Shown: positions 1 to 52,756 of the stretch, piece after piece
How positions within the stretch are numbered: the first letter of the stretch is position 1
Layout of the letters: every line of letters starts with the position of its first letter
DNA from: a virus
Direction: 5' to 3' (one strand)
DNA length: 52,756 nt
IMG/VR virus record: IMGVR_UViG_3300009983_000001
Coordinates: 1 to 52,756 of that record
The notes under the pieces: model-generated
What the model saw: the letters and a program-made list of their open reading frames with translations, nothing else
What the model was told of the DNA's origin: nothing
The model's database searches: none
Made by a program: the position numbers and the translations under genes

Positions 1-123
1 CCGCAAACGAGACATTGTTGTCGTTGCGTGAGGCGCTGCAATGGCAGATTGACATCGCTACCGCCGACCCTAACGAGTTGGTGCGCGTTGTGGCTGACAA
101 TTGCCGCTACTGTCACGGCATCA
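1..123. repeat. Left copy of the 123-nt terminal overlap (identical to 52634-52756)
   Basis: Both window ends carry the same string ccgcaaacgagacattg...ctgtcacggcatca. The repeat lies inside one continuous reading frame. Confidence 0.95.
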
Positions 124-554
124 ACCACGGCTACCAATGGAAAAACGAGGATGAATACATAGAGGCTTGTATCGTTGCGCAAGATAAAAACAAACCAACG
201 CCTAACGAAGCCGGCGGCTATGGGTTCGTGGGCAATGCTGCACCCGATCCAACGTGCCCGCATTGTTACGGCTGCGGTGTAGAGCGCACCATTATTGCGG
301 ACACAACAAAGTTAACGGGCAAAGCTCGCAAGCTGTACGCGGGCGCTGAGCAAGACCGATTCGGCTGCATCAAAATCAAGATGCACGACCAAACTGCCGC
401 GTGGGATAAAATCTTGCGCATGCGTGGCGCGTATAACGACAAGCTTGATTTGCGCACACCTCAACAGCGTGCTGAAGAAACACAACGCGCCAAGCTGCCA
501 GACGATATAACTATCGAAGACGCAAGCAAGGCGTATATCGACTTGTTGGGCTGA
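1..554 (+). CDS. terS: Terminase small subunit, C-terminal part (partial at the window start)
   Basis: Open frame from the window edge, with Cys clusters CRYCHG...CPHCYGCG. Stop is 1 nt before the terL ATG. Confidence 0.7.
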   Translation, partial: ANETLLSLREALQWQIDIATADPNELVRVVADNCRYCHGINHGYQWKNEDEYIEACIVAQDKNKPTPNEAGGYGFVGNAAPDPTCPHCYGCGVERTIIADTTKLTGKARKLYAGAEQDRFGCIKIKMHDQTAAWDKILRMRGAYNDKLDLRTPQQRAEETQRAKLPDDITIEDASKAYIDLLG

Positions 555-555
555 C

Positions 556-2301
556 ATGCTCGTCAATTCTGCACCCGGTCAGATCATCCCGCCTCACTCG
601 TTGGTAGTGCCCTCGGATGTCGTCATAGACGCCCCACGCATCGTGACGCCTGACGCTTTCGACTGGAAAAACCCCAACTATCTACCTGTGTGGAAAAAAC
701 GTGCTGAGCGTCTCGCCAAGCTGCGTGCCGATCCACAGTTGTTGCAAAAGGTGCGCTTCTACTATCGCAACGGACACTTTGCGGATTTCATCAATGATTG
801 GGGAGTGACGATCGATCCGCGCATCATTGGACGGCCAACGATCATGCCTATGATGTTGTGGCCCAAGCAACGCGCGTTTATTGATTTCCTCTATCGCAAA
901 TGGCGCGAGGGCGACGATGGGACGTGTGTAAAGTCGCGCGACGTTGGCATCTCATGGTTGGCCATGGGATTCGCATCAACACTGTGCATCTTCTATGATG
1001 ACGTGTCCGTCGGCTTCGGTAGTGAAAAGGAAGACAAAGTTGACCGTAGCGGCGACCCCGACTGCCTGTTCTACAAAGGCCGCATGTTCTTGCAATACCT
1101 GCCTGATATCTTTCGTGCAGGTTGGAACCTAAAACAGTACAGCGCACACATGCGCCTTACGTTCCCACAGACGGGGTCGTCAATCACTGGTGAGGCCGGC
1201 AACAACATCGGCCGTGGCGGCCGTAAGTCGACCTACCTTGTTGACGAATCGGCGCACATACCCAACCCCAAGGCGATAGACGCGTCATTGTCAGCGAACA
1301 CTAACTCGCGAATTGATATGTCGAGCGTCAACGGCATGGCGAACAGCTTCGCCGAGCGTGCCCACAACCCAGCAATCGAGCGTTTTGACTTCGCTTGGCA
1401 AGACGACCCGCGCAAGGATGCCGAATGGGAACGCAAGAAACGTGCAACGCTCGATCCCGTCATCTTCGCGCAAGAGTACGACCGCAACTTCACAGCGTCG
1501 ATTGAGGGGCAAGTTATTCCGACTGAATGGGTAGCCGCTGCGATCAATGCGCATCTCTTGTTCGGCCTCAAGCCGCAAGGCATCAAACGGGGCACGCTGG
1601 ACGTTGCAGACGCTGGGCGCGATGCGAACGCTTTCTGCGTGGGTCATTCATTCCTTGTCGAGACTATCGAGTCATGGCGCGGTACTGCTGACCTCGACAT
1701 CTACAACAGCGTCGAGCAAGCCTTTTTGCTGTGCGATACCCACGGCTTGCCCGAGTTCTACTATGACGCGGACGGCCTCGGCGCTGGCGTGCGCGGCGAT
1801 GCTCGCAAGATCAACGAGGCGCGACGCGCTGCCGGCGGCAAGATTATTAGCGTCCTACCGTTTCGCGGATCGGGCGAAGTGTTCGAGCCCGACAGCATCG
1901 TGCCCGGCACCGAACGCACGGCGTTGGATTTCTTCGAGAACGCGAAGGCGCAGGCGTGGTGGATGCTGCGTGCTTACTTCCAATACACCTACCGTGCTGT
2001 CGAGGCGTTCAAGCGCGGCGAGGTGTGGACCATCGACCCAGCGCAATTTATCAGCATAGCCGGCGATTTCACGTTGCGCGCACGCCTCACGGTCGAGCTG
2101 TCGCAACCCGTGTGGGCGCTATCCAAAAACGGGAAGGTGATGGTCGACAAATGCCCGGTAGGCACTAAGACTGAGGTGCGCAACTCGATTGCATCGCCAA
2201 ACCTCGCTGACGCGGTTATGATGCTGCGCGCCCCCCGTTACGGTGTCTTGTCTATCAATCCCGCTTTGTTGGCTGCTACGAGTGGCGCTATAAGGCGATA
2301 G
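556..2301 (+). CDS. terL: Terminase large subunit
   Basis: 581 aa. Walker-A-like VKSRDVGIS and Walker-B-like TYLVDESAH. Sits between terS and portal. Confidence 0.9.
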   Translation: MLVNSAPGQIIPPHSLVVPSDVVIDAPRIVTPDAFDWKNPNYLPVWKKRAERLAKLRADPQLLQKVRFYYRNGHFADFINDWGVTIDPRIIGRPTIMPMMLWPKQRAFIDFLYRKWREGDDGTCVKSRDVGISWLAMGFASTLCIFYDDVSVGFGSEKEDKVDRSGDPDCLFYKGRMFLQYLPDIFRAGWNLKQYSAHMRLTFPQTGSSITGEAGNNIGRGGRKSTYLVDESAHIPNPKAIDASLSANTNSRIDMSSVNGMANSFAERAHNPAIERFDFAWQDDPRKDAEWERKKRATLDPVIFAQEYDRNFTASIEGQVIPTEWVAAAINAHLLFGLKPQGIKRGTLDVADAGRDANAFCVGHSFLVETIESWRGTADLDIYNSVEQAFLLCDTHGLPEFYYDADGLGAGVRGDARKINEARRAAGGKIISVLPFRGSGEVFEPDSIVPGTERTALDFFENAKAQAWWMLRAYFQYTYRAVEAFKRGEVWTIDPAQFISIAGDFTLRARLTVELSQPVWALSKNGKVMVDKCPVGTKTEVRNSIASPNLADAVMMLRAPRYGVLSINPALLAATSGAIRR

Positions 2302-2312
2302 GAGCTTTCTAC

Positions 2313-4052
2313 ATGTCCACGCTTCTCAACTGGTTACGCGACAAGCTGCGTGCGTGGCTTGACGTTCCTACGCTGCTAACCAAAGCGCCTGTTGAGTTAG
2401 TTGATGCACCCAATCGCATCAGCATCCACCCATCATTGATGCAGCAGACGTTGGTCAAAGCTGGCGAGAACTACATTCAATATCGCAAGGTTGAACCGCC
2501 TTTGTTGCCTGTCAATGTGCGCGGTGATTTCCGCTACGACGCAACCAACGATCCCGGCCGACTTGGCGAACCCGTGCTTGCAATGGATGACGCGCAGAAT
2601 GCGCCCGCGTGGGCGTATCTCAACCAATCGAACTGCGGCATGGGTTTTCCCGGCTACGGCTACTTGAGCGAGCTATCGCAACGCAGTGAATACCGTTCAC
2701 CGGTTGAAACCCTAGCCGACGAGATGACACGCGAGTTCATCGACATTACTGTCAACGGTAAGGCGAGCAGTAAAAAGCGCAAGGCGCGCGGTCAGAAACT
2801 GGAAGATGCTGACGGCGACGGTGATGTCGACGGAGGACTCGAAGACAAAATCGAACAACTAGAAACCGCGATCAAAGAATTCAAGCTTGCTGAGCACTTC
2901 CATAAGCTTGCGACGCTCGACGGTTATTTTGGCCGCGCGCAGTTGTACATCGACATTGACACCGGTAATGGCAACAGGGACGAAATAAACCAACTGCCGC
3001 TTGTAGCCGATAAAGCAACGTTGAAGCGTGGCGCGCTGAAAGGCTTCAAGGTGATCGAACCGATATGGACGACGCCTTATAATTACAACGCAACCGACCC
3101 TACGCGCGGTGATTTCTACAAGCCTGTGGCGTGGTTCGTCATCGGCAAGCGTGTGCACTCTTCGCGCTTGCTGACGTTCATCTCACATGAGGTGCCTGAC
3201 ATCCTCAAGCCTGCGTATAACTTCGGCGGGTTGTCGATGTCGCAGCTTATGGAGCCCTACGTGTTCCAATGGCTGCGCACGCGCAACAGTGTGTCGGACC
3301 TTGTGCATAACTTCTCGGTGATGGTGCTCAAGACTGATATGAATGCGGTGCTGCAAGGCGACGCCGATGGTGCTGCTGCTGCAGGTATGGGCTTGCTAGA
3401 TCGCGCTAAATTGTTTGTAAACACGCGCGATAATCAAGGCTTAACGCTTATCGACATGAAGCGTGAAGAGATGCAAGAGGTACACACCAACCTTTCGGGC
3501 CTCGACAAGCTGCAAGCGCAATCGCAAGAACACATGGCAGCTCCTTCGCACATGCCACTCGTGAAGTTGACCGGCATCACACCTGCAGGCTTGAACGCTG
3601 ACAGCGAGGGTGAAATACAAGTTTGGTACGACCACGTGCAAGCACGCAAAACTTCGTTCTACGGCCCTCACATGCCGCGCGTATTGGAAATCCTGCAACT
3701 TCATCTGTTCGGCGCTATCGATCCTGCCATCGGTTACGCATGGCCGCCATTAAGCGCACCGACCGTCAAAGAGCTGGCGGAGATTCGCAAGAGCAACGCA
3801 GAGACCGACGGCATCTACATCGACAAGGGAGTCATTAGCCCTGATGAGTCGCGCGAACGTGTGGCCGCCGATCCTGACAGCGGTTACAACAACCTATCGG
3901 GTGCTGCCCCCGGCCCTCCCGAAGCGGGGTTGATGGAGCAAGAGCATACGCTCGGTCAGCAAAGTGCGGAAGCGGACCACGAGCGCGGAAAGGAGATGGT
4001 GACGGTGCAGGCGAAGCTTAAACCGGCAGCCCCTAAGCCCGGTAAAGGTTGA
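2313..4052 (+). CDS. Portal protein (DUF1073-type by recollection)
   Basis: 579 aa directly after terL, with an acidic/Lys-rich insert and a charged C-terminus. Size and synteny fit a portal. Confidence 0.8.
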   Translation: MSTLLNWLRDKLRAWLDVPTLLTKAPVELVDAPNRISIHPSLMQQTLVKAGENYIQYRKVEPPLLPVNVRGDFRYDATNDPGRLGEPVLAMDDAQNAPAWAYLNQSNCGMGFPGYGYLSELSQRSEYRSPVETLADEMTREFIDITVNGKASSKKRKARGQKLEDADGDGDVDGGLEDKIEQLETAIKEFKLAEHFHKLATLDGYFGRAQLYIDIDTGNGNRDEINQLPLVADKATLKRGALKGFKVIEPIWTTPYNYNATDPTRGDFYKPVAWFVIGKRVHSSRLLTFISHEVPDILKPAYNFGGLSMSQLMEPYVFQWLRTRNSVSDLVHNFSVMVLKTDMNAVLQGDADGAAAAGMGLLDRAKLFVNTRDNQGLTLIDMKREEMQEVHTNLSGLDKLQAQSQEHMAAPSHMPLVKLTGITPAGLNADSEGEIQVWYDHVQARKTSFYGPHMPRVLEILQLHLFGAIDPAIGYAWPPLSAPTVKELAEIRKSNAETDGIYIDKGVISPDESRERVAADPDSGYNNLSGAAPGPPEAGLMEQEHTLGQQSAEADHERGKEMVTVQAKLKPAAPKPGKG

Positions 4053-4064
4053 CGAGGTCGTCAG
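4049..4064. promoter_or_regulatory. Near-perfect copy of the genome-wide palindrome (tTGACGAGGTCGTCAG); possible promoter for 4085-4360
   Basis: 15/16 match to CTGACG-N4-CGTCAG. TTGACG, then a 17-18 nt spacer, then TTAGGG/TAGGGT, which ends about 7 nt before the ATG at 4085. Confidence 0.45.
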
Positions 4065-4084
4065 GCGTGCGTTAGGGTGCGGCC

Positions 4085-4360
4085 ATGATCATAGATGATG
4101 ACCCTTTCGGCGCTAACGAACCCGTGCAAGAGGCATGCGCCGTTCACGTGCCTACAGGTTTTAACTACTACAACATCAAACCTCACATCACACGCATGCA
4201 CGGGATGTGGTATTGCATTTGGCCCCTGTGGTTAAGCGGCACCATTACCGATAAAGAAAAAGAGGCGTACGGCCCGTATATGCGTTGGTTAAACGGTGTT
4301 GGTTTGTATGGGCAGCGCATCACCTCTACAGAAGTTCCCGAGCATTTGAGCATTCAATGA
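4085..4360 (+). CDS. Hypothetical Trp-rich protein (moron-like, between portal and MuF)
   Basis: 91-aa ORF whose stop overlaps the next start (ATGA). No recognisable motif. Confidence 0.5.
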   Translation: MIIDDDPFGANEPVQEACAVHVPTGFNYYNIKPHITRMHGMWYCIWPLWLSGTITDKEKEAYGPYMRWLNGVGLYGQRITSTEVPEHLSIQ

Positions 4361-5796
4361 AAAAGCTACGCGCCCCCACACGCAAGCCGGTTGTGTGCAA
4401 TCCAGTGTGGCCTAATGCTGGTGTGCAATCGTGGTACGACGCAAAGCTTGTTGAATTGATCGGCGAGGCTCAGCGCAGCCTGCATAGCGCCCTTGCCTAT
4501 TTGTGGCGCGACATTCCACCGCTATTCACACATGACGAAGCTTTAAATATTGAAGCCGACGCGGCCGGCGTCATGTTCGTTTGCGGCGATCAAATCTTGT
4601 TGCTACATCGCACTGACGGGCAAGGCTGGGCGTTCCCCGGCGGCAGCGTAGAGCCTGACGAGACCGCCGAAGCCGCTGCGCGTCGTGAAGTGTTCGAGGA
4701 AACGCTCTACCCTTGCAACGGGCTTTTAGAGTTGATCGACACACAACCCATTCCTGAAAGCTCGGCATTATTCGCTACGTTTGAATGCGAAGTGATAGAG
4801 CCGTTTATCCCTACGCTTAACAGCGAGCACGACGGCTTTGTGTGGATGACTGTAGCCGATGCGATAGAGATATTAGACGAGCCCGTCGGCAAGGTTTATA
4901 AGCGATTCTTACACCCCGGTGTGCGCCGCACGTTGGAGCATCTTCACGAGCGCCCGGTGAATGACGCCCCCAGCTCTACTAAAGCGTTGCAAGCGTTGCT
5001 TGCGAAATGGAGCAAGCAAGCAATCAAACGGTTCGATCTTGCATCGTTCGATCTTGCGAACAGTTTCGCATCTCGCAGCATGATCGCCACACAAACGGCC
5101 ATGATGACGCAGTTAAAAAACGCGGGTTTTACCGTTGCGTTTAAACCCACACGCGCCAGCATGGAAGCGTACAAGGCTGTTACCGCTGAGAACGTTGGGT
5201 TAATCAAATCTATTCCGCGTAAGTGGCACGAACAAATAGAGCAGAAAGTGTGGAATGCTGTGCGCACCGGCTCTGACTTGAGCAAGTTATCGGTGGAATT
5301 GCGCAATACTTACGGTTCAACAGTAAAGCGCGCCGCATTGATCGCACGCGACCAAAACGCGAAGGCTAAGGCGGTGATTGAACGAGTCCGACAGCAAGAG
5401 CTAGGCATTACGCGCGGTATATGGATGCATTCGCATGCCGGCAAAGAGCCACGGCCCACCCATGTTGCCATGAATGACAAGCCTTACAACTTGAATCAAG
5501 GCATGTACGACAGCGACGAAAAAGCCTACGTGCATCCCGGCGAGTTGATCAACTGCCGTTGCACCATGCGCCCGGTGATTGAAGGCGCGGACGATAACGC
5601 CGACGATGACGAACAACCGTCTAACATCATGCTTGGCGCTGCCCTGCGCAATGCCGAACGCAACAAGGACAAGCCGCGCTTTGCGGAGATGATCAACGAG
5701 CTACGCGAGCTGCGCGCCCAACGCACACGTTGGCGCGGTTCTGACGAGCTGAACTTGCGCGCGGATATTGACAACTTTTTAAACAGTGAGATTTGA
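4357..5796 (+). CDS. Head morphogenesis protein (Mu F / SPP1 gp7-like) with an embedded Nudix hydrolase domain
   Basis: Start chosen at the ATGA overlap (M25 of ORF 4285-5796). Nudix box GSVEPDETAEAAARREVFEE at 4642-4710. MuF-type C-terminal region ...HPGELINCRCTMRPV. Located after portal. Confidence 0.8.
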   Translation: MKKLRAPTRKPVVCNPVWPNAGVQSWYDAKLVELIGEAQRSLHSALAYLWRDIPPLFTHDEALNIEADAAGVMFVCGDQILLLHRTDGQGWAFPGGSVEPDETAEAAARREVFEETLYPCNGLLELIDTQPIPESSALFATFECEVIEPFIPTLNSEHDGFVWMTVADAIEILDEPVGKVYKRFLHPGVRRTLEHLHERPVNDAPSSTKALQALLAKWSKQAIKRFDLASFDLANSFASRSMIATQTAMMTQLKNAGFTVAFKPTRASMEAYKAVTAENVGLIKSIPRKWHEQIEQKVWNAVRTGSDLSKLSVELRNTYGSTVKRAALIARDQNAKAKAVIERVRQQELGITRGIWMHSHAGKEPRPTHVAMNDKPYNLNQGMYDSDEKAYVHPGELINCRCTMRPVIEGADDNADDDEQPSNIMLGAALRNAERNKDKPRFAEMINELRELRAQRTRWRGSDELNLRADIDNFLNSEI

Positions 5797-5798
5797 AC

Positions 5799-6014
5799 AT
5801 GCCACGAATGACACCGCAGCAAGCCGCCGAACAACTACTCGGCACGGCTCAATCGTTAGATGAGGTGGTCGGCGAAGGCATCGACACCTTGCCGCGCGCA
5901 TGGTGCCACGAGCTAGACACGCACGTTATGTGTTGCGAGTGTTGCGGCTGGTGGTTTGAAAGTGATGAAGTAGACGACGACGGCAACTGCGAGGATTGTG
6001 TAACATGCGATTAG
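5799..6014 (+). CDS. Small Cys-rich acidic protein (putative zinc ribbon)
   Basis: ATG at 5799 within ORF 5793-6014. Contains CCECCGWW...CEDCVTCD. Confidence 0.5.
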   Translation: MPRMTPQQAAEQLLGTAQSLDEVVGEGIDTLPRAWCHELDTHVMCCECCGWWFESDEVDDDGNCEDCVTCD

Positions 6015-6244
6015 CGAAAGTTCTATGTATCAGCCCCGGTGGTGGGCAAGTTGAAGTAGCCGCCACGGGCGAGCAAGGGTTGTGGATTGATCGTAACTTT
6101 ATCGCGGAAAAAGGCGTTATCGATATCCGCGATTTTGATTTGCCCAAACATGAGGAAGGAGGATTTGACCGCTGTGTTGCTACGATCCCCCCTTCATGGG
6201 CTCTATTTCCTGAATGGGAACATACGGAACCATTGAAGCCATGA
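6005..6244 (+). CDS. Hypothetical protein
   Basis: ORF 5996-6244; the ATG at 6005 overlaps the previous stop region. Its stop overlaps the next start (ATGA). Confidence 0.45.
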   Translation: MRLAKVLCISPGGGQVEVAATGEQGLWIDRNFIAEKGVIDIRDFDLPKHEEGGFDRCVATIPPSWALFPEWEHTEPLKP

Positions 6245-6507
6245 ATTTGCACGACCGCGCCGAGTTCGAGAAGCAACTCAACATCTACCAACACGCGTTT
6301 ATTGCCGCCCGTAACGTTGGCGCGGTCGAGGGTTGTGCGTGTGAAACCTGCGCCGAGGTGCGAATGAAGTTGCACAACGCGCGTTGCGATCTTGTCACGT
6401 GGGTTTCAACGTACACCGCGCAGCAAAGCATGGTCGCAGCGGCGCAAGCGTTAGAAAATTCCCGCAGGAATTCCGGGCCTATCGCCGACACGGGCGGTGG
6501 CAATTGA
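6241..6507 (+). CDS. Hypothetical protein
   Basis: Internal ATG at 6241 of ORF 6214-6507, coupled by ATGA to the upstream gene. Confidence 0.5.
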   Translation: MNLHDRAEFEKQLNIYQHAFIAARNVGAVEGCACETCAEVRMKLHNARCDLVTWVSTYTAQQSMVAAAQALENSRRNSGPIADTGGGN

Positions 6508-6680
6508 GTAATCGTGCGTTAGATGGAGCCGAACGCAAAGGACGCGAAGCGGCACTTGCCGGCAAGCTCGAAAGTGATTGTCCTTATGTCGATTTGCGCA
6601 AAAACCACGACAACCGGCTCACGTGGTCGCGTGCTTTCATTCGCGCATGGTTGCAAGGCTTCCGTAGCGTTAAGACATAA
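6504..6680 (+). CDS. Rmf/CrpP-fold-like small protein (TTG start)
   Basis: TTG at 6504 overlaps the upstream TGA. GREAALAGKLESDCPY...AWLQGFRS resembles the ribosome modulation factor core G.QAG.AG....CPY...W..GW. Confidence 0.45.
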   Translation: MSNRALDGAERKGREAALAGKLESDCPYVDLRKNHDNRLTWSRAFIRAWLQGFRSVKT

Positions 6681-6722
6681 ACCTGTAGCGTTCACCATAA
6701 CGGCGCGCTATGCTCGCGCCCC

Positions 6723-7931
6723 ATGCTCGCATTCGACCGCACCCTTGCAGACCGTGACGTCATCGCTTTTGACCGGGCGAGCGCTCGTAGTTTTGACGCT
6801 GACGGCCGCATGCATGTAACCGATTGCCGAGTGTCCAAGGCGAACGTGTGTCCCTATTACGGCCGCGAAATTCCCAATGCGCAGCGCCTCGGCCTTGACC
6901 CCAACAAGGTCTACATGATCTATCGCGATCCTGCGGAACTTGAGAAAGCCGCGCCCACATTTCGCAACGTGCAGTTGCTGATGAAGCATGACAAGGTCAA
7001 TGCGCAAGACGCGAAACTCGACAAAACTGTGGGCACCGTAGGCAACGTTCGGTTTGACGGTACATACCTTGTTGCCGATCAACTGACAGTATGGACCAAG
7101 GAAGGCATAAACCTGATTGAGACCGAAACTGCTGCCGAGTTGTCATCGAGCTATCGTTACGTTGCAGACATGACGCCGGGCATAACGCCCGAAGGTGTTG
7201 CATTCGACGGTAGAATGCGCGACATTATGGCGAACCACGTCGCGTTAGTGCGCGCGGGCCGTGCAGGTCCAGACGTTTATGTTAACGATGAATCTATTTC
7301 TTTGGAGTCTCCCACAATGAAGCGTCCCTTGTTGCTCGCTCAACTGATTGCATCCGGTTTGGTTGTTGGCGGTACCGAGGAACAGCGCATTGCGCTCGAT
7401 TCCAAGCTTGCCGACATGACGGCCAAAGACGGTGAAGCCGCAGAAATGGAAGACGACCCCGAGAATCCCGGTGCAAAGCGCAAGAAGATAAACCCCGGCA
7501 AAGGTGAACCTACCAAGCCCGGCGGCGCGCTGGCCAGTGACGAGCAAATCGAAGCCGCTATCGTAGCCAAGGGTTACGTTACGCTTGCCGATGCAAAGAC
7601 TCTCGCTGAAGACGCAGCGAGCCGCGCAACTATCGACGCTGTCGCCAACGTCAATGCCCTGCACACTGCACGCGAAGCCGTAAAGCCTCTCGTAGGTGTC
7701 GTGGCGATGGACTCGGCCGAGGCCGTCTACCGCTTCGCATTGGATCACGAGAAAGTCGCGCTTGATGGCGTGCACCCCTCTGCATTCCCTGCTTTGATTG
7801 CCCAAGTCGTAGCGCGTAAGACTGCGGTGCCTGTCGCGCCGGCCGCGCCTGTGATGGCAGCCGATGCTGCTGCCGCAGTCAGTGCTGCGTTGCCCGGTCT
7901 TGGACGCATCGCCGTAGGCGACCCGAAGTAA
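6723..7931 (+). CDS. Scaffold / prohead protease-like protein (DUF2213-like by recollection)
   Basis: 402 aa upstream of the capsid gene. Conserved N-terminal about 190 aa, then a charged and Ala/Pro-rich C-terminal half typical of scaffolds. Confidence 0.6.
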   Translation: MLAFDRTLADRDVIAFDRASARSFDADGRMHVTDCRVSKANVCPYYGREIPNAQRLGLDPNKVYMIYRDPAELEKAAPTFRNVQLLMKHDKVNAQDAKLDKTVGTVGNVRFDGTYLVADQLTVWTKEGINLIETETAAELSSSYRYVADMTPGITPEGVAFDGRMRDIMANHVALVRAGRAGPDVYVNDESISLESPTMKRPLLLAQLIASGLVVGGTEEQRIALDSKLADMTAKDGEAAEMEDDPENPGAKRKKINPGKGEPTKPGGALASDEQIEAAIVAKGYVTLADAKTLAEDAASRATIDAVANVNALHTAREAVKPLVGVVAMDSAEAVYRFALDHEKVALDGVHPSAFPALIAQVVARKTAVPVAPAAPVMAADAAAAVSAALPGLGRIAVGDPK

Positions 7932-7985
7932 CCCCACACCTTACCCCTTTCCAACTGTTCACCAAGTAATCGCGAGGCTTCTATC

Positions 7986-8714
7986 ATGGGCTTTCAACGA
8001 GTAGTTAATCAGCAACCAGCCCCCGCCGTCGCTGGTGATTTCGCAAGCAACAACCCGCGTACATCGCTGGTGCCTGCGGTCGAGGCTGGCCTTGTAGCCG
8101 GCGACGCCAATGTGCGTGTTGGCTATTTCGCGTGGGCTGCAAACGATGGCAAGGTGTACAGTTCGCTGGCTGCTGCCGCTGCCGTTGGTGGCGCAACCAT
8201 CGGTTTCGTTGCACGTCAGCCGAACATTCCGTCGGCGCTGATTACTGCATTCCTCGGCGAGTCCATCATGACGTTGCAGCTCGGCTTACCCGTCACGTTG
8301 CAAACCTCGGGCGACTATTGGGTCGACCTTGCGGCCATTGATCCGGGCGATGCAATCTTCGCGTTGGCGACCACTGGTGCGCCTTCGCTGGTCGATGACT
8401 CCACAACCGAGCCTACCGGCTTCGCAGGCGTATCGCAGTCCAAGGTGAACGCCGTCACAGCCAACACCACGACTATTGCGGCTACGACTGGCATCATGAC
8501 CATTGCGACCGTATCGTCGGGCGTTGTGGAAGCTGGCCAACGCGTCACAGGTACAGGCGTGCCATTTGGTACTTACATCCTGTATCAAATCAGCGGTACA
8601 CCGGGCGGTGCCGGTGCCTATCAAACCAACTCTCAGAACCGTGCAGCCGTGGCGGCCTTCGCTGCAACGATGGTTCAAGGCGACTTGGCTATTATCTCCA
8701 AACAGGGCGCATAA
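7986..8714 (+). CDS. Virion structural protein, paralog A (possible decoration protein)
   Basis: 242 aa. N-terminus SLVPAVEAGLVAGDANVRVGYFAWAANDGKVYSS aligns with 9915-10412. Confidence 0.6.
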   Translation: MGFQRVVNQQPAPAVAGDFASNNPRTSLVPAVEAGLVAGDANVRVGYFAWAANDGKVYSSLAAAAAVGGATIGFVARQPNIPSALITAFLGESIMTLQLGLPVTLQTSGDYWVDLAAIDPGDAIFALATTGAPSLVDDSTTEPTGFAGVSQSKVNAVTANTTTIAATTGIMTIATVSSGVVEAGQRVTGTGVPFGTYILYQISGTPGGAGAYQTNSQNRAAVAAFAATMVQGDLAIISKQGA

Positions 8715-8731
8715 CAGCGCCCTCGGGTTTT
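8704..8731 (+). terminator. Weak hairpin plus short T-run overlapping the stop of 7986-8714
   Basis: agggcgc-ataaca-gcgccct followed by cgggtttt. Only a 7-bp stem and 4 T. Confidence 0.25.
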
Positions 8732-8772
8732 CACGGTTTAATTAAATTTCCATAGGTTGAGGTAGTAATCAC

Positions 8773-9900
8773 ATGCGTATTCAGAACGCCAGCCGCCGAG
8801 GCACCGACCATGCACAGTTTGCGGCAGCCGTCCGAGCGGGTCATTCCGCAGAGCTGATTGCAAGCCTTAACAAGAAGTTTGGCATTGCCCACGCGAACGA
8901 CACGCAGTTCTTGGGCATCCTGCCGCGTACCGTCGTGAACACCTACGACGGCAACGGCATCGAGAACGGCAAAGCTTTCGGCGATCCTGACAAGGTTGCA
9001 ATGGACGCGCAGCCGGAGCTTGTGACCGTCAGCAACGCCGGCATTCCTGCGTTCCTGTCGAACTATCTCGACCCCGCGTTGATTGAGATTCTTGTGTCGC
9101 CAATGCGCGCCGCCGAGATTGCCGGCGAGATGAAAAAGGGTGATTGGGTTACTACCGTCACGACTTTCATCACCGTAGAATCTGACGGTCAAGTCAGTGC
9201 TTACGGTGACTACTCGAATGCCGGCAATGCCGACTTCAACTCGAATTTCCCACAGCGTCAATCGTTCCACTACCAAGTGTTCACCCAATGGGGCGAAAAG
9301 GAACTTGCGTATATGGGCCTCGCGGGCATTGACGCTGCAAGCCGCAAGAACGTTGCGTCGGCGCTGGTGTTGAACAAGTTTCAAAACAAGTCGTACTTTT
9401 TCGGCATCGCTGGCCTGCAAAACTATGGCTTATTGAATGACCCAAACTTGCTGCCATCCATCGTTCCCACGAATGCGTGGACGACCGCAACTGCCGAGCA
9501 GGCTTGTAACAACATCGTGGACCTGTACGTTCAACTCGTGCAGCAAGCGAATGGCTTGGTTGACAACTCCACCCGCATGACGCTGGCAATGTCGCCTACT
9601 CGTCAAGCTGCGCTGCATCGTATCAACTCGTTCGGTCTGACCGTATTGAAGATGATCGGCGAGACCTTGCCCAACCTGACCATCAAGGTTGCGCCGGAGT
9701 ACAGCACCTCGTCAGGCGAATTGATGCAACTGATTGTTGACGAGATGGACGGCCAAGAAACTTGCACGGCTGCTTTCACTGAGAAGATGCGCGCACACGC
9801 AATCGTCGTGGGTTCGTCCAACTTCTCACAGAAAAAGTCGCAGGGTACTTGGGGCACGATCATTTTCCGCCCTGTCTTAATCTCTTCATCGCTCGGTTAA
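8773..9900 (+). CDS. Major capsid protein (DUF2184-like by recollection)
   Basis: 375 aa downstream of the scaffold-like gene. Size and synteny only. Confidence 0.7.
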   Translation: MRIQNASRRGTDHAQFAAAVRAGHSAELIASLNKKFGIAHANDTQFLGILPRTVVNTYDGNGIENGKAFGDPDKVAMDAQPELVTVSNAGIPAFLSNYLDPALIEILVSPMRAAEIAGEMKKGDWVTTVTTFITVESDGQVSAYGDYSNAGNADFNSNFPQRQSFHYQVFTQWGEKELAYMGLAGIDAASRKNVASALVLNKFQNKSYFFGIAGLQNYGLLNDPNLLPSIVPTNAWTTATAEQACNNIVDLYVQLVQQANGLVDNSTRMTLAMSPTRQAALHRINSFGLTVLKMIGETLPNLTIKVAPEYSTSSGELMQLIVDEMDGQETCTAAFTEKMRAHAIVVGSSNFSQKKSQGTWGTIIFRPVLISSSLG

Positions 9901-9914
9901 GCTGCGTCCCTACG

Positions 9915-10412
9915 ATGTACGGCAATAACGCCCTCGGTGTGTACCCACATGCCGAGGGCGTTCCTATTTCGGGTGTCTATTACAACCGCGCATCGTCGCT
10001 TGTTCCCGGTGCTGAGGCGGGCTTCCGTGCGGGCAATGGGGGCGTCGCAATTGGGCGCTTTGGGTGGGCTGAGCCTGACGGTACGGTCTACAACGCGCGC
10101 ATGTCTGCCGAAGGCTTGCTCGGCCTCGTAGCGATTCAATGGGGTGATTGGCGGCGGGTGTTTTGGGATGAGACGACACGAGCGTGGCGGATTCGTCAGG
10201 GGCTTAACTTGACGATGATGTCAGCGGCCCCCGGTATATTGGTGCATATCCCCGGCGGCGCGCAGTGGAACCAGCGTATTTACACGAGCCCGCTAGACGG
10301 CATTCCCGTTGCGGGGTACGCTGTGGGCTTAGAGCCTACTCCGTGGGCGGTCGGTCGGCCTTGTACGGCCGGCGGTCTTTCTCTTCTCACAACTTGGAAC
10401 CCCCTCACATGA
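9915..10412 (+). CDS. Virion structural protein, paralog B
   Basis: ATG at 9915 (M23 of ORF 9849-10412). SLVPGAEAGFRAGNGGVAIGRFGWAEPDGTVYNA parallels 7986-8714. Confidence 0.55.
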   Translation: MYGNNALGVYPHAEGVPISGVYYNRASSLVPGAEAGFRAGNGGVAIGRFGWAEPDGTVYNARMSAEGLLGLVAIQWGDWRRVFWDETTRAWRIRQGLNLTMMSAAPGILVHIPGGAQWNQRIYTSPLDGIPVAGYAVGLEPTPWAVGRPCTAGGLSLLTTWNPLT

Positions 10413-10840
10413 GCGAAACAAGCAACGCATCGAATATGGTCATTGTTGGCTGCAAGCTGCCAAACGGCTTGCATTTGGACCTGAAAAACAAAGATGGTGA
10501 AAAAGTACGTGTCACCATCGTAGGTGCCAACGCTTCGCACATCATTGGCGGGTACGGTATGACGCCGAATGTGTCAGCCGAGTTCATGGCCGAATGGTTC
10601 AAGCGCAACGCAAAGCACCCTGCCGTGGTCAACAAGGAAATCTTCATTCATGGTGATCAAGCCAGCGCCCGCGCGATTGCAAAGGAACATGCGGAAGTTG
10701 TAACCGGCTTGGAGCCTATCGACCCTGTCGCGCGCGGCATGCTCAATAACGAAAACGGCGAAGTCGATAAAAAAGAGCTGCGCAAGTTTCGTCAATCGCA
10801 AGCTGAAAACCCACGTGCCGGCCGTCAGATTGTAGAGTAA
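10409..10840 (+). CDS. Hypothetical head-module protein
   Basis: ATGA-coupled internal start of ORF 10265-10840; 143 aa. Confidence 0.6.
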   Translation: MSETSNASNMVIVGCKLPNGLHLDLKNKDGEKVRVTIVGANASHIIGGYGMTPNVSAEFMAEWFKRNAKHPAVVNKEIFIHGDQASARAIAKEHAEVVTGLEPIDPVARGMLNNENGEVDKKELRKFRQSQAENPRAGRQIVE

Positions 10841-10846
10841 ACAAAC

Positions 10847-11347
10847 GTGTCTGTAGCACCTTGCGCGCCTGTTGTTGTTACCCGGGGCATTGTTGTCTTT
10901 GAACCCGCTGTGTTCAAGGCACAATACCCTGCGTTTGCAACAATAAGCAATACCGTGCTGCAGACTGATTTCGATATCGCAACGCTTTTTTTGAACAACT
11001 CGTGTTGCAGCGTCGTCAAGGATGGCATTGTACGCGAGCGCTTGCTTTACATGCTCGTTGCTCACATCGCCGCGCTGTTGCAAGGCGAGAATGGCAAGCC
11101 ACCCTCGGGCATCGTCGGCCGTGTGGATAAAGCCAGCGAGGGCACTGTGTCGGTGTCTGCTGCCTACGTTAACGACATGAGCATGTCCGAGGCGTATTTC
11201 GCACAAACACCCTATGGCGTGATGTTCTGGACCGCAACGGCAGGTTACCGCGCGTTTCATTACGTGCCGGCACCGCTTAATGGTTGCATTGGTCGTGGTC
11301 CGGGCTTCTACGGCCCCGGCTATGGTGGCCCCGGCGGCTGTTGCTAA
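10847..11347 (+). CDS. Head-tail connector protein (DUF4054-like by recollection)
   Basis: GTG start, 166 aa, positioned after the capsid module. Confidence 0.55.
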   Translation: MSVAPCAPVVVTRGIVVFEPAVFKAQYPAFATISNTVLQTDFDIATLFLNNSCCSVVKDGIVRERLLYMLVAHIAALLQGENGKPPSGIVGRVDKASEGTVSVSAAYVNDMSMSEAYFAQTPYGVMFWTATAGYRAFHYVPAPLNGCIGRGPGFYGPGYGGPGGCC

Positions 11348-11848
11348 ATGGCATTCAAAGCCATTACCGCAAGCGTTGAAGGCGGCCGAGCGATGGAACG
11401 GCATCTCAAGGAAATAGAGAAACAGCTCGGCCGAGGCGCGCATGTGCGTGTGGGGTTTCTTGCAAGCGCCACCTATCCCGCAGGTGTAGACGATGAGAAA
11501 GCCGGGCTACACGTGGCGCAGGTTGCCGCGTGGAACGAATGGGGAACCGCTACGAGCCCCGAGCGTCCATTTTTCCGTGACATGGTCGAGAAGAAAAGCC
11601 CGCGATGGGGCGTGACGCTTGGCAACATCCTGCGCAAAAATAATTACGACGGGGAACGCTCGTTGTCATTAATGGGCGAAGTGGTAAAAGGTCAGCTTGT
11701 GCAATCTATCCGCAACTGGTCGTCACCGGCGAATGCGCCGCGTACTGTCGCAAAGAAAGGTTTTAACAAACCGCTGATTGACACCGGTGTTATGTTGCGG
11801 TCGGTCGACTACCAAGTCGTGACCGGCGAGGATTCAGGCGATGATTAA
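11348..11848 (+). CDS. Head-tail joining / neck protein (HK97 gp10-like, tentative)
   Basis: 166 aa, directly abuts the previous stop. Synteny only. Confidence 0.5.
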   Translation: MAFKAITASVEGGRAMERHLKEIEKQLGRGAHVRVGFLASATYPAGVDDEKAGLHVAQVAAWNEWGTATSPERPFFRDMVEKKSPRWGVTLGNILRKNNYDGERSLSLMGEVVKGQLVQSIRNWSSPANAPRTVAKKGFNKPLIDTGVMLRSVDYQVVTGEDSGDD

Positions 11849-12257
11849 CGTTCACGCGGCCGCGAACAATGCGGTGCAAGTCGTCAACCCTGACGTGGTG
11901 GGCACTTTCTATGCATCCACGGGCAACACGCCAAACGCATCGTTTAAACAGGTGCCGGGCTATGCTGCCGGCGTCAACGTTCCGCTGCAGTTGCAAGCAA
12001 TAAGCGCCCGTGATTTAAAACACCTCGAAGGCATGAATCTGCAAGGCGTGTTGCGCTCGGTTCACATGTACGGCAACACGCAAGGCGTTGTGCGAGTGAC
12101 CCAACAAGGCGGCGATTTGCTTTACTTTCCCGAAGTTCCTGCGGGAACGTCCCGCGTGTGGAAAGTCGTCAAGGTCGTTGAAACGTGGGCCGATTGGTGT
12201 CACCTTATCGTAAACCTGCAAACCGACGCCTCCCCACCCTCGCCGCCGCCCCCATAG
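11841..12257 (+). CDS. Neck/tail completion protein (hypothetical)
   Basis: 138 aa, 8-nt overlap with the upstream gene. Confidence 0.5.
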   Translation: MINVHAAANNAVQVVNPDVVGTFYASTGNTPNASFKQVPGYAAGVNVPLQLQAISARDLKHLEGMNLQGVLRSVHMYGNTQGVVRVTQQGGDLLYFPEVPAGTSRVWKVVKVVETWADWCHLIVNLQTDASPPSPPPP

Positions 12258-12258
12258 C

Positions 12259-12792
12259 ATGCCGTTAACCGTCTCTATCACTCAGCAAGACGTATATGCC
12301 GCCCTTGGCGCGTTCGTTACGTCTGTGGTGCCTGCGGGCGTCGCAGTGATACAACTTCCGGTTGATCGCGCTGCGATGCCGCCGCCTGTGCCGGGATTCG
12401 TGGGAATGACCGCAAACCTGCAAACGCGGATCATGACCAACCTTGACCGCTGGAATCCTGCGAACCCTGCGCCGGTTGCGATCAACATCGAGCAAGCAAT
12501 TAAATTGACCGTAAAATTAGATTGCTATGGTCCGGCGGCTGCTGATTGGGCCGTCATGCTGTCGACGGTTTTGCGCGATGAATACGGTGTCGATTCCCTT
12601 GCGCCGACCTTGGCTCCGCTTTATACCGAGATGCCACGCTTCATGCCGCTGACCAACGCCGAGGAACAATACGAACAACGGTGGATTGTAGAGGCGCAAT
12701 TGCAATACAATCCAGTAATAACGACGCCGATGCAGTTTGCAAACGCGGCAAATGCTGACCTTATCAACGTAGACGTGAGTTATCCGCCATGA
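12259..12792 (+). CDS. Tail terminator-like protein (hypothetical)
   Basis: 177 aa immediately upstream of the sheath gene, ATGA-coupled to it. Confidence 0.5.
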   Translation: MPLTVSITQQDVYAALGAFVTSVVPAGVAVIQLPVDRAAMPPPVPGFVGMTANLQTRIMTNLDRWNPANPAPVAINIEQAIKLTVKLDCYGPAAADWAVMLSTVLRDEYGVDSLAPTLAPLYTEMPRFMPLTNAEEQYEQRWIVEAQLQYNPVITTPMQFANAANADLINVDVSYPP

Positions 12793-14300
12793 ATTCAATC
12801 CCCGCAAGTCAACTGGTGAATGTCATCCCGTCTGTGTTGAGTGCCGGCGGCAACCCGCTGTCGCTTAATACCGTGATGTTGACTGACAGCACACGTGTTC
12901 CAATCGACGCCGTGCAAGCCTTTGCAACCGTCGAAAGTGTACAAAACTTTTTCGGTCCTACTTCAATCGAAGCCGACCTTGCTGCTGTTTATTTTAACGG
13001 TTTCGATACTGCAACAGCGTTGCCAAGCGTGTTGTATTTTTCGCAGTTCAACGAAGCCGCAGTTGGCGCGTATTTACGTTCGGCAACGTTCGACGGTGTA
13101 ACACTCACACAGTTGCAAGCCCTGTCGGGTAACTTGATTACTGTTGTCAACGGCGTGTCTTCCACATCACTTGCGATTAACCTTGCGAGCGCGACAAGTT
13201 TTTCAAACGCCGCCGCGTTGATTCAAACCGGCATCCAAGGCGGTACGCCTGCGAGCACTGCCACAGTCACTTATGACTCGCAGCTTAAAGCGTTCGTGAT
13301 TCACTCGGCTACGACTGGCGACGCTTCTACCATTGCGTTTGCAACGGGCACGTTGTCCACTGGTCTTAAGCTCACCTCGGCAACCGGTGCAGTGCTGTCG
13401 CAAGGTTCGGCTATCGCAACTGCTGCCGGCGCTATGGCTCAAATCGTCAATGTGACGCAGAATTGGGCCGCGTTCATGACCACGTTCGAGCCCGACCTTG
13501 ATGTCATGATTGACTTTGCCGAATGGGTGCAAACAACCAACGATCGTTATATGTATGTTGGTTGGTATTCGGATGCAGCACCGCTCGCGGGTCCTGCACC
13601 TGCATCATTCCCCGGCTTGGTTGTAGCTGCGAACATGGATGGTGTCACGCCGATCTATGAACCCGCGACCGATGACGGCAACGGCCGTAAGGCTGCGTTG
13701 ATTTGCGGCATCACTGCATCAATTGATTACTTTCAAACGCAAGGCCGCGTGTCTTACGCGTATCGTGGCCAAGCGGGACTCGTTGCGGATATCACTGATG
13801 CAACGCAGGCGCTCAACCTTGAAGCGAACGAATCGAATTTTTACGGTGCGTATGCTACCGCCAACGATCGCTTCGTGAATTTGCAACGCGGCGTAATGCC
13901 GGGCGCGTGGAAATTCATTGATGCCTATGTCAATCAAATTTGGTTGAACAACGCACTGCAACTCGCATTCATGGAGCTGCTCACGAGCATCAATTCGCTG
14001 CCATACAACGCCACGGGTTACAACCTGTTGCGTGCGGCTGCACTGGACCCGATTCAAGCCGCATTGAACAACGGCGTGATACAGCCCGGCGTCACCTTGT
14101 CGAACTCGCAGCGTGCGCAGGTAAACACTGCCGCAGGTGCCAACATTGCGGATACGCTGCAAACGTCCGGCTACTACCTGCAAATTTCAGACGCCAGCCC
14201 AATCACGCGCGCCAATCGAGGCTCGCCTCCTATGACGCTGTGGTATACGGACGGCGGCAGCATCCAAAACATTGAACTCTCGTCGATCGACGTTCAGTAA
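12789..14300 (+). CDS. Tail sheath protein (DUF3383-like by recollection)
   Basis: 503 aa, followed by tube-sized and chaperone genes. This order is typical of contractile tails. Confidence 0.7.
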   Translation: MNSIPASQLVNVIPSVLSAGGNPLSLNTVMLTDSTRVPIDAVQAFATVESVQNFFGPTSIEADLAAVYFNGFDTATALPSVLYFSQFNEAAVGAYLRSATFDGVTLTQLQALSGNLITVVNGVSSTSLAINLASATSFSNAAALIQTGIQGGTPASTATVTYDSQLKAFVIHSATTGDASTIAFATGTLSTGLKLTSATGAVLSQGSAIATAAGAMAQIVNVTQNWAAFMTTFEPDLDVMIDFAEWVQTTNDRYMYVGWYSDAAPLAGPAPASFPGLVVAANMDGVTPIYEPATDDGNGRKAALICGITASIDYFQTQGRVSYAYRGQAGLVADITDATQALNLEANESNFYGAYATANDRFVNLQRGVMPGAWKFIDAYVNQIWLNNALQLAFMELLTSINSLPYNATGYNLLRAAALDPIQAALNNGVIQPGVTLSNSQRAQVNTAAGANIADTLQTSGYYLQISDASPITRANRGSPPMTLWYTDGGSIQNIELSSIDVQ

Positions 14301-14328
14301 CTCGCATTTAACTCGGGAGTATTAAGCC

Positions 14329-14781
14329 GTGGGCGTATCAATCACAAGCGCGAATGCAAAACTAACGTTGACCGTTCGCAACAATGCCGGCATTGTTGTC
14401 GGCCCTTTCACTGTTGAAGGCTACGCACAAGACGCGGCCTTCGGTGTTGAAGCGGTCGACGCTGCTGAGGTTATCATGGGCGTAGACGGCAAACTGTCGG
14501 GCGGCTTCCTGCCGCAGCCAACACGGTTTACTGTATCGCTCATGGCGAACAGTCCAAGCGTCGCCTTATTTGAAGCATGGAACAGTGCGCAAAAGGTTCT
14601 CGGCGATGTGTTGGTTGCTGACGGGTTCGTCGCTGCGCCTTCACTTGGTAAAGCTTATGCACTCGTCAAAGGCTTCCTTAGCCGCTTGACGCCAATGCCC
14701 ACGGCGCGCAAAAGCTTCTCGGAACCGATGGTGTACGAGCTGACGTTCGAGTCTTCCACGCCTGCTCCTATCACGGTGTAA
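14329..14781 (+). CDS. Tail tube protein
   Basis: 150 aa, GTG start, between the sheath and the frameshifting chaperone. Confidence 0.65.
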   Translation: MGVSITSANAKLTLTVRNNAGIVVGPFTVEGYAQDAAFGVEAVDAAEVIMGVDGKLSGGFLPQPTRFTVSLMANSPSVALFEAWNSAQKVLGDVLVADGFVAAPSLGKAYALVKGFLSRLTPMPTARKSFSEPMVYELTFESSTPAPITV

Positions 14782-14784
14782 CGC

Positions 14785-15273
14785 ATGGCACGCAAAGAGC
14801 TACGCGTTAAAATCACGGACAAAGGCCGCGACGAGGGCAAAACGTTCGTGCTTCGTGAGATGCCCTCGGATCAAGCCGAGCGATGGTTCGTACGTCTGGT
14901 GTTGGCGCTTGCCAATGCCGGCGCGAAGATGCCCGAGGAGATATTGTTCGGCGGCGCTGCGGGTTTTGCAGAGATGTTGCCCACGCTGCGCAACTCGCTT
15001 GTTGTGGCGATTCGCGCAATACAGGGGCTTGACCATCGCGATGTGCAAGAACTGTTCAACGAAATGACGCCTTTCATTACTTGGCAACCGCCCGGCCTTC
15101 CTGCGCCTCCCGAGCAGGAAATATTCCCCGGCGTTAACTGTCAGATTGACGAGGTCGCAACGTGGCTTAAGCTGCGTTTCGAGTTGATCCAACTTCACGT
15201 GGGTTTTTCGCTGACCGTCGACGCATCGACTACGGAATCGGGCGACCGATTACCGGAAGCGCCGACGGTCTAG
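14785..15273 (+). CDS. Tail assembly chaperone (short, G-like product)
   Basis: 162 aa upstream of the tape measure. Contains slippery G_GGT_TTT in the 0 frame. Confidence 0.75.
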   Translation: MARKELRVKITDKGRDEGKTFVLREMPSDQAERWFVRLVLALANAGAKMPEEILFGGAAGFAEMLPTLRNSLVVAIRAIQGLDHRDVQELFNEMTPFITWQPPGLPAPPEQEIFPGVNCQIDEVATWLKLRFELIQLHVGFSLTVDASTTESGDRLPEAPTV

Positions 15274-15446
15274 TGCGTTACGCGAACGTACCGCCGGTCA
15301 TCGGTACGTTAGTTTCGGCTCGCCTTGCAACCCTTACAGAGTTGCAAACGGTGTACGGTGTCGAGGATGCGTATAACATGCTCGAAGTTCTAAAAGTAGA
15401 CATGCACAACGAGCGCATCACCCGTGGCAAGCACAACAGTAATTGA
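14785..15446 (+). CDS. Tail assembly chaperone, -1 frameshift product (GT-like; join 14785..15207,15207..15446)
   Basis: The -1 frame encodes ...LATLTELQTVYGVEDAYNMLEVLKVDMHNERI and ends inside the tape-measure start. This arrangement is conserved in tailed phages. Confidence 0.55.
15201..15207 (+). promoter_or_regulatory. -1 programmed ribosomal frameshift heptamer G_GGT_TTT
   Basis: Fits X_XXY_YYZ in the 0 frame (gtG GGT TTT tcg). The -1 frame is open from 15171 to the TGA at 15444-15446. Confidence 0.6.
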
Positions 15447-16935
15447 CACCCTCATCGTAAAACTTGGATTAGATCCCAAGGAGTTTACTGACGGCCAAAA
15501 GAAAGCGGCTGCTGAAGGCGTCAAGTTTAAAAACGAGACGAAGAAAAACACTGACGAGATGGGCCGGAACTGGACCGGCTTTATAGGTAAAGTCGCAGGC
15601 ATCGCCACGGCTGCGGTTGCTGTTAAAAAATTCCTTTCGTACACGTCCGATTTGTCAACCAGCATCCGACAGTTGGGCATTGACTCAGATAACTATCGAA
15701 TCGCAGCGAACGAGCTGCGCAACTTCGGCAACATTGCAGAGATGAACGGCGGCAAAGCCGAAGACGCAACCAAGAGCGTCAGCGGTCTGACCAAAGCCGT
15801 TTATGATCTTGCATACAACGGTTCAATGTCCGATTCGTTAATCATGCTCGGCCGTCTCGGTGTGCAGTTCCAAGATACAACCGGCAACATGCGTGATTTT
15901 AAGAGCATCGTACTTGACACTGAGAAATCCATTCAAGGCGCTATGCGTAATGGCACCTCGCGTGCAAACGCCTATCAGATGCTCATGCAAGCCGGCTTTG
16001 ATCCGGGTATCGCTAACGCGATTTTAAAGGGTGATGTCGAGGCCCAACTCGCGCGCCAAGGTCAACGTCGGCAAGTTAGCGGTTCTGACGTTACGCTCGC
16101 GACCAAGTGGGAAGAAAGCGCGGCCAATCGTTCGCAGGCGCTTGATGCTGCGGCGCTCAAACAATTGGCTGTTGAAGCGGTGCCGGGCACAATGGCAAAC
16201 AATGCGATTGCAGCCACAGCGGATGCCGCAGGTAATGCGACCATGGGCGGCGTGACGCAAGCATTGGCGGGAGCGTTTACCGAGGCCACAACGGCTGTTA
16301 AAGGTTTTGTTGACAGCCTGCACGATTCGATAGGCGACTCGATGGCTCGTTCATACCCACGTGGACGTGCGGCCTATGAGGATCAGTTCGCGAAGGCATC
16401 GAAAAAGTACGGCTTGCCTGACGGCATGCTTGCCGGCATCGCGCAAACCGAGAGCAACTTTAATCCAATGGCCAAGAATGCATCGGGCGCAACCGGTATG
16501 ATGCAGCTCATGCCGCAGTACTTCCCCGGTGCCGGGCAGAATCCTTTTGCAGACATCAACACCGCAGCCGAGTATGTGCGCAAGTTGCACGACGCCCACG
16601 TTGCTAAAGGCGATGCAGACGATCAAGGCGCGTGGACGTTGGCGCTTGAATCCTACAATGCAGGTCAATCGCGTGTGCGTCGTAGTAGGGCCGGCGGTAA
16701 GCCTCTCGCGCAAGAAACACTTGACTATCCCGGCAAAGTGCTTGGTTACGCCGCGCAAGCAACGCCATCCCCTAACGTCGAGAACATTCGCGGCGGTAAC
16801 AAGGGCGGCGACATCACTTTCGAGAATGTGACTGTGCAAACTAACGGCAAGAACGGTGAAGCGATTGCAACCGATTTCGTGGATGCCACGCGCCGCAAGA
16901 TGCAAGCCGCTCAAGCTGAAACGGGCATGCAGTGA
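15424..16935 (+). CDS. Tape measure protein with C-terminal lytic transglycosylase (SLT) domain
   Basis: 503 aa after the chaperone. SLT motifs AGIAQTESNFNP...GATGMMQLMPQY...ALESYNAG. Confidence 0.8.
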   Translation: MASTTVIDTLIVKLGLDPKEFTDGQKKAAAEGVKFKNETKKNTDEMGRNWTGFIGKVAGIATAAVAVKKFLSYTSDLSTSIRQLGIDSDNYRIAANELRNFGNIAEMNGGKAEDATKSVSGLTKAVYDLAYNGSMSDSLIMLGRLGVQFQDTTGNMRDFKSIVLDTEKSIQGAMRNGTSRANAYQMLMQAGFDPGIANAILKGDVEAQLARQGQRRQVSGSDVTLATKWEESAANRSQALDAAALKQLAVEAVPGTMANNAIAATADAAGNATMGGVTQALAGAFTEATTAVKGFVDSLHDSIGDSMARSYPRGRAAYEDQFAKASKKYGLPDGMLAGIAQTESNFNPMAKNASGATGMMQLMPQYFPGAGQNPFADINTAAEYVRKLHDAHVAKGDADDQGAWTLALESYNAGQSRVRRSRAGGKPLAQETLDYPGKVLGYAAQATPSPNVENIRGGNKGGDITFENVTVQTNGKNGEAIATDFVDATRRKMQAAQAETGMQ

Positions 16936-17693
16936 TGGCGCTTATCCCTAAGCCACCATTCCCGAATGTGCCGAAGCTGCCCGGCGTGCCTCAGCTTCCA
17001 CGCTCGCCGCTGTCACCTACGGCAGCACTGCCAGTGTTAAGCCTCGGCCTTGCGCTCGGGGCCTTGTGGAAGTCTGTTTTTGCCAAAAGCGGCTGGGCGA
17101 TCTACAAAAGCAATGTTGTCGGTTCACAAGATACGAAGACGGACAACACCAATCCAAATCAATTAGACGAGGTCGTCGTCGTTGCGAAGCGTAAGCCTGT
17201 TGTAGAGCCTGATTCGTTCGGCGAGTTCACTTATCGCAATGAGTGGTCGGTTTCCGATTTTCCAGTGCAAGCCGGTGAATTCGCGAGTTACAACAAAGTA
17301 GCAAACCCATTTGAAACAATGGTGCGCATGTATAAAGGCGGCACTAAAGAGGCTCGCAAAAAATTCTTGGATAGCATCGAAGCCATACAAGGCACGCTCG
17401 ACTTATACGACATCGTGACGCCCGAGCGCACTTACCTCGGCGTTAACGTGCTGCGCTATGAAGTGTCGCGACGTGGTGCGAAAGGTGCTTATTTTCTATC
17501 GGAAGTTGATTTATATTTCCGAGAGATTCGGCAAGTCACGTCGACCTACACCACGACTGCGGTTGTCACTGAGAACGCGCAAAGCGCATCGGCTGCGCCG
17601 GTTACTAATAGCGGCGTTGTGCAAGCAATAACGAACATAAAAAATGATGTGACAACGGCTGCTTCCAATACCGTGGGGAAACTCACACCATGA
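16935..17693 (+). CDS. Tail/baseplate protein (hypothetical)
   Basis: ATG at 16935 overlaps the upstream TGA. 252 aa with a Pro-rich hydrophobic N-terminus. Confidence 0.55.
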   Translation: MALIPKPPFPNVPKLPGVPQLPRSPLSPTAALPVLSLGLALGALWKSVFAKSGWAIYKSNVVGSQDTKTDNTNPNQLDEVVVVAKRKPVVEPDSFGEFTYRNEWSVSDFPVQAGEFASYNKVANPFETMVRMYKGGTKEARKKFLDSIEAIQGTLDLYDIVTPERTYLGVNVLRYEVSRRGAKGAYFLSEVDLYFREIRQVTSTYTTTAVVTENAQSASAAPVTNSGVVQAITNIKNDVTTAASNTVGKLTP

Positions 17694-17998
17694 TGCAAGT
17701 TCCTTTGCAGCCGGTGCCTAACCAAACGCTTGCTATAACGCTGGCGCGTCAGGCTGCGCAAATTGCTTTACGCCAAAACGGTGCCAATATCTATTTCGAC
17801 TTACTACTCAATAACGAGTACATCGTGCGAACGCGAATTTGTCGAGACCGTCAGCGGCTATTGCTTGATGCTGCATACAAAGGGTTTGTCGGCGACTTCG
17901 TGTTCATTGATACGCAAGGTGAAGACAACCCTAGCTACAGAGGGTTAGGCGGCGTCGGTTCGCGCTTTCAGTTGATTTATTTGGAAGCTGGCGAATGA
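17690..17998 (+). CDS. Small baseplate-module protein
   Basis: 102 aa, ATGA-coupled on both sides. Confidence 0.55.
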   Translation: MMQVPLQPVPNQTLAITLARQAAQIALRQNGANIYFDLLLNNEYIVRTRICRDRQRLLLDAAYKGFVGDFVFIDTQGEDNPSYRGLGGVGSRFQLIYLEAGE

Positions 17999-18876
17999 AC
18001 AGCTTCACACAAAAACAACTACGCGTAACGTTGATCTTGACCGGGGCTAATGCGGTATTCCCCGGCACCAATAGCAACACGTTGGTAATCGACAAGCTGC
18101 GCATGACTGCAAAGGTTCAAGCAGTTGCACGTCTCGCCACGCAAGCCGATATACAAATCTACGGCATGCGTCAGGTTGACATGAATGCATTAACTGTCGC
18201 ATGGGCTAACCCTCCGATTGTGTTGGATCATCTTGTAATCTTGGAAGCGAACAACACAGGTAAAGCCGATGGCTGGGTGCAAGTGTTCAAGGGCACTATC
18301 ATTGAAGCACAGCCCGATTACCGTGGGATGCCTGATGTGTCGTTTAGAATTTTGGCGGTTACTGGCTACTTTCAAAAGATCAATCCGGCTGATCCTATTT
18401 CATACCCCAATGAAGTAGATATCGGCACGGTCATTCAAGACATGGTTGCAATCATGGGTGACCCTTGGACATTGGCGATTGGTGATGGTGTCGAGGGTGT
18501 TCTATCGAACCCATATTTTTCGGGGACGATGTGGGATCAACTTGCACAAGCGTGCGCCGCAGCGAATTGCGATTTTTACATTCAAGGCGATCAAATTTTG
18601 GTTACTGCCGCCGGTCGTGCGCGTGGCTCCGAACCTGCTGTCGTGCTCACGCCTACTTCGGGCCTCGTGGGGTATCCAATGTTTGAGCGGTCAGGGCTGG
18701 CAGTTACAGCACTATTCGACCCTGCGTTTCTATGCGGCTACGCGTTGCAGATTGAAAGCAACGTGCCAAACGCGACCGGCCGTTGGTATCCGTACTCAAT
18801 CTTTCACACCCTTGAAAGCAACATGCCTCGGGGCTCATGGTTCTCTCAATTGCAGTGTTTGCGGGTACTCGTGTAA
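17995..18876 (+). CDS. Baseplate hub-like protein
   Basis: 293 aa, positioned before the spike/gp25-like/J-like genes. Confidence 0.55.
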   Translation: MNSFTQKQLRVTLILTGANAVFPGTNSNTLVIDKLRMTAKVQAVARLATQADIQIYGMRQVDMNALTVAWANPPIVLDHLVILEANNTGKADGWVQVFKGTIIEAQPDYRGMPDVSFRILAVTGYFQKINPADPISYPNEVDIGTVIQDMVAIMGDPWTLAIGDGVEGVLSNPYFSGTMWDQLAQACAAANCDFYIQGDQILVTAAGRARGSEPAVVLTPTSGLVGYPMFERSGLAVTALFDPAFLCGYALQIESNVPNATGRWYPYSIFHTLESNMPRGSWFSQLQCLRVLV

Positions 18877-19514
18877 TGGCCGTCTCAAATCAAACGCCGC
18901 CGAACGTTGCAAGCGATTACGCGCTGACTGCGTTTATCGTGAATCAACTCATGTCGGGCATGGCTACCGCAACCATCGTCAAGGTCGTGAAATGCACCAA
19001 CGCTGGGGGCGTCGCGGCGTCGGGGCTCGTGGATGTTCAGCCCCTCGTCAACATGATGACCGGCGATCGTACTGCGGTGCCTCATGGCGTGCTTTACTCA
19101 CTGCCTTACAGCCGTTTACAGGGTGGCGCTAATGCAGTCATTTTGGACCCCCAGCCGGGTGACCTTGGCATTGCTGTGTTTGCCTCGCGCGATATCAGTG
19201 CGGTGAAAAAAACCAAGGGGCAAGCAAACCCCGGCAGCTCACGTCAGTACAATTTGGCCGACGGCATGTATATCGGCGGTCTGCTTAATGGCGTGCCTAC
19301 CCAATACGTGCAGTTCAGCACTGAGGGGGTCACCGTGGTGTCACCCACGGCGATCAAGCTGCAAGCCCCTACGATCACCCTAGACGGCGACGTCGTGGGC
19401 ACAGCGGGCGCAGTATTCGCTGACGACGTTCTCGCGGATGGGATAAGCGTAGCGACGCACACCCACGGTGGGGTAGCATCCGGCGGAAGCAACACGGCAC
19501 CGCCCAACCCATGA
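18876..19514 (+). CDS. Baseplate spike protein (P2 gpV / Mu gp45-like, tentative)
   Basis: ATG at 18876 overlaps the TAA. 212 aa. Synteny and size only. Confidence 0.6.
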   Translation: MAVSNQTPPNVASDYALTAFIVNQLMSGMATATIVKVVKCTNAGGVAASGLVDVQPLVNMMTGDRTAVPHGVLYSLPYSRLQGGANAVILDPQPGDLGIAVFASRDISAVKKTKGQANPGSSRQYNLADGMYIGGLLNGVPTQYVQFSTEGVTVVSPTAIKLQAPTITLDGDVVGTAGAVFADDVLADGISVATHTHGGVASGGSNTAPPNP

Positions 19515-19864
19515 AAACCCTATTACTCGACTTGACAAATTGGGATTTGCTGACGGATGCCGCCGGCAACATCGCGTTTGCCGAGGCTCCCTACGAGTTC
19601 GCGCAGGATGTAGCCAGCGCGTTGCGCACTTTTCTCGGCGAAGTGTGGTACGACACATCGCTCGGAATCCCCTACTTCCAACAGATACTCGGCGACACGC
19701 CGCCGGTCACTGTGTTTCAAGAGTACATGCAAGGCGCGGCGTTGACAGTGCCCGGTGTGGTCTCAGCAGAGTGTACAATCCAAGCCTTTCAAGACCGCCG
19801 CGTAAGCGGGCAGGTTACTTTTACCACTGACAACGGGCAAACCCTGACGGTAGCGCTGCAATGA
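19511..19864 (+). CDS. Baseplate wedge protein (gp25/W-like, tentative)
   Basis: 117 aa, ATGA-coupled, immediately upstream of the J-like gene. Confidence 0.55.
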   Translation: MKTLLLDLTNWDLLTDAAGNIAFAEAPYEFAQDVASALRTFLGEVWYDTSLGIPYFQQILGDTPPVTVFQEYMQGAALTVPGVVSAECTIQAFQDRRVSGQVTFTTDNGQTLTVALQ

Positions 19865-21078
19865 CTACGAACGTTCCCGCTGTTGTGTTTACGCCCGAAG
19901 GGCTCGAAGTCCCGCAAGAGGCCGCCATTCTGGCCGGCGTCCAGCAAGACTACAACGAAGCCTTTGGCGGCAATCTCAACCCGGCATTGAACACGCCCCA
20001 AGGTCAACTTGCATCAAGCACTGCCGCAATCGTGGCTGATGCAAATGCGGTGTTTGCCGAGTTCGTCAACCAAGTGGACCCGGACACCGCTGACGGGTTC
20101 ATGCAAGATGCCATTGCGCGCATTTACTTCCTAGATCGTTCGCCCGGCGTGCCCACCGTGGTTGCCTGCCAATGTATCGGTAATTTCGGCACAATCATCC
20201 CTGTAGGCGCACAAGCCCAAGATACAAGCGGTAACCGTTATGTGTGCATTGACGGGGGTCAGATACCTGTTTCAGGCAACATCACCTTAAGTTTTGCTAA
20301 CGTAGTCGACGGCCCCATTCCATGCCCTGCGAATACGCTCAACATTATTTACCGTGCCATTCCCGGTTGGGACTCCATCAACAACTCAGCGCCCGGTGTG
20401 TTGGGGCGTCTTGTTGAATCTCGTGCTGAGTTTGAGTTCCGTCGCTACAACAGCGTCGCATTGAATGCGCACGGTTCTAAGGAAGCGATTTACGGCGCAG
20501 TGTTCAACGTCGACAACGTGCTTGATGTGTTCGTGACTGAGAACGTTACTGACGTGGTCGTCAACTACGGCGCAACTAACTACCCGCTTGCACCGCATTC
20601 GGTTTACGTGGGTGTTGTTGGTGGCGAAGGCCAAGACATCGGCGACGCGATCTATACGAAAAAGGATTTGGGTTGCAACATGAACGGCAACACAACAGTT
20701 GTGGTCTCTGATACGAGTTATACGCCGCCTTACCCACAATACAACATCACGTTCAATCGGCCGACGCCTTTGCCGATCTACTTTCGCGTAGAACTGACCG
20801 ATAGCGCCTCGTTACCATCCAACATTGATGCGCTCGTCAAGGCCGCCATTGTTGCGGCGTTTAACGGCCTCGATGAAAGCTCGGCGCGCATTCGCATTGG
20901 CGGGTTGATTCTTGCGTCAAAATTCGTAGGCCCGGTGTCGCGCATCGGTCCTGAAGTTTCTATCTTGTCGATTTTGATCGGCACGAGTGGCCCCGGCGCA
21001 TTGAACTCAATCACTGCCGGCATTGATCAAGCGCCGACCGTTGATCCTGCAAATATCTTGGTTGTACTCACTCCATGA
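19861..21078 (+). CDS. Baseplate J-like protein
   Basis: 405 aa. N-terminal region with ...DPDTADGFMQDAIARIYFLDR typical of baseplate J family members. Confidence 0.7.
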   Translation: MTTNVPAVVFTPEGLEVPQEAAILAGVQQDYNEAFGGNLNPALNTPQGQLASSTAAIVADANAVFAEFVNQVDPDTADGFMQDAIARIYFLDRSPGVPTVVACQCIGNFGTIIPVGAQAQDTSGNRYVCIDGGQIPVSGNITLSFANVVDGPIPCPANTLNIIYRAIPGWDSINNSAPGVLGRLVESRAEFEFRRYNSVALNAHGSKEAIYGAVFNVDNVLDVFVTENVTDVVVNYGATNYPLAPHSVYVGVVGGEGQDIGDAIYTKKDLGCNMNGNTTVVVSDTSYTPPYPQYNITFNRPTPLPIYFRVELTDSASLPSNIDALVKAAIVAAFNGLDESSARIRIGGLILASKFVGPVSRIGPEVSILSILIGTSGPGALNSITAGIDQAPTVDPANILVVLTP

Positions 21079-21725
21079 TAGACGTAGAACGCACCATTAT
21101 TTCGCAGTACGCCAACTCGCCGACGTTGGTGCAACTCGTTCAAAACATGAATGAGTATATTGATCCGCGTGCAAACATGGCTGCGTTCTATAACGCTGTG
21201 TGGAACGTCAACACGGCAGTAGGTTTCGGTCTTGATATATGGGGTCGCATCGTGGGGGTGTCGCGCTTACTGCAAATCCCCGGCGCGGACCCTATCGTCG
21301 GTTTCGATAACGCGAGCAATCCCGACGACTGGACGCCCATGTCGTACGGCCGGTTTGCACGCGAGAACGAAGTCACTACGAGCTACGAATTGCCGGACGA
21401 TGCCTACCGTGTGTTGATCTTGGTTAAGGCGTTGGCAAATATCACATCGACGACTGCGCCGGGCATCAATCAGTTATTGCGCAATCTCTTCCCCAACCGG
21501 GGCCGCGCCTTCGTGCGTGACCTCGGCAATATGGCGATGGAGTTCGTTTTTAATTTTGCACTAACTCCCGTGGAGTTCGCTATTCTCACGCAATCGAATG
21601 CCATGCCGCACCCTGCGGGCGTGTTCTATTCGGTTACTGTGATTCCTCTTAACTCGTTCTTTGGGTTCCAAGGTTACGGCGGCGCGCTACCGTTCAATTT
21701 CGGCGTGTTTTATACGAGGCCATAA
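21075..21725 (+). CDS. Baseplate/tail protein (DUF2612-like, tentative)
   Basis: 216 aa between the J-like gene and the fibre genes. Confidence 0.55.
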   Translation: MIDVERTIISQYANSPTLVQLVQNMNEYIDPRANMAAFYNAVWNVNTAVGFGLDIWGRIVGVSRLLQIPGADPIVGFDNASNPDDWTPMSYGRFARENEVTTSYELPDDAYRVLILVKALANITSTTAPGINQLLRNLFPNRGRAFVRDLGNMAMEFVFNFALTPVEFAILTQSNAMPHPAGVFYSVTVIPLNSFFGFQGYGGALPFNFGVFYTRP

Positions 21726-21726
21726 A

Positions 21727-22863
21727 ATGGGCGCACCTACTCCCGAGTTTATCCCCGAAGCGTTTGCAATCAGCGCCGCGCCGGGCTTTCGCAACACCAT
21801 ACCCGCTGCGCCGGTTACGACGCAGCGCGCGTCGTTCGACCTTGGCTTCCCGCCGCTGACAATGACGCCTGTTGTTGCAGGCGGCAAGCCAATGCTAGGC
21901 CCGGATATGAACGGCATTCTGTACATGATCACAACGCATACGGTCTATGCGCAAAGTGGCGAGCCTTACAAATACAGCGCCGATGTCGTGGTTGCAATTG
22001 GTGGCTACGCTGTGGGCACGATATTGGGCTCGACCGATGGTTTAACCGTTTGGTACAACTTAACTGCCGGCAATACTGACGACCCCGACGACCCTGCAAG
22101 CGTTGGTTGGGTGCCGTTGTATTCCTACGGTTCAACTGCAATTACCGGGTTGACTGGTGGCGTTCGAGTCTTAACGCCGCAAGAGGCTGCAAAAGGCATC
22201 CTTGTTTTAAGTGGTGCGTTGATTGGTAACCAGCAAGTCGTACTGCCCAACAACATACAAGAATGGCTTGTTATCAACAATTGCACGGGTTCGTTTACCG
22301 TCACAGTGAAAACGGCGGCCGGAACGGGCGTAACGATACCTGCCGGCGGCTTCGCATCACCCACGGGAGTATATGGTGATGCGACAAACATTAATCTGAC
22401 GTATTCGCCGGCAGCACTGCCGATTGATGTGCTACCAACTGCGGATACTATCGCAAAGCGTGACAATCTTGGCTATTTGTACGCGAGTACGATCGCCGGT
22501 GCGACAGACAACACCACGCGTGTTGCAACAACTGCGTTTACGCAGGCTGTGGGTACGAACGCTACAGCGAACGCGTTATTGCAAATGTTGGGCAGCGTTT
22601 TGCAATCATGGCAAGACGTGACCGGTTCACGAGCCGGATTCACCAATTACGTGAATTCTACAGGCCGACCGATAGCAGTTTCGGTGCAATATCATATCTT
22701 TGCGAATGGTGGCGCATTCTTATACGTCAACGGCCTCATGGTGTCCCGAGGTATCGCCAATGACGCTGATGATGGGACGCTGTTTACAATTGTTCCGGCT
22801 GGCGCTGTATATCAAGCGCAGTTCAGCGGGTCCGGCATAGCCTCGTGGGTGGAGTTACGTTAA
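21727..22863 (+). CDS. Tail fibre protein 1
   Basis: ATG at 21727. N-terminal motif ASFDLGFPPLTMT..GGKP..GPDMNGILYMIT shared with 22863-23585. Confidence 0.7.
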   Translation: MGAPTPEFIPEAFAISAAPGFRNTIPAAPVTTQRASFDLGFPPLTMTPVVAGGKPMLGPDMNGILYMITTHTVYAQSGEPYKYSADVVVAIGGYAVGTILGSTDGLTVWYNLTAGNTDDPDDPASVGWVPLYSYGSTAITGLTGGVRVLTPQEAAKGILVLSGALIGNQQVVLPNNIQEWLVINNCTGSFTVTVKTAAGTGVTIPAGGFASPTGVYGDATNINLTYSPAALPIDVLPTADTIAKRDNLGYLYASTIAGATDNTTRVATTAFTQAVGTNATANALLQMLGSVLQSWQDVTGSRAGFTNYVNSTGRPIAVSVQYHIFANGGAFLYVNGLMVSRGIANDADDGTLFTIVPAGAVYQAQFSGSGIASWVELR

Positions 22864-23585
22864 TGTCTACACCATTTCCCCCAAGTTTAGTGCAAGCGTT
22901 CGCCGCCGTTGGCGATGCGAACGTTATACCTATAACGCCTTCGCCAACACCGGGCGCGGCATCGTTTGATCTTGGCTTCCCGCCTGCGACCATGACGGAC
23001 CCGACAGCCGGCGGCATTCCGCCGGACGGCAAAGACATGAACGGTATCCTAAAGATGATATCGGCGCACATCGCGTGGATGGCTGCCGGAGGCTGCTACA
23101 AATTCAACGCCGACGTTGTCAGCGTGGCCGGCGGTTATGGTATCGGGCAGATTGTGCAAAGCGCAGTAACGCCCGAGTTGTTCTTTATCAACTTCGCTGC
23201 TAACAACACCAACGACCCCGACAGCGTTATAACTGGCTGGTATGCCTACAGCCCTGTAGGAGGCGCGGTAGGCGCACAGACTGCAGTATTGCCTCCGGGC
23301 GTGTCGAGTGATTTCGCGCTTGATCGCGGTATTGGTTTCCTAGAGTGTAACCCCACCACGGGAGCTGCGGATCTAACCGGCATATCACACACCAATGTCA
23401 CCAATGGGCAACAGGTCATCATCACCAATTTGAATGGTGCGAATCTGCTTACATTAAAAGCGAACGACGGTAGTTCGTTGCCGGCCAATCGATTTAGATT
23501 GATCGCCGACATCACTTTGCCGCAATATGCAAACCTCACTTTGAAATACTCGTCGGCCATCGGCGTATGGGTGCCAGTGTCATGA
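22863..23585 (+). CDS. Tail fibre protein 2 (short)
   Basis: ATG at 22863 overlaps the TAA. N-terminus ASFDLGFPPATMT..GGIP..GKDMNGILKMIS is paralogous to fibre 1. Confidence 0.65.
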   Translation: MSTPFPPSLVQAFAAVGDANVIPITPSPTPGAASFDLGFPPATMTDPTAGGIPPDGKDMNGILKMISAHIAWMAAGGCYKFNADVVSVAGGYGIGQIVQSAVTPELFFINFAANNTNDPDSVITGWYAYSPVGGAVGAQTAVLPPGVSSDFALDRGIGFLECNPTTGAADLTGISHTNVTNGQQVIITNLNGANLLTLKANDGSSLPANRFRLIADITLPQYANLTLKYSSAIGVWVPVS

Positions 23586-26359
23586 AAAAGATTTACGCGT
23601 TTATCGGTTCATTACTTTTCAGCGTTGCGGCGCTGGGTGCGACGTTTCAATATTTCAATCCTGCCGCCGGCATCCTAAAAGGCAACCCGTCTACCTACGT
23701 TACAACGGCGGCCGTATCTTCGGACATCCTCGCAACGTTCAGCGGCACATGTAACAGCACAACGTTTATGCGTGGCGATGGTAGTTGCCAGACGCCACCC
23801 GGCGCAGGCGGCGGCACTGTCAACAGCGTGGCGTTGTCGGCTCCGTCAGTATTCAGCGTAACAGGCTCGCCGATCACCAACACCGGCACTCTTACGCTTA
23901 ACTTCGCGACAGGGCAAACGGCTAACTCCTTCCTTGCTACGCCAGACGGCACCACAGGTGCGTTATCGCTTCGCACAATCGTCAATGGTGACTTACCCAC
24001 GGTCGATGCTGCGCATGGCGGCACTGGTGTTGCCACGTTGACAGGGATTGCCAAGGGCAACGGCACGAGCGCGTTTACTGCGGCGGCCTCGTCTGATGTT
24101 ATCGCCACATGGACGGGCACTTGTAGCTCGTCAACGTTCTTGCGCGGCGATGGTAGTTGCCAGACGCCTGCTACAGGCACTGGCACCGTCACTAGCGTTG
24201 CGCTGACGGTTCCGTCAGGCTTTAGCGTTACCGGCTCGCCGGTCACAACCTCGGGCACTCTTGCGATATCCGGCACGCTCAACCCTGCGGCGGGCGGCAC
24301 TGGTGTTGCCACGTTGACAGGTATTGCGAAAGGTAACGGCACGAGCGCGTTTACTGCGGCGGCCTCGGGCGATGTTACCGGCTTGTGGGGCGGCACTTGT
24401 AACTCAGGCACTTACTTACGTGGAGATGGCACTTGCCAGACGCCACCAACCGGCGGCACGTCAGCGAATCCTACCGCCACTATCGGCTTGACAGCAGTTA
24501 ACGGTAGCGCAGGCACGTTCCTGCGTAGTGACGGCGCTCCTGCATTGGATCAGGGCATTGCACCTACGTGGACCGGTAGTCATATATTTGCAGCTAGTAG
24601 CGGCGTTCCCCTTACTATAAATTCTCCTGCTTCCGGTAACATCGCGCTCGTTGCTAACGGAGTGTCAGGCTCTCCCGTAGCGCAATTCAGAGGCGCTTCC
24701 TCAGCAGGGGGGACCATTCAACTTCGCGATGGAAACACCGGTAATCAGCTATGGAATCTATCGTCTGGTGGTACCTCTACCGGATTGTTCTCGTTACGGG
24801 ATGGTACTCGTGGCGCGGATGTACTTACGGCGAACACGACGGGCAACGTTATAGTCAACGCTCCTACTAGTGGGCAGGCTCTTACAGTCAACGGGTTTAG
24901 TGGTACGGACATTGCTAGATTTTCCGGGGCTAATCAAGGTGTCAACACCATTAGCTCCGGCGCATCTGCACCGGCATTCTTCACTCCAAGTGGGCAAGAT
25001 CAATGGCGCATCGGTGCTGGTTCTGTAAATGTCAATGATTTTGGTATTTACAACGTCACCCGCAGCAAATCGGTAGTTGAGATATCTGGGGGCGCAAGCG
25101 GCGGAAATGTAACGATCAATGCGCCGAGCAGCGGAACCGCACTGCTTGTCAATCAGTCGGGTTCAACCGAGGGACTCACGATACAGGCAAGCGGTGGTGG
25201 ATCGGCGGCACTACGCTTGATTGACAATCAAACCGGCACCCGTTCGTGGTACATGCTAAATGGCAGTTTAGCTCCAGGTGTTTTGTCTTTTTATGATGCC
25301 ACAGCCGTAGCGCATCGCCTTCAGATTTCTACTGCGGGAAACGTCACGATCAACGCTCCGAGTAGCGGCATCTCGTTCTCAACTACAGGTTCTAGCGGAT
25401 CAGGGTTGGCACGGTTCACATCAGGAAATAACGGGGCTAGTGGCGCAGAAGATGTAGCCGTGTACCGCGCTGGGTCAACTGCGAACCAGATTCAGCAAGG
25501 TCCTAATATCACATTGTTCGACAGTACGAACACTACCGTATCCACGATGCAGCAATCCGGCGGCCAGACTGAGTTTTGGCAATATAACGGGGGTTGGAAT
25601 CAGTGGATGAGGGTGTCGTCAGGCCGTAACGTCACTATAAACACCCCCAGCTCTAGTACAGAAGCTCTTACTGTCAATGGGGCAGCTAGTGCATACACTC
25701 AACGAATTAATGCAAATACCGGGACGGGGACGTCATTCGGGTTGGTGGTTAACGGCGGCACTAATTCATCAGATAATGCCTTCTATGTACGAAACGCTTC
25801 AGGGAGCACTGACTTATTCCGAATAAGCGGTACTGGTGCTTATTTTGTAGGAACGAGTGGGGCGGGCACGTCCGGTCAGGTCTTAACATCGGGCGGCAGC
25901 GGCGCGGCACCGAGTTGGACTACGTTGGGAGTTATTAATTCCGCCGTGACTTTTACAGCAACGTTGACGGGAATGACTTCTACAACTACAGGACAAATGG
26001 CCTATTCTAAGTCAGGAAATATTGTTTGCCTATCGAACTCTGTGGTAGGAGGCATAATTGGGACTTCTAACAGCACCTCATTCACAATAACAGGGGTGCC
26101 CGCTGCGGCATCTCCTAATTCTGTGGCTGCAGATGGTACAACCTATGTGATTGATAACGGCGTACAAATACAGGTTCAATTTAGAGTTAGCACTAGCGGA
26201 ACCATAACTTTTTACACAAATAAACCAAGTTCATCTACGGGGCCTATTGTCCAAAGCAGTACCGGATTCACTGCAAGTGGAAATAAAGGGTTAGGGGATG
26301 GGGGCACATCCGTAATCGGATCTACTAGCAACGCGAATATGTGTTATTCACTGAACTAA
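23582..26359 (+). CDS. Long tail fibre / receptor-binding protein with internal repeats
   Basis: 925 aa, ATGA-coupled. Three C..(F/Y)(M/L)RGDG(S/T)CQTP units, four NV(T/I)(I/V)N(A/T)P.S modules, Gly/Ser/Thr-rich. Confidence 0.8.
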   Translation: MKKIYAFIGSLLFSVAALGATFQYFNPAAGILKGNPSTYVTTAAVSSDILATFSGTCNSTTFMRGDGSCQTPPGAGGGTVNSVALSAPSVFSVTGSPITNTGTLTLNFATGQTANSFLATPDGTTGALSLRTIVNGDLPTVDAAHGGTGVATLTGIAKGNGTSAFTAAASSDVIATWTGTCSSSTFLRGDGSCQTPATGTGTVTSVALTVPSGFSVTGSPVTTSGTLAISGTLNPAAGGTGVATLTGIAKGNGTSAFTAAASGDVTGLWGGTCNSGTYLRGDGTCQTPPTGGTSANPTATIGLTAVNGSAGTFLRSDGAPALDQGIAPTWTGSHIFAASSGVPLTINSPASGNIALVANGVSGSPVAQFRGASSAGGTIQLRDGNTGNQLWNLSSGGTSTGLFSLRDGTRGADVLTANTTGNVIVNAPTSGQALTVNGFSGTDIARFSGANQGVNTISSGASAPAFFTPSGQDQWRIGAGSVNVNDFGIYNVTRSKSVVEISGGASGGNVTINAPSSGTALLVNQSGSTEGLTIQASGGGSAALRLIDNQTGTRSWYMLNGSLAPGVLSFYDATAVAHRLQISTAGNVTINAPSSGISFSTTGSSGSGLARFTSGNNGASGAEDVAVYRAGSTANQIQQGPNITLFDSTNTTVSTMQQSGGQTEFWQYNGGWNQWMRVSSGRNVTINTPSSSTEALTVNGAASAYTQRINANTGTGTSFGLVVNGGTNSSDNAFYVRNASGSTDLFRISGTGAYFVGTSGAGTSGQVLTSGGSGAAPSWTTLGVINSAVTFTATLTGMTSTTTGQMAYSKSGNIVCLSNSVVGGIIGTSNSTSFTITGVPAAASPNSVAADGTTYVIDNGVQIQVQFRVSTSGTITFYTNKPSSSTGPIVQSSTGFTASGNKGLGDGGTSVIGSTSNANMCYSLN
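24017..24091 (+). repeat. Direct repeat copy 1 inside the fibre gene (near-identical to 24293-24367)
   Basis: ggcggcactggtgttgccacgttgacagg.attgc.aa.gg.aacggcacgagcgcgtttactgcggcggcctcg recurs with a 276-nt period. Confidence 0.85.
24203..24218. repeat. Perfect CTGACG-N4-CGTCAG palindrome inside the fibre coding sequence
   Basis: CTGACGGTTCCGTCAG, read as L-T-V-P-S-G. Function there is uncertain. Confidence 0.5.
24293..24367 (+). repeat. Direct repeat copy 2 inside the fibre gene
   Basis: See 24017-24091. Encodes GGTGVATLTGIAKGNGTSAFTAAAS in both copies. Confidence 0.85.
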
Positions 26360-26429
26360 GTAAATCTGTCAATTCGTGACGTGCAGCACACTTTAATTTT
26401 GTTAATGGTTTGGAGAATGGGCGCGCTTT

Positions 26430-26657
26430 ATGGAAAACGATAACATTCAATTCATGTTAGGAGAGCTTACAGCGAGCGTTCGATCGCTTTCATCCCGCAT
26501 CGGTGGGTTGGAATCGTCTGTTGCTGTCTTAAATGATCACATGAATCAGAACAAAGGCGGCATGAAAGTCTTGCTTGCGTTGTGTTCAGGATCGGCCACA
26601 ATCGGCGGCACCGTGGTCGCGGTCGCACAGTGGGCTTTATCTCACATGCACGGTTGA
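26430..26657 (+). CDS. Coiled-coil protein with C-terminal transmembrane helix (holin or lysis-regulator candidate)
   Basis: 75 aa with hydrophobic segment VLLALCSGSATIGGTVVAVAQWAL. First gene after the fibre and directly upstream of the peptidase-like gene. Confidence 0.5.
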   Translation: MENDNIQFMLGELTASVRSLSSRIGGLESSVAVLNDHMNQNKGGMKVLLALCSGSATIGGTVVAVAQWALSHMHG

Positions 26658-26659
26658 CC

Positions 26660-27139
26660 ATGAACATCGTTTTAATCCGTGACACGTTTACTGAGTTCGA
26701 GACGTTGGGCCTCGTCACGATAGGCACACAGCGTTTCCACACGATCGAACGCCCTTGGGTCGCCGGCAATGATCCGGGCGAAGATGGCGGCGAGCCCGGC
26801 AAGTCATGCGTTCCCGCAGGAACCTACGAACTTGTGCTGCATGATACCCCTGCACATCCACATTCGTTCGCGTTGGTGAATCGCGAGCTTGACGTGACAC
26901 ACTGGCCGGTGCCGGGGTTCCGTTCGGCGGTGTTGATTCATAGCGCCAACTGGGCCTACCAGCTCAAAGGTTGCATTGCATTAGGCTTAGGGCGAGTACA
27001 GGACCCACAGCCCGGCCGCTGCGCGTGGCGCATTACAAGCTCGCTGGCAGCCATCACGCAATTTAACCGTCTTGTTCCGTGGGAGTTAGGGCATACTCTC
27101 ACCATCCAATGCGCAACCCCACCGGAGCCTACACCATGA
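26660..27139 (+). CDS. Putative cell-wall peptidase / endolysin candidate (YkuD- or DUF5675-like His...Gly-Cys motif)
   Basis: ATG at 26660 (M27 of ORF 26582-27139). LIHSANWAYQLKGCIALG resembles the L,D-transpeptidase-fold catalytic H...GC motif. Flanked by membrane proteins. Confidence 0.5.
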   Translation: MNIVLIRDTFTEFETLGLVTIGTQRFHTIERPWVAGNDPGEDGGEPGKSCVPAGTYELVLHDTPAHPHSFALVNRELDVTHWPVPGFRSAVLIHSANWAYQLKGCIALGLGRVQDPQPGRCAWRITSSLAAITQFNRLVPWELGHTLTIQCATPPEPTP

Positions 27140-27504
27140 CCGGCGAAATCATCCAGCAAACCCCCGTGCCTGCTACCCAGCCGTTGATTCCTCCGGCCCC
27201 GTGGTACACGTCGCCCGCCCAAGTGGCCGGCGTCATTGCAGGCTTGTCGCAAATCGCATCTATCCTGATTCGCTGGTTTCATCTCGGCATCACCGACGAA
27301 CAGTTGCAAGGATACAGCGCCGATGCGTTGCAGCTTGTCACGATTGGCGCGGGCCTGTGGGCGATGTACAGTCGCCAAACGTCGTCAATTGCACCGCTGA
27401 CGATGACCCGCAAAGGCGCGGACGCATTGACAGCGGCAAACCCGCCGTTGCTAGATGTCGACCCGCGCAAGAAACCCTCAACCCCTACGGAGCCAACCCC
27501 GTGA
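27136..27504 (+). CDS. Two-TM membrane protein (holin candidate)
   Basis: ATGA-coupled. Hydrophobic segments AQVAGVIAGLSQIASILIRWF and LQLVTIGAGLWAMY. Confidence 0.5.
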   Translation: MTGEIIQQTPVPATQPLIPPAPWYTSPAQVAGVIAGLSQIASILIRWFHLGITDEQLQGYSADALQLVTIGAGLWAMYSRQTSSIAPLTMTRKGADALTAANPPLLDVDPRKKPSTPTEPTP

Positions 27505-27839
27505 AGCTGCCAAACCTGTTTACCTGTGTCGTTTCGTTGTTGCTCGCGTTCGTCTTGACGGCGTGCGCTGCGTTCCCGGCGAAGTCGTTTAACGATAAGC
27601 TTGCCGTTGGTTACACGACCGTGGCCGCTATTTACGACGTAACGGCGGTCGCTGTGCGCGCCCGCAAGCTGACCGCCCCGGATGCAAAGAACATATTGGC
27701 GCAAGCCGACAACGTCCGAGACGCGCTCGACATCGCACGTGATTTGTACACCGCAAAAGATGCGGCGGCAAATGACAAGCTTGCGACCGCAATCGCCACC
27801 CTCAACGCTCTACAAACCTACTTGGCGTCGCACCAATGA
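27501..27839 (+). CDS. Lipoprotein (spanin-like candidate)
   Basis: GTG at 27501 overlaps the TGA. Signal peptide plus lipobox LLLAFVLTAC, then a helical Ala-rich body. Confidence 0.55.
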   Translation: MKLPNLFTCVVSLLLAFVLTACAAFPAKSFNDKLAVGYTTVAAIYDVTAVAVRARKLTAPDAKNILAQADNVRDALDIARDLYTAKDAAANDKLATAIATLNALQTYLASHQ

Positions 27840-28066
27840 ACACCGCAAACGTAATCGCAGCCCTTGAAATTGCATCGTTGCTCGCGCAGCGCGTGCAGTC
27901 CATCACCGATCAAGTACGCGCCGGCCAAGAGTCAGGCCAAGGCATCACCGACGAACAGCTTGCCGCTATTCGCGCCGGTGTGGATACTTCCCGCGCGAAT
28001 TTGATCGACGCAATCAATTCGTTGGAAAGCGAAACACCAGCGCCGGAACCCACCGACGGCCCGTAG
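27836..28066 (+). CDS. Hypothetical protein (lysis-cassette associated)
   Basis: 76 aa, ATGA-coupled. Confidence 0.45.
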   Translation: MNTANVIAALEIASLLAQRVQSITDQVRAGQESGQGITDEQLAAIRAGVDTSRANLIDAINSLESETPAPEPTDGP

Positions 28067-28105
28067 CCGTCGGGCCTCTCATTTGATCGCAAAGGAGCCC
28101 TCGAC

Positions 28106-28390
28106 ATGGCCGATTCTAAAAAGGTTCAAGTATTCAGTTCGGGTGGCGTGTTGACAGCACGCGCTCCGGGCGATACGCCTGCGCCGCTTGCACAAACCGG
28201 CACGCCGATCGTGACGGGCGTCTACACGGTGCCTACTCTACCCAGCGCAGTTACCTCAGGTGCAGGCGCAAGGGCCTTTGTAACCGATGCCAATGCTACT
28301 ATGGCGGCCGGCATAGGCACCGCAGTAGTTACGGGAGGGGCCAATAAGGTGCCGGTGTATTCCGATGGGGCCGCATGGCTTATCGGTTAA
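28106..28390 (+). CDS. Hypothetical Gly/Ala/Thr-rich protein
   Basis: 94 aa with motif GARAFVTDA...PVYSDGAAWLIG. Last rightward gene of the late arm. Confidence 0.5.
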   Translation: MADSKKVQVFSSGGVLTARAPGDTPAPLAQTGTPIVTGVYTVPTLPSAVTSGAGARAFVTDANATMAAGIGTAVVTGGANKVPVYSDGAAWLIG

Positions 28391-28412
28391 GATAAAACGG
28401 CAAGTCTTGACC

Positions 28413-28742
28413 CTACCGGCTCCGTCTGCGCCGTTTCTCAAACTGTCTGTACCATCCATGCGGCTGCGGCTCCGGCTTCATCGCCGGAGACATCTCATGC
28501 GGCTTTAAGGCCCGCACAATCATTTTATCGAGTAGCTCGCCGGCGACAATATCCAATTCGTCAGGCGTGCATCCGTGCAATTCAGCGGCAAGGAAGTCGT
28601 AGCCGCCGTGGGTGCCATGCGCCCACAGGTGCGCCTCAATCCGGGCTAGGTCTACCGCCGTAAGATGATCGCACACGATGGTAATCTGTGGGCACGGTTC
28701 GTCAGGCGGCGGAAAGCTGACGATGTCGTCGGCGTCGATCAT
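28413..28742 (-). CDS. Hypothetical protein
   Basis: Internal ATG at 28742 overlaps the helicase stop (ATGA); 109 aa. Confidence 0.5.
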   Translation of the reverse strand: MIDADDIVSFPPPDEPCPQITIVCDHLTAVDLARIEAHLWAHGTHGGYDFLAAELHGCTPDELDIVAGELLDKMIVRALKPHEMSPAMKPEPQPHGWYRQFEKRRRRSR

Positions 28743-30205
28743 GCGGCCTCTCTTGCGGTAATCCGCTCGTCCATCAAGAACAACGAAGTCTTTGCGCGAG
28801 TGGTTGCAACATAGCATAGGTTGCGTTCTTGCTGCTGCTGCCAATCAAGACGAGCCCACGGAGCCGGGCACTGCGACGCGTTCAACCAGAACACGCGCTC
28901 GCCTTCGAGCCCCTTCGCTTTATGGATGGTTGCGAGCGTGATAGACGCAGCGGCATCGGAGAACAGCGACTCGATCAAACGGCACAGCGCCGGCACCGTG
29001 CGGTCATTCTCTTCGAGTGCGTCGATTAGCGTCATTATGCAGTCGCGTTTGTCGATGATCGCTTCGGCTTTCGCGTCTTGTTTCTTGGCAATAGCTTTCT
29101 CGTGTTCGCGAGCGCTCCATGTGAACAACTTATCGGTCAAGCCATCAATGCCCTTACCGTTTAATCGATTGATCAATGAGACGAGGCCCGCGCCAATTTC
29201 ACGGCCCATGATCTTGGCCGGCACGCGTAGCTTAATGAGTCGATATACTAATGAAATAAGCGGCTTGGTAGTGCGGCACACCACTAGATCGCCACTTGTA
29301 AACGTGCTGGCGTTCCAACGCTGCCCAATGTCTTTTACTTCGCCAGCCGGCGCGCCCGGTGCGGCCTCGATGTGTTTCACCCACTTGTGGGCATAAGCAA
29401 CAATGCTCGTTGGGCAGCGATAGGAAACCGTAAGCGGCAACTCGATGCAATCGAACTCGTCAGCAATCAACTGTAGCGAGTTGGAATCGGCACCGCGAAA
29501 ACCATAAATCGCCTGTGCGGGATCACCCACGGCTAACAGCCGACTGCAAGGCTTCATGATTTTGCGAATGATAGCGCGCTGTATGGCGTTGGTGTCTTGC
29601 GCTTCGTCAACAAACACATTGTCGAATTTCGGCAGGCTGATGCCCTCGCGCACTGCCAGATACAGCAAATCGTCGAAGTCCACGAGAGGGGATTCGTTAG
29701 ACCATCGCAGCAAGTCGCTTGCCAATTCTGCGGCGCGTTCTGGTGTGGCGCGTTCGCTGTCGAGTTCGAGGTCGTGATATTCAATCAACGACAGCCAAGC
29801 GTCTTGCGTGTCTGCGATCAAACAACCGATGCCCGCGTTACGACCGAGACCGACAAGACGACAAATAAACGTGCCGTACATTTTGAAATCGGAGCCTTGC
29901 AAGTTTTGCTCGCAGATTATGCGCAACTTGTCCGCTACAACTTCACGTTGATTTTTGAACTGCATCACCGCCGAATACGTCAACGAGTGGAACGTGCGAC
30001 CGTTGACTCCGCGCCCCTTCATGGCTGCCGCAATCGACTTGTTGAACGCTAATACGACGTGCGAGCCTTTGGTGCGCTTAACCGCTTCCTCGACGGTCGT
30101 TGATTTGCCGGAGCCTGCAACCGCTTTAATAATTGCGTTGCCGGTGCCGGATTCAACGAAATCGAAAATGTCAACTTGGTAAGGCGACCATGTGCGAGTA
30201 TTCAT
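28739..30205 (-). CDS. UvrD/Rep-family SF1 DNA helicase
   Basis: 488 aa. Walker A AVAGSGKSTT, Walker B VFVDEAQD, and C-terminal ...ATIHKAKGLE...YVATTRAK. Confidence 0.85.
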   Translation of the reverse strand: MNTRTWSPYQVDIFDFVESGTGNAIIKAVAGSGKSTTVEEAVKRTKGSHVVLAFNKSIAAAMKGRGVNGRTFHSLTYSAVMQFKNQREVVADKLRIICEQNLQGSDFKMYGTFICRLVGLGRNAGIGCLIADTQDAWLSLIEYHDLELDSERATPERAAELASDLLRWSNESPLVDFDDLLYLAVREGISLPKFDNVFVDEAQDTNAIQRAIIRKIMKPCSRLLAVGDPAQAIYGFRGADSNSLQLIADEFDCIELPLTVSYRCPTSIVAYAHKWVKHIEAAPGAPAGEVKDIGQRWNASTFTSGDLVVCRTTKPLISLVYRLIKLRVPAKIMGREIGAGLVSLINRLNGKGIDGLTDKLFTWSAREHEKAIAKKQDAKAEAIIDKRDCIMTLIDALEENDRTVPALCRLIESLFSDAAASITLATIHKAKGLEGERVFWLNASQCPAPWARLDWQQQQERNLCYVATTRAKTSLFLMDERITAREAA

Positions 30206-30220
30206 GCGGGCAGCTCCGTT

Positions 30221-30260
30221 CGTTCAGTGTGGAGCAATCTTAACTGACGGGGTCGTCAGT
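30221..30260 (-). promoter_or_regulatory. Conserved 40-nt promoter/leader block with palindrome (copy 1 of 3), upstream of the helicase gene
   Basis: cgttcagtgtggagcaatcttaaCTGACGGGGTCGTCAGt. The same block occurs at 49473-49513 and 49982-50021. On the minus strand, TGGACA and TAAGAT flank the palindrome. Confidence 0.6.
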
Positions 30261-30278
30261 TGTCCAGTGACGTACGTC

Positions 30279-32141
30279 TCAGTCTTCCCACTTCCCGAAA
30301 CGTTGTGCTTCCCAAGCGTCGGGCACCTTAATTGGCCACGGTTGGCCGTCTTCGCATACCGCCCAAGCTGGCAGCGGCCGCACGCAATCCATATAACCGG
30401 CAATGCTGCCGACCCCCTCCGGTATCTCACACACTTGTTCGTCATGAGTGTGCATTATGACTGGATAGCCGGCACGCTCCAAACGCAATAACGCGTCGGC
30501 TTGAATCTCCCGGCACATGTGGGAGATGACGTTTTGTGTTTGAACCCCGCCGTACAGCGACATTCGCACCCAACCTATTTTGCCCTTCGTTGCATTCGAG
30601 TTACTTCCCTCGTAACTCATCTCGAATTCCCATGGGCTTGCATAGTTGCGTTGCGAGGGGGTCAGGCGTGGCGCGTGATAGCGAATGAAACCGCCGGAGG
30701 GCGGCCGGCAATACAACACGTCTTCATGTACTTGATACAAAACCCCAAGGCGCGAGCCGGGGTTCGAGTTGAAGCATTCACCGGGTTGCAGGATCGCCGA
30801 TATGGCTGCGCCTTCGAGCCCGAATAAAAGTTGCTGTTCGTCGTGCTTAAACTTATTGATGGTTTGGCCACCCCAAAACTTGACAATATTGGGGATAGCG
30901 TCGCGCGTCTTCAATACCACGGCTTTGATTGCATCGTCATCACCGAGTAGATCGTCAGCGCCGAATCGCTTCCAACCATTCACCCACGCGCCGAAGTCTG
31001 CCGACAATACCGCCAGCTTGCCGAGCTGCCGATCGTCGTGGTGCTTGCCGTGCTGTTTCTTGTACGCTTGGTACTCTTCGACCGACTTACCCGTCAGCAA
31101 TGCGGCTTGCGCTTCGTAAATCTTACCGTGGGTTCTGAACACGTCAATACGCCATTGCTCGTTAGCCATGCAAGATGTTGCGACCGCCTGTATAGCGGTG
31201 AAGTCCGCAGACATCAAACGGTGCCCCGGCTTGGCAATGATCATCGAACGCAGGCAGCTTGCAACTACTTCGAGGGCATCTAACGCGCCGTTGTTCTTTG
31301 GATCGAGCGCCCACGCGGACCCCTCGCCGTATTCGTATTCGAGCAATTCAATAGATCGGCAACGGATGATTGCGAGCGCGTGCTCGACTTGTTCGGGTTT
31401 TGAAAAAACGCCCTTGTATAAGTTGGCAGGCTGCACGCCTCTACCGTTCCACAGTGAGGTGTGTGCGCCGTAATAGGTGTATTGATCGTAAAGCCGACCC
31501 GACGCTGTCGTCTGCGATCTAAACGCGTAATACTTTTTGCAACTACCAAACGCGAGGATTTGCCGGATACGCAAGACACGCAACACGGCGGGCGGGTAGT
31601 CGGTGCGCTTCAATGCGTCGGCAAGTGTGTCTTCGTCAAGCTCGTAAAGGTAAACGCCTTGCGTGCGCATCCATTCGAGCATTTTTGCGACTTCTGTTGA
31701 CTTCTGCACCGCATGGTTTGTTATTTCACGCAGCTCGCTGTTGTAGCGCAACTCGGCTTGCTCAATGATGACAATGCAATCTTCGACCGCTGCGGTATCG
31801 ACTTGCATGCCGCGCATATTGATGCGCAAGTCGAGCTTCCACACATCTTGCTCGCGCGGCGTTAGATCGGGAACACGGGCACTAACGTGCGCCTCGGTCA
31901 CGATGTCTTGCTTGTTGTATTCGTAGAACCGCGCGAAGTCATCGGCGGCCGTGAATGGTGTCCAGCGCAACGACTGATTTGCCTTCGTGGGTTTCTTCGG
32001 CATTGTCAGCTTGCGAATTAGATCGCTGCCGGCTTTATCTTTTTGTTGCGATACGTTCAACACTGCGCCGAGTTCGCCAAGTGCGCCGGGGTATGCGGAC
32101 GCGCGAGCCTTCGCGGCGCTGCAATGTGCTTGATCGGTCAT
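30279..32141 (-). CDS. Family-A DNA polymerase, large fragment (Exo III motif plus polymerase domain)
   Basis: 620 aa. YNKQDIV (Exo III-like), motif A-like SADFTAIQAV, motif B-like RQLGKLAVLSADFG, motif C MHTHDE. Confidence 0.8.
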   Translation of the reverse strand: MTDQAHCSAAKARASAYPGALGELGAVLNVSQQKDKAGSDLIRKLTMPKKPTKANQSLRWTPFTAADDFARFYEYNKQDIVTEAHVSARVPDLTPREQDVWKLDLRINMRGMQVDTAAVEDCIVIIEQAELRYNSELREITNHAVQKSTEVAKMLEWMRTQGVYLYELDEDTLADALKRTDYPPAVLRVLRIRQILAFGSCKKYYAFRSQTTASGRLYDQYTYYGAHTSLWNGRGVQPANLYKGVFSKPEQVEHALAIIRCRSIELLEYEYGEGSAWALDPKNNGALDALEVVASCLRSMIIAKPGHRLMSADFTAIQAVATSCMANEQWRIDVFRTHGKIYEAQAALLTGKSVEEYQAYKKQHGKHHDDRQLGKLAVLSADFGAWVNGWKRFGADDLLGDDDAIKAVVLKTRDAIPNIVKFWGGQTINKFKHDEQQLLFGLEGAAISAILQPGECFNSNPGSRLGVLYQVHEDVLYCRPPSGGFIRYHAPRLTPSQRNYASPWEFEMSYEGSNSNATKGKIGWVRMSLYGGVQTQNVISHMCREIQADALLRLERAGYPVIMHTHDEQVCEIPEGVGSIAGYMDCVRPLPAWAVCEDGQPWPIKVPDAWEAQRFGKWED

Positions 32142-32263
32142 TTGCCGTCTGAGGGTTTAGTAGGTTTAGGTTTTGCGTGATGTATAAGCCATTCATGTTC
32201 AAGCGCATCTACGCGTAATTGATACCAGAAAAAATCCCACTCGCTAGGAGTAGATTGGCTCAT
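32138..32263 (-). CDS. Micro-ORF 4 between the polymerase fragments (41 aa)
   Basis: MSQSTPSEWDFFWYQLRVDALEHEWLIHHAKPKPTKPSDGK. ATGA overlaps at both ends. Confidence 0.4.
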   Translation of the reverse strand: MSQSTPSEWDFFWYQLRVDALEHEWLIHHAKPKPTKPSDGK

Positions 32264-32451
32264 GACTGCTTACCCTCAGATTCACGTGGTAAGCGCACAA
32301 TCCCATAACCCTTTGCTTGCAGCTCTCGCAACAGAATCAATCCGCGATCTATATAGTCACCGCAATTTTTATCTTCCGAGACGATCCGAACTATCTGACC
32401 AAAGCGCCAAGCCTCGTCATTGTTTGGCTGGTTGTCATAGGTGAGTATCAT
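32260..32451 (-). CDS. Micro-ORF 3 between the polymerase fragments (63 aa)
   Basis: ORF track 32260-32451. ATGA overlaps at both ends. Confidence 0.5.
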   Translation of the reverse strand: MILTYDNQPNNDEAWRFGQIVRIVSEDKNCGDYIDRGLILLRELQAKGYGIVRLPRESEGKQS

Positions 32452-32663
32452 GATGTTGGTTCTCCTGCCTCAAGAGGTTGTAACCGAGCCAGCAGCGATC
32501 TGTTGGTCTCGTGGTGGCAAGCTGCATCGCCATTACCCTTGTTGATTTGTGGCGTATCGCAATACTGGCCAGCGCGCAGATAACAGCAATGCCAGCTAGC
32601 ACAACGAACAGGGCGGTTCGGCAAATCTCCGCGCTGCACTCTAGTGACATTTGGCACTTTCAT
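32448..32663 (-). CDS. Micro-ORF 2 between the polymerase fragments (71 aa, Cys-rich)
   Basis: ATG at 32663 within ORF 32448-32720. ATGA overlaps at both ends. Contains CASWHCC...C...C. Confidence 0.4.
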   Translation of the reverse strand: MKVPNVTRVQRGDLPNRPVRCASWHCCYLRAGQYCDTPQINKGNGDAACHHETNRSLLARLQPLEAGEPTS

Positions 32664-32851
32664 GACTGGGAATCTCGTGTGGTCTTCGGTGAGCGGTACG
32701 GAGGCTCGGGCTCTAACCAAAGCCGCCCGCGTCCAAATTCATCGACGCAGTAAAACTCTTGTTCAAGACGCTCAGGAACAAGACTGGCGTTCGGTGTGTA
32801 CGTGCGAAAATTGCCAGTCGGCCGCTTCTCAATGAACTTGTGATCTTCCAT
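32660..32851 (-). CDS. Micro-ORF 1 between the polymerase fragments (63 aa)
   Basis: ATG at 32851, preceded by ggagagaag. Confidence 0.45.
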   Translation of the reverse strand: MEDHKFIEKRPTGNFRTYTPNASLVPERLEQEFYCVDEFGRGRLWLEPEPPYRSPKTTRDSQS

Positions 32852-32879
32852 CACTGCTTCTCTCCGTCTGTAAATGGTT

Positions 32880-33383
32880 TCATAGGGGCGGCAAGCCTTG
32901 GTCGTCGCAATGAAACGGGGGCCAGCCTAACACCGGCACGCAATGAACATTCCACACAACCCATTCAAAGTTAACGTTGTGCGCTTCGAGTTGGCCGCCG
33001 GCTGCAACGTGTTCGAGTAAGTGCCACGGGTGCAACCAATGGCCGTTTAAGTGATTGCGGTCTAGTGGCGTGTAACGTGGGTATGACTTGTAAGGTATCG
33101 ACGGATGAGGCCGCCACCATTGCACGCCGTTGCCGTCTTTGAGATTCCACGCGACTGACAACACCTCAAAGCTGTGATGCTCGACGTAATTACGCGTACC
33201 TACCGCTTTGAGGCCGCGATTTTGGTCTGACAACCCCGGCAGCGACTCCCACTTCTGTTGTAGATGATTCCACACAAGGCCCGCTTCACTGTACGTTTCA
33301 AAGTCCACGTCGGGCAGTATTGTTGCAAGCCCGATGCCCGCAACGTATTGAGTGCCAGCGCGCGCGAGATGCCAATCGGTCAT
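32880..33383 (-). CDS. Family-A DNA polymerase, small fragment (3'-5' exonuclease Exo I/II motifs)
   Basis: 167 aa. DVDFETYSEAG (Exo I-like DxE) and HNVNFEWVVW (Exo II-like). Ends where homologous single-chain enzymes would continue. Confidence 0.7.
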   Translation of the reverse strand: MTDWHLARAGTQYVAGIGLATILPDVDFETYSEAGLVWNHLQQKWESLPGLSDQNRGLKAVGTRNYVEHHSFEVLSVAWNLKDGNGVQWWRPHPSIPYKSYPRYTPLDRNHLNGHWLHPWHLLEHVAAGGQLEAHNVNFEWVVWNVHCVPVLGWPPFHCDDQGLPPL

Positions 33384-33601
33384 GGTTTTCTTTTATTTGG
33401 AGCGGGGGCAACACTGACAATTACGCGAACAAATCGAACTTCCTTTAACCATTCTGCCTGTGCTTTCGGATCACAGCGGCAGCCTTCAAGGTAAGCGGCT
33501 TTTGCTGCTTTTCGAGTTCGACGAATGGCGTAATGCCACACCCATTCACTTCGGCCAGTGACAATGGGAGCCCACATCAGCGATGGTTTTACTGTGTTCA
33601 T
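33380..33601 (-). CDS. Hypothetical basic protein
   Basis: ATG at 33601 (M7 of ORF 33380-33619). ATGA-coupled to the exonuclease fragment. Confidence 0.45.
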   Translation of the reverse strand: MNTVKPSLMWAPIVTGRSEWVWHYAIRRTRKAAKAAYLEGCRCDPKAQAEWLKEVRFVRVIVSVAPAPNKRKP

Positions 33602-33621
33602 GATAGAGCCTTCGCCCATCT

Positions 33622-33683
33622 CCCCGCTGTTGCTCGTTAGTTTCGTGCCATGTAGACAAGTCTTACATCGAGTAACAGCGGGG
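33622..33683 (-). other. 15-bp-stem hairpin downstream of the SSB region
   Basis: ccccgctgttgctcg ... cgagtaacagcgggg (1 mismatch) with a 32-nt loop. No U-run follows. Confidence 0.35.
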
Positions 33684-33693
33684 CGGGACTCAA

Positions 33694-33790
33694 CTAGAAC
33701 GGGATATCGTCATCGAACGCAGGATCGTATGGGTACATGCTGCCGGGGTAGAGATACCCCGGCAACCTACCGTTCACGATGCCCTCAAAG
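33694..33790 (-). promoter_or_regulatory. Candidate +1 recoding site CTT_TGA and the 30-codon +1-frame extension ending FDDDIPF
   Basis: Minus strand reads atg gtg agg CTT TGA ggg. The +1 frame is open only from inside this site and reads EGIVNGRLPGYLYPGSMYPYDPAFDDDIPF*. Confidence 0.45.
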
Positions 33791-34801
33791 CCTCACCATA
33801 TGCCCTGCGGCGATCATGGCCGCATCCACCCACCCGTTCTGTCGGAACGCCTCATAACGTCCTCCCTGTGGGTTTGCCATGCGATAGCCAGCCGGCGCGC
33901 CCAATGGGTCGAGGGCTGCTGCGGGAGGCGCTGCGGGGGCCGTGGGCACGCCCGGTGCTGCGCCCGCCGCTGGTGGGGCAATAAAGCTTGGGGAAGGCGA
34001 TACGGGCACCGGAGCCGCTGCGGCAGGTGTCGGCGCTGTCATCGGTGTGGCTGGGGGCACGTTCGCAGCCGGAGGCCCTGTGGGCGTCGCTGGGGCACCC
34101 ATTGGGACGCCGGCAGGCGTGGGGCTCGCTGGCACGCCCGGAGCGGCGGCAGGGAACGCAGCGGCACCCACGGGGGCCGCCGTCACACCGGCAGGCAGCG
34201 CGGCACGTCCGAAGCCTACGGCACGCGGATCGGGGCCGCTTTGGATTTCCTTGTCGGGCGCTCGAAACGCAACCATGTTGTGATTGACGTACACGCCGGG
34301 CTTTTGAGCGTTGCCGTTGCCTTCGACGGTGCCTAACACCTCAATCCAGAATCCGGGCTTGACGAGACCGGGCTGCAACATCGGGTTGCCTTGGGCGTCG
34401 AATATTTTCGCAGGGAACATCGAGCTGAATTTTACAATCCAGCAACCGGCGTGCCCTTCGCGGTCGGAGTTCTTGCGGCCATTCTGGTTTGGGATTTGAC
34501 TGTCGCCATCTTCAATTTTCCACGCGAAGTTAGGCGAACCGGTCTGACCTTGCGGCCATGCTGCATTAGCAATTGCAAGAATCTGCGAACCCCATGCCTC
34601 AAGCCACCATTGCGCTTGCGTCTTTTGAATCGCAACGGCGAAGTAGTAGCGCACGGTAGGCTTGCCAGCGTTGGCCCCTGACTTAACCGTCAGTGGCGCG
34701 CCTTGCATGTCCTTGTCTTGGCCTTCGTACAAGCTGCCTTGAACGAGACGGCCGGGCGGAAATAGAATGGTGTTTGCGTTTTGTGTAGCGGGTGCGTTCA
34801 T
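33785..34801 (-). CDS. ssDNA-binding protein candidate (T7 gp2.5/DUF2815-like core plus Pro/Ala/Gly linker), 0-frame product
   Basis: 338 aa next to the Cas4-like nuclease, with a long PAG-rich linker. An SSB-type tip DDDIPF lies just downstream in the +1 frame. Confidence 0.55.
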   Translation of the reverse strand: MNAPATQNANTILFPPGRLVQGSLYEGQDKDMQGAPLTVKSGANAGKPTVRYYFAVAIQKTQAQWWLEAWGSQILAIANAAWPQGQTGSPNFAWKIEDGDSQIPNQNGRKNSDREGHAGCWIVKFSSMFPAKIFDAQGNPMLQPGLVKPGFWIEVLGTVEGNGNAQKPGVYVNHNMVAFRAPDKEIQSGPDPRAVGFGRAALPAGVTAAPVGAAAFPAAAPGVPASPTPAGVPMGAPATPTGPPAANVPPATPMTAPTPAAAAPVPVSPSPSFIAPPAAGAAPGVPTAPAAPPAAALDPLGAPAGYRMANPQGGRYEAFRQNGWVDAAMIAAGHMVRL

Positions 34802-36000
34802 CGGTTGAATACCTTACGTGCAGTGAGTGAATTATCGCGAGTCAGCTTTAACGCTGCGCGCGGCCTATGAGCGTAGTGGTTCATAGTTACCTCGTCAACG
34901 CCGAGTTTGATCGCTTGTGCAGGGGTGACAAGTAAATCCTTTCTATCGGGTGGCTTCCGTAAATCAATGTTGAGTAGATCGCCCAAACCGACGACCTCGT
35001 CAACGTTTACATCGTCGTAGTAAGTCAGCCGCGATTGACCGGGCGACATGTGAAAAAACGAAATAGGCTTGCCCTGTCGCATTAACGCTTCGGCTTGCGC
35101 AGCAAGTCCAGTCTCGCGAGCTTGCAATCGTTGGATTGCATCTTGCACCATAGCAAGTTCAGTGCCGATAGCTTCGGGCGGCATCTCCACAAGCTCGCCA
35201 CTTGTGGAGAAGTCAATGAGTGCGCCGGTTGCATACTGTTTCGTTTTGCACACATGACGGGCTCGGCAGTCGATGCAAGAGTCGTTTGTTGTGGCGATTG
35301 GGTTAATGTCAAGGGCTGCATGGGCTGCGCTGGATGCGATGTTTACTGGGCCGCGCAGGTCACTCGCTTGAACGCGCCACCAACGCACCGGCCCCTCAGC
35401 TTGATAACATCGAGGTTGAATGATACACATCTCAATCCACAGGTTAGGGTCGAGGTCGTCAAGGTTCAAGCGCTCCATTACACCCACGGCGTAGGCGGTT
35501 GTTTGGTAGTTGCGGAACACTTCGACGTAACGGTGCCCATACTTGTAATCCGCGATGCGTAATATTTTTACTAAACCGCGCGAGAACATATCAGGCGAGA
35601 TTTCCGGTGGGCACTCTGACCACGCAACGCGAGCATCAGGGAAAAAGCGCCATGCATCAGGTGTGCCCCAGCAATGCTCGCGGTGGATGCGGGAGGCCCG
35701 TACCGCATCCTCTAAGCGCAAGTCATTGTGAAAGCCGCCGATTGCACGTGTGTACATTACAGCGCCCGCAACCATGTCAGCATCAATGGTCCATTCGCGC
35801 CGGTTGTGCGTGAACTTTGAACCTACCGGCATATCATGGCCGTGTCCTTGAGCATATTTCATTGCCACCCAATGCGCGAACGTGCCTTCGGCTTCCTCTT
35901 CGGTTTCAGGTAGTGGCGGCACTTGCTCTTGAAGTTGTACCGAAGCGTTACACTTCACGGTTAGGTCAAGGCTCGACGGTGCTATGCGTGCATGGCTCAT
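34798..36000 (-). CDS. PD-(D/E)XK nuclease, Cas4/RecB-like (DUF2800-like by recollection)
   Basis: 400 aa. ILRIADYKYGH (D...D-x-K core) and C-terminal Cys cluster CIDCRARHVC. Adjacent to the SSB-like gene. Confidence 0.65.
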   Translation of the reverse strand: MSHARIAPSSLDLTVKCNASVQLQEQVPPLPETEEEAEGTFAHWVAMKYAQGHGHDMPVGSKFTHNRREWTIDADMVAGAVMYTRAIGGFHNDLRLEDAVRASRIHREHCWGTPDAWRFFPDARVAWSECPPEISPDMFSRGLVKILRIADYKYGHRYVEVFRNYQTTAYAVGVMERLNLDDLDPNLWIEMCIIQPRCYQAEGPVRWWRVQASDLRGPVNIASSAAHAALDINPIATTNDSCIDCRARHVCKTKQYATGALIDFSTSGELVEMPPEAIGTELAMVQDAIQRLQARETGLAAQAEALMRQGKPISFFHMSPGQSRLTYYDDVNVDEVVGLGDLLNIDLRKPPDRKDLLVTPAQAIKLGVDEVTMNHYAHRPRAALKLTRDNSLTARKVFNR

Positions 36001-36257
36001 TTAAAACTCACTATTGTGCGCGGGTTTTGTTTCCGATGTTCGTTAATCAGATTTGGTTGATATTCGATATTTTCAACACTGCCATATTGCAGGTGCTTAC
36101 CTGACGAGTCCGTCAGTTGGAAGCTCGTGTCGGACAATAACCGAATACATCTACCGTCTGCAAGGTGTAATACAGGGCCAGTTCGGGCCTTATGTTGTTT
36201 AAGCAATTCAAACGGACCAAGCGGGCCGTTAGGTTCAACTAATGTCAACGCGTCCAT
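35997..36257 (-). CDS. Hypothetical protein
   Basis: 86 aa, with its stop ATGA-coupled to the nuclease start. Contains a perfect palindrome copy at 36101-36116. Confidence 0.4.
   Translation of the reverse strand: MDALTLVEPNGPLGPFELLKQHKARTGPVLHLADGRCIRLLSDTSFQLTDSSGKHLQYGSVENIEYQPNLINEHRKQNPRTIVSFK
36101..36116. promoter_or_regulatory. Perfect palindrome CTGACGAGTCCGTCAG
   Basis: Exact match to CTGACG-N4-CGTCAG, 100 nt upstream of the nuclease start, inside ORF 35997-36257. Confidence 0.5.
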
Positions 36258-36784
36258 AATTGAGGCCGTGTTTCCTTTGGTAAATAAAGCGGGTGTTTTG
36301 GTTGGCCCAACTTCGTCAGGCCCATGTGGTAGAGCTTCTCAGGCACAGCGGTCTGTAATAAGCATTGCGTTTTATACGCAAGGCCCTTGTGGGCGTTATT
36401 GCCCCACGCGCATATAACTAGCGATGATCGCAACGCATGATGCAGGATAAAGTACTCGTTGTGGTCGGCATGCAATTGCCCCGGTACGCGTTGATGCTTC
36501 GGGTCAGTGCTGCGATACGGGTTTACGTTAACGAAAACCATTTTCGAGTAGCCCCACCTATTCGTAAAATCCCATCCTCGGCGCTCGGTTGGGTCGTCAA
36601 TCTCTGCATCTGCGATTGAAGGGTTGCACAACACCCACAACACGAAGGGGTAAGGATCGTTGCGCACAGGGCCGTAGCGATAGACCGCAACCATGCAACG
36701 ATCACACCTACAGCCCGGCTCTACAATGCGGGTCATATCATAGCGATACGACCCACACGGGCTTAATGTTGCCTCTCGCTTCAT
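36245..36784 (-). CDS. DUF1643-like protein
   Basis: 179 aa with CNPSIADAE..DPTERR...VNVNPYRSTDP...CAWGN...GQPKHPLYL, matching my recollection of DUF1643. Confidence 0.6.
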   Translation of the reverse strand: MKREATLSPCGSYRYDMTRIVEPGCRCDRCMVAVYRYGPVRNDPYPFVLWVLCNPSIADAEIDDPTERRGWDFTNRWGYSKMVFVNVNPYRSTDPKHQRVPGQLHADHNEYFILHHALRSSLVICAWGNNAHKGLAYKTQCLLQTAVPEKLYHMGLTKLGQPKHPLYLPKETRPQLWTR

Positions 36785-37725
36785 CGAAGCGCCAACACCA
36801 TATCGATATTGCCTTCCACTGTGCCGATTAGATGCGGCATGTTGTTAAGCAATTGCAGCGAAGGCACGCCGGCGTTAGCCACGCACTGGCTTACCTCTTC
36901 AACCGAGATGCGGCCCGCTGCTTTGGCTTCCGTGATTTTACGGACGAGCGCGCGGAACGGATCAAGTGCAGGCTGTGCCGTTGGTGCGGCGGCCGGCGCT
37001 GGGGGTACCACCGGAGCCGAAGCCCCCATCGCCGGCGGTTGTAACACGCCGTTGATGTAATGTGCTGTCGGGGCAGGCGGCACAAGTGAAGGGTCGAACG
37101 CTCCCGGAGATGGTACAGCGGGCACAGTTGGCACGACAGGGGCGGCAGGCTTGCGAATGCGCGGCGCTAGCTCTTGCATGACGCTGGCGACGAGGTCGTC
37201 GGCGATGTTCTTTTGCAACTTCCAAGTACCGTCTTTTTTGATACCCTTGGTTTTTTGATGAATACGCGCATCGAACGGAACGCCCGAGCTGTCGAACTCG
37301 TCAGGTGCCGCAGTGATAACAGTAGGAGCGGCCGTAGTGGATGCCGTGGGTGGGGCAGGGGCCACGACGGCCGTAACTAAAGGGATAGCAGGCGGGGCAA
37401 CCGGAACAAGCGTTCCCGCAGGAACAGGGGCCGAGGGCGGGCTCGCTGTAGAAGTGGCCGGAACCGTCGCAGTAGGCGCAAGCGGAGCCGGAGGTACTAA
37501 AGGGCCGTTGTTGTTCATATCCTGTTGTGCGCGTTGCAAGTCGGCATCGTGGAAATCAGCAGGTTCCGGCAGCACTGAGGGCGTAGACAATGCTGGGGGC
37601 GCAACACGTGCGGCAGGTTTTCCGCTTTCTTCGGCTTCCCGTAACTGCGCATGATCCGTTAAAAACTGCGCGCAAAGACGTAAGGCTGCCGGTTTTTCAA
37701 CCGCTATATCTATCATCAATTGCAT
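36781..37725 (-). CDS. Pro/Ala-rich hypothetical protein
   Basis: 314 aa with central motif DSSGVPFDARIHQKTKGIKKDGTWKL. First gene of the leftward replication operon. Confidence 0.6.
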   Translation of the reverse strand: MQLMIDIAVEKPAALRLCAQFLTDHAQLREAEESGKPAARVAPPALSTPSVLPEPADFHDADLQRAQQDMNNNGPLVPPAPLAPTATVPATSTASPPSAPVPAGTLVPVAPPAIPLVTAVVAPAPPTASTTAAPTVITAAPDEFDSSGVPFDARIHQKTKGIKKDGTWKLQKNIADDLVASVMQELAPRIRKPAAPVVPTVPAVPSPGAFDPSLVPPAPTAHYINGVLQPPAMGASAPVVPPAPAAAPTAQPALDPFRALVRKITEAKAAGRISVEEVSQCVANAGVPSLQLLNNMPHLIGTVEGNIDMVLALR

Positions 37726-37768
37726 AACTTTTACTCCAAAATGTGCAGCATAAAAATATTTGTGGCTG

Positions 37769-37784
37769 CTGACGATATCGTCAG
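37769..37784. promoter_or_regulatory. Perfect palindrome CTGACGATATCGTCAG in the divergent intergenic region
   Basis: Exact match, between 36781-37725 (-) and 37841-39553 (+). Confidence 0.65.
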
Positions 37785-37785
37785 A

Positions 37786-37801
37786 CTGACGACCATGTCA
37801 A
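37786..37801. promoter_or_regulatory. Degenerate palindrome CTGACGACCATGTCAA adjacent to the perfect copy
   Basis: 14/16 match, 2 nt after the perfect copy. Confidence 0.4.
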
Positions 37802-37840
37802 GCGCTTGCGAAATAAAACAAGGAAGGATATTGTACTTTA

Positions 37841-39553
37841 ATGCTCTACGATTTCCAGCAAGACGTACAGAATAAAGCTTTCGCTCACTATCACGAAGGG
37901 CACACAGCGGTTATGACTGTTATGCCCACGGGTGGGGGTAAAACAGTATTGTTTTGTGACAGCCTCCTAAAATTCAATTGCCCGTCTGTTGTAATTGCGC
38001 ACAGGCAGGAACTCGTCTCTCAAGCCGCCTTATCATTAAATCGCGAACACGTGCCGCACTCCATCATTGCGCCTAAGAAAGTAATACAACAGATAATCGG
38101 GCTTGAGCACGATTTGCAAGGATACTCGACGTACAACTCGCGAGCGCCGGCACGTGTAGCCGGGGTGGACACGTTACGCAATCACGACGCTAACGACAAG
38201 TGGTTTTCGCAAGTGGGTTTTGGGGTTATAGACGAAGCTCATCACGCTTTAAGGACGAATAAATGGGGCAAGGAGATGCTTAAATTTCCTAATGCCCGAT
38301 GGATGCTTCCCACAGCGCATGCTCTACGCGCCGATAACAAAGGGCTTGGCCGTGACGGAGGCGAAGGCTTTGTTGATAGGTTAGTAGTCGGCCCGTACGG
38401 CCGGCAGCTTATTAACCGAGGATTTTTAACTGATTACCGCCTTGTGTGCGTGGGCAGTGACGTTGCGCTCGCTGACGTGCCCGTCGGGCCTTCCGGCGAA
38501 TACAATATGCCGAAGTTGCGCGCGGCCACGCATGCCGATAATCAAATCGTTGGCGATGTGGTTAAAACATACTTGAAATATGCAGCCGGCAAGCTTGGCA
38601 TTACATTCGCAGTCGATAAAGAGGAAGCCGTTAAACTACGCAACGCTTACGTTGCAGCGGGCGTGCCGGCGGAAGTCATCACAGACGAGACGCCTATTAC
38701 TGTGCGCGGCCAGCTCATGCGCAAGTTTAAAGCGCGCCAGATTTTGCAGCTTGTGTCGGTTGATTGCCTCGGCGAAGGCGTGGACGTTCCCGCAATTGAA
38801 GTCGTCAGCCTTGTGCGCCGCACGGCCTCTTGGCAGTTGTTGTGTCAGCAAGTAGGCCGTGCGTTGCGCGTAATGGTTGACGAGCAATACGCACGTCATT
38901 GGCCGCAATACAGTGACGTCGAACGTCTCGCGCTGATTGCCAACTCGAACAAGCCCAAGGCGATCATTATCGACCACGTGGGCAATATTGTTTGGCATGC
39001 GAAGTTTCGCGGCTTGTTCGATTCGAGACAAGAGTACAGCTTGTTGAGCGGTGAACGTAACGCGCGCAAGTCAGATGCAATCCCACTGCGCACATGCTTG
39101 GAGTGCAAACAGCCTTACGAGCAATATCTAATCCGCTGCAAGTATTGCGGCAACGAGCCACTGCCGGCGGGTCGATCAACTCCTGAGCTTGTGCAAGGCG
39201 ACCTTGTCGAACTTGATCCTTTAGTGTTAAAGGCGATGCGCGGTGAATCTGAAAAGATCATGCAAGCCTACGTCGCACCACATGGGATGCCCGCTTATAT
39301 CGTCAAAGCACAGATGCGTCACCATCACGACAGGTTCAGGGGTCAGACTTCCCTGCGTCACGCTATGATGTTATGGGGCGGCTGGCAGAAGCATTTAGGC
39401 TTGCAGGAACGTGAAGCGCAAAAGCTGTTTTATATTCGATTCGGTATTGATGTGTTAAGCGCGCAGGCGTTAGCACTGACGGACGCGACAGCTTTAGAAG
39501 CTCGCATCGTCGCAGAACTTGAACGGGCCAACATCCAAGAGGTAGTAGCGTGA
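37841..39553 (+). CDS. SF2 DEAD/DEAH-box helicase with C-terminal zinc ribbon
   Basis: 570 aa. Motif I MPTGGGKT, motif II VIDEAHH, and CLECKQPY...CKYCG. Confidence 0.8.
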   Translation: MLYDFQQDVQNKAFAHYHEGHTAVMTVMPTGGGKTVLFCDSLLKFNCPSVVIAHRQELVSQAALSLNREHVPHSIIAPKKVIQQIIGLEHDLQGYSTYNSRAPARVAGVDTLRNHDANDKWFSQVGFGVIDEAHHALRTNKWGKEMLKFPNARWMLPTAHALRADNKGLGRDGGEGFVDRLVVGPYGRQLINRGFLTDYRLVCVGSDVALADVPVGPSGEYNMPKLRAATHADNQIVGDVVKTYLKYAAGKLGITFAVDKEEAVKLRNAYVAAGVPAEVITDETPITVRGQLMRKFKARQILQLVSVDCLGEGVDVPAIEVVSLVRRTASWQLLCQQVGRALRVMVDEQYARHWPQYSDVERLALIANSNKPKAIIIDHVGNIVWHAKFRGLFDSRQEYSLLSGERNARKSDAIPLRTCLECKQPYEQYLIRCKYCGNEPLPAGRSTPELVQGDLVELDPLVLKAMRGESEKIMQAYVAPHGMPAYIVKAQMRHHHDRFRGQTSLRHAMMLWGGWQKHLGLQEREAQKLFYIRFGIDVLSAQALALTDATALEARIVAELERANIQEVVA

Positions 39554-39780
39554 GTAAATATGGCGAGATGAAAAGGGCAGGCGATTGGGAAGGCAAACGA
39601 ATCATCACTATAAAAAAATTACAAAATGGAGCCAACACTATTCCTGAAGGCGCTAAAGGCATTGTCACTTACGCCCATAACGGTCTTTCCCTAAATTTAG
39701 ATGGGTGTCCCTTTTGTGGCGTCGGGGTTCGTATAACACGAGTGCCTTACACATCTGTGAGGCTTGAGGGCACCGTATGA
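39550..39780 (+). CDS. Hypothetical protein
   Basis: GTG start overlapping the TGA; 76 aa. ATGA-coupled to the VRR-NUC gene. Confidence 0.45.
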   Translation: MSKYGEMKRAGDWEGKRIITIKKLQNGANTIPEGAKGIVTYAHNGLSLNLDGCPFCGVGVRITRVPYTSVRLEGTV

Positions 39781-40286
39781 CTCTCACCGAATGGGCCACG
39801 CGTTGGAATATTCCCGCCGAAGCCTTCCGTGAACTTGCAGCATGTAGTATTGTTCCGCCGGAGCCTGACGCACCCGTCGGTAGCAAAACCGAGGCGTATG
39901 TGCAATCAGTCATAAGACTAGAAGCGCCACAACGCGGCGTTTATTTATGGCGCAACAACTCAGGCGCGGGGATTGTGGCTAATGCTCGCGAGTTGTGCCC
40001 GGAATGTGCTAAAAACGCACGACGCCCGATTCGTTGGGGCTTGGGGAATGACAGCAAGAAAGTCAATGATGTAATGAAATCAGGCGACCTCATAGGCATA
40101 CGTCCGGTTATCATCACGCCTGACATGGTCGGCAGGAAACTCGGCCAGTTCGTGAGCAGGGAATGCAAGCCCGAAAACTGGAAGTACTCGGGCAACGAAC
40201 ATGAGAACGCGCAGTTAGCTTGGAGCACGTTAATAAATTCACTTGGCGGTGATGCCGCCATTGTCAACCGCATCGGCTCGCTATAG
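39777..40286 (+). CDS. VRR-NUC domain nuclease
   Basis: 169 aa with GDLIGIRP...GQFVSRECKPENWK, fitting the D...ExK VRR-NUC pattern. Confidence 0.65.
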   Translation: MTLTEWATRWNIPAEAFRELAACSIVPPEPDAPVGSKTEAYVQSVIRLEAPQRGVYLWRNNSGAGIVANARELCPECAKNARRPIRWGLGNDSKKVNDVMKSGDLIGIRPVIITPDMVGRKLGQFVSRECKPENWKYSGNEHENAQLAWSTLINSLGGDAAIVNRIGSL

Positions 40287-40298
40287 GATCACCAGACT

Positions 40299-40601
40299 AT
40301 GACTACCAAACCAAACGATACATCCAAACCCGCAATCCTAAAGGCAGCCGTAAAGCTGGCGAACGACGTGGGCCTATTCCAATTTTCGCGCGTTGATGTG
40401 GCGAACGCTGCCGAGGTCGGCGAATCAACGGTGTCTTATCACTTCGGCACGATGCCGCAGTTGCGCACAGCGATCGCACAGCATGCAATTGAACATGAGA
40501 TGTTGAAAATTCTGGCAGATGCTCGCGCGGGCCGTGAAAAGGTCGGCGTAGTTATGAGCGCAACGTTAAGGAAGAAAATCGCGAAATATATCGCTGGTTA
40601 A
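40299..40601 (+). CDS. Stand-alone TetR-type HTH DNA-binding protein
   Basis: 100 aa. ILKAAVKLANDVGLFQFSRVDVANAAEVGESTVSYHFGTMPQLRTA matches the TetR N-terminal HTH signature. No ligand-binding domain. Confidence 0.65.
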   Translation: MTTKPNDTSKPAILKAAVKLANDVGLFQFSRVDVANAAEVGESTVSYHFGTMPQLRTAIAQHAIEHEMLKILADARAGREKVGVVMSATLRKKIAKYIAG

Positions 40602-40652
40602 TCCGCCCTTAAACAAACAGGCCGACGGGGTCGCTGAAACCCACGCCGGCCA

Positions 40653-43271
40653 ATGGTGAACACTGCACACATGGCGGACTCTAGCGACATTCGCGGGGCA
40701 TTGTCAAATGTTCGCGCCTTCATTCTCTACCGGCTCGCGCCGACTGTTGACGCCAAGGGGAACCCAAAGCTCGACAAAGTGCCGACGAGTCCAGCTACAG
40801 GGTATGACATTAATCCCCACGATCCGGCTGAGTGGATGCTGCCGGCTGACGCGCAAATGTGGGCGGACGTGTTCAACTTACAATCCATGCCGCAAGGCGT
40901 TACCGGCTATGGTACGGGCGTCATCATTTCCGAAAACATCGTGCTGCCCAACGGTCGTCGATTGTTTGCACTCGACATCGACAAATGCCGCGACGGCAGC
41001 GTATGGGCTCCCCACGCGCGCGCATTCATCGACAAGCTTGCAGGTGGTGGTGTAGAGGTCAGCGTCAGTCACAACGGATTGCATGTATTCGGCACCTACG
41101 CCGGCGAACGTCCAGCGCACGGTACGCGCAATAAAACCTACAATCTCGAACTGTACACGCGGCTTAGATTTATCGCCTGTACGGGCTTAGGCGCTGCCGG
41201 CGATCCGCTCAAAGACTTAACACGCGAGTTGCACGCCCTTGTCGAATACTTCCCGCCGCACGACGATGTCGACTACGGTGACGAACTGACAACCGCGCCC
41301 GTTAAGGAGTGGAGCGGCCCCGAGGATGACGACGAACTCTTGCGGCGCGCCATGCGATCACACAGCGGCGGCGCTGTCTTTGGTGGCAAGGCTGCCTTCG
41401 CTGACTTGTGGAACGCAACGCCCTCGGTGTTGGCGCGCGTGTTCCCGCCGCAGCAACATGGAGCCTATGACGCCAGCGCCGCCGATCTTGCGTTGTGTAA
41501 TCACTTGGCGTTCTGGACCGGCAACCACGGCGAACGCATGTTGCGCTTGCTGTACCGCTCGGCGCTCGTGCGTCCAAAATGGGAGCGTGTGGGCTATCTC
41601 CACGACACCATACAGCGCGCATGTGGCTCGCAGCGTCAATGGTACAATGACCCCCGCAGTACCTCGACCGCTCAAGCTGTTGCGCCTGCCGCCGCGCCTG
41701 TGGCAACGATGCCGGCAACGCTACAGCCGACCGTCACGACCGCAGGCGCGAGCGTCGCTTTACATCTACCGACAACCCTGTCAGTATCGCAACCAATCGC
41801 GACTACCCCTATGCAAATAGGCGCAGCGGTTCCGACTGTGGGGCTGGCAACGGATGAGCGTAAGCCGGAGCAACAAACAGCCCCCTTTCTTCCCTACGAT
41901 CCAAACAAGCCCATTGCGCCCGGCATACGTCCGACAATCGGCGACTATCTGACCGAAGCGCAACAGGTCGCACTCTTTGACCAATGCGTCTACATCCAAG
42001 ACATTCATCAAGTCATGATGCCCCAAGGGCACACACTTAGCTCGGAGAAGTTCGACGCTGAGTTCAGCGGCTACACATTCGCAGTGAAACCCGACGGCCA
42101 GCAACCCGCTAAACGCGCGTGGGACGCTTTCGTATTTTCCGAGGTGCACGCCTTCCCTAAAGTCAAAGGCATGTTCTTTGACCCTCGTGTGCCGTCTCGT
42201 ACGATCATCGAGCGTGACAACTGGACGTTGATTAACTCTTACGTGCCGTCGATCATCAAACGCAAGGCCGGTGATGTGTCGCCCTTCCTTACGCATCTCT
42301 ACAAGCTGCTACCGCTTGGCAATGATGCTCAAATATTGCTTGCCTACTTCGCGGCGTGCGTTCAACACGCCGGCGAAAAGTTCCAATGGTGGCCGCTGAT
42401 ACAAGGCGTCGAGGGTAACGGTAAGACCACGCTGTCGCACTTGCTGGAATACGCTATCGGCGAACGTTACACTCACTGGCCCAAGGCGGCCGAGCTAGGC
42501 TCGAAGTTCAACAGCGCGTTTTATGGCAAGCTGTTGATATGTTGCGAAGATGTTTACATCTCAGAATCGCGCGGCTCGTTGTGGGAATCACTCAAGCCGA
42601 TGATTACCGGCTCGCGCTTGGAGATTGAGGGCAAGGGCGTCGACAAGGTCACGCGTGAGGTATGCTTTAACGGCGTGATGAACTCGAACCATAAAAACGC
42701 CATCCGCAAGACGGCCAATGACCGACGAGTCGGTCCATTCTTTTGCGCACAACAATCGAAAGCCGATCTACTGCGCGACGGCATGACAACGGACTATTTT
42801 AGAGCCCTTCGTTCGTGGCGCATGGGTGAAGGCCGCGAGATTGTCGCCGACTACCTCATGCGTTATGAAATACCCGACGAGTGGAACCCGGCTACTGACT
42901 GCATCGTTTGCCCCGAGACCACAGCGACCCGTGAGGCTATCAGCGCCGGTCTAGGTGCGGCCGAGCAAGAGGTCATAGAGGCGATCGCACAGGGTCAAGC
43001 TGGCTTCCGTGGCGGCTGGGTGTCATCGAGCGCCCTAGACCGTCTACTCGCGGCCATTGGCAAGGGCACGAGCATACCCCGCAACAAACGTCGGGAGATG
43101 TTGGACACCCTCGGCTATATGCCGCATCCGGGCTTGCCAGACGGTCGCGCTACGATCAACGACACTGACGGGACACGACCCTACCTGTATGTGCTCCAAA
43201 CGACGCCCGGAGCCTCTGAACGCAACCCCCACATCATTATGGGGTTGTATCAGGCGGCGCAGAAAGGCTAA
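40653..43271 (+). CDS. Bifunctional primase-polymerase / SF3 (D5/P4-type) helicase
   Basis: 872 aa. N-terminal prim-pol-like region (ALDIDK...VSVSHNGLHVF), an Ala/Pro/Thr linker, and Walker A GVEGNGKTT. Confidence 0.75.
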   Translation: MVNTAHMADSSDIRGALSNVRAFILYRLAPTVDAKGNPKLDKVPTSPATGYDINPHDPAEWMLPADAQMWADVFNLQSMPQGVTGYGTGVIISENIVLPNGRRLFALDIDKCRDGSVWAPHARAFIDKLAGGGVEVSVSHNGLHVFGTYAGERPAHGTRNKTYNLELYTRLRFIACTGLGAAGDPLKDLTRELHALVEYFPPHDDVDYGDELTTAPVKEWSGPEDDDELLRRAMRSHSGGAVFGGKAAFADLWNATPSVLARVFPPQQHGAYDASAADLALCNHLAFWTGNHGERMLRLLYRSALVRPKWERVGYLHDTIQRACGSQRQWYNDPRSTSTAQAVAPAAAPVATMPATLQPTVTTAGASVALHLPTTLSVSQPIATTPMQIGAAVPTVGLATDERKPEQQTAPFLPYDPNKPIAPGIRPTIGDYLTEAQQVALFDQCVYIQDIHQVMMPQGHTLSSEKFDAEFSGYTFAVKPDGQQPAKRAWDAFVFSEVHAFPKVKGMFFDPRVPSRTIIERDNWTLINSYVPSIIKRKAGDVSPFLTHLYKLLPLGNDAQILLAYFAACVQHAGEKFQWWPLIQGVEGNGKTTLSHLLEYAIGERYTHWPKAAELGSKFNSAFYGKLLICCEDVYISESRGSLWESLKPMITGSRLEIEGKGVDKVTREVCFNGVMNSNHKNAIRKTANDRRVGPFFCAQQSKADLLRDGMTTDYFRALRSWRMGEGREIVADYLMRYEIPDEWNPATDCIVCPETTATREAISAGLGAAEQEVIEAIAQGQAGFRGGWVSSSALDRLLAAIGKGTSIPRNKRREMLDTLGYMPHPGLPDGRATINDTDGTRPYLYVLQTTPGASERNPHIIMGLYQAAQKG

Positions 43272-43437
43272 CGATGTGAAAGCGTCGTTGGTCTACTGCT
43301 TCATTCAACAATCGGCACAAGTGGTTAGCATATTCTCGTTCGGTAATCGAGGCGCGTTTACCCACCAACAATAGGATCGTGTTCTCAGAGAACGCTTTGT
43401 CGTGAATGGTGCCATCGACGTTGACGGAAAAACGCAT
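43237..43437 (-). CDS. Hypothetical protein
   Basis: 66-aa ORF whose 3' end overlaps the convergent primase gene by 35 nt. Confidence 0.35.
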   Translation of the reverse strand: MRFSVNVDGTIHDKAFSENTILLLVGKRASITEREYANHLCRLLNEAVDQRRFHIVSLSAPPDTTP

Positions 43438-43449
43438 AAAATTTCACCT

Positions 43450-43815
43450 TTAAAACCCACATTCGGGATCGTAATTTAACGAGGTCTCGCCTGCCGGCGG
43501 TTTCGCATGATCGCATCGCCCTGAGTTCCACGTGCTGCCTCTGCGATGTGGTTTTCCGCCTTCGGTACTTCCACAGTGGCACGTCGTCGCCTTGGCTTCA
43601 AACTTCGCGGTGCGGTGCCAATCTACCCACCATTCACTTATCCCTCGTTCACGCGCTTTGCGAGCGTCTGCACACGTGCACTTGGGAGGTCTTACGTAGA
43701 ATTCAGGCAGCTTGGTCAAGGTCCGACGACCTAGGCAGTATCGACAGCGGACTCTATACCGCGCGTACGATTTGCGGCTCTGCTCACTGTACACGCGATG
43801 CGGTTTACTGCTCAT
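43450..43815 (-). CDS. Cys/His-rich basic hypothetical protein
   Basis: 121 aa. Its start overlaps the HNH gene stop by 1 nt (TAATG). Confidence 0.5.
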   Translation of the reverse strand: MSSKPHRVYSEQSRKSYARYRVRCRYCLGRRTLTKLPEFYVRPPKCTCADARKARERGISEWWVDWHRTAKFEAKATTCHCGSTEGGKPHRRGSTWNSGRCDHAKPPAGETSLNYDPECGF

Positions 43816-44183
43816 TATCCAAACAACCGGAATTGTTCAAACACCGGCAACAGCGTTTCGGGCTCGTCGTACCACACGTTTGACTCGGCGGCGTTGGCAT
43901 ACCACGTAACAACTTTGATATTCCAAGGCACATTAAGCCCGCAAACATTATGGTGCGTCAGAGGGACGATGTGGGCAAGAACGTGTTGCACTTTGGTTGC
44001 GGCGGTTAAGTTGTCGCGCACCGCAACGATAGATGAAAAATCTTTTTCTTTGATCCACGGGGGCGAAGCTAAAACGGCGCGCGTGATGTACGAGCAACGA
44101 GAGTGCCGAAGTAACCACTCAGGTGTTATGCCGGCTAGTAACCTCTCGCGAAGCTTCGGCCGGCAGTAACGATGCACGCTCAT
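43815..44183 (-). CDS. HNH endonuclease-like protein
   Basis: 122 aa. HVLAHIVPLTHHNVCGLNVPWNIKVVTWYANAAESN fits H..H.VPL....GL..P.N......N. Confidence 0.6.
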   Translation of the reverse strand: MSVHRYCRPKLRERLLAGITPEWLLRHSRCSYITRAVLASPPWIKEKDFSSIVAVRDNLTAATKVQHVLAHIVPLTHHNVCGLNVPWNIKVVTWYANAAESNVWYDEPETLLPVFEQFRLFG

Positions 44184-44396
44184 TCAATCCTCGGGCTGAT
44201 TATAGATGTTTGCAAATGGATCTTTGCCCTCTTGTTCACGTTCATCTTCAAGCCACATTTTAAACGATATTGCAAAAATCAATATGGCCAACAGAACAAT
44301 AAGTCCAAGGGTGAGCCATACATGGCCGCTTGCAAAACCATAAGAGATTAACGAAACAGAAATGAGGCAACCGATAAGCAATAACAGTGCTTTCAT
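44184..44396 (-). CDS. Small two-TM membrane protein
   Basis: ATG at 44396 (MKALLLLIGCLISVSLISYGF...LTLGLIVLLAILIFAISF). Confidence 0.55.
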   Translation of the reverse strand: MKALLLLIGCLISVSLISYGFASGHVWLTLGLIVLLAILIFAISFKMWLEDEREQEGKDPFANIYNQPED

Positions 44397-44450
44397 GATG
44401 ACGCCCTTGTCAGTGTGAAGTGTGAAACGCGTCACAATTCTGCGCCCACA

Positions 44451-44466
44451 CTGACGAGGCCGTCAA
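44451..44466. promoter_or_regulatory. Near-perfect palindrome CTGACGAGGCCGTCAA; candidate leftward promoter
   Basis: 15/16 match. The minus strand reads TTGACG, an 18-nt spacer, then CAGAAT upstream of 44184-44396. Confidence 0.5.
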
Positions 44467-44652
44467 TTACTTTTTGTGCTTTTCAGGGTATCCCTGTTCG
44501 CGGTCGTTAAGCCAATCGACGACGGCTTTGTAATCGGCATCGCTGTAGTCAGCACGGTGATCCAATCGGCCATGATAGATGTTAAGTTTTAATTTATTAT
44601 CTTGCATAACTTTAATGCCAGTAGGAAACTGGGTAAATCTGTAACGTTGCAT
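44467..44652 (-). CDS. Hypothetical protein
   Basis: 61-aa ORF, tightly packed. Confidence 0.45.
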   Translation of the reverse strand: MQRYRFTQFPTGIKVMQDNKLKLNIYHGRLDHRADYSDADYKAVVDWLNDREQGYPEKHKK

Positions 44653-44653
44653 T

Positions 44654-45118
44654 TTAAAACCCTACTCGTAAGCCGAGTTGATAGTTGCTGTGTACGGTAT
44701 AGAGGGTTCCGCCGATGGTAACCGCTTGCCAAGTGCGGCAAACCCATCGTGGCGCATGCTCGTCTAAGTAGTTCGTCATTAATGCGTGGCCATAAGCATC
44801 TACAAAGTACCACACGAACACTTTGCCGGCTGAGGGATGTTCACCTAACAACCAAGCGGATTGAACCTCCTTAAGATCGGGTCGATTGGTCATCTGTAAT
44901 GTTTGTGCCCCATCGATAGCGTGCAGCACTTGATAGGTTGTTTCAAGTTTGCGATTTTCCGGCGTCCATTGGCGCTCGAATTGAACGCATCCTGACAAAC
45001 TCGCCATGACTACGATGACCAAAGTGATTGCAACCGCAGCCGTAACAGTACGTACGCCAAACATCGCGCACAAGATAATCACCACGATACCAATGCCGCA
45101 AATGTCGTTGATGTTCAT
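44654..45118 (-). CDS. Membrane protein with lipobox-like LSGC
   Basis: 154 aa. N-terminal hydrophobic stretches ending VVMASLSGC. ATGA-coupled. Confidence 0.55.
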   Translation of the reverse strand: MNINDICGIGIVVIILCAMFGVRTVTAAVAITLVIVVMASLSGCVQFERQWTPENRKLETTYQVLHAIDGAQTLQMTNRPDLKEVQSAWLLGEHPSAGKVFVWYFVDAYGHALMTNYLDEHAPRWVCRTWQAVTIGGTLYTVHSNYQLGLRVGF

Positions 45119-45465
45119 GGTTTAACCTCTTCTCGGCACGTGGGGCGCATCGCACCTATTGCACGCCAGAAGACGCGGGCGGCTTCGTCGGCATCGCCGC
45201 GTACATCCACTTTACCGTTCGCGTGGATGATTGCGAGCGGACCGCCTTTGCCGTCACCGTGGATAATTATATCTTGGGATGTTTTAAGTTCTAATAAAGC
45301 ATGACTCGGCGGCGTGTTCCATGTTATGACGGGTTCGTCAGTCGCAACCCTCATTGTGCTCTGTATCGCCGCCGTTACGTCTGCGTGCGCCGCAGGCAAG
45401 TACCGCAACCCTACGAGAATCATCGCAGCGATCACGACAACGGCTAGTAAGTCTTTATCGTTCAT
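45115..45465 (-). CDS. Secreted or membrane-anchored hypothetical protein
   Basis: 116 aa. N-terminal LLAVVVIAAMILVGLRYLPAAHA is signal/anchor-like. Confidence 0.55.
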   Translation of the reverse strand: MNDKDLLAVVVIAAMILVGLRYLPAAHADVTAAIQSTMRVATDEPVITWNTPPSHALLELKTSQDIIIHGDGKGGPLAIIHANGKVDVRGDADEAARVFWRAIGAMRPTCREEVKP

Positions 45466-45638
45466 AGTTTCCTCTTGTATTTCAAGCGCTCGGCACGCTG
45501 GCCGGCTTCATAGCCTGCCCAGTACGCGAGTTTTACTCGGTCGCGTGCGCCTTGTTCGGTTAGTGCTGTGACAGGCAACAAAAACTTGCTGTCATAACGC
45601 TCGGCCTTCTGCCGAATCGTTTGACGTTTGCGCTTCAT
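45462..45638 (-). CDS. Small basic protein (58 aa, below the ORF-track cutoff)
   Basis: Hand translation gives MKRKRQTIRQKAERYDSKFLLPVTALTEQGARDRVKLAYWAGYEAGQRAERLKYKRKL. ATGA overlaps at both ends. Confidence 0.4.
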   Translation of the reverse strand: MKRKRQTIRQKAERYDSKFLLPVTALTEQGARDRVKLAYWAGYEAGQRAERLKYKRKL

Positions 45639-45790
45639 AGATACCTCATGATTATCAACAAACCCAATACTGTAAAAAGGGCTATCGCAATCAAAACCCC
45701 GTCAGGGTTGTTATTCTTAACACTGTGATTGCAAAGCAAGCAAGCCGCAGTAAAAAGAACCCCATAGAAGAAGTGCGCTAGATGGATCAT
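45635..45790 (-). CDS. Tiny membrane protein (51 aa)
   Basis: Hand translation gives MIHLAHFFYGVLFTAACLLCNHSVKNNNPDGVLIAIALFTVLGLLIIMRYL. ATGA overlaps at both ends. Confidence 0.4.
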   Translation of the reverse strand: MIHLAHFFYGVLFTAACLLCNHSVKNNNPDGVLIAIALFTVLGLLIIMRYL

Positions 45791-45885
45791 GCGAACAACT
45801 TGCCGTCGCTACGGACGTCATCGACAAGGATCGCTACGACAGCAAAAACAGTAGCGATGGCAACAAAAGTAAGGACGGTAATCAT
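45787..45885 (-). CDS. Tiny membrane protein (32 aa)
   Basis: Hand translation gives MITVLTFVAIATVFAVVAILVDDVRSDGKLFA. GGAG lies 9 nt upstream of the ATG. Confidence 0.35.
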   Translation of the reverse strand: MITVLTFVAIATVFAVVAILVDDVRSDGKLFA

Positions 45886-45924
45886 GGCTAGGTACTCCGG
45901 GGCAGTGGTTACAATGTGGCTGTA

Positions 45925-46215
45925 CTATGCGCCTGACGAGTCCGTCAGTAAAGCCGATTGCGTCACAATTTTCGCAGGTGCTGGTTTGTCAAAATGCACC
46001 TTGTCATTAACGCGCCGGCCGTAATGCGAGACGAGAATGTCGTCTACTTCGCAAGTCGGGTCGGCCATAAGCTGCGCCACGACTTCAAAGGCTTCCTCTT
46101 GCGTGTTCGCAGTATGGACGGTATGCCACTTCGACCAATGAAACCAATCGCGGCGCAGGCCACGGTTGCAGATTTTATACCGTGTTCGCACGATAAACGA
46201 CGGGCGCTTACTCAC
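45925..46215 (-). CDS. Hypothetical protein
   Basis: GTG at 46215 overlaps the upstream TGA (GTGA); 96 aa. Confidence 0.45.
   Translation of the reverse strand: MSKRPSFIVRTRYKICNRGLRRDWFHWSKWHTVHTANTQEEAFEVVAQLMADPTCEVDDILVSHYGRRVNDKVHFDKPAPAKIVTQSALLTDSSGA
45933..45948. promoter_or_regulatory. Perfect palindrome CTGACGAGTCCGTCAG
   Basis: Exact match, 48 nt upstream of the 45885 start. Overlaps the 3' end of 45925-46215. Confidence 0.6.
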
Positions 46216-46775
46216 CACGGCACCGGACCTTTGAACTCGGGCCACGCGGACACGTCGCCCTCGCGCCATTCCCGCAGGAACGATTCGCCAGCGCCGCAAC
46301 CTGACGTGCCCGCGACTTCTATTGCGAAATCAATCGCGGCCATGAATTGCCGGCGCTGCAACTCTGTCAATTGGCGTTGTAGTTCCAACATTACCTCCGG
46401 GTTGGGCGGCAACGTGGGCGGACTCACAGCCTCTTGTTGAATCGTTGTGCGCACTGCACAACCCGACAGCACTTGCGGCTCTCGTGCTGCATCTCGGCGC
46501 GTGATGCGTTCAAGCTCGGCCACAATCAACGCCCCAGCGCGTACAAGGTCGCGGTGTGCGCCTTTGGGTTTAAAACTGCTGTTTACCCACGGCCATGCGA
46601 GGGTTGAGAATGCGTAGCTATCGGCGGCAGTTAAGGCATAACACGCCGCTGCGCGTGCAAGCTCGCCATGCCGGTAGGTGTCGTCGTGCTGTATGGTCCA
46701 GCCTTCAACCTTGAGCTGCCTGTCGCGTTCGTCAGCTATCGCGACGATTGCGTTTAACGTGTCGTTGTTGATCAT
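46212..46775 (-). CDS. Conserved phage protein (ERDRQ..EGW..HDD motif family)
   Basis: 187 aa. The N-terminal motif ADERDRQLKVEGWTIQHDDTYRHGELARAAACYA recurs in many phage genomes by my recollection. Confidence 0.6.
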   Translation of the reverse strand: MINNDTLNAIVAIADERDRQLKVEGWTIQHDDTYRHGELARAAACYALTAADSYAFSTLAWPWVNSSFKPKGAHRDLVRAGALIVAELERITRRDAAREPQVLSGCAVRTTIQQEAVSPPTLPPNPEVMLELQRQLTELQRRQFMAAIDFAIEVAGTSGCGAGESFLREWREGDVSAWPEFKGPVPW

Positions 46776-46960
46776 TTAGTTTCCTCGTGTGTGATATCGC
46801 ATTTTTCATTTTCAATAAGATGACCTTGGCAGTACGACGCGTGACAGAAAAACAACCTGTCATCGTCAGCGTATAAATCGCGCCCATAATGGCGTGGTGC
46901 ATGCGGGTCGTCAGGAGTTAAGCCTTCAATCTCGGCTTCCAAAGATTCAAAATTTCGCAT
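46772..46960 (-). CDS. Hypothetical protein
   Basis: Internal ATG at 46960; 62 aa. ATGA-coupled downstream. Confidence 0.4.
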   Translation of the reverse strand: MRNFESLEAEIEGLTPDDPHAPRHYGRDLYADDDRLFFCHASYCQGHLIENEKCDITHEETK

Positions 46961-47186
46961 AACCCCTCGCACAATAGAAGTCGACACCGTTGCCGCTCGA
47001 AACACACTCGCCGGCAATCAATGCTTTGCTGATGGTTTCGGCGGGGGAACCGGCGCACATAGCGTGCGTGACGCTTGGTAGCTTCACCATCTCTGTGCGC
47101 ATCGTGCCGCACGCTTCAGGCAACACCGGGATCACGGTCATGGTGTTCGCGGTACCAATGTGAAACCAGATTATTAAAGCGTACAT
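46947..47186 (-). CDS. Hypothetical protein
   Basis: 79-aa ORF, more protein-like than the overlapping Arg-rich frame 46918-47112. Confidence 0.4.
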   Translation of the reverse strand: MYALIIWFHIGTANTMTVIPVLPEACGTMRTEMVKLPSVTHAMCAGSPAETISKALIAGECVSSGNGVDFYCARGYAKF

Positions 47187-47365
47187 AATTTGTGCTCGGG
47201 GGTGATGATTCGGAGATTACGCGGTAAACCTGCCATTAACGTTTCGGGCTCGTCTGTGTAGGCAAGGACCTTACCGTTGTAAACGCACGCCCACACTTTC
47301 ATGTTAGGGCTGTCATGGCGGCGGCGCGGCTTAATGGGTACAAAAGTTATTTCTGCGGTGTTCAT
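47174..47365 (-). CDS. Hypothetical protein, first gene after an operator
   Basis: ATG at 47365. TACAGT (-10-like) ends 7 nt upstream, so the mRNA may be leaderless. Confidence 0.45.
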   Translation of the reverse strand: MNTAEITFVPIKPRRRHDSPNMKVWACVYNGKVLAYTDEPETLMAGLPRNLRIITPEHKLCTL

Positions 47366-47378
47366 GGGTTGCACTGTA

Positions 47379-47394
47379 CTGACGAGGTGGTCAG
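47379..47394. promoter_or_regulatory. Near-perfect palindrome CTGACGAGGTGGTCAG
   Basis: 15/16 match, intergenic, directly upstream of 47174-47365. Confidence 0.55.
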
Positions 47395-47423
47395 TTGTCC
47401 GTGTGGTGTGTCACAGTTTAACA

Positions 47424-47448
47424 CACGGGGCGTTCGTCTCGCCCCGTG
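47424..47448 (-). terminator. GC-rich hairpin between two leftward gene blocks
   Basis: cacggggcg-ttcgtct-cgccccgtg (9-bp stem), 21 nt after the stop of 47469-47945. The T-tract is weak. Confidence 0.4.
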
Positions 47449-47468
47449 CGACACTGTAACAAGAGCAA

Positions 47469-47945
47469 TTAGTCGTTGTCTGTTGTGGCACCTCCCTGTT
47501 TTTCTGCTACATACCAATCGCGTCGAGCAATGGCGGCTTCTACCGATTCAAGTTTACAGCTCTCTTCTTCACACGCCATAAATTCGGCTTTACCGAAGCC
47601 ACATTTGGCGCAGTAGTACGGTTCGCCGTTGGCATATTCTGGTAGCTTGACATTGGCCGCAACGATAAGACTCTCGCTGCGTTGCTTAATCTGCGCTTTG
47701 AGTTTGTCGGCCAGCGCTGCAGCCTGCTTTGTTTTCTTGCGTTGCACGATTGCAAGGTTAGCCACGCGCTTTAGATGGCCGGCCAACGCCAACGCTTGGT
47801 CGGGCTCAAGCGCGACATACCGCAGGTCTTTTTGCCAGTCGATAAGAACCTGTAGCAATTGGCTGACGCCGACTTGGTAGCTATAGCTCGGGGTGTCGGG
47901 CGGCAATACTGCCGGTGTCGTCGGTGTGGTGTTCGTGTTGCTCAT
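47469..47945 (-). CDS. Hypothetical protein
   Basis: 158 aa, with C-terminal YYCAKCGFGKAEFMACEEESC. Confidence 0.55.
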   Translation of the reverse strand: MSNTNTTPTTPAVLPPDTPSYSYQVGVSQLLQVLIDWQKDLRYVALEPDQALALAGHLKRVANLAIVQRKKTKQAAALADKLKAQIKQRSESLIVAANVKLPEYANGEPYYCAKCGFGKAEFMACEEESCKLESVEAAIARRDWYVAEKQGGATTDND

Positions 47946-48157
47946 AACAGTTTTACTCTTTTCGATGTTGATAGGGCTTGCATGCGGTGTTGCGATGAAA
48001 TTGCAAACGCTTCTGCCGCTTCATAAACGCGTTTACGAAATAAAAAATCAGGTTCTAACCCAAACCATCGCCGACGCACCCCATAGAGACAGGCAATACG
48101 GGTTAAGGCTTCTCCGTGAGCTTGAATACCTATTCTGTTCGCGCGTGTCCGTCTCAT
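47942..48157 (-). CDS. Hypothetical basic protein
   Basis: 71 aa, ATGA overlaps at both ends. Confidence 0.45.
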   Translation of the reverse strand: MRRTRANRIGIQAHGEALTRIACLYGVRRRWFGLEPDFLFRKRVYEAAEAFAISSQHRMQALSTSKRVKLL

Positions 48158-48960
48158 AGTAAACCAGCCTTTTTCAGTTGTTCAATCAGCGGAGATTTAG
48201 GGCGTTTGATGTGGCGTAGCGGTTCCCAATAGGTTTTAGCTTCGCGCGCTTCGTGAGTAATGATACCGGTGCGGCTGCGACGCTCAAAGCGCTGCGGTCG
48301 TGTTATGCGCGCGTGGGGACACATGATCGTTTCGGAGCCCTGACGGAAACCGCGCGTTGTATACTTGCGGTCCTCGATCGCTTCAATAACTGCATCGAAA
48401 CCAGACTTGCCGCCGATGCGCACTACGTCGCCTTGTTGCCAGTCACGCGCCTCTAAATCTTCAGCACGATAGGCGGGCACTTGCTTGTCGTAAATCTTCG
48501 CAGCCCACTCTTGTAGTTGTTGCTTGTGTAGTAGCGCGTGGCGCGCGGTGCTGTCTGCTTTAAAGATCGCCAGCGCAACCGCGCGTTGCTGGTATTGCTC
48601 GGCTGCTTCTGCAAATGGCACGAGCCTCTGTTCGCCGCGTGACATACGTGTGACGCCGTTGCGTGTGACTGGCATCTCTGTGTAGGTGCCGTCCCATGCT
48701 TCGGCAGGCTTGAGAGTACCGGCTTTCAACGCTTCAACCTCGGCCGCTGCCGCTTGGGCACGCTCTAAATACATCAATATTATGCGGTCAGTGTTTTCGC
48801 GCGCCACATGCAGCGACAAATCGTTCGAACCGGGGCAGGTGCCTGAGAAATACCCGTACTGGACGTTGTAGCCGTGCTTAGCCACAAGGCCAGTCACCAT
48901 GTCAATAGCTTGGATGCGCAGGCAAACCTGACAATGACCTCGGTGTGTATGCTTACTCAT
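48154..48960 (-). CDS. Hypothetical protein
   Basis: 268 aa. N-terminal HRGHCQVC...GTCPG may be a zinc site. Confidence 0.6.
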   Translation of the reverse strand: MSKHTHRGHCQVCLRIQAIDMVTGLVAKHGYNVQYGYFSGTCPGSNDLSLHVARENTDRIILMYLERAQAAAAEVEALKAGTLKPAEAWDGTYTEMPVTRNGVTRMSRGEQRLVPFAEAAEQYQQRAVALAIFKADSTARHALLHKQQLQEWAAKIYDKQVPAYRAEDLEARDWQQGDVVRIGGKSGFDAVIEAIEDRKYTTRGFRQGSETIMCPHARITRPQRFERRSRTGIITHEAREAKTYWEPLRHIKRPKSPLIEQLKKAGLL

Positions 48961-49121
48961 TACGGAACCTCAACTGTATTGTGCATCGCCTTAAGTGAGG
49001 CGGCTTGCTGCTCAGTAAGCATAAATATTGTGCCTACATCGTCAAGCGCATCTTGTACGGGCAAGCCTTCGGCGATCAGCTCGCGCAATAATTCAACTGC
49101 GGTTTGCAGCATATCCATCAT
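48960..49121 (-). CDS. Small acidic protein (53 aa, below the ORF-track cutoff)
   Basis: Hand translation gives MMDMLQTAVELLRELIAEGLPVQDALDDVGTIFMLTEQQAASLKAMHNTVEVP. Overlaps both neighbours. Confidence 0.4.
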   Translation of the reverse strand: MMDMLQTAVELLRELIAEGLPVQDALDDVGTIFMLTEQQAASLKAMHNTVEVP

Positions 49122-49456
49122 GCGTGCCCCGCTGTGTTGACGTAGGTTGAACTGGCCAGCGCAATGCGGCCGGCCTCTTCGTACTGCTCCCGCGTCATGC
49201 TTCGAGGGGCGCGGCCCTCTTTAGCAGCAACCCAACGGCCGATAACGCGTAAACAGTTAGTGATTTCCATATCTCGGTCGGCGATGTCTTGCGCGAAGCG
49301 GGCAGGAATCACCAGCGAGTTAAGCTCGGCGATTTTGGCTTCGAGAATGGTTGCGACAGGCTGGGCGATGAACTCTTCATGGATACCGGAGAAGTCGTTG
49401 CGCACCCAAGCGGCGCGGCGGATTACGGTGCGGATTTCGTTAATGGTCATCTTCAT
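49118..49456 (-). CDS. Hypothetical protein
   Basis: 112 aa, first gene after promoter block copy 2. Confidence 0.55.
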   Translation of the reverse strand: MKMTINEIRTVIRRAAWVRNDFSGIHEEFIAQPVATILEAKIAELNSLVIPARFAQDIADRDMEITNCLRVIGRWVAAKEGRAPRSMTREQYEEAGRIALASSTYVNTAGHA

Positions 49457-49472
49457 GTTGCGGCCCTCGTTG

Positions 49473-49513
49473 CGTTTCAGTGTGGAGCTATCTTAACTGA
49501 CGAGGTCGTCAGT
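49473..49513 (-). promoter_or_regulatory. Conserved promoter/leader block with perfect palindrome (copy 2; palindrome at 49497-49512)
   Basis: cgtttcagtgtggagctatcttaaCTGACGAGGTCGTCAGt. On the minus strand, TTTACA and TAAGAT flank the palindrome with 17-nt spacing. Confidence 0.6.
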
Positions 49514-49733
49514 GTAAAGTGACTTGTGTCACATCTGTACGCTTCCCAATCTCTATAAGGTTGCCGTAATCGTCGGTCACCCAACTCGCGTGCGGACATC
49601 TAAATACGTTGCCGCGCCACACCTGCAACAACGGCATCCATGCGAATTTATACCAAACAAGAGGGAACCCTACTACATAATCGAGGATGTACAAACGCTT
49701 TCCGACAAAAAAATTAACTGTGAAAATACTCAT
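49509..49733 (-). CDS. Hypothetical hydrophobic/aromatic protein (low-GC early gene)
   Basis: 74-aa ORF in a patch where I counted 22/60 G+C (49681-49740). Confidence 0.45.
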   Translation of the reverse strand: MSIFTVNFFVGKRLYILDYVVGFPLVWYKFAWMPLLQVWRGNVFRCPHASWVTDDYGNLIEIGKRTDVTQVTLH

Positions 49734-49736
49734 GGC

Positions 49737-49967
49737 TTACTTCCTCTTAACTACATAGATGTAGAACATACCATCGAAATAAGCCATGTTCGATAGCTTA
49801 TAACCGGCAGCTTTCAACAACACGGTTGCTTGTGTGATCACTTCAAGTTCATTAGAAGCAACACGTACATCCGTGAATAAAACAACAGCCTCTATAACAA
49901 CGGGCATTCCTTCAAGTATCTTACGGACCGCGCGGATGCGGTGTGATGACGGCATAGGAGTGTTCAT
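49737..49967 (-). CDS. Hypothetical protein (first leftward early gene)
   Basis: 76 aa, directly downstream of promoter block copy 3. Confidence 0.5.
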   Translation of the reverse strand: MNTPMPSSHRIRAVRKILEGMPVVIEAVVLFTDVRVASNELEVITQATVLLKAAGYKLSNMAYFDGMFYIYVVKRK

Positions 49968-49981
49968 GGTGTCGGCCTCTT

Positions 49982-50021
49982 CGTTCAGTGTGGAGCAATC
50001 TTAACTGACGACCTCGTCAGT
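49982..50021 (-). promoter_or_regulatory. Conserved promoter/leader block with perfect palindrome (copy 3; palindrome at 50005-50020)
   Basis: cgttcagtgtggagcaatcttaaCTGACGACCTCGTCAGt. On the minus strand, TATACA and TAAGAT flank the palindrome. Confidence 0.6.
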
Positions 50022-50129
50022 GTATAGGGCTTGCGTCACATTCCTGCGGGAACTTTGTAATACGAATGACTACACTAAATTGAGAACTGTCCGACATACG
50101 GCAAACCCTTAATGTATTAGCTTCTCCCC

Positions 50130-50168
50130 CTGACGAGGTCGTCAGTACGTCACTGACGGGGCCGTCAG
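50130..50168. promoter_or_regulatory. Tandem pair of perfect palindromes (50130-50145 and 50153-50168) upstream of 50195-50845
   Basis: CTGACGAGGTCGTCAG tacgtca CTGACGGGGCCGTCAG, with a centre-to-centre distance of 23 nt. Ends 27 nt before the ATG. Confidence 0.65.
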
Positions 50169-50194
50169 TTTATCAACATTTAGGAGTAATTGAA

Positions 50195-50845
50195 ATGAGC
50201 TTAATCGATAGTATTGCAAAGGCTGCGTTTGTTGCCACACCTGCACAGGTAGAACAACTCGCATCACAACAACACACTAACGCAGACCTTGCCAACCTAG
50301 CGGGAGGTACTTATCTGCGTGTGTTAATCGCTAACACCATCTATGCAGTCGGCAGGAAGTCACGCAAACATCCCACTATTACCGTGCTCGATGCGCTCGA
50401 CAAGGTACACGAGGAACTCTATGCAGCGGTGCAACGCGGCGTCACCACGATGGATATGCGCAGCTTAGATGAAGCCGCCCATGCTAAGGAGCTGAGCCGA
50501 CGGTGTACGTTCGCACGCACTGCCAAATCAACGGTGCGTACTTACGTGCGCCAAGGCGGCGATTTGTGGAAACTGGATATAAGCGAGGTGTCAAAGCAAT
50601 TCCTGTACAACGCGTTTCGACCGCCGGAGCCTGAAGATAAAGTCGAACGCTTGGTATTGCGCGCTGAAAGCCGTTTGTTTAAAGGCTTGCGCCGCGAGAT
50701 GACACGTAACGCACAGTGGGCTGAAGAACACATCGGAACGTTAATGGATGAACTATCCGGCATGTTGCGCGAGCTTACGAAGCCGAAGCCTGTTCGTGTG
50801 GTAAAACACAACTTGCAACGTAGTGTTGTCGAGCATCACGCTTGA
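50195..50845 (+). CDS. Hypothetical protein, the only rightward gene of the early region
   Basis: 216 aa with RBS taggag. I recognised no motif. Confidence 0.6.
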   Translation: MSLIDSIAKAAFVATPAQVEQLASQQHTNADLANLAGGTYLRVLIANTIYAVGRKSRKHPTITVLDALDKVHEELYAAVQRGVTTMDMRSLDEAAHAKELSRRCTFARTAKSTVRTYVRQGGDLWKLDISEVSKQFLYNAFRPPEPEDKVERLVLRAESRLFKGLRREMTRNAQWAEEHIGTLMDELSGMLRELTKPKPVRVVKHNLQRSVVEHHA

Positions 50846-50861
50846 TGCTGGCAAAAAAAAA

Positions 50862-50885
50862 AACGCCCCTTGCGAGAGGGGCGTT
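50862..50885 (-). terminator. Rho-independent terminator for leftward transcription
   Basis: Stem aacgcccct/aggggcgtt with loop tgcgag. On the minus strand it is followed by an 11-nt U-run (A-run 50853-50863 on +). Confidence 0.7.
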
Positions 50886-50909
50886 ACCGGAGGGGGATTT
50901 GCCGGGAAA

Positions 50910-51350
50910 CTATTTCTTTGACTTGGTCGGCTTACTGTCGACCTTGTCAGGGATACCATTCACAAGCACCTCGCCGTTTTGAATGATAGCGCCGGGGCTG
51001 GGTGTCGCAACTTCAATCGGTGTATGTTTGTCGTTTGTGTTGCCTTCAACCTGCATAGGCGTTTGGCCTTCGCCTGCGGACAACTTACCGTCTACGCCTT
51101 CCGCGAACACTTGCGCCGGGCCTTCGCTACTGTTCAATAGATTGGCCGCGCCTTTGACTTCATCTGTGAAGCTGTCGGCGGCAACAACCAAAGTCAACAC
51201 GGTGCGTTCGGCTTCGCGCGCTGCATCATGTAATTCATCCATGGCCGCCGACAGCTTCACGTACGCTTGTTGGCCTAAGTTGGTGGGGCGCACATATCGC
51301 TCAATCAATCGCAGCAGTTCGGCGCGTGCTGCCTGTATCCGTTCGCTCAT
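50910..51350 (-). CDS. Hypothetical protein
   Basis: 146-aa ORF upstream of the terminator. Confidence 0.55.
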   Translation of the reverse strand: MSERIQAARAELLRLIERYVRPTNLGQQAYVKLSAAMDELHDAAREAERTVLTLVVAADSFTDEVKGAANLLNSSEGPAQVFAEGVDGKLSAGEGQTPMQVEGNTNDKHTPIEVATPSPGAIIQNGEVLVNGIPDKVDSKPTKSKK

Positions 51351-51399
51351 GGTGTAACCTCGTGGGGGTGGGAATTAAAAGCCGTGCCAGCGTATCACA

Positions 51400-51415
51400 C
51401 TGACGCGCTCGTCGG
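51400..51415. promoter_or_regulatory. Degenerate palindrome CTGACGCGCTCGTCGG
   Basis: 15/16 match in the intergenic gap between 51428-52057 and 50910-51350. Confidence 0.35.
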
Positions 51416-51427
51416 GTTGTCAGAGAA

Positions 51428-52057
51428 TCACCCGTTATCGCCGTATCTGTTGAGCATCAAGCTTAAATGCTCGTCCAACACTACCGGTACCGTTTTACCC
51501 TCTGCGGCTTTCAGCGCACACCATCGGTCGCCCAATAATAACCAAGGTATGTCCCCGAGCGCTTCCTCGTTGAATACCGGAAACGGCGGCGCGTTACCGT
51601 GCGATTCTTTTAAATACAACTGTTGCCGTGGCTTGTTGTTGAACGTGAACCAAAGGTCGTGTTCGACCCCATTAACATCCTTTATGGAGCTGGCGCTGAA
51701 ATAGCGCTCGCCGTAGATCATGCGAAATTTGTTTGCTTGCACGCTTTCAGGTGCGGGCGGCGCTTCCTCCCATGTGTCGATGAATGTTTGCACCGCAACA
51801 TGGAAACGTTCCAACGTTGCAGCGTCCCAATGCTTAGGACGCCAAACGTTGCGCGGTGCGTAAGGCACTAAATCCGCATTGAATGGATTTTTAGCGCCTT
51901 GGCCTTTGTAGACGGTTAAGCATTCCAAGCACGCACCCGTCGCAACGTAGCGCGGTGCAAGGTGCCCTCGCTTGCAAGGGTTGCCGGTGTAGAACGTTTT
52001 GTAACCCTTGGCGTAGGCGTCGGCTCTCGTAACGATAACTGGTAGTGGCTTAGGCAT
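51428..52057 (-). CDS. Hypothetical protein with N-terminal zinc-ribbon-like motif
   Basis: 209 aa with GNPCKRGHLAPRYVATGACLECL. Confidence 0.6.
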   Translation of the reverse strand: MPKPLPVIVTRADAYAKGYKTFYTGNPCKRGHLAPRYVATGACLECLTVYKGQGAKNPFNADLVPYAPRNVWRPKHWDAATLERFHVAVQTFIDTWEEAPPAPESVQANKFRMIYGERYFSASSIKDVNGVEHDLWFTFNNKPRQQLYLKESHGNAPPFPVFNEEALGDIPWLLLGDRWCALKAAEGKTVPVVLDEHLSLMLNRYGDNG

Positions 52058-52063
52058 AACTCT

Positions 52064-52208
52064 ATGTCCCCGTCTTGACTTTGGGTCACTCTACGCTACC
52101 TCTCAATAAAAAGATAGATAAAGACAGTCAGTAAACTTTCTTACTGACTTCATCAATCTTTTTATGGCTCACCGGGGGTATAGGGTCAAAAGTCAAGACG
52201 GGGTCATA
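52064..52208. repeat. Long-range inverted repeat flanking an AT-rich core upstream of terS
   Basis: ccccgtcttgacttt (52068-52082) pairs with aaagtcaagacgggg (52189-52203), with 1-mismatch extensions. GGGTCA is repeated at 52083 and 52183. Confidence 0.8.
52126..52149. repeat. 9-bp-stem hairpin in the AT-rich core
   Basis: agtcagtaa-actttc-ttactgact. Confidence 0.75.
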
Positions 52209-52212
52209 ACTC

Positions 52213-52265
52213 TTGCACCTTGCAAAACGCTAGTTGCACCTTGCAAGCCGTAAACGCTAGTTGCA
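52213..52265 (+). repeat. Interleaved direct repeats ttgcaccttgcaa (x2) and aacgctagttgca (x2)
   Basis: ttgcaccttgcaa at 52213 and 52234; aacgctagttgca at 52226 and 52253. Confidence 0.8.
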
Positions 52266-52386
52266 AGCTTTGCGTTACGTGTGGGAATCGCACGTTGCGA
52301 ACGGTAGAGCGAGCGCTCTATCTATCTGACTGAATCTTAACGAGTTGTGTTGCACGCGGTGCTGTGGGTGCGCTAAGGTGTAGCTC

Positions 52387-52756
52387 ATGGAAAGCACAAG
52401 GCAACAACTTGCAACCCTAAACGCTGACGATGTGGATAACATCGAAGGGCCGACGCTGACCGCCAAGCAAGAGCGGTTCGCACAAGTGTGGGCGCGTACC
52501 GATAACCAATCGGCAGCCTATCGCGAGGTGTACGCCAAGCCCGATACGCTGCCTGCGACAATATGGGCCGAAGCTTCGCGCATTGCGAACTTACCCAAGG
52601 TCAAAGCCCGTTACCATGTGTTGCACGAGGAAGCCGCAAACGAGACATTGTTGTCGTTGCGTGAGGCGCTGCAATGGCAGATTGACATCGCTACCGCCGA
52701 CCCTAACGAGTTGGTGCGCGTTGTGGCTGACAATTGCCGCTACTGTCACGGCATCA
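52387..52756 (+). CDS. terS: Terminase small subunit, N-terminal part (runs off the window end and continues at 124-554)
   Basis: ATG at 52387 after the structured intergenic region. MESTRQQLATLN...KQERFAQVWARTDNQSAAYREVY resembles the terS N-terminal DNA-binding region. In frame with ORF 15-554 through the overlap. Confidence 0.7.
   Translation, partial: MESTRQQLATLNADDVDNIEGPTLTAKQERFAQVWARTDNQSAAYREVYAKPDTLPATIWAEASRIANLPKVKARYHVLHEEAANETLLSLREALQWQIDIATADPNELVRVVADNCRYCHGI
52634..52756. repeat. Right copy of the 123-nt terminal overlap
   Basis: Identical to 1-123. Implies a circular or circularly permuted unit of 52633 bp. Confidence 0.95.

Follow-up and report, generated by a model that had tools for sequence, protein, structure and literature searches.

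A Nudix domain inserted in a MuF-type minor head protein of an uncultured contractile-tailed phage: a candidate capsid-packaged enzyme

The window analysed here, a 52,756-nucleotide stretch of viral DNA (IMG/VR record IMGVR_UViG_3300009983_000001), carries in its head module a gene for a MuF-type minor head protein in which a Nudix hydrolase domain was noticed. This raises the question of why a structural protein of the head includes such an enzyme, and where and on what the enzyme would act. The source of the gene is an uncultured contractile-tailed phage. The ORFs scanned in the window include a replication module of the phage's own, with DNA polymerase, primase and helicases; an integrase was not found among them. 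No tRNA genes were found in the window and its composition is even (about 55% GC), so that neither feature points to a host. The part of the head module around the gene is as follows.

2313..4052, + strand: portal protein (PF06381 Phage_portal_3, E 2.8e-79), the presumed docking partner of the MuF protein
4085-4360: 91-aa ORF between the portal and Nudix-MuF genes, overlapping the Nudix-MuF start (ATGA)
4357..5796, + strand: gene of the Nudix-MuF minor head protein (ORF and translation; 479 aa plus stop)
5799-6014: 71-aa ORF downstream of the Nudix-MuF gene
6723..7931, + strand: DUF2213/Pa193_gp24-like head-interior protein (PF09979), an alternative Nudix carrier in related phages

The genes are ordered TerS, TerL, portal, 91-aa ORF and Nudix-MuF, then DUF2213, cement protein and major capsid protein. 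The Nudix-MuF gene is thus part of the late structural operon and lies near the portal gene, the position by which the MuF/SPP1 gp7 family is recognized. An earlier note, made from the sequence alone, called it the gene after portal; it is located downstream in the same head module but does not directly adjoin the portal gene, as the 91-aa ORF intervenes. Two observations back the start codon at position 4357: the alignment of homologs, and the ATGA shared with the end of the 91-aa ORF. The protein is 100% identical to a 479-aa Nudix-MuF protein present on 7 metagenomic contigs.

The enzyme domain was located with Pfam and by reading the translation.

4558..4902, + strand: Pfam NUDIX domain (aa 68-182; PF00293, E 2.8e-20)
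4642..4710, + strand: Nudix box (aa 96-118; G96-x5-E102-x7-R110 E111-x2-E114 E115, read from the sequence)
4825..4845, + strand: E157-H158...W163 motif, downstream in the Nudix module, 100% conserved in the family

The PF00293 score on the 479-aa protein was 73.1 bits versus a cutoff of 21.1. The box, GSVEPDETAEAAARREVFEETLY (aa 96-118), was found exactly at nt 4642-4710, where the earlier note had read it, and the module that the note had put at about nt 4560-4900 coincides with the Pfam match. The end of the box reads R110 E111 V F E114 E115 T L Y, with L117 replacing the final consensus G. The downstream EH..W motif aligns with the equivalent EH..W of MutT (5x1x) and NudG (2rrk) and is missing from the alignment with T4 NudE. 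The fold, which the note had proposed to check by modelling, was examined using AF2 and Foldseek. The AF2 model of the full protein had a pLDDT of 91.7, with values of at least 89 over most of aa 68-170; this confident domain is bracketed by two low-pLDDT stretches, aa 55-67 and 171-210. Foldseek retrieved the Nudix domain of Dcp2, MutT1, YmfB and Ap4A hydrolases (probability 1.00, E ~1e-7), and the target-normalised TM of ~0.7 to solved Nudix domains indicates a Nudix fold. The strict box G-x5-E-x7-RE-x2-EE is kept in 114/114 Nudix-bearing homologs, which span 44-93% identity; R110, E111, E114, E115, E157 and H158 are 100% conserved, with a mean module identity of ~50% across the family. As judged from motif, profile and predicted fold, the inserted Nudix is an intact and probably catalytically competent pyrophosphohydrolase. 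A weak PADLOC match to the candidate system PDC-S07 (E 3.4e-9) was also obtained and was judged to be generic Nudix similarity.

The rest of the protein was divided into segments by comparison with homologs and with the model.

4357..4530, + strand: MuF N-terminal segment (aa 1-58), a short strand and a long helix (H21-52) with the motif PN.GV..WY...L
4531..4956, + strand: inserted module (aa 59-200), comprising a flexible linker, the Nudix domain, a C-terminal helix with an LHPG motif and a second linker
4957..5592, + strand: MuF core (aa 201-412), three long helices and a beta-rich C-terminal subdomain, with Phage_Mu_F at nt 5233-5568
5593..5793, + strand: C-terminal three-helix tail (aa 413-479), lineage-specific, with AF2 helices at 423-435, 442-455 and 462-477

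Phage_Mu_F (PF04233) matched aa 293-404 (E 3.4e-10, 41.1 bits versus a cutoff of 29.6) and PHROG 324 'head morphogenesis' matched aa 207-424 (E 1.2e-58); TIGR01641 scored 31.7 bits, under its cutoff of 39.65. Both sequences quoted earlier as MuF-like, KRAALIARDQNAKA (aa 324-337) and HPGELINCRCTMRPV (aa 393-407), were confirmed in the translation. The core has 25 invariant columns, including H358, H369, C400 and C402. The helix 21-52 of the N-terminal segment was modelled with pLDDT >90, and this segment is conserved in Nudix-bearing and Nudix-less homologs alike. MuF sequence therefore does flank the Nudix on both sides, as the note had claimed. The C-terminal tail gave no family match and occurs in ~30% of homologs.

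The Nudix interrupts the MuF scaffold as a true insertion, with the N-terminal helix (aa 1-58) before it and the core (aa 201-412) after it. Six close Nudix-less relatives run from '..TPPLF' (aa ~58) straight into 'A.DA.S.TK' (aa ~201) and share with the Nudix-bearing proteins the invariant residues N20, G22, V23, W26, Y27 and L31. In one pair of homologs, P0104 and P0030, the MuF core is 94% identical and ~129 aa are cleanly missing in P0104. Models of plain MuF proteins (minor capsid components in BFVD, 279-300 aa) give a target-normalised TM of 0.81-0.84 over 412-428 query columns, which means that the Nudix is spanned as a gap. Residues 22-73 of the MuF protein of phage Pa193 align to query residues 16-65, and its residues 79-278 to query residues 211-408. 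All four comparisons bridge the junction, bearing out the reading of the domain as an insertion rather than a terminal add-on, and the MuF fold remains complete despite it.

A survey of MuF homologs, also suggested in the note, gave 114 with the Nudix and the six close relatives without it. The module was lost precisely and in frame at least 4 independent times, with the losses nested among Nudix-bearing sequences (e.g., P0104 versus P0030). Since the MuF gene is kept after these precise losses, the Nudix is accessory to the morphogenetic role of MuF. The insert also evolves faster than its surroundings: dN/dS was 0.34 for the insert, 0.10 for the MuF N-terminal segment, 0.04 for the MuF core and 0.07 for the C-terminal tail. 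In comparison with the homolog P0003, amino acid identity was 62% in the insert and 97% in the MuF core, and among pairs with scaffolds at least 90% identical the identity of the Nudix was 55-96%. The fast divergence of the insert suggests a target tied to host-phage conflict. Note that dS is also higher in the insert (0.96 versus 0.51), and the cause of this may be recombination rather than selection. Members of the family occur widely among uncultured phage contigs of ~50-55 kb, where they make up >100 protein clusters at 90% identity. A megablast search of the gene against 50,697 phage records gave no match; tblastn of the full protein against the same records matched the MuF half only, and 0/50,697 covered at least 80% of it, which leaves the protein with no cultured representative. 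A relative of the Nudix module was found in 9/50,697 of these records.

To place the module itself, an exhaustive profile search of 1.84 billion representatives was performed, and the nearest 99 relatives were typed by fusion partner. They are mostly multidomain proteins. The partners include DUF2213/head maturation protease (18/99), MuF (7/99), portal, ART-PolyVal/ADPrib_exo_Tox, phrog_6216 and DUF7178, and one representative has the domain order Nudix, N-helix, MuF. ART-PolyVal, ADPrib_exo_Tox or ART domains accompany the Nudix in polyvalent proteins in four of the six longest matches and in 3/99 of the others. In a Paraburkholderia prophage (L040), whose head module is orthologous to that of the window, the Nudix is fused not to MuF but at the N-terminus of the DUF2213 protein (gene at 11096-12985), and a metagenome-assembled genome (L045) with an orthologous head module has the same arrangement. 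With the C-terminal part of the prophage Nudix-DUF2213 fusion, the window's own 6723..7931 protein shares 52% identity (aa 8-195). The Nudix module is thus dispensable for the MuF scaffold and portable between head-interior carriers. Repeated fusion to head-interior proteins and the swap of carriers within orthologous modules support a capsid-targeted cargo enzyme. The general idea of the note, that an enzyme is pre-loaded in the capsid, gains from this: the same clade is repeatedly tethered to MuF, DUF2213/Pa193_gp24, portal and polyvalent ART proteins, and MuF homologs (SPP1 gp7, Pa193 gp20 or gp21) are components of virions.

Both the fusion of Nudix to head proteins and the idea of its delivery were put forward earlier, on the basis of comparative genomics: in 2022, Iyer, Burroughs, Anantharaman and Aravind (Viruses 14:1977, PMC9503650) described Nudix domains fused to MuF, portal or a capsid-processing peptidase in late/structural clusters, enriched in contractile-tailed phages, with head packaging and injection inferred. 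The carriers found here (MuF, DUF2213/'head maturation protease', portal, ART polyvalent proteins) match that set. In the present protein, too, the effector is fused to a head protein within a packaging/morphogenesis cluster, as in the head-fused or polyvalent virion effectors of Iyer et al. (2017, 2022). However, the 2022 paper calls the fusions T4 NudE-like, whereas the present clade scores better to MutT, NudG and Ndx1, and the paper's abstract, section 3.5.2 and Figure 5 legend do not describe the insertion topology, carrier swapping, recurrent deletion or fast evolution of the insert.

Other known systems resemble parts of this arrangement. In the MuF polymorphic toxins (Jamet et al. 2017, PMC5576092, which makes no mention of Nudix), MuF likewise serves as a vehicle bringing a variable enzymatic domain into the capsid for the next host, but the cargo is C-terminal and toxic, comes with an immunity gene downstream and has a link to temperate phages. 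The Nudix, in contrast, lies near the N-terminus, between aa 58 and aa 201. A homolog of the downstream 71-aa ORF was found neither in the Nudix-bearing relative L011 nor in the Nudix-less relative L002, and the upstream 91-aa ORF is present in both; a toxin-immunity reading was rejected on these grounds, as the cargo is not C-terminal and no small partner ORF is conserved downstream. Related MuF-only proteins are common in prophages. SPP1 gp7 and the 'head morphogenesis' protein of Pa193 share a homologous scaffold and a gene position just downstream of portal; identity to the Pa193 MuF is 30% for aa 211-408, and the N-terminal helix of the latter aligns too. Plain MuF proteins are ~270-330 aa long, whereas the Nudix-MuF has ~142 extra residues as an enzyme domain and a 67-aa C-terminal tail. 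T4 Alt and the internal proteins follow the same principle, an enzyme loaded into the capsid beforehand and injected along with the DNA (as presented in PMC9503650 and PMC5512222); T4 uses a cleavable capsid-targeting sequence with an ART cargo, whereas here the whole MuF scaffold would target a Nudix hydrolase. T4 NudE.1 is also a phage-encoded Nudix with an intact box, promiscuous in vitro and auxiliary in vivo, but it is a stand-alone protein of 151 aa that is not known to be packaged, it aligns only over its N-terminal half (34% over 65 aa) and it does not have the EH..W and LHPG motifs. The literature search found no experimentally shown virion-packaged phage Nudix.

As regards the substrate, the profile of the insert was compared with solved structures. 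MutT, NudG and Ndx1 scored 54-56 bits over the whole domain, including the EH..W motif, and the profile and fold neighbours together comprise MutT, NudG, Ndx1, Ap4A hydrolase, DIPP and Dcp2. MutT/NudG-type NTP pyrophosphohydrolases and Ap(n)A hydrolases (Ndx1, NUDT2) are thus the best full-domain profile matches and good Foldseek matches; they differ in being free cytoplasmic proteins, whereas this Nudix is embedded in a virion protein, and all scores are far under the NCBIfam equivalog cutoffs. Only sub-threshold generic Nudix matches were obtained with the NCBIfam equivalogs, so that no equivalog or substrate can be assigned; the NudE ADP-compounds hydrolase model, for example, scored 16-18 bits versus a cutoff of 169. 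The scores do not support membership in the T4 NudE-like clade, as the profile gave 33.7 bits to T4 NudE and only over the N-terminal half. Nor do the matches favour the NudF-type ADP-ribose pyrophosphatase subfamily: no such enzyme (NudF, NUDT5 or NUDT9 type) is among the best 60 solved-structure profile matches, and the hallmark proline ~15-16 residues past the Nudix box is not conserved, P131 and P133 of the query lying in a variable stretch. The neighbours in sequence and fold point to the nucleoside tri/polyphosphate and cap class, away from the classical ADP-ribose pyrophosphatase. Candidate substrates would be NTP/dNTP derivatives, Ap(n)A, (p)ppGpp-like alarmones, and 5'-triphosphate or Np(n)N/NAD-capped RNA ends. 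The signals of CBASS and Pycsar (cyclic oligonucleotides, cyclic mononucleotides) contain no pyrophosphate bond and by established Nudix chemistry are implausible substrates; that part of the earlier proposal falls away.

On balance, it is probable that the gp7/MuF-type minor head protein is a carrier for a Nudix pyrophosphohydrolase that is packed in the capsid, delivered to the host and active on a substrate of the polyphosphate/cap class. The interaction of portal and MuF is established for SPP1 gp6-gp7, and SPP1 gp7, of which a few copies are bound to the portal, is not required for assembly and helps to start infection (PMC6316719). By analogy, the MuF part of the present protein would dock on the portal during procapsid assembly, and a few copies of the enzyme would be enclosed in the capsid as a result of this docking. 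MuF homologs have been found as virion components (PMC6316719, PMC5576092); in Pa193, where the MuF protein is gp20 or gp21 as mapped by gene order in RefSeq, both were LC-MS positive in virions (PMC11456595). Following the examples of T4 Alt, the internal proteins and the MuF toxins, the Nudix could then leave the capsid via the portal and tail channel together with the DNA and work in the host cytoplasm ahead of any phage gene expression. The weakest step is the substrate, which would be a low-abundance nucleotide with a pyrophosphate bond. Several points count against this explanation. If only 1-2 copies are present per capsid, as with SPP1 gp7, abundant metabolites would be out of the enzyme's reach, and a folded Nudix domain of ~15 kDa must get through the tail channel. 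Some of the fusion partners are annotated 'head maturation protease', and in some phages such proteins are broken down or expelled when the head matures. Finally, the nearest characterised relatives are house-cleaning enzymes, which alone give no hint of a role in conflict.

The same route of delivery could serve a different substrate, derived from NAD or ADP-ribose: Thoeris/TIR signals (gcADPR isomers, His-ADPR, N7-cADPR), free ADPR or NAD, or ADP-ribosylated or NAD-capped macromolecules. Such a substrate was the specific proposal of the earlier note and is also the published reading from genomic context. The co-occurrence with ART domains in the longest relatives, together with the placement of such fusions in the NAD-ADPr network by Iyer et al. 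2022 (PMC9503650), points to an ADPr-type substrate; T4 NudE.1 cleaves NAD, NAD-RNA, ADPR, FAD and Ap3A in vitro, a handful of enzyme molecules could suffice against nanomolar-micromolar signals, and a fast-evolving insert is compatible with an arms race. However, ART is described in the same paper as the commonest enzyme in polyvalent proteins, so the co-occurrence is weak evidence for a shared pathway. The profile matches without an ADP-ribose pyrophosphatase, the variable region past the box and the partial alignment to T4 NudE also speak against it. No ART, Macro, NADAR or other NAD-network partner was found among the window ORFs scanned, and no phage Nudix shown to counter Thoeris was found in the literature search. 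We consider this substrate unlikely. The more specific idea of a pre-loaded counter-defence or takeover Nudix, in which few copies cleave a low-abundance host pyrophosphate molecule before transcription and the diversification and MuF/DUF2213 hopping reflect an arms race, is tentative and likewise has a low probability; its targets could be a TIR-derived ADPR signal, an Np(n)N/NAD RNA cap or an alarmone.

It is also conceivable, though doubtful to a similar degree, that the Nudix is not delivered but acts late in the producing cell, e.g., by cleaning up or remodelling the nucleotide pool or RNA 5' ends during head assembly, being fused to MuF for co-expression or removed by or at maturation. 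The relation to MutT, NudG, NudI and NudB, which are house-cleaning NTP/dNTP pyrophosphohydrolases, the place of the gene in the late operon and the annotation of some carriers as head maturation proteases would fit, as would T4 NudE.1, which is soluble, non-packaged and auxiliary, its mutant only delaying lysis. A cytoplasmic enzyme, however, needs no tether, yet the clade is repeatedly found on MuF (in two positions), DUF2213, portal and polyvalent virion proteins, and its carrier changes within orthologous head modules. Moreover, the low stoichiometry of MuF is a poor expression route for a metabolic enzyme, and an enzyme with a house-cleaning role would not usually diverge as fast as the insert does. 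By far the least probable is a non-catalytic Nudix fold that serves the head protein as a structural or ligand-binding module (nucleotide or DNA-end binding, or a spacer). Inactive Nudix-fold proteins do exist, such as NrtR-type regulators (mentioned in PMC13464706), and SPP1 gp7 binds DNA according to the title of Stiege et al. 2003 (cited in PMC5576092). Against this stand the invariably kept catalytic box, the fully conserved motif residues in an otherwise diverged module and the clean loss of the Nudix while the MuF gene stays.

Most known phage counter-defence proteins are produced after infection begins; virion-delivered enzymes take effect sooner and are difficult to detect. With a Nudix already in the head, a nucleotide signal, cap or alarmone of the host could be wiped out from the very start of infection, and, if the counter-defence idea is true, the Nudix would be the first experimentally tractable virion-delivered small-molecule-degrading anti-defence enzyme. 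The cargo is conserved in catalysis and fast-evolving elsewhere, and the natural Nudix-less variants are ready-made controls. Cultured relatives that have the Nudix on another head protein, namely the prophage of Paraburkholderia sp. RL18-085-BIA-A, the Yersinia vB_YenM phages, such as vB_YenM_29.18 with gp055, and Shewanella phage vB_Sb_QDWS with gp44, could serve as test systems. In the phages of Yersinia and Shewanella, the related Nudix lies at the start of the protein encoded after TerS, TerL, portal and a MuF-sized ORF.

The window represents a nearly complete phage genome of ~52.8 kb with a GC content of ~55%, and a search for tRNA genes in it revealed none. The Nudix-MuF gene is also present, in identical form, on a metagenomic contig of 52,774 bp. 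The structural genes, of E217/Pa193 (contractile-tailed) type, have the following order:

TerS, seen on the contig, first in the head module
556–2301, TerL
2313–4052, portal protein (PF06381)
4085–4360 (+), 91-aa ORF
4357–5796 (+), Nudix-MuF gene, 479 aa; its start codon and the stop codon of the 91-aa ORF overlap (ATGA)
three small ORFs
6723–7931, DUF2213/Pa193_gp24-like protein
downstream, cement/XM1_gp53-like protein, then major capsid protein
further downstream, E217_gp27-like protein, tail terminator, sheath (E217_gp31_N), tube (E217_Gp32) and SLT-containing protein

The 91-aa ORF has no Pfam or PHROG family. Its homologs were found in the Nudix-less locus L002 (4459–4659, 36% identity, without a called gene) and in the Nudix-bearing locus L011; therefore, it has no link with the Nudix domain. 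A Cys-rich ORF of 71 aa (5799–6014, +; ..CCECCGWW..CEDCVTC; phrog_2855, E 1.5e-9) lies 3 nt past the Nudix-MuF gene and was rejected as a conserved partner or immunity gene, since it is missing from both relatives.

Pfam placed NUDIX at aa 68–182 (E 2.8e-20) and Phage_Mu_F at aa 293–404 (E 3.4e-10), both above the curated cutoffs, and PHROGs assigned "head morphogenesis" to aa 207–424 (E 1.2e-58). These matches bear out the Nudix domain that the earlier note had read in this MuF protein, and the position it gave for the Nudix box, nt 4642–4710 (aa 96–118), is exact. An AF2 model obtained from 120 homologs (pLDDT 91.7, pTM 0.72) has low-confidence stretches only at aa 55–67 and 171–210, the two linkers flanking the Nudix domain. 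The predicted Nudix fold was matched by Foldseek to solved Nudix domains in the PDB (Dcp2 catalytic domain, MutT1, Ap4A hydrolases, YmfB and NUDT12; target-normalised TM ~0.7), and no solved structure was matched to the MuF part. The MuF core residues H358, H369, C400 and C402, together with W356, S359 and R366, are the same in each of the 120 aligned homologs, and this His/Cys pattern (aa 358–402; 5428–5565, +) looks like a possible metal-binding site.

As the earlier note had proposed, the Nudix domain is an insertion in the MuF scaffold and not a terminal fusion. Six close relatives without Nudix retain the N-terminal 58 residues (invariant N20, G22, V23, W26, Y27 and L31), and in them "..TPPLF" is joined straight to "A.DA.S.TK.." (query aa ~201). 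A comparison of the Nudix-less homolog P0104 with the Nudix-bearing P0030 showed that the first 70 residues are 81% identical and the MuF core 94%, with ~129 residues cleanly absent from P0104. Predicted structures of ordinary minor capsid proteins of 279–300 aa align over 412–428 query columns (TM 0.81–0.84), so the Nudix domain is bridged as a gap. In addition, the MuF protein of Pa193, a phage with structural data, aligns in two blocks (residues 22–73 with query 16–65, and 79–278 with 211–408).

As to how frequent the insertion is, a question raised in the earlier note, proteins with NUDIX and Phage_Mu_F make up over 100 clusters (90% identity threshold) in a large protein collection, reaching down to 44% identity, and many are carried by contigs of 50–55 kb. 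Among deposited phage genomes (50,697 records, nucleotide and translated searches) the fusion was not found, and only nine records contained detectable relatives of the Nudix module. The motif G-x5-E-x7-RE-x2-EE is kept in all 114 Nudix-bearing homologs, in which R110, E111, E114, E115, E157, H158 and W163 are invariant. The six Nudix-less proteins occupy at least four separate places in the scaffold tree; the insert is lost repeatedly and is therefore not needed by the MuF scaffold itself.

Against P0003, a Nudix-bearing homolog 85% identical to the query, dN/dS was 0.10 in the N-terminal helix, 0.34 in the Nudix insert (62% aa identity, dS 0.96), 0.04 in the MuF core (97% aa identity, dS 0.51) and 0.07 in the C-terminal tail. 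In family pairs with scaffolds at least 90% identical, Nudix identity ranges from 55% to 96%, and the two modules share the nearest neighbour in only 34 of 114 sequences. Thus, the insert is a diversification hot-spot, by faster evolution, cassette exchange or both; its elevated dS favours some recombination. Relative to the L011 homolog, dS of the insert (4531–4956; 0.96) is nearly twice that of the adjacent MuF core (4957–5592; 0.51), a hint that recombination breakpoints lie where the linkers begin or end. The strongly constrained tail (aa 413–479; 5593–5793, +) comprises three helices without a family match; only ~30% of homologs have it, some Nudix-less proteins among them.

When a profile built from 40 inserts was run against 1.84 billion representatives, it matched 41 proteins at E <1e-30 and 6709 at <1e-10. 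The best 150 matches were mostly multidomain proteins of 300–1950 aa with an N-terminal, internal or C-terminal Nudix. Pfam and PHROG scans revealed fusions to DUF2213 (PF09979, Pa193_gp24; PHROG "head maturation protease"; 18 of 99 matches), Phage_Mu_F (7 of 99), portal and the uncharacterised phrog_6216. One MuF relative has the order Nudix, N-helix, MuF. In species-representative genomes, the matches are mostly plain MuF proteins of proteobacterial prophages. A plain homologous MuF occurs in Paraburkholderia sp. RL18-085-BIA-A and in an alphaproteobacterial MAG (L045); in both, Nudix heads the DUF2213 protein slightly downstream. The Paraburkholderia prophage (L040, 222.8-kb contig), whose head module is orthologous to that of the window, encodes a 270-aa MuF (9992–10,804) and a 629-aa Nudix-DUF2213 fusion (11,096–12,985), residues 155–341 of which are 52% identical to the DUF2213 protein of the window. 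Its host is cultured, and prophage induction and virion proteomics would be feasible in it. In cultured Yersinia vB_YenM phages and Shewanella phage vB_Sb_QDWS, a related N-terminal Nudix is located on the protein after TerS, TerL, portal and a MuF-sized ORF. Both vB_YenM_29.18 gp055 (L010, 4004–5635), whose deposited "glycosyl transferase" annotation looks wrong, and vB_Sb_QDWS gp44 (L009, 4875–6722) occupy the scaffold/protease slot of the head module and start with a Nudix ~36% identical to the insert, and these phages offer cultured systems for testing virion packaging. The varied partners and the MuF/DUF2213 change of carrier show that the Nudix cargo is portable among proteins that have in common their location inside the head. 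Two tandem Nudix domains precede a DUF2213/head-maturation-protease region in the two best-matching non-MuF relatives (P0122, 545 aa; P0123, 704 aa), so that a head protein carries the cargo in duplicate.

SPP1 gp7 enters the procapsid by portal binding in few copies; assembly is possible without it, but full infectivity requires it (PMC6316719; PMC5576092). Delivery to the host was proposed for MuF proteins with C-terminal toxins (PMC5576092), and T4 Alt and internal proteins are injected, according to passages in PMC9503650 and PMC5512222. Mature Pa193 virions contain gp20, gp21 and gp24 by LC-MS, with gp24 (DUF2213) bound inside the five-fold vertices (PMC11456595); the Pa193 homolog of the query is gp20 or gp21 by RefSeq gene order. 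On these grounds we infer packaging and ejection, and the most likely reading of the Nudix-MuF protein is a capsid-targeted enzyme that would be co-ejected with DNA. If its copy number is as low as that of gp7, only low-abundance targets would be realistic. Fusions of phage Nudix to MuF, portal and capsid-processing peptidase are described in the abstract and section 3.5.2 of Iyer et al. 2022 (PMC9503650), whose authors propose that the proteins are packaged and injected and thereby counter NAD-derived signals. The earlier note's reading of a preloaded enzyme, partly supported here, had therefore already been published as a hypothesis; no experimental test of it for head-fused phage Nudix proteins was found in the literature searched. 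The additions made here are incremental: the insertion topology (in MuF toxins the cargo is C-terminal, PMC5576092, whereas here it is inserted), recurrent precise loss, MuF/DUF2213 carrier swapping within orthologous modules, the fast-evolving insert and a MutT/NudG-like, not NudE- or ADPRase-like, affinity.

This affinity comes from the insert profile, which ranked MutT (5x1x), NudG, Ndx1, NUDT2, NudB, NudI, RenU, DIPP and Dcp2 highest (48–56 bits), with alignments extending to the downstream EH..W motif. No NCBIfam equivalog came near its cutoff. T4 NudE scored 33.7 bits over the first half only, so a "T4 NudE-like" label was not reproduced for this clade. The ranking points to a substrate of the nucleoside tri/polyphosphate or cap type, but only weakly, because sequence is a notoriously poor guide to Nudix specificity. 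A role in ADP-ribose chemistry has contextual evidence, namely ADP-ribosyltransferase domains (ART-PolyVal, ADPrib_exo_Tox, ART; sometimes with portal and DUF7178) in four of the six longest relatives of the Nudix module. However, ART is the commonest enzyme in polyvalent proteins, none was seen among the scanned ORFs of the window, and the best 60 profile matches included no ADP-ribose pyrophosphatase. Cyclic oligonucleotides, suggested in the earlier note, and cyclic mononucleotides contain no pyrophosphate bond and are therefore chemically excluded. That the protein is a virion-delivered counter-defence enzyme degrading signals or caps seems rather unlikely.

The other arm of the window contains the replication module (28,739–43,271), which encodes a Gp2.5-like SSB/annealing protein, DNA polymerase, exonuclease, two helicases and an 872-aa primase. 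A DUF1643 protein (36,245–36,784, –; E 6e-24; phrog_3230, unknown function) adjoins an uncharacterised 314-aa protein (phrog_11133) in this module. The window is thus a mosaic in which podovirus-like replication genes accompany E217/Pa193-like myovirus structural genes.

Follow-up and report, generated by a model that had tools for sequence, protein, structure and literature searches.

A conserved CTT-stop site and an out-of-frame acidic tip point to programmed +1 frameshifting in a T7 gp2.5-type single-stranded DNA-binding protein of uncultured phages

To our knowledge, programmed +1 frameshifts are very few in bacteria. Recoding of a replication gene is exemplified by E. coli dnaX, whose tau and gamma isoforms share a core and differ in a C-terminal partner-binding module. 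Concerning +1 shifts at a CUU codon followed by a stop, every case in RECODE is the prfB gene (PMC10885494). In phages, the tail-shaft shift of Listeria phage PSA adds a second product, extended at its C-terminus, in a set ratio (PMC5009743). [quoted passage not shown] For E. coli SSB, the partner-binding element consists of the last 9 residues (PMC7913777). A literature search returned no report of a frameshifted SSB, and the 2016 Atkins review makes no mention of SSB.

Here, a phage gene was analysed in which such a tip lies out of frame. The window, i.e. the whole stretch of DNA that was analysed (52,756 nucleotides), nearly matches in length the longest contig on which the identical protein lies (52,774 bp). 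The gene and its domains are located as follows.

33785 to 34801, minus strand: SSB coding sequence in frame 0, 338 aa plus TGA, from the ORF list
34259 to 34774, minus strand: OB-fold ssDNA-binding domain, aa 10-181, pLDDT mostly >90, aligning with Enc34 and gp2.5 structures
33908 to 34255, minus strand: Pro/Ala-rich linker, aa 183-298, pLDDT about 40-48
33788 to 33907, minus strand: C-terminal mini-domain, aa 299-338, pLDDT about 95, consisting of a strand, two helices and a strand

The ORF at 33785-34801 is predicted to encode an SSB of the T7 gp2.5 / DUF2815 type. By profile, the protein matches PHROG 7011 ('Gp2.5-like ssDNA binding protein', E = 3.4e-58). Pfam gave no family at E <= 0.01, PF10991 included, and a precomputed PF10991 match is present in only two of the SSB homologs. 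Because a sequence search of the PDB with the SSB returned nothing meaningful, a fold search was needed. The top Foldseek matches of the AlphaFold2 model were the Enc34 ORF6 SSB (5odl, E = 7e-10), the DUF2815 structures 4klk and 4jg2, and T7 gp2.5 (1je5). According to the model the linker is probably disordered, and its length differs between SSB homologs. The elements of the mini-domain in the AlphaFold2 model (strand 306-308, helices 316-321 and 326-331, strand 335-337) end with a strand formed by ...MVR. This mini-domain is common to the whole subfamily, including the cultured phages SppYZU01, CP-T1 and BcepB1A. The frame 0 product has no acidic tail but ends in GHMVRL, and the whole subfamily ends in the non-acidic mini-domain. 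The earlier note had called the annotated C-terminus probably wrong. This stands insofar as the annotation is incomplete; the 338-aa end itself is not wrong, and this form is probably a real product, since its C-terminus closes a confidently folded mini-domain.

The features at the 3' end of the gene are the following.

33785 to 33790, minus strand: proposed slip site CTT_TGA, with CTT in 25/25 loci and a base after the stop that is never T
33694 to 33786, minus strand: extension in the +1 frame, 30 codons and TAG, EGIVNGRLPGYLYPGSMYPYDPAFDDDIPF
33697 to 33714, minus strand: acidic tip DDDIPF, the same as the bacterial SSB C-terminal tip

On the minus strand of the window, the ORF ends with the codons atg gtg agg CTT TGA (...GHMVRL), where CTT occupies 33790-33788, TGA 33787-33785 and the TTT run 33789-33787. 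Reading in the +1 frame from 33786 gives EGIVNGRLPGYLYPGSMYPYDPAFDDDIPF and then TAG at 33696-33694. The product of this frame ends in FDDDIPF, and only here is an acidic tip of the SSB present. Both the CTT_TGA end and the out-of-frame tip had been claimed by the earlier note, and they are borne out by re-reading coordinates and frames from the sequence. Immediately upstream of the site, the +1 frame is blocked by a TGA at 33795-33793 that lies within atgGTGAgg, so any frame switch must fall on AGG or CTT.

As had been suggested, the site was compared in related phages, using 25 distinct loci at about 39-94% protein identity that form one clade, so that P values computed across them overstate their independence. 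CTT is followed directly by a stop in all 25 (TGA 14, TAA 7, TAG 4), and the 0-frame end is always ...[G]HMV[R/K/H]L. Behind it, each locus has a tail of 8-32 aa, open in the +1 frame, with an acidic IP[F/Y] end. The most frequent tips were DDDIPF (13 loci) and EDDIPF (3 loci), while DDEIPF, EDEIPF, DEDIPF, DDPIPF, DDSIPF, DAPIPF, DADIPY, VDGIPF and DGIIPY were each found in a single locus. Among 58 non-clade homologous loci, neither a CTT-stop nor such a tail was found in any frame. The architecture of CTT-stop plus tail is thus judged to be far above chance expectation, since it recurs in 25/25 related loci and is absent from 58/58 distant ones.

This comparison also bears on the simplest alternative, that the TTT run contains an assembly or sequencing fault, or an indel that is recent and private, and thereby breaks up a true gene which ends in DDDIPF in frame. 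Homopolymer errors are common, and a single window would be compatible with one. However, all 54 clade proteins among the best 120 homologs have the 0-frame stop at the identical residue, none being fused in frame. Together with the 25 loci, they come from many independent metagenomes and assemblers, and the identical 338-aa protein occurs on 6 contigs. No in-frame fused homolog was present among the 120 and 150 relatives listed. A TTT/TT error, which the earlier note had offered as an explanation, is therefore refuted by this comparison. Likewise, a profile search of 1.84 billion representatives gave no in-frame acidic IPF tip; the few ...IPF or ...PY ends that it did give (P0263, P0124, P0155, P0213) are non-acidic. 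As gene callers truncate these genes (54/54 database clade proteins end at ...MV[R/K]L), the functional tip would be invisible in current protein databases.

Beyond the clade, nucleotide BLAST of the SSB locus found no match among GenBank phages. By tblastn, cultured relatives were only distant (<=43% identity, OB domain only), and none had the CTT-stop site. Non-SSB IMG/VR matches to a 21-nt site pattern had no acidic-tip tail. No second gene family with CTT-stop and then ...DDIPF-stop was seen among the IMG/VR matches listed; those listed are ordinary in-frame ssb genes in which D-F-D is written gaC TTT GAt. Site and tail are accordingly read as specific to this clade of uncultured soil phages of about 50-55 kb. 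The tail with its tip appears to be a clade-specific gain, written where sister phages have 3' UTR.

A different reading would be that the tail is a dead relic, i.e. that an ancestral in-frame acidic tail was cut by a one-base insertion and now lies in untranslated 3' UTR. Such an ancestral tail is conceivable, given that characterised T7-type SSBs have in-frame acidic tails. Sister groups are without any tail, however, which makes it look gained and not a relic. Furthermore, comparison of the loci indicates that synonymous sites are saturated across the clade, and the +1 ORF is open with its tip kept all the same. Within the tails, third positions of the +1 frame take about twice as many substitutions as the others (383 vs 203 and 167). 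Between the window and its closest distinct relative (L007), none of the 5 nucleotide differences in the tail alters a residue of the +1 frame, and all 5 are non-synonymous in frame 0. Indels in the tail linker preserve the frame. These comparisons show the +1 ORF to be under purifying selection and to encode a selected continuation of the SSB. With CTT in addition fixed against a low background (see below), we regard the relic as very improbable.

The tail could also be translated alone, by reinitiation behind the SSB stop or from a non-canonical start, and the resulting free DDDIPF micropeptide would divert host SSB partners as a decoy. Some tails contain an internal ATG, GTG or TTG, and competition for host partners by a peptide of this kind is conceivable in principle. 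Against this, 11/25 tails have none of these three codons, existing starts are not positionally conserved, and some tails are just 8-9 aa long. In all loci, no stop interrupts the +1 frame between the shift site and the tail, and a free peptide would not account for why CTT and the exact position of the stop are invariant. Independent translation is thus distinctly unlikely. No promoter or terminator was found between the 0-frame stop and the tail stop.

To describe the site at the nucleotide level, codon choice was compared with the rest of the same genes. The last Leu codon is CTT in 25/25 loci, compared to 11% CTT among the other Leu codons of these genes. Similarly, Val(-3) is GTG in 25/25 loci, whereas GTG makes up 38% of the remaining Val codons. 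Elsewhere in the last 40 codons, each invariant Pro, Gly, Ala or Tyr residue uses 2-4 synonymous codons; CTT and GTG alone are fixed. All 25 loci have CTT_T, as in the slippery codon of prfB, on which tRNA-Leu can re-pair on UUU. The base following the 0-frame stop is never U. Since a U at this +4 position lowers termination read-through (PMC5289835), its absence is consistent with weakened termination.

The same protein would result from two other mechanisms, slipping of RNA polymerase along the T run and reading of CUUU as a quadruplet by a special tRNA, and phages sometimes encode tRNAs. However, transcriptional slippage becomes productive on runs of about 6 or more identical bases, and the run here is only T3. 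A phage suppressor or quadruplet tRNA finds no candidate either, as ARAGORN detects no tRNA gene in the 52.7-kb window. Neither mechanism needs a stop right after CTT, yet all 25 loci have one, which fits A-site pausing. Both are in our judgement highly unlikely.

Possible stimulatory elements and gene-end structures were identified on both sides of the site.

33794 to 33797, minus strand: GGTG, candidate Shine-Dalgarno-like stimulator, invariant, with a 3-nt spacer (the Arg/Lys codon) before CTT
33739 to 33766, minus strand: 12-bp hairpin inside the tail, 19 nt after TGA, core GCCGGGGTA / TACCCCGGC
33614 to 33688, minus strand: gene-end hairpin, starting 10 nt after the tail stop, outer helix GTCC / GGGC
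33674-33683 / 33622-33631, minus strand: inner helix of the gene-end hairpin, CCCCGCTGTT / AACAGCGGGG

Regarding the upstream element, an SD-like GGUGAGG had been proposed. Of this, (A/U)UGGUG is conserved at a 3-nt spacing as in prfB, whereas the GAGG part falls on a variable Arg/Lys codon, which is AGG in only 4/25 loci. GGUG pairs with CACC of 16S rRNA over 4 nt, or 5 when A follows, in a register 2 nt off that of the prfB SD:anti-SD. Placed in the prfB register, AUGGUG forms only 4 discontinuous pairs with 3'-UCCUCC-5' (FSscan criterion, PMC2790909). Pairing of the invariant GGUG with the 16S rRNA 3' end may nevertheless stimulate the shift.

Downstream, the 70-nt fold that holds the hairpin at 33739-33766 has z = -5.6. 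This hairpin is confined to the closest subclade (L002, L007, L122) and is absent in several other loci; strong downstream hairpins also occur in some other subclades. As a universal stimulator, downstream RNA structure was rejected, with no strong hairpin in L009, L120, L124, L126, L128 and L129. In the case of the gene-end hairpin, which is single-copy within the window, an equivalent helix of 10-15 bp with co-varying arms is found in about 22/25 loci at a median of 11 nt past the tail stop. Its distance from that stop is near-constant whatever the tail length, and L123 and L126 have U-tract terminators past the tail stop in its place. The gene-end signals are thus tied to the tail stop and not to the 0-frame stop. 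Rfam searches gave no family at gathering score anywhere in the window, and around the site no credible match at E <= 1.

The earlier note had considered programmed +1 recoding into two isoforms as one possibility. This gains support from the retention of site, +1 ORF and acidic IPF tip in 25/25 diverged relatives, and also from the CTT constraint and the purifying selection on the +1 frame. We consider it very probable that a conserved prfB-type +1 programmed ribosomal frameshift yields both a tip-less and a tip-bearing SSB. Most ribosomes would presumably stop at TGA and release the 338-aa SSB, consisting of OB fold, linker and mini-domain without acidic tip. A fraction, we infer, would slip at CTT, possibly promoted by GGUG 3 nt upstream, and resume decoding at GAG in the +1 frame. 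This would give a 368-aa SSB with 30 extra residues ending in FDDDIPF. Because there is no universal downstream stimulator, the efficiency of the shift could be low. The tip-bearing share of SSB subunits would be set and probably sub-stoichiometric.

As to the role of the acidic tip, our proposal is a conjecture. Tip-bearing subunits could bring host proteins of replication and repair that interact with SSB (such as chi, PriA, RecQ and ExoI) to phage ssDNA, or vie for these proteins. Tip-less relatives are evidently viable, so the tip would be accessory. We lean, with less assurance than for the shift, towards seeing here the first conserved CUU-stop +1 shift outside release-factor genes, used as a dosing device. 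A set fraction of the SSB would mimic the host docking tip, so that phage ssDNA joins or competes for the host SSB interactome. Since the shift competes with termination, this fraction would rise when host release-factor activity is limiting, linking the recruitment of replication and repair proteins to the translational state of the host. The narrower idea of an isoform ratio dependent on RF2 does not hold as a general logic, as 11/25 relatives use TAA or TAG.

If so, this would be a second, independent and deeply conserved use of CUU-stop, for which the catalogue has prfB only (PMC10885494). With all three stops and a minimal GGUG, the loci are a natural comparison set for the requirements of CUU-stop slippage. 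They also suggest how phages could adjust the stoichiometry of the partner-docking tip on an SSB, and present a clear case of a phage protein with an acquired exact copy of the host SSB-Ct motif.

Compared to the known systems, the locus is closest to prfB in its site. In both, a purine-rich, G-containing element ends 3 nt before CUU, and it is the +1 frame that encodes a functional C-terminal part. The differences are several. Firstly, the phage gene encodes an SSB where prfB encodes a release factor, and an autoregulatory loop is therefore missing. Secondly, the use of UAA and UAG besides UGA means that the sensor is not RF2-specific. Thirdly, the phage element is GGUG in another pairing register, where prfB has AGGGGG or GGAGG. 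Finally, the phage 0-frame product is a complete folded protein, whereas that of prfB is a short peptide. With PSA the locus shares a phage +1 P-site slippage beside a stop, as seen in the tail shaft gene. PSA, however, slips on a proline codon in structural targets (capsid, tail shaft), with a pseudoknot for the capsid gene, whereas the phage SSB would slip on CUU in a replication protein and has no universal downstream structure.

In the case of dnaX, the likeness lies in two isoforms that differ in a C-terminal partner-binding module. There the shift is -1, takes place on A AAA AAG between an upstream SD and a downstream hairpin, and makes the shorter product; for the phage SSB the shift would be +1 and the shifted product longer and tip-bearing. 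T7 gp2.5 and Enc34 ORF6 (DUF2815) have the same OB-fold variant (Foldseek probability 1.0) and belong to the same PHROG class. In these proteins an in-frame acidic tail comes right after the OB domain, whereas the phage SSB has a long Pro/Ala linker and a mini-domain after the OB domain, and its tip would be reachable only via the +1 frame. Lastly, the bacterial SSB-Ct (...DFDDDIPF) has the identical DDDIPF at the C-terminal end after a flexible segment, and in the clade tips an F often stands before the hexapeptide, as it does in E. coli SSB. Unlike in bacteria, this putative partner-binding tip is carried by a non-homologous gp2.5-type domain and would be made only by recoding.

The SSB gene was read on the minus strand and found in the mechanical ORF list as follows:

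33785..34801, minus strand: 0-frame SSB ORF, 338 aa

In the window, the 0-frame end ...AAGHMVRL closes with the codons ATG GTG AGG CTT TGA. Moved on by one base, reading in the +1 frame gives EGIVNGRLPGYLYPGSMYPYDPAFDDDIPF up to a TAG stop (33696-33694). Because a +1-frame TGA inside atgGTGAgg closes this frame just upstream, a frame switch is possible only on AGG or CTT. The architecture described in the earlier note (SSB ORF end, +1 tail and upstream +1 TGA) was matched exactly.

DNA of relatives was taken from IMG/VR, JGI metagenomes, GTDB genomes and individual assemblies, yielding 25 distinct loci of one clade. In all 25, the 0-frame ends with CTT and a stop codon (TGA in 14, TAA in 7, TAG in 4), the +1 frame stays open for 8-32 codons counted from the base that follows CTT, and the tail ends as an acidic IP[F/Y] C-terminus, the tip. 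An out-of-frame tip like that noted for the window is present at every distinct locus. Tips were DDDIPF (13 loci) and EDDIPF (3), with DDEIPF, EDEIPF, DEDIPF, DDPIPF, DDSIPF, DAPIPF, DADIPY, VDGIPF and DGIIPY found once each. The linker between shift site and tip varies in length and sequence among subclades, the frame being kept in every case. The bin of one relative is a Pseudobdellovibrionaceae MAG, a placement that may be artefactual.

A homopolymer error in the assembly, the alternative originally offered, was ruled out by two observations. Firstly, six contigs (JGI, ENA and Logan assemblies) bear an identical 338-aa SSB, the longest being 52,774 bp vs 52,756 bp for the window. Secondly, 54 of 54 close homologs among the 120 listed (BLASTP identity about 39% to 87% to the window SSB) stop at the same residue, ...MV[R/K/H]L, none of them with an in-frame continuation past the 0-frame stop.

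Within tail subgroups, third positions of the +1 frame carry about twice the differences of first or second positions (e.g. 383 vs 203 and 167). Compared with L007, the nearest distinct relative, the window has five tail differences, all of them synonymous in +1 and non-synonymous if read in frame 0. From such substitution patterns we infer that the +1 ORF is probably translated. Independent initiation cannot explain 11 of the 25 tails, from which ATG, GTG and TTG are all absent; no promoter-like or terminator-like site was found between the 0-frame and tail stops.

For the last 40 codons of the 25 loci, codon use was compared wherever an invariant residue can be encoded in more than one way. 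Pro-40, Gly-38, Ala-37, Pro-36, Gly-34, Gly-26 and Tyr-23 each use 2-4 codons, which shows the sample to be saturated at synonymous sites. The sole exceptions were Leu(-1), always CTT (25/25), and Val(-3), always GTG (25/25), whereas elsewhere in the same genes CTT makes up 11% of Leu codons and GTG 38% of Val codons. As all 25 loci belong to a single clade, simple binomial probabilities treat them as more independent than they are, and the saturation of neighbouring synonymous sites is the better argument. The codon between GTG and CTT, i.e. the E-site codon with CUU in the P site, is free to vary (AAG, AAA, AGG, CGN, CAT), and CUU_U is the sole conserved element from the upstream +1-frame stop to the 0-frame stop. 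T follows the stop in 0/25 loci; as +4U is reported to lower termination read-through (PMC5289835), its absence fits a weakened termination context.

Because CUU_U alone is conserved and equals the shift site of prfB, at which the pairing of peptidyl-tRNA-Leu moves from CUU to UUU during the slow decoding of an A-site stop (PMC10885494, PMC2790909), the comparative evidence leads us to favour P-site +1 slippage at CUU, which would occur with the A site occupied by the stop codon. Quadruplet decoding by a phage tRNA, or transcriptional slippage, is an unlikely source of the frame change, because the T run comprises only three bases; against the former also speaks that the window contains no tRNA gene. 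Regarding the Shine-Dalgarno-like GGUGAGG proposed directly before CUU, (A/U)UGGUG and the 3-nt spacer are conserved, but GGUGAGG as such is not. That GTG never varies speaks for a role at the nucleotide level. Pairing of GGUG is possible with 16S 5'-CACC-3' (5 bp if the next base is A, 17/25 loci), in a register 2 nt off that of prfB. With the prfB register, four discontinuous pairs form between AUGGUG and 3'-UCCUCC-5', a number that just reaches the FSscan threshold (PMC2790909).

Two hairpins were found downstream of the shift site in the window:

33739-33766, minus strand: tail hairpin of 12 bp, core GCCGGGGTA / TACCCCGGC, beginning 19 nt past TGA
33614-33688, minus strand: gene-end hairpin, intergenic, single-copy, conserved, directly after the tail stop

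The tail hairpin (z = -5.6) is built by Pro-Gly...Pro-Gly codons and kept in L002, L007 and L122, loci of the window's subclade, but not clade-wide; some other subclades have different hairpins. A downstream hairpin as general frameshift stimulator was rejected, as several loci have none. The tail hairpin may modulate frameshifting locally, or be incidental.

At the gene end of about 22 of 25 loci, a GC-rich helix of 10-15 bp with co-varying arms begins a median of 11 nt past the tail stop, at a distance that holds for tails of 8 or 32 codons, and loci L123 and L126 show classical U-tract terminators 5-9 nt past it. The gene-end structure therefore tracks the +1 stop and not the 0-frame stop. 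Equivalents of the window hairpin occur in L001, L002, L005, L006, L008, L009, L013, L014, L019, L020, L120, L122, L124, L125 and L127. They consist of the inner helix (5' CCCCGC.../...GCGGGG 3', 10-15 bp, whose arms show clearly compensatory changes), a variable apical region of 16-60 nt, an outer GUCC/GGGC helix and a conserved 3' flank ..GGGGA(A/G)AUGGGC... In the window, the 3' arm includes GGGGAG and precedes the next ORF's ATG (33619); the hairpin could sequester the ribosome-binding site of this ORF, or it might act as mRNA-end stabiliser or processing site. The tail stop, which only frameshifted ribosomes would reach, lies about 10 nt from the hairpin base, which raises the conjectural idea of frameshifting being coupled to downstream expression.

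The window SSB matched PHROG 7011, 'Gp2.5-like ssDNA binding protein' (E = 3.4e-58), and no Pfam family at E <= 0.01. Its AlphaFold2 model, based on 52 homologs, shows two confidently predicted domains, the OB domain (aa 10-181, pLDDT above 90) and a small C-terminal one (aa 299-338, pLDDT about 95; last strand ...MVR), with a Pro/Ala-rich linker of low confidence between them (aa 183-298). Top Foldseek matches were the Enc34 ORF6 SSB (5odl, E = 7e-10), the DUF2815 structures 4jg2 and 4klk, and T7 gp2.5 (1je5). Upstream of the gene lies a DUF2800 PD-(D/E)XK exonuclease, and downstream lie a helicase and a family-A DNA polymerase; this is a phage replication module.

On the minus strand of the window, this polymerase gene is split at 32136-32909, with ORF 32880..33383 on one side and ORF 30279..32141 on the other, and identically so in L130, another assembly of the same phage. 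In relatives it is a single gene of 760-796 aa, of which residues to about 152 and from about 154 align to the two window ORFs (167 aa and 620 aa). Both share one frame, and between them lies a clean insert of about 774 nt containing stops and small ORFs only, with no PHROG match for these ORFs, no Rfam intron match and no unusual structure (z = +0.4). Possible readings are an intron that has escaped recognition, a mobile insertion, or a polymerase that is genuinely made in two pieces.

Neither a CTT ending nor such a tail in any frame was present in 58 more distant homologous loci (0/58). Among cultured relatives, Shewanella phage SppYZU01, Vibrio phage CP-T1 and Burkholderia phage BcepB1A share OB domain, linker and mini-domain, and have no acidic tip. 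A profile search over 1.84 billion cluster representatives gave 1,552 for the SSB family, to which the frameshift clade contributes one or two; the best 150 of the 1,552 included no in-frame acidic IPF tip and a few short non-acidic ...IPF or ...PY ends. Non-SSB sequences matching the 21-nt site pattern in IMG/VR bore no tail of this kind. Structurally characterised T7-type SSBs bear an acidic tail (PMC5686142); given these controls, the tail appears to be a clade-specific gain in a subfamily otherwise without it.

Two further observations concern SSB C-termini. The gp2.5-like subfamily (protein representatives P0053-P0267; loci L131-L133) ends, after the Pro/Ala-rich linker, in a conserved mini-domain of ~40 aa (...YE.[FY]...GW[TS]D..L...G.M..) and not in an acidic tail, in conflict with the general statement that all phage SSBs have acidic C-termini. 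In ordinary in-frame phage ssb genes (IMG/VR loci L134-L330), D-F-D(D)DIPF is often written gaC TTT GAt..., which places CTTTGA out of frame near the tip, accounts for most matches listed in IMG/VR pattern scans for the same architecture in other gene families and is a trap for motif-based searches of prfB-like sites.

DDDIPF equals the C-terminal tip of bacterial SSBs, the match reaching F-DDDIPF in the window's subclade. Partner binding by E. coli SSB is attributed in PMC7913777 to the last 9 residues; in T7-type SSBs, polymerase and helicase are bound by the acidic tail, for which ssDNA is a competitor at the binding cleft (PMC5686142, PMC10359462). Since the tip is missing from sister phages that have the same replication genes, its target would more likely be host SSB-interacting proteins than the phage's own enzymes. 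No lineage with simply fused frames was found. As is commonly argued for programmed frameshifts, this suggests that either a ratio of tip-less to tip-bearing subunits or a sensitivity to termination efficiency is under selection. The logic resembles that of dnaX tau/gamma.

In RECODE, every CUU-stop +1 case is a prfB gene (PMC10885494). SSB is not mentioned in the 2016 review PMC5009743, where the closest phage precedent is Listeria phage PSA, with a +1 shift on a proline codon beside a stop or pseudoknot; a full-text literature search found no report of a frameshifted SSB. Compared with prfB, the 0-frame product of the phage gene is a complete protein, and the upstream element differs at the same spacing (3 nt). 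All three stops are used, with TAA in 7 and TAG in 4 of 25 loci, and thus there is no RF2-specific feedback, contrary to the RF2-dependent isoform ratio suggested before. Altogether, a known mechanism would here be put to a new use in a gene family new to it, with signal requirements that are relaxed.
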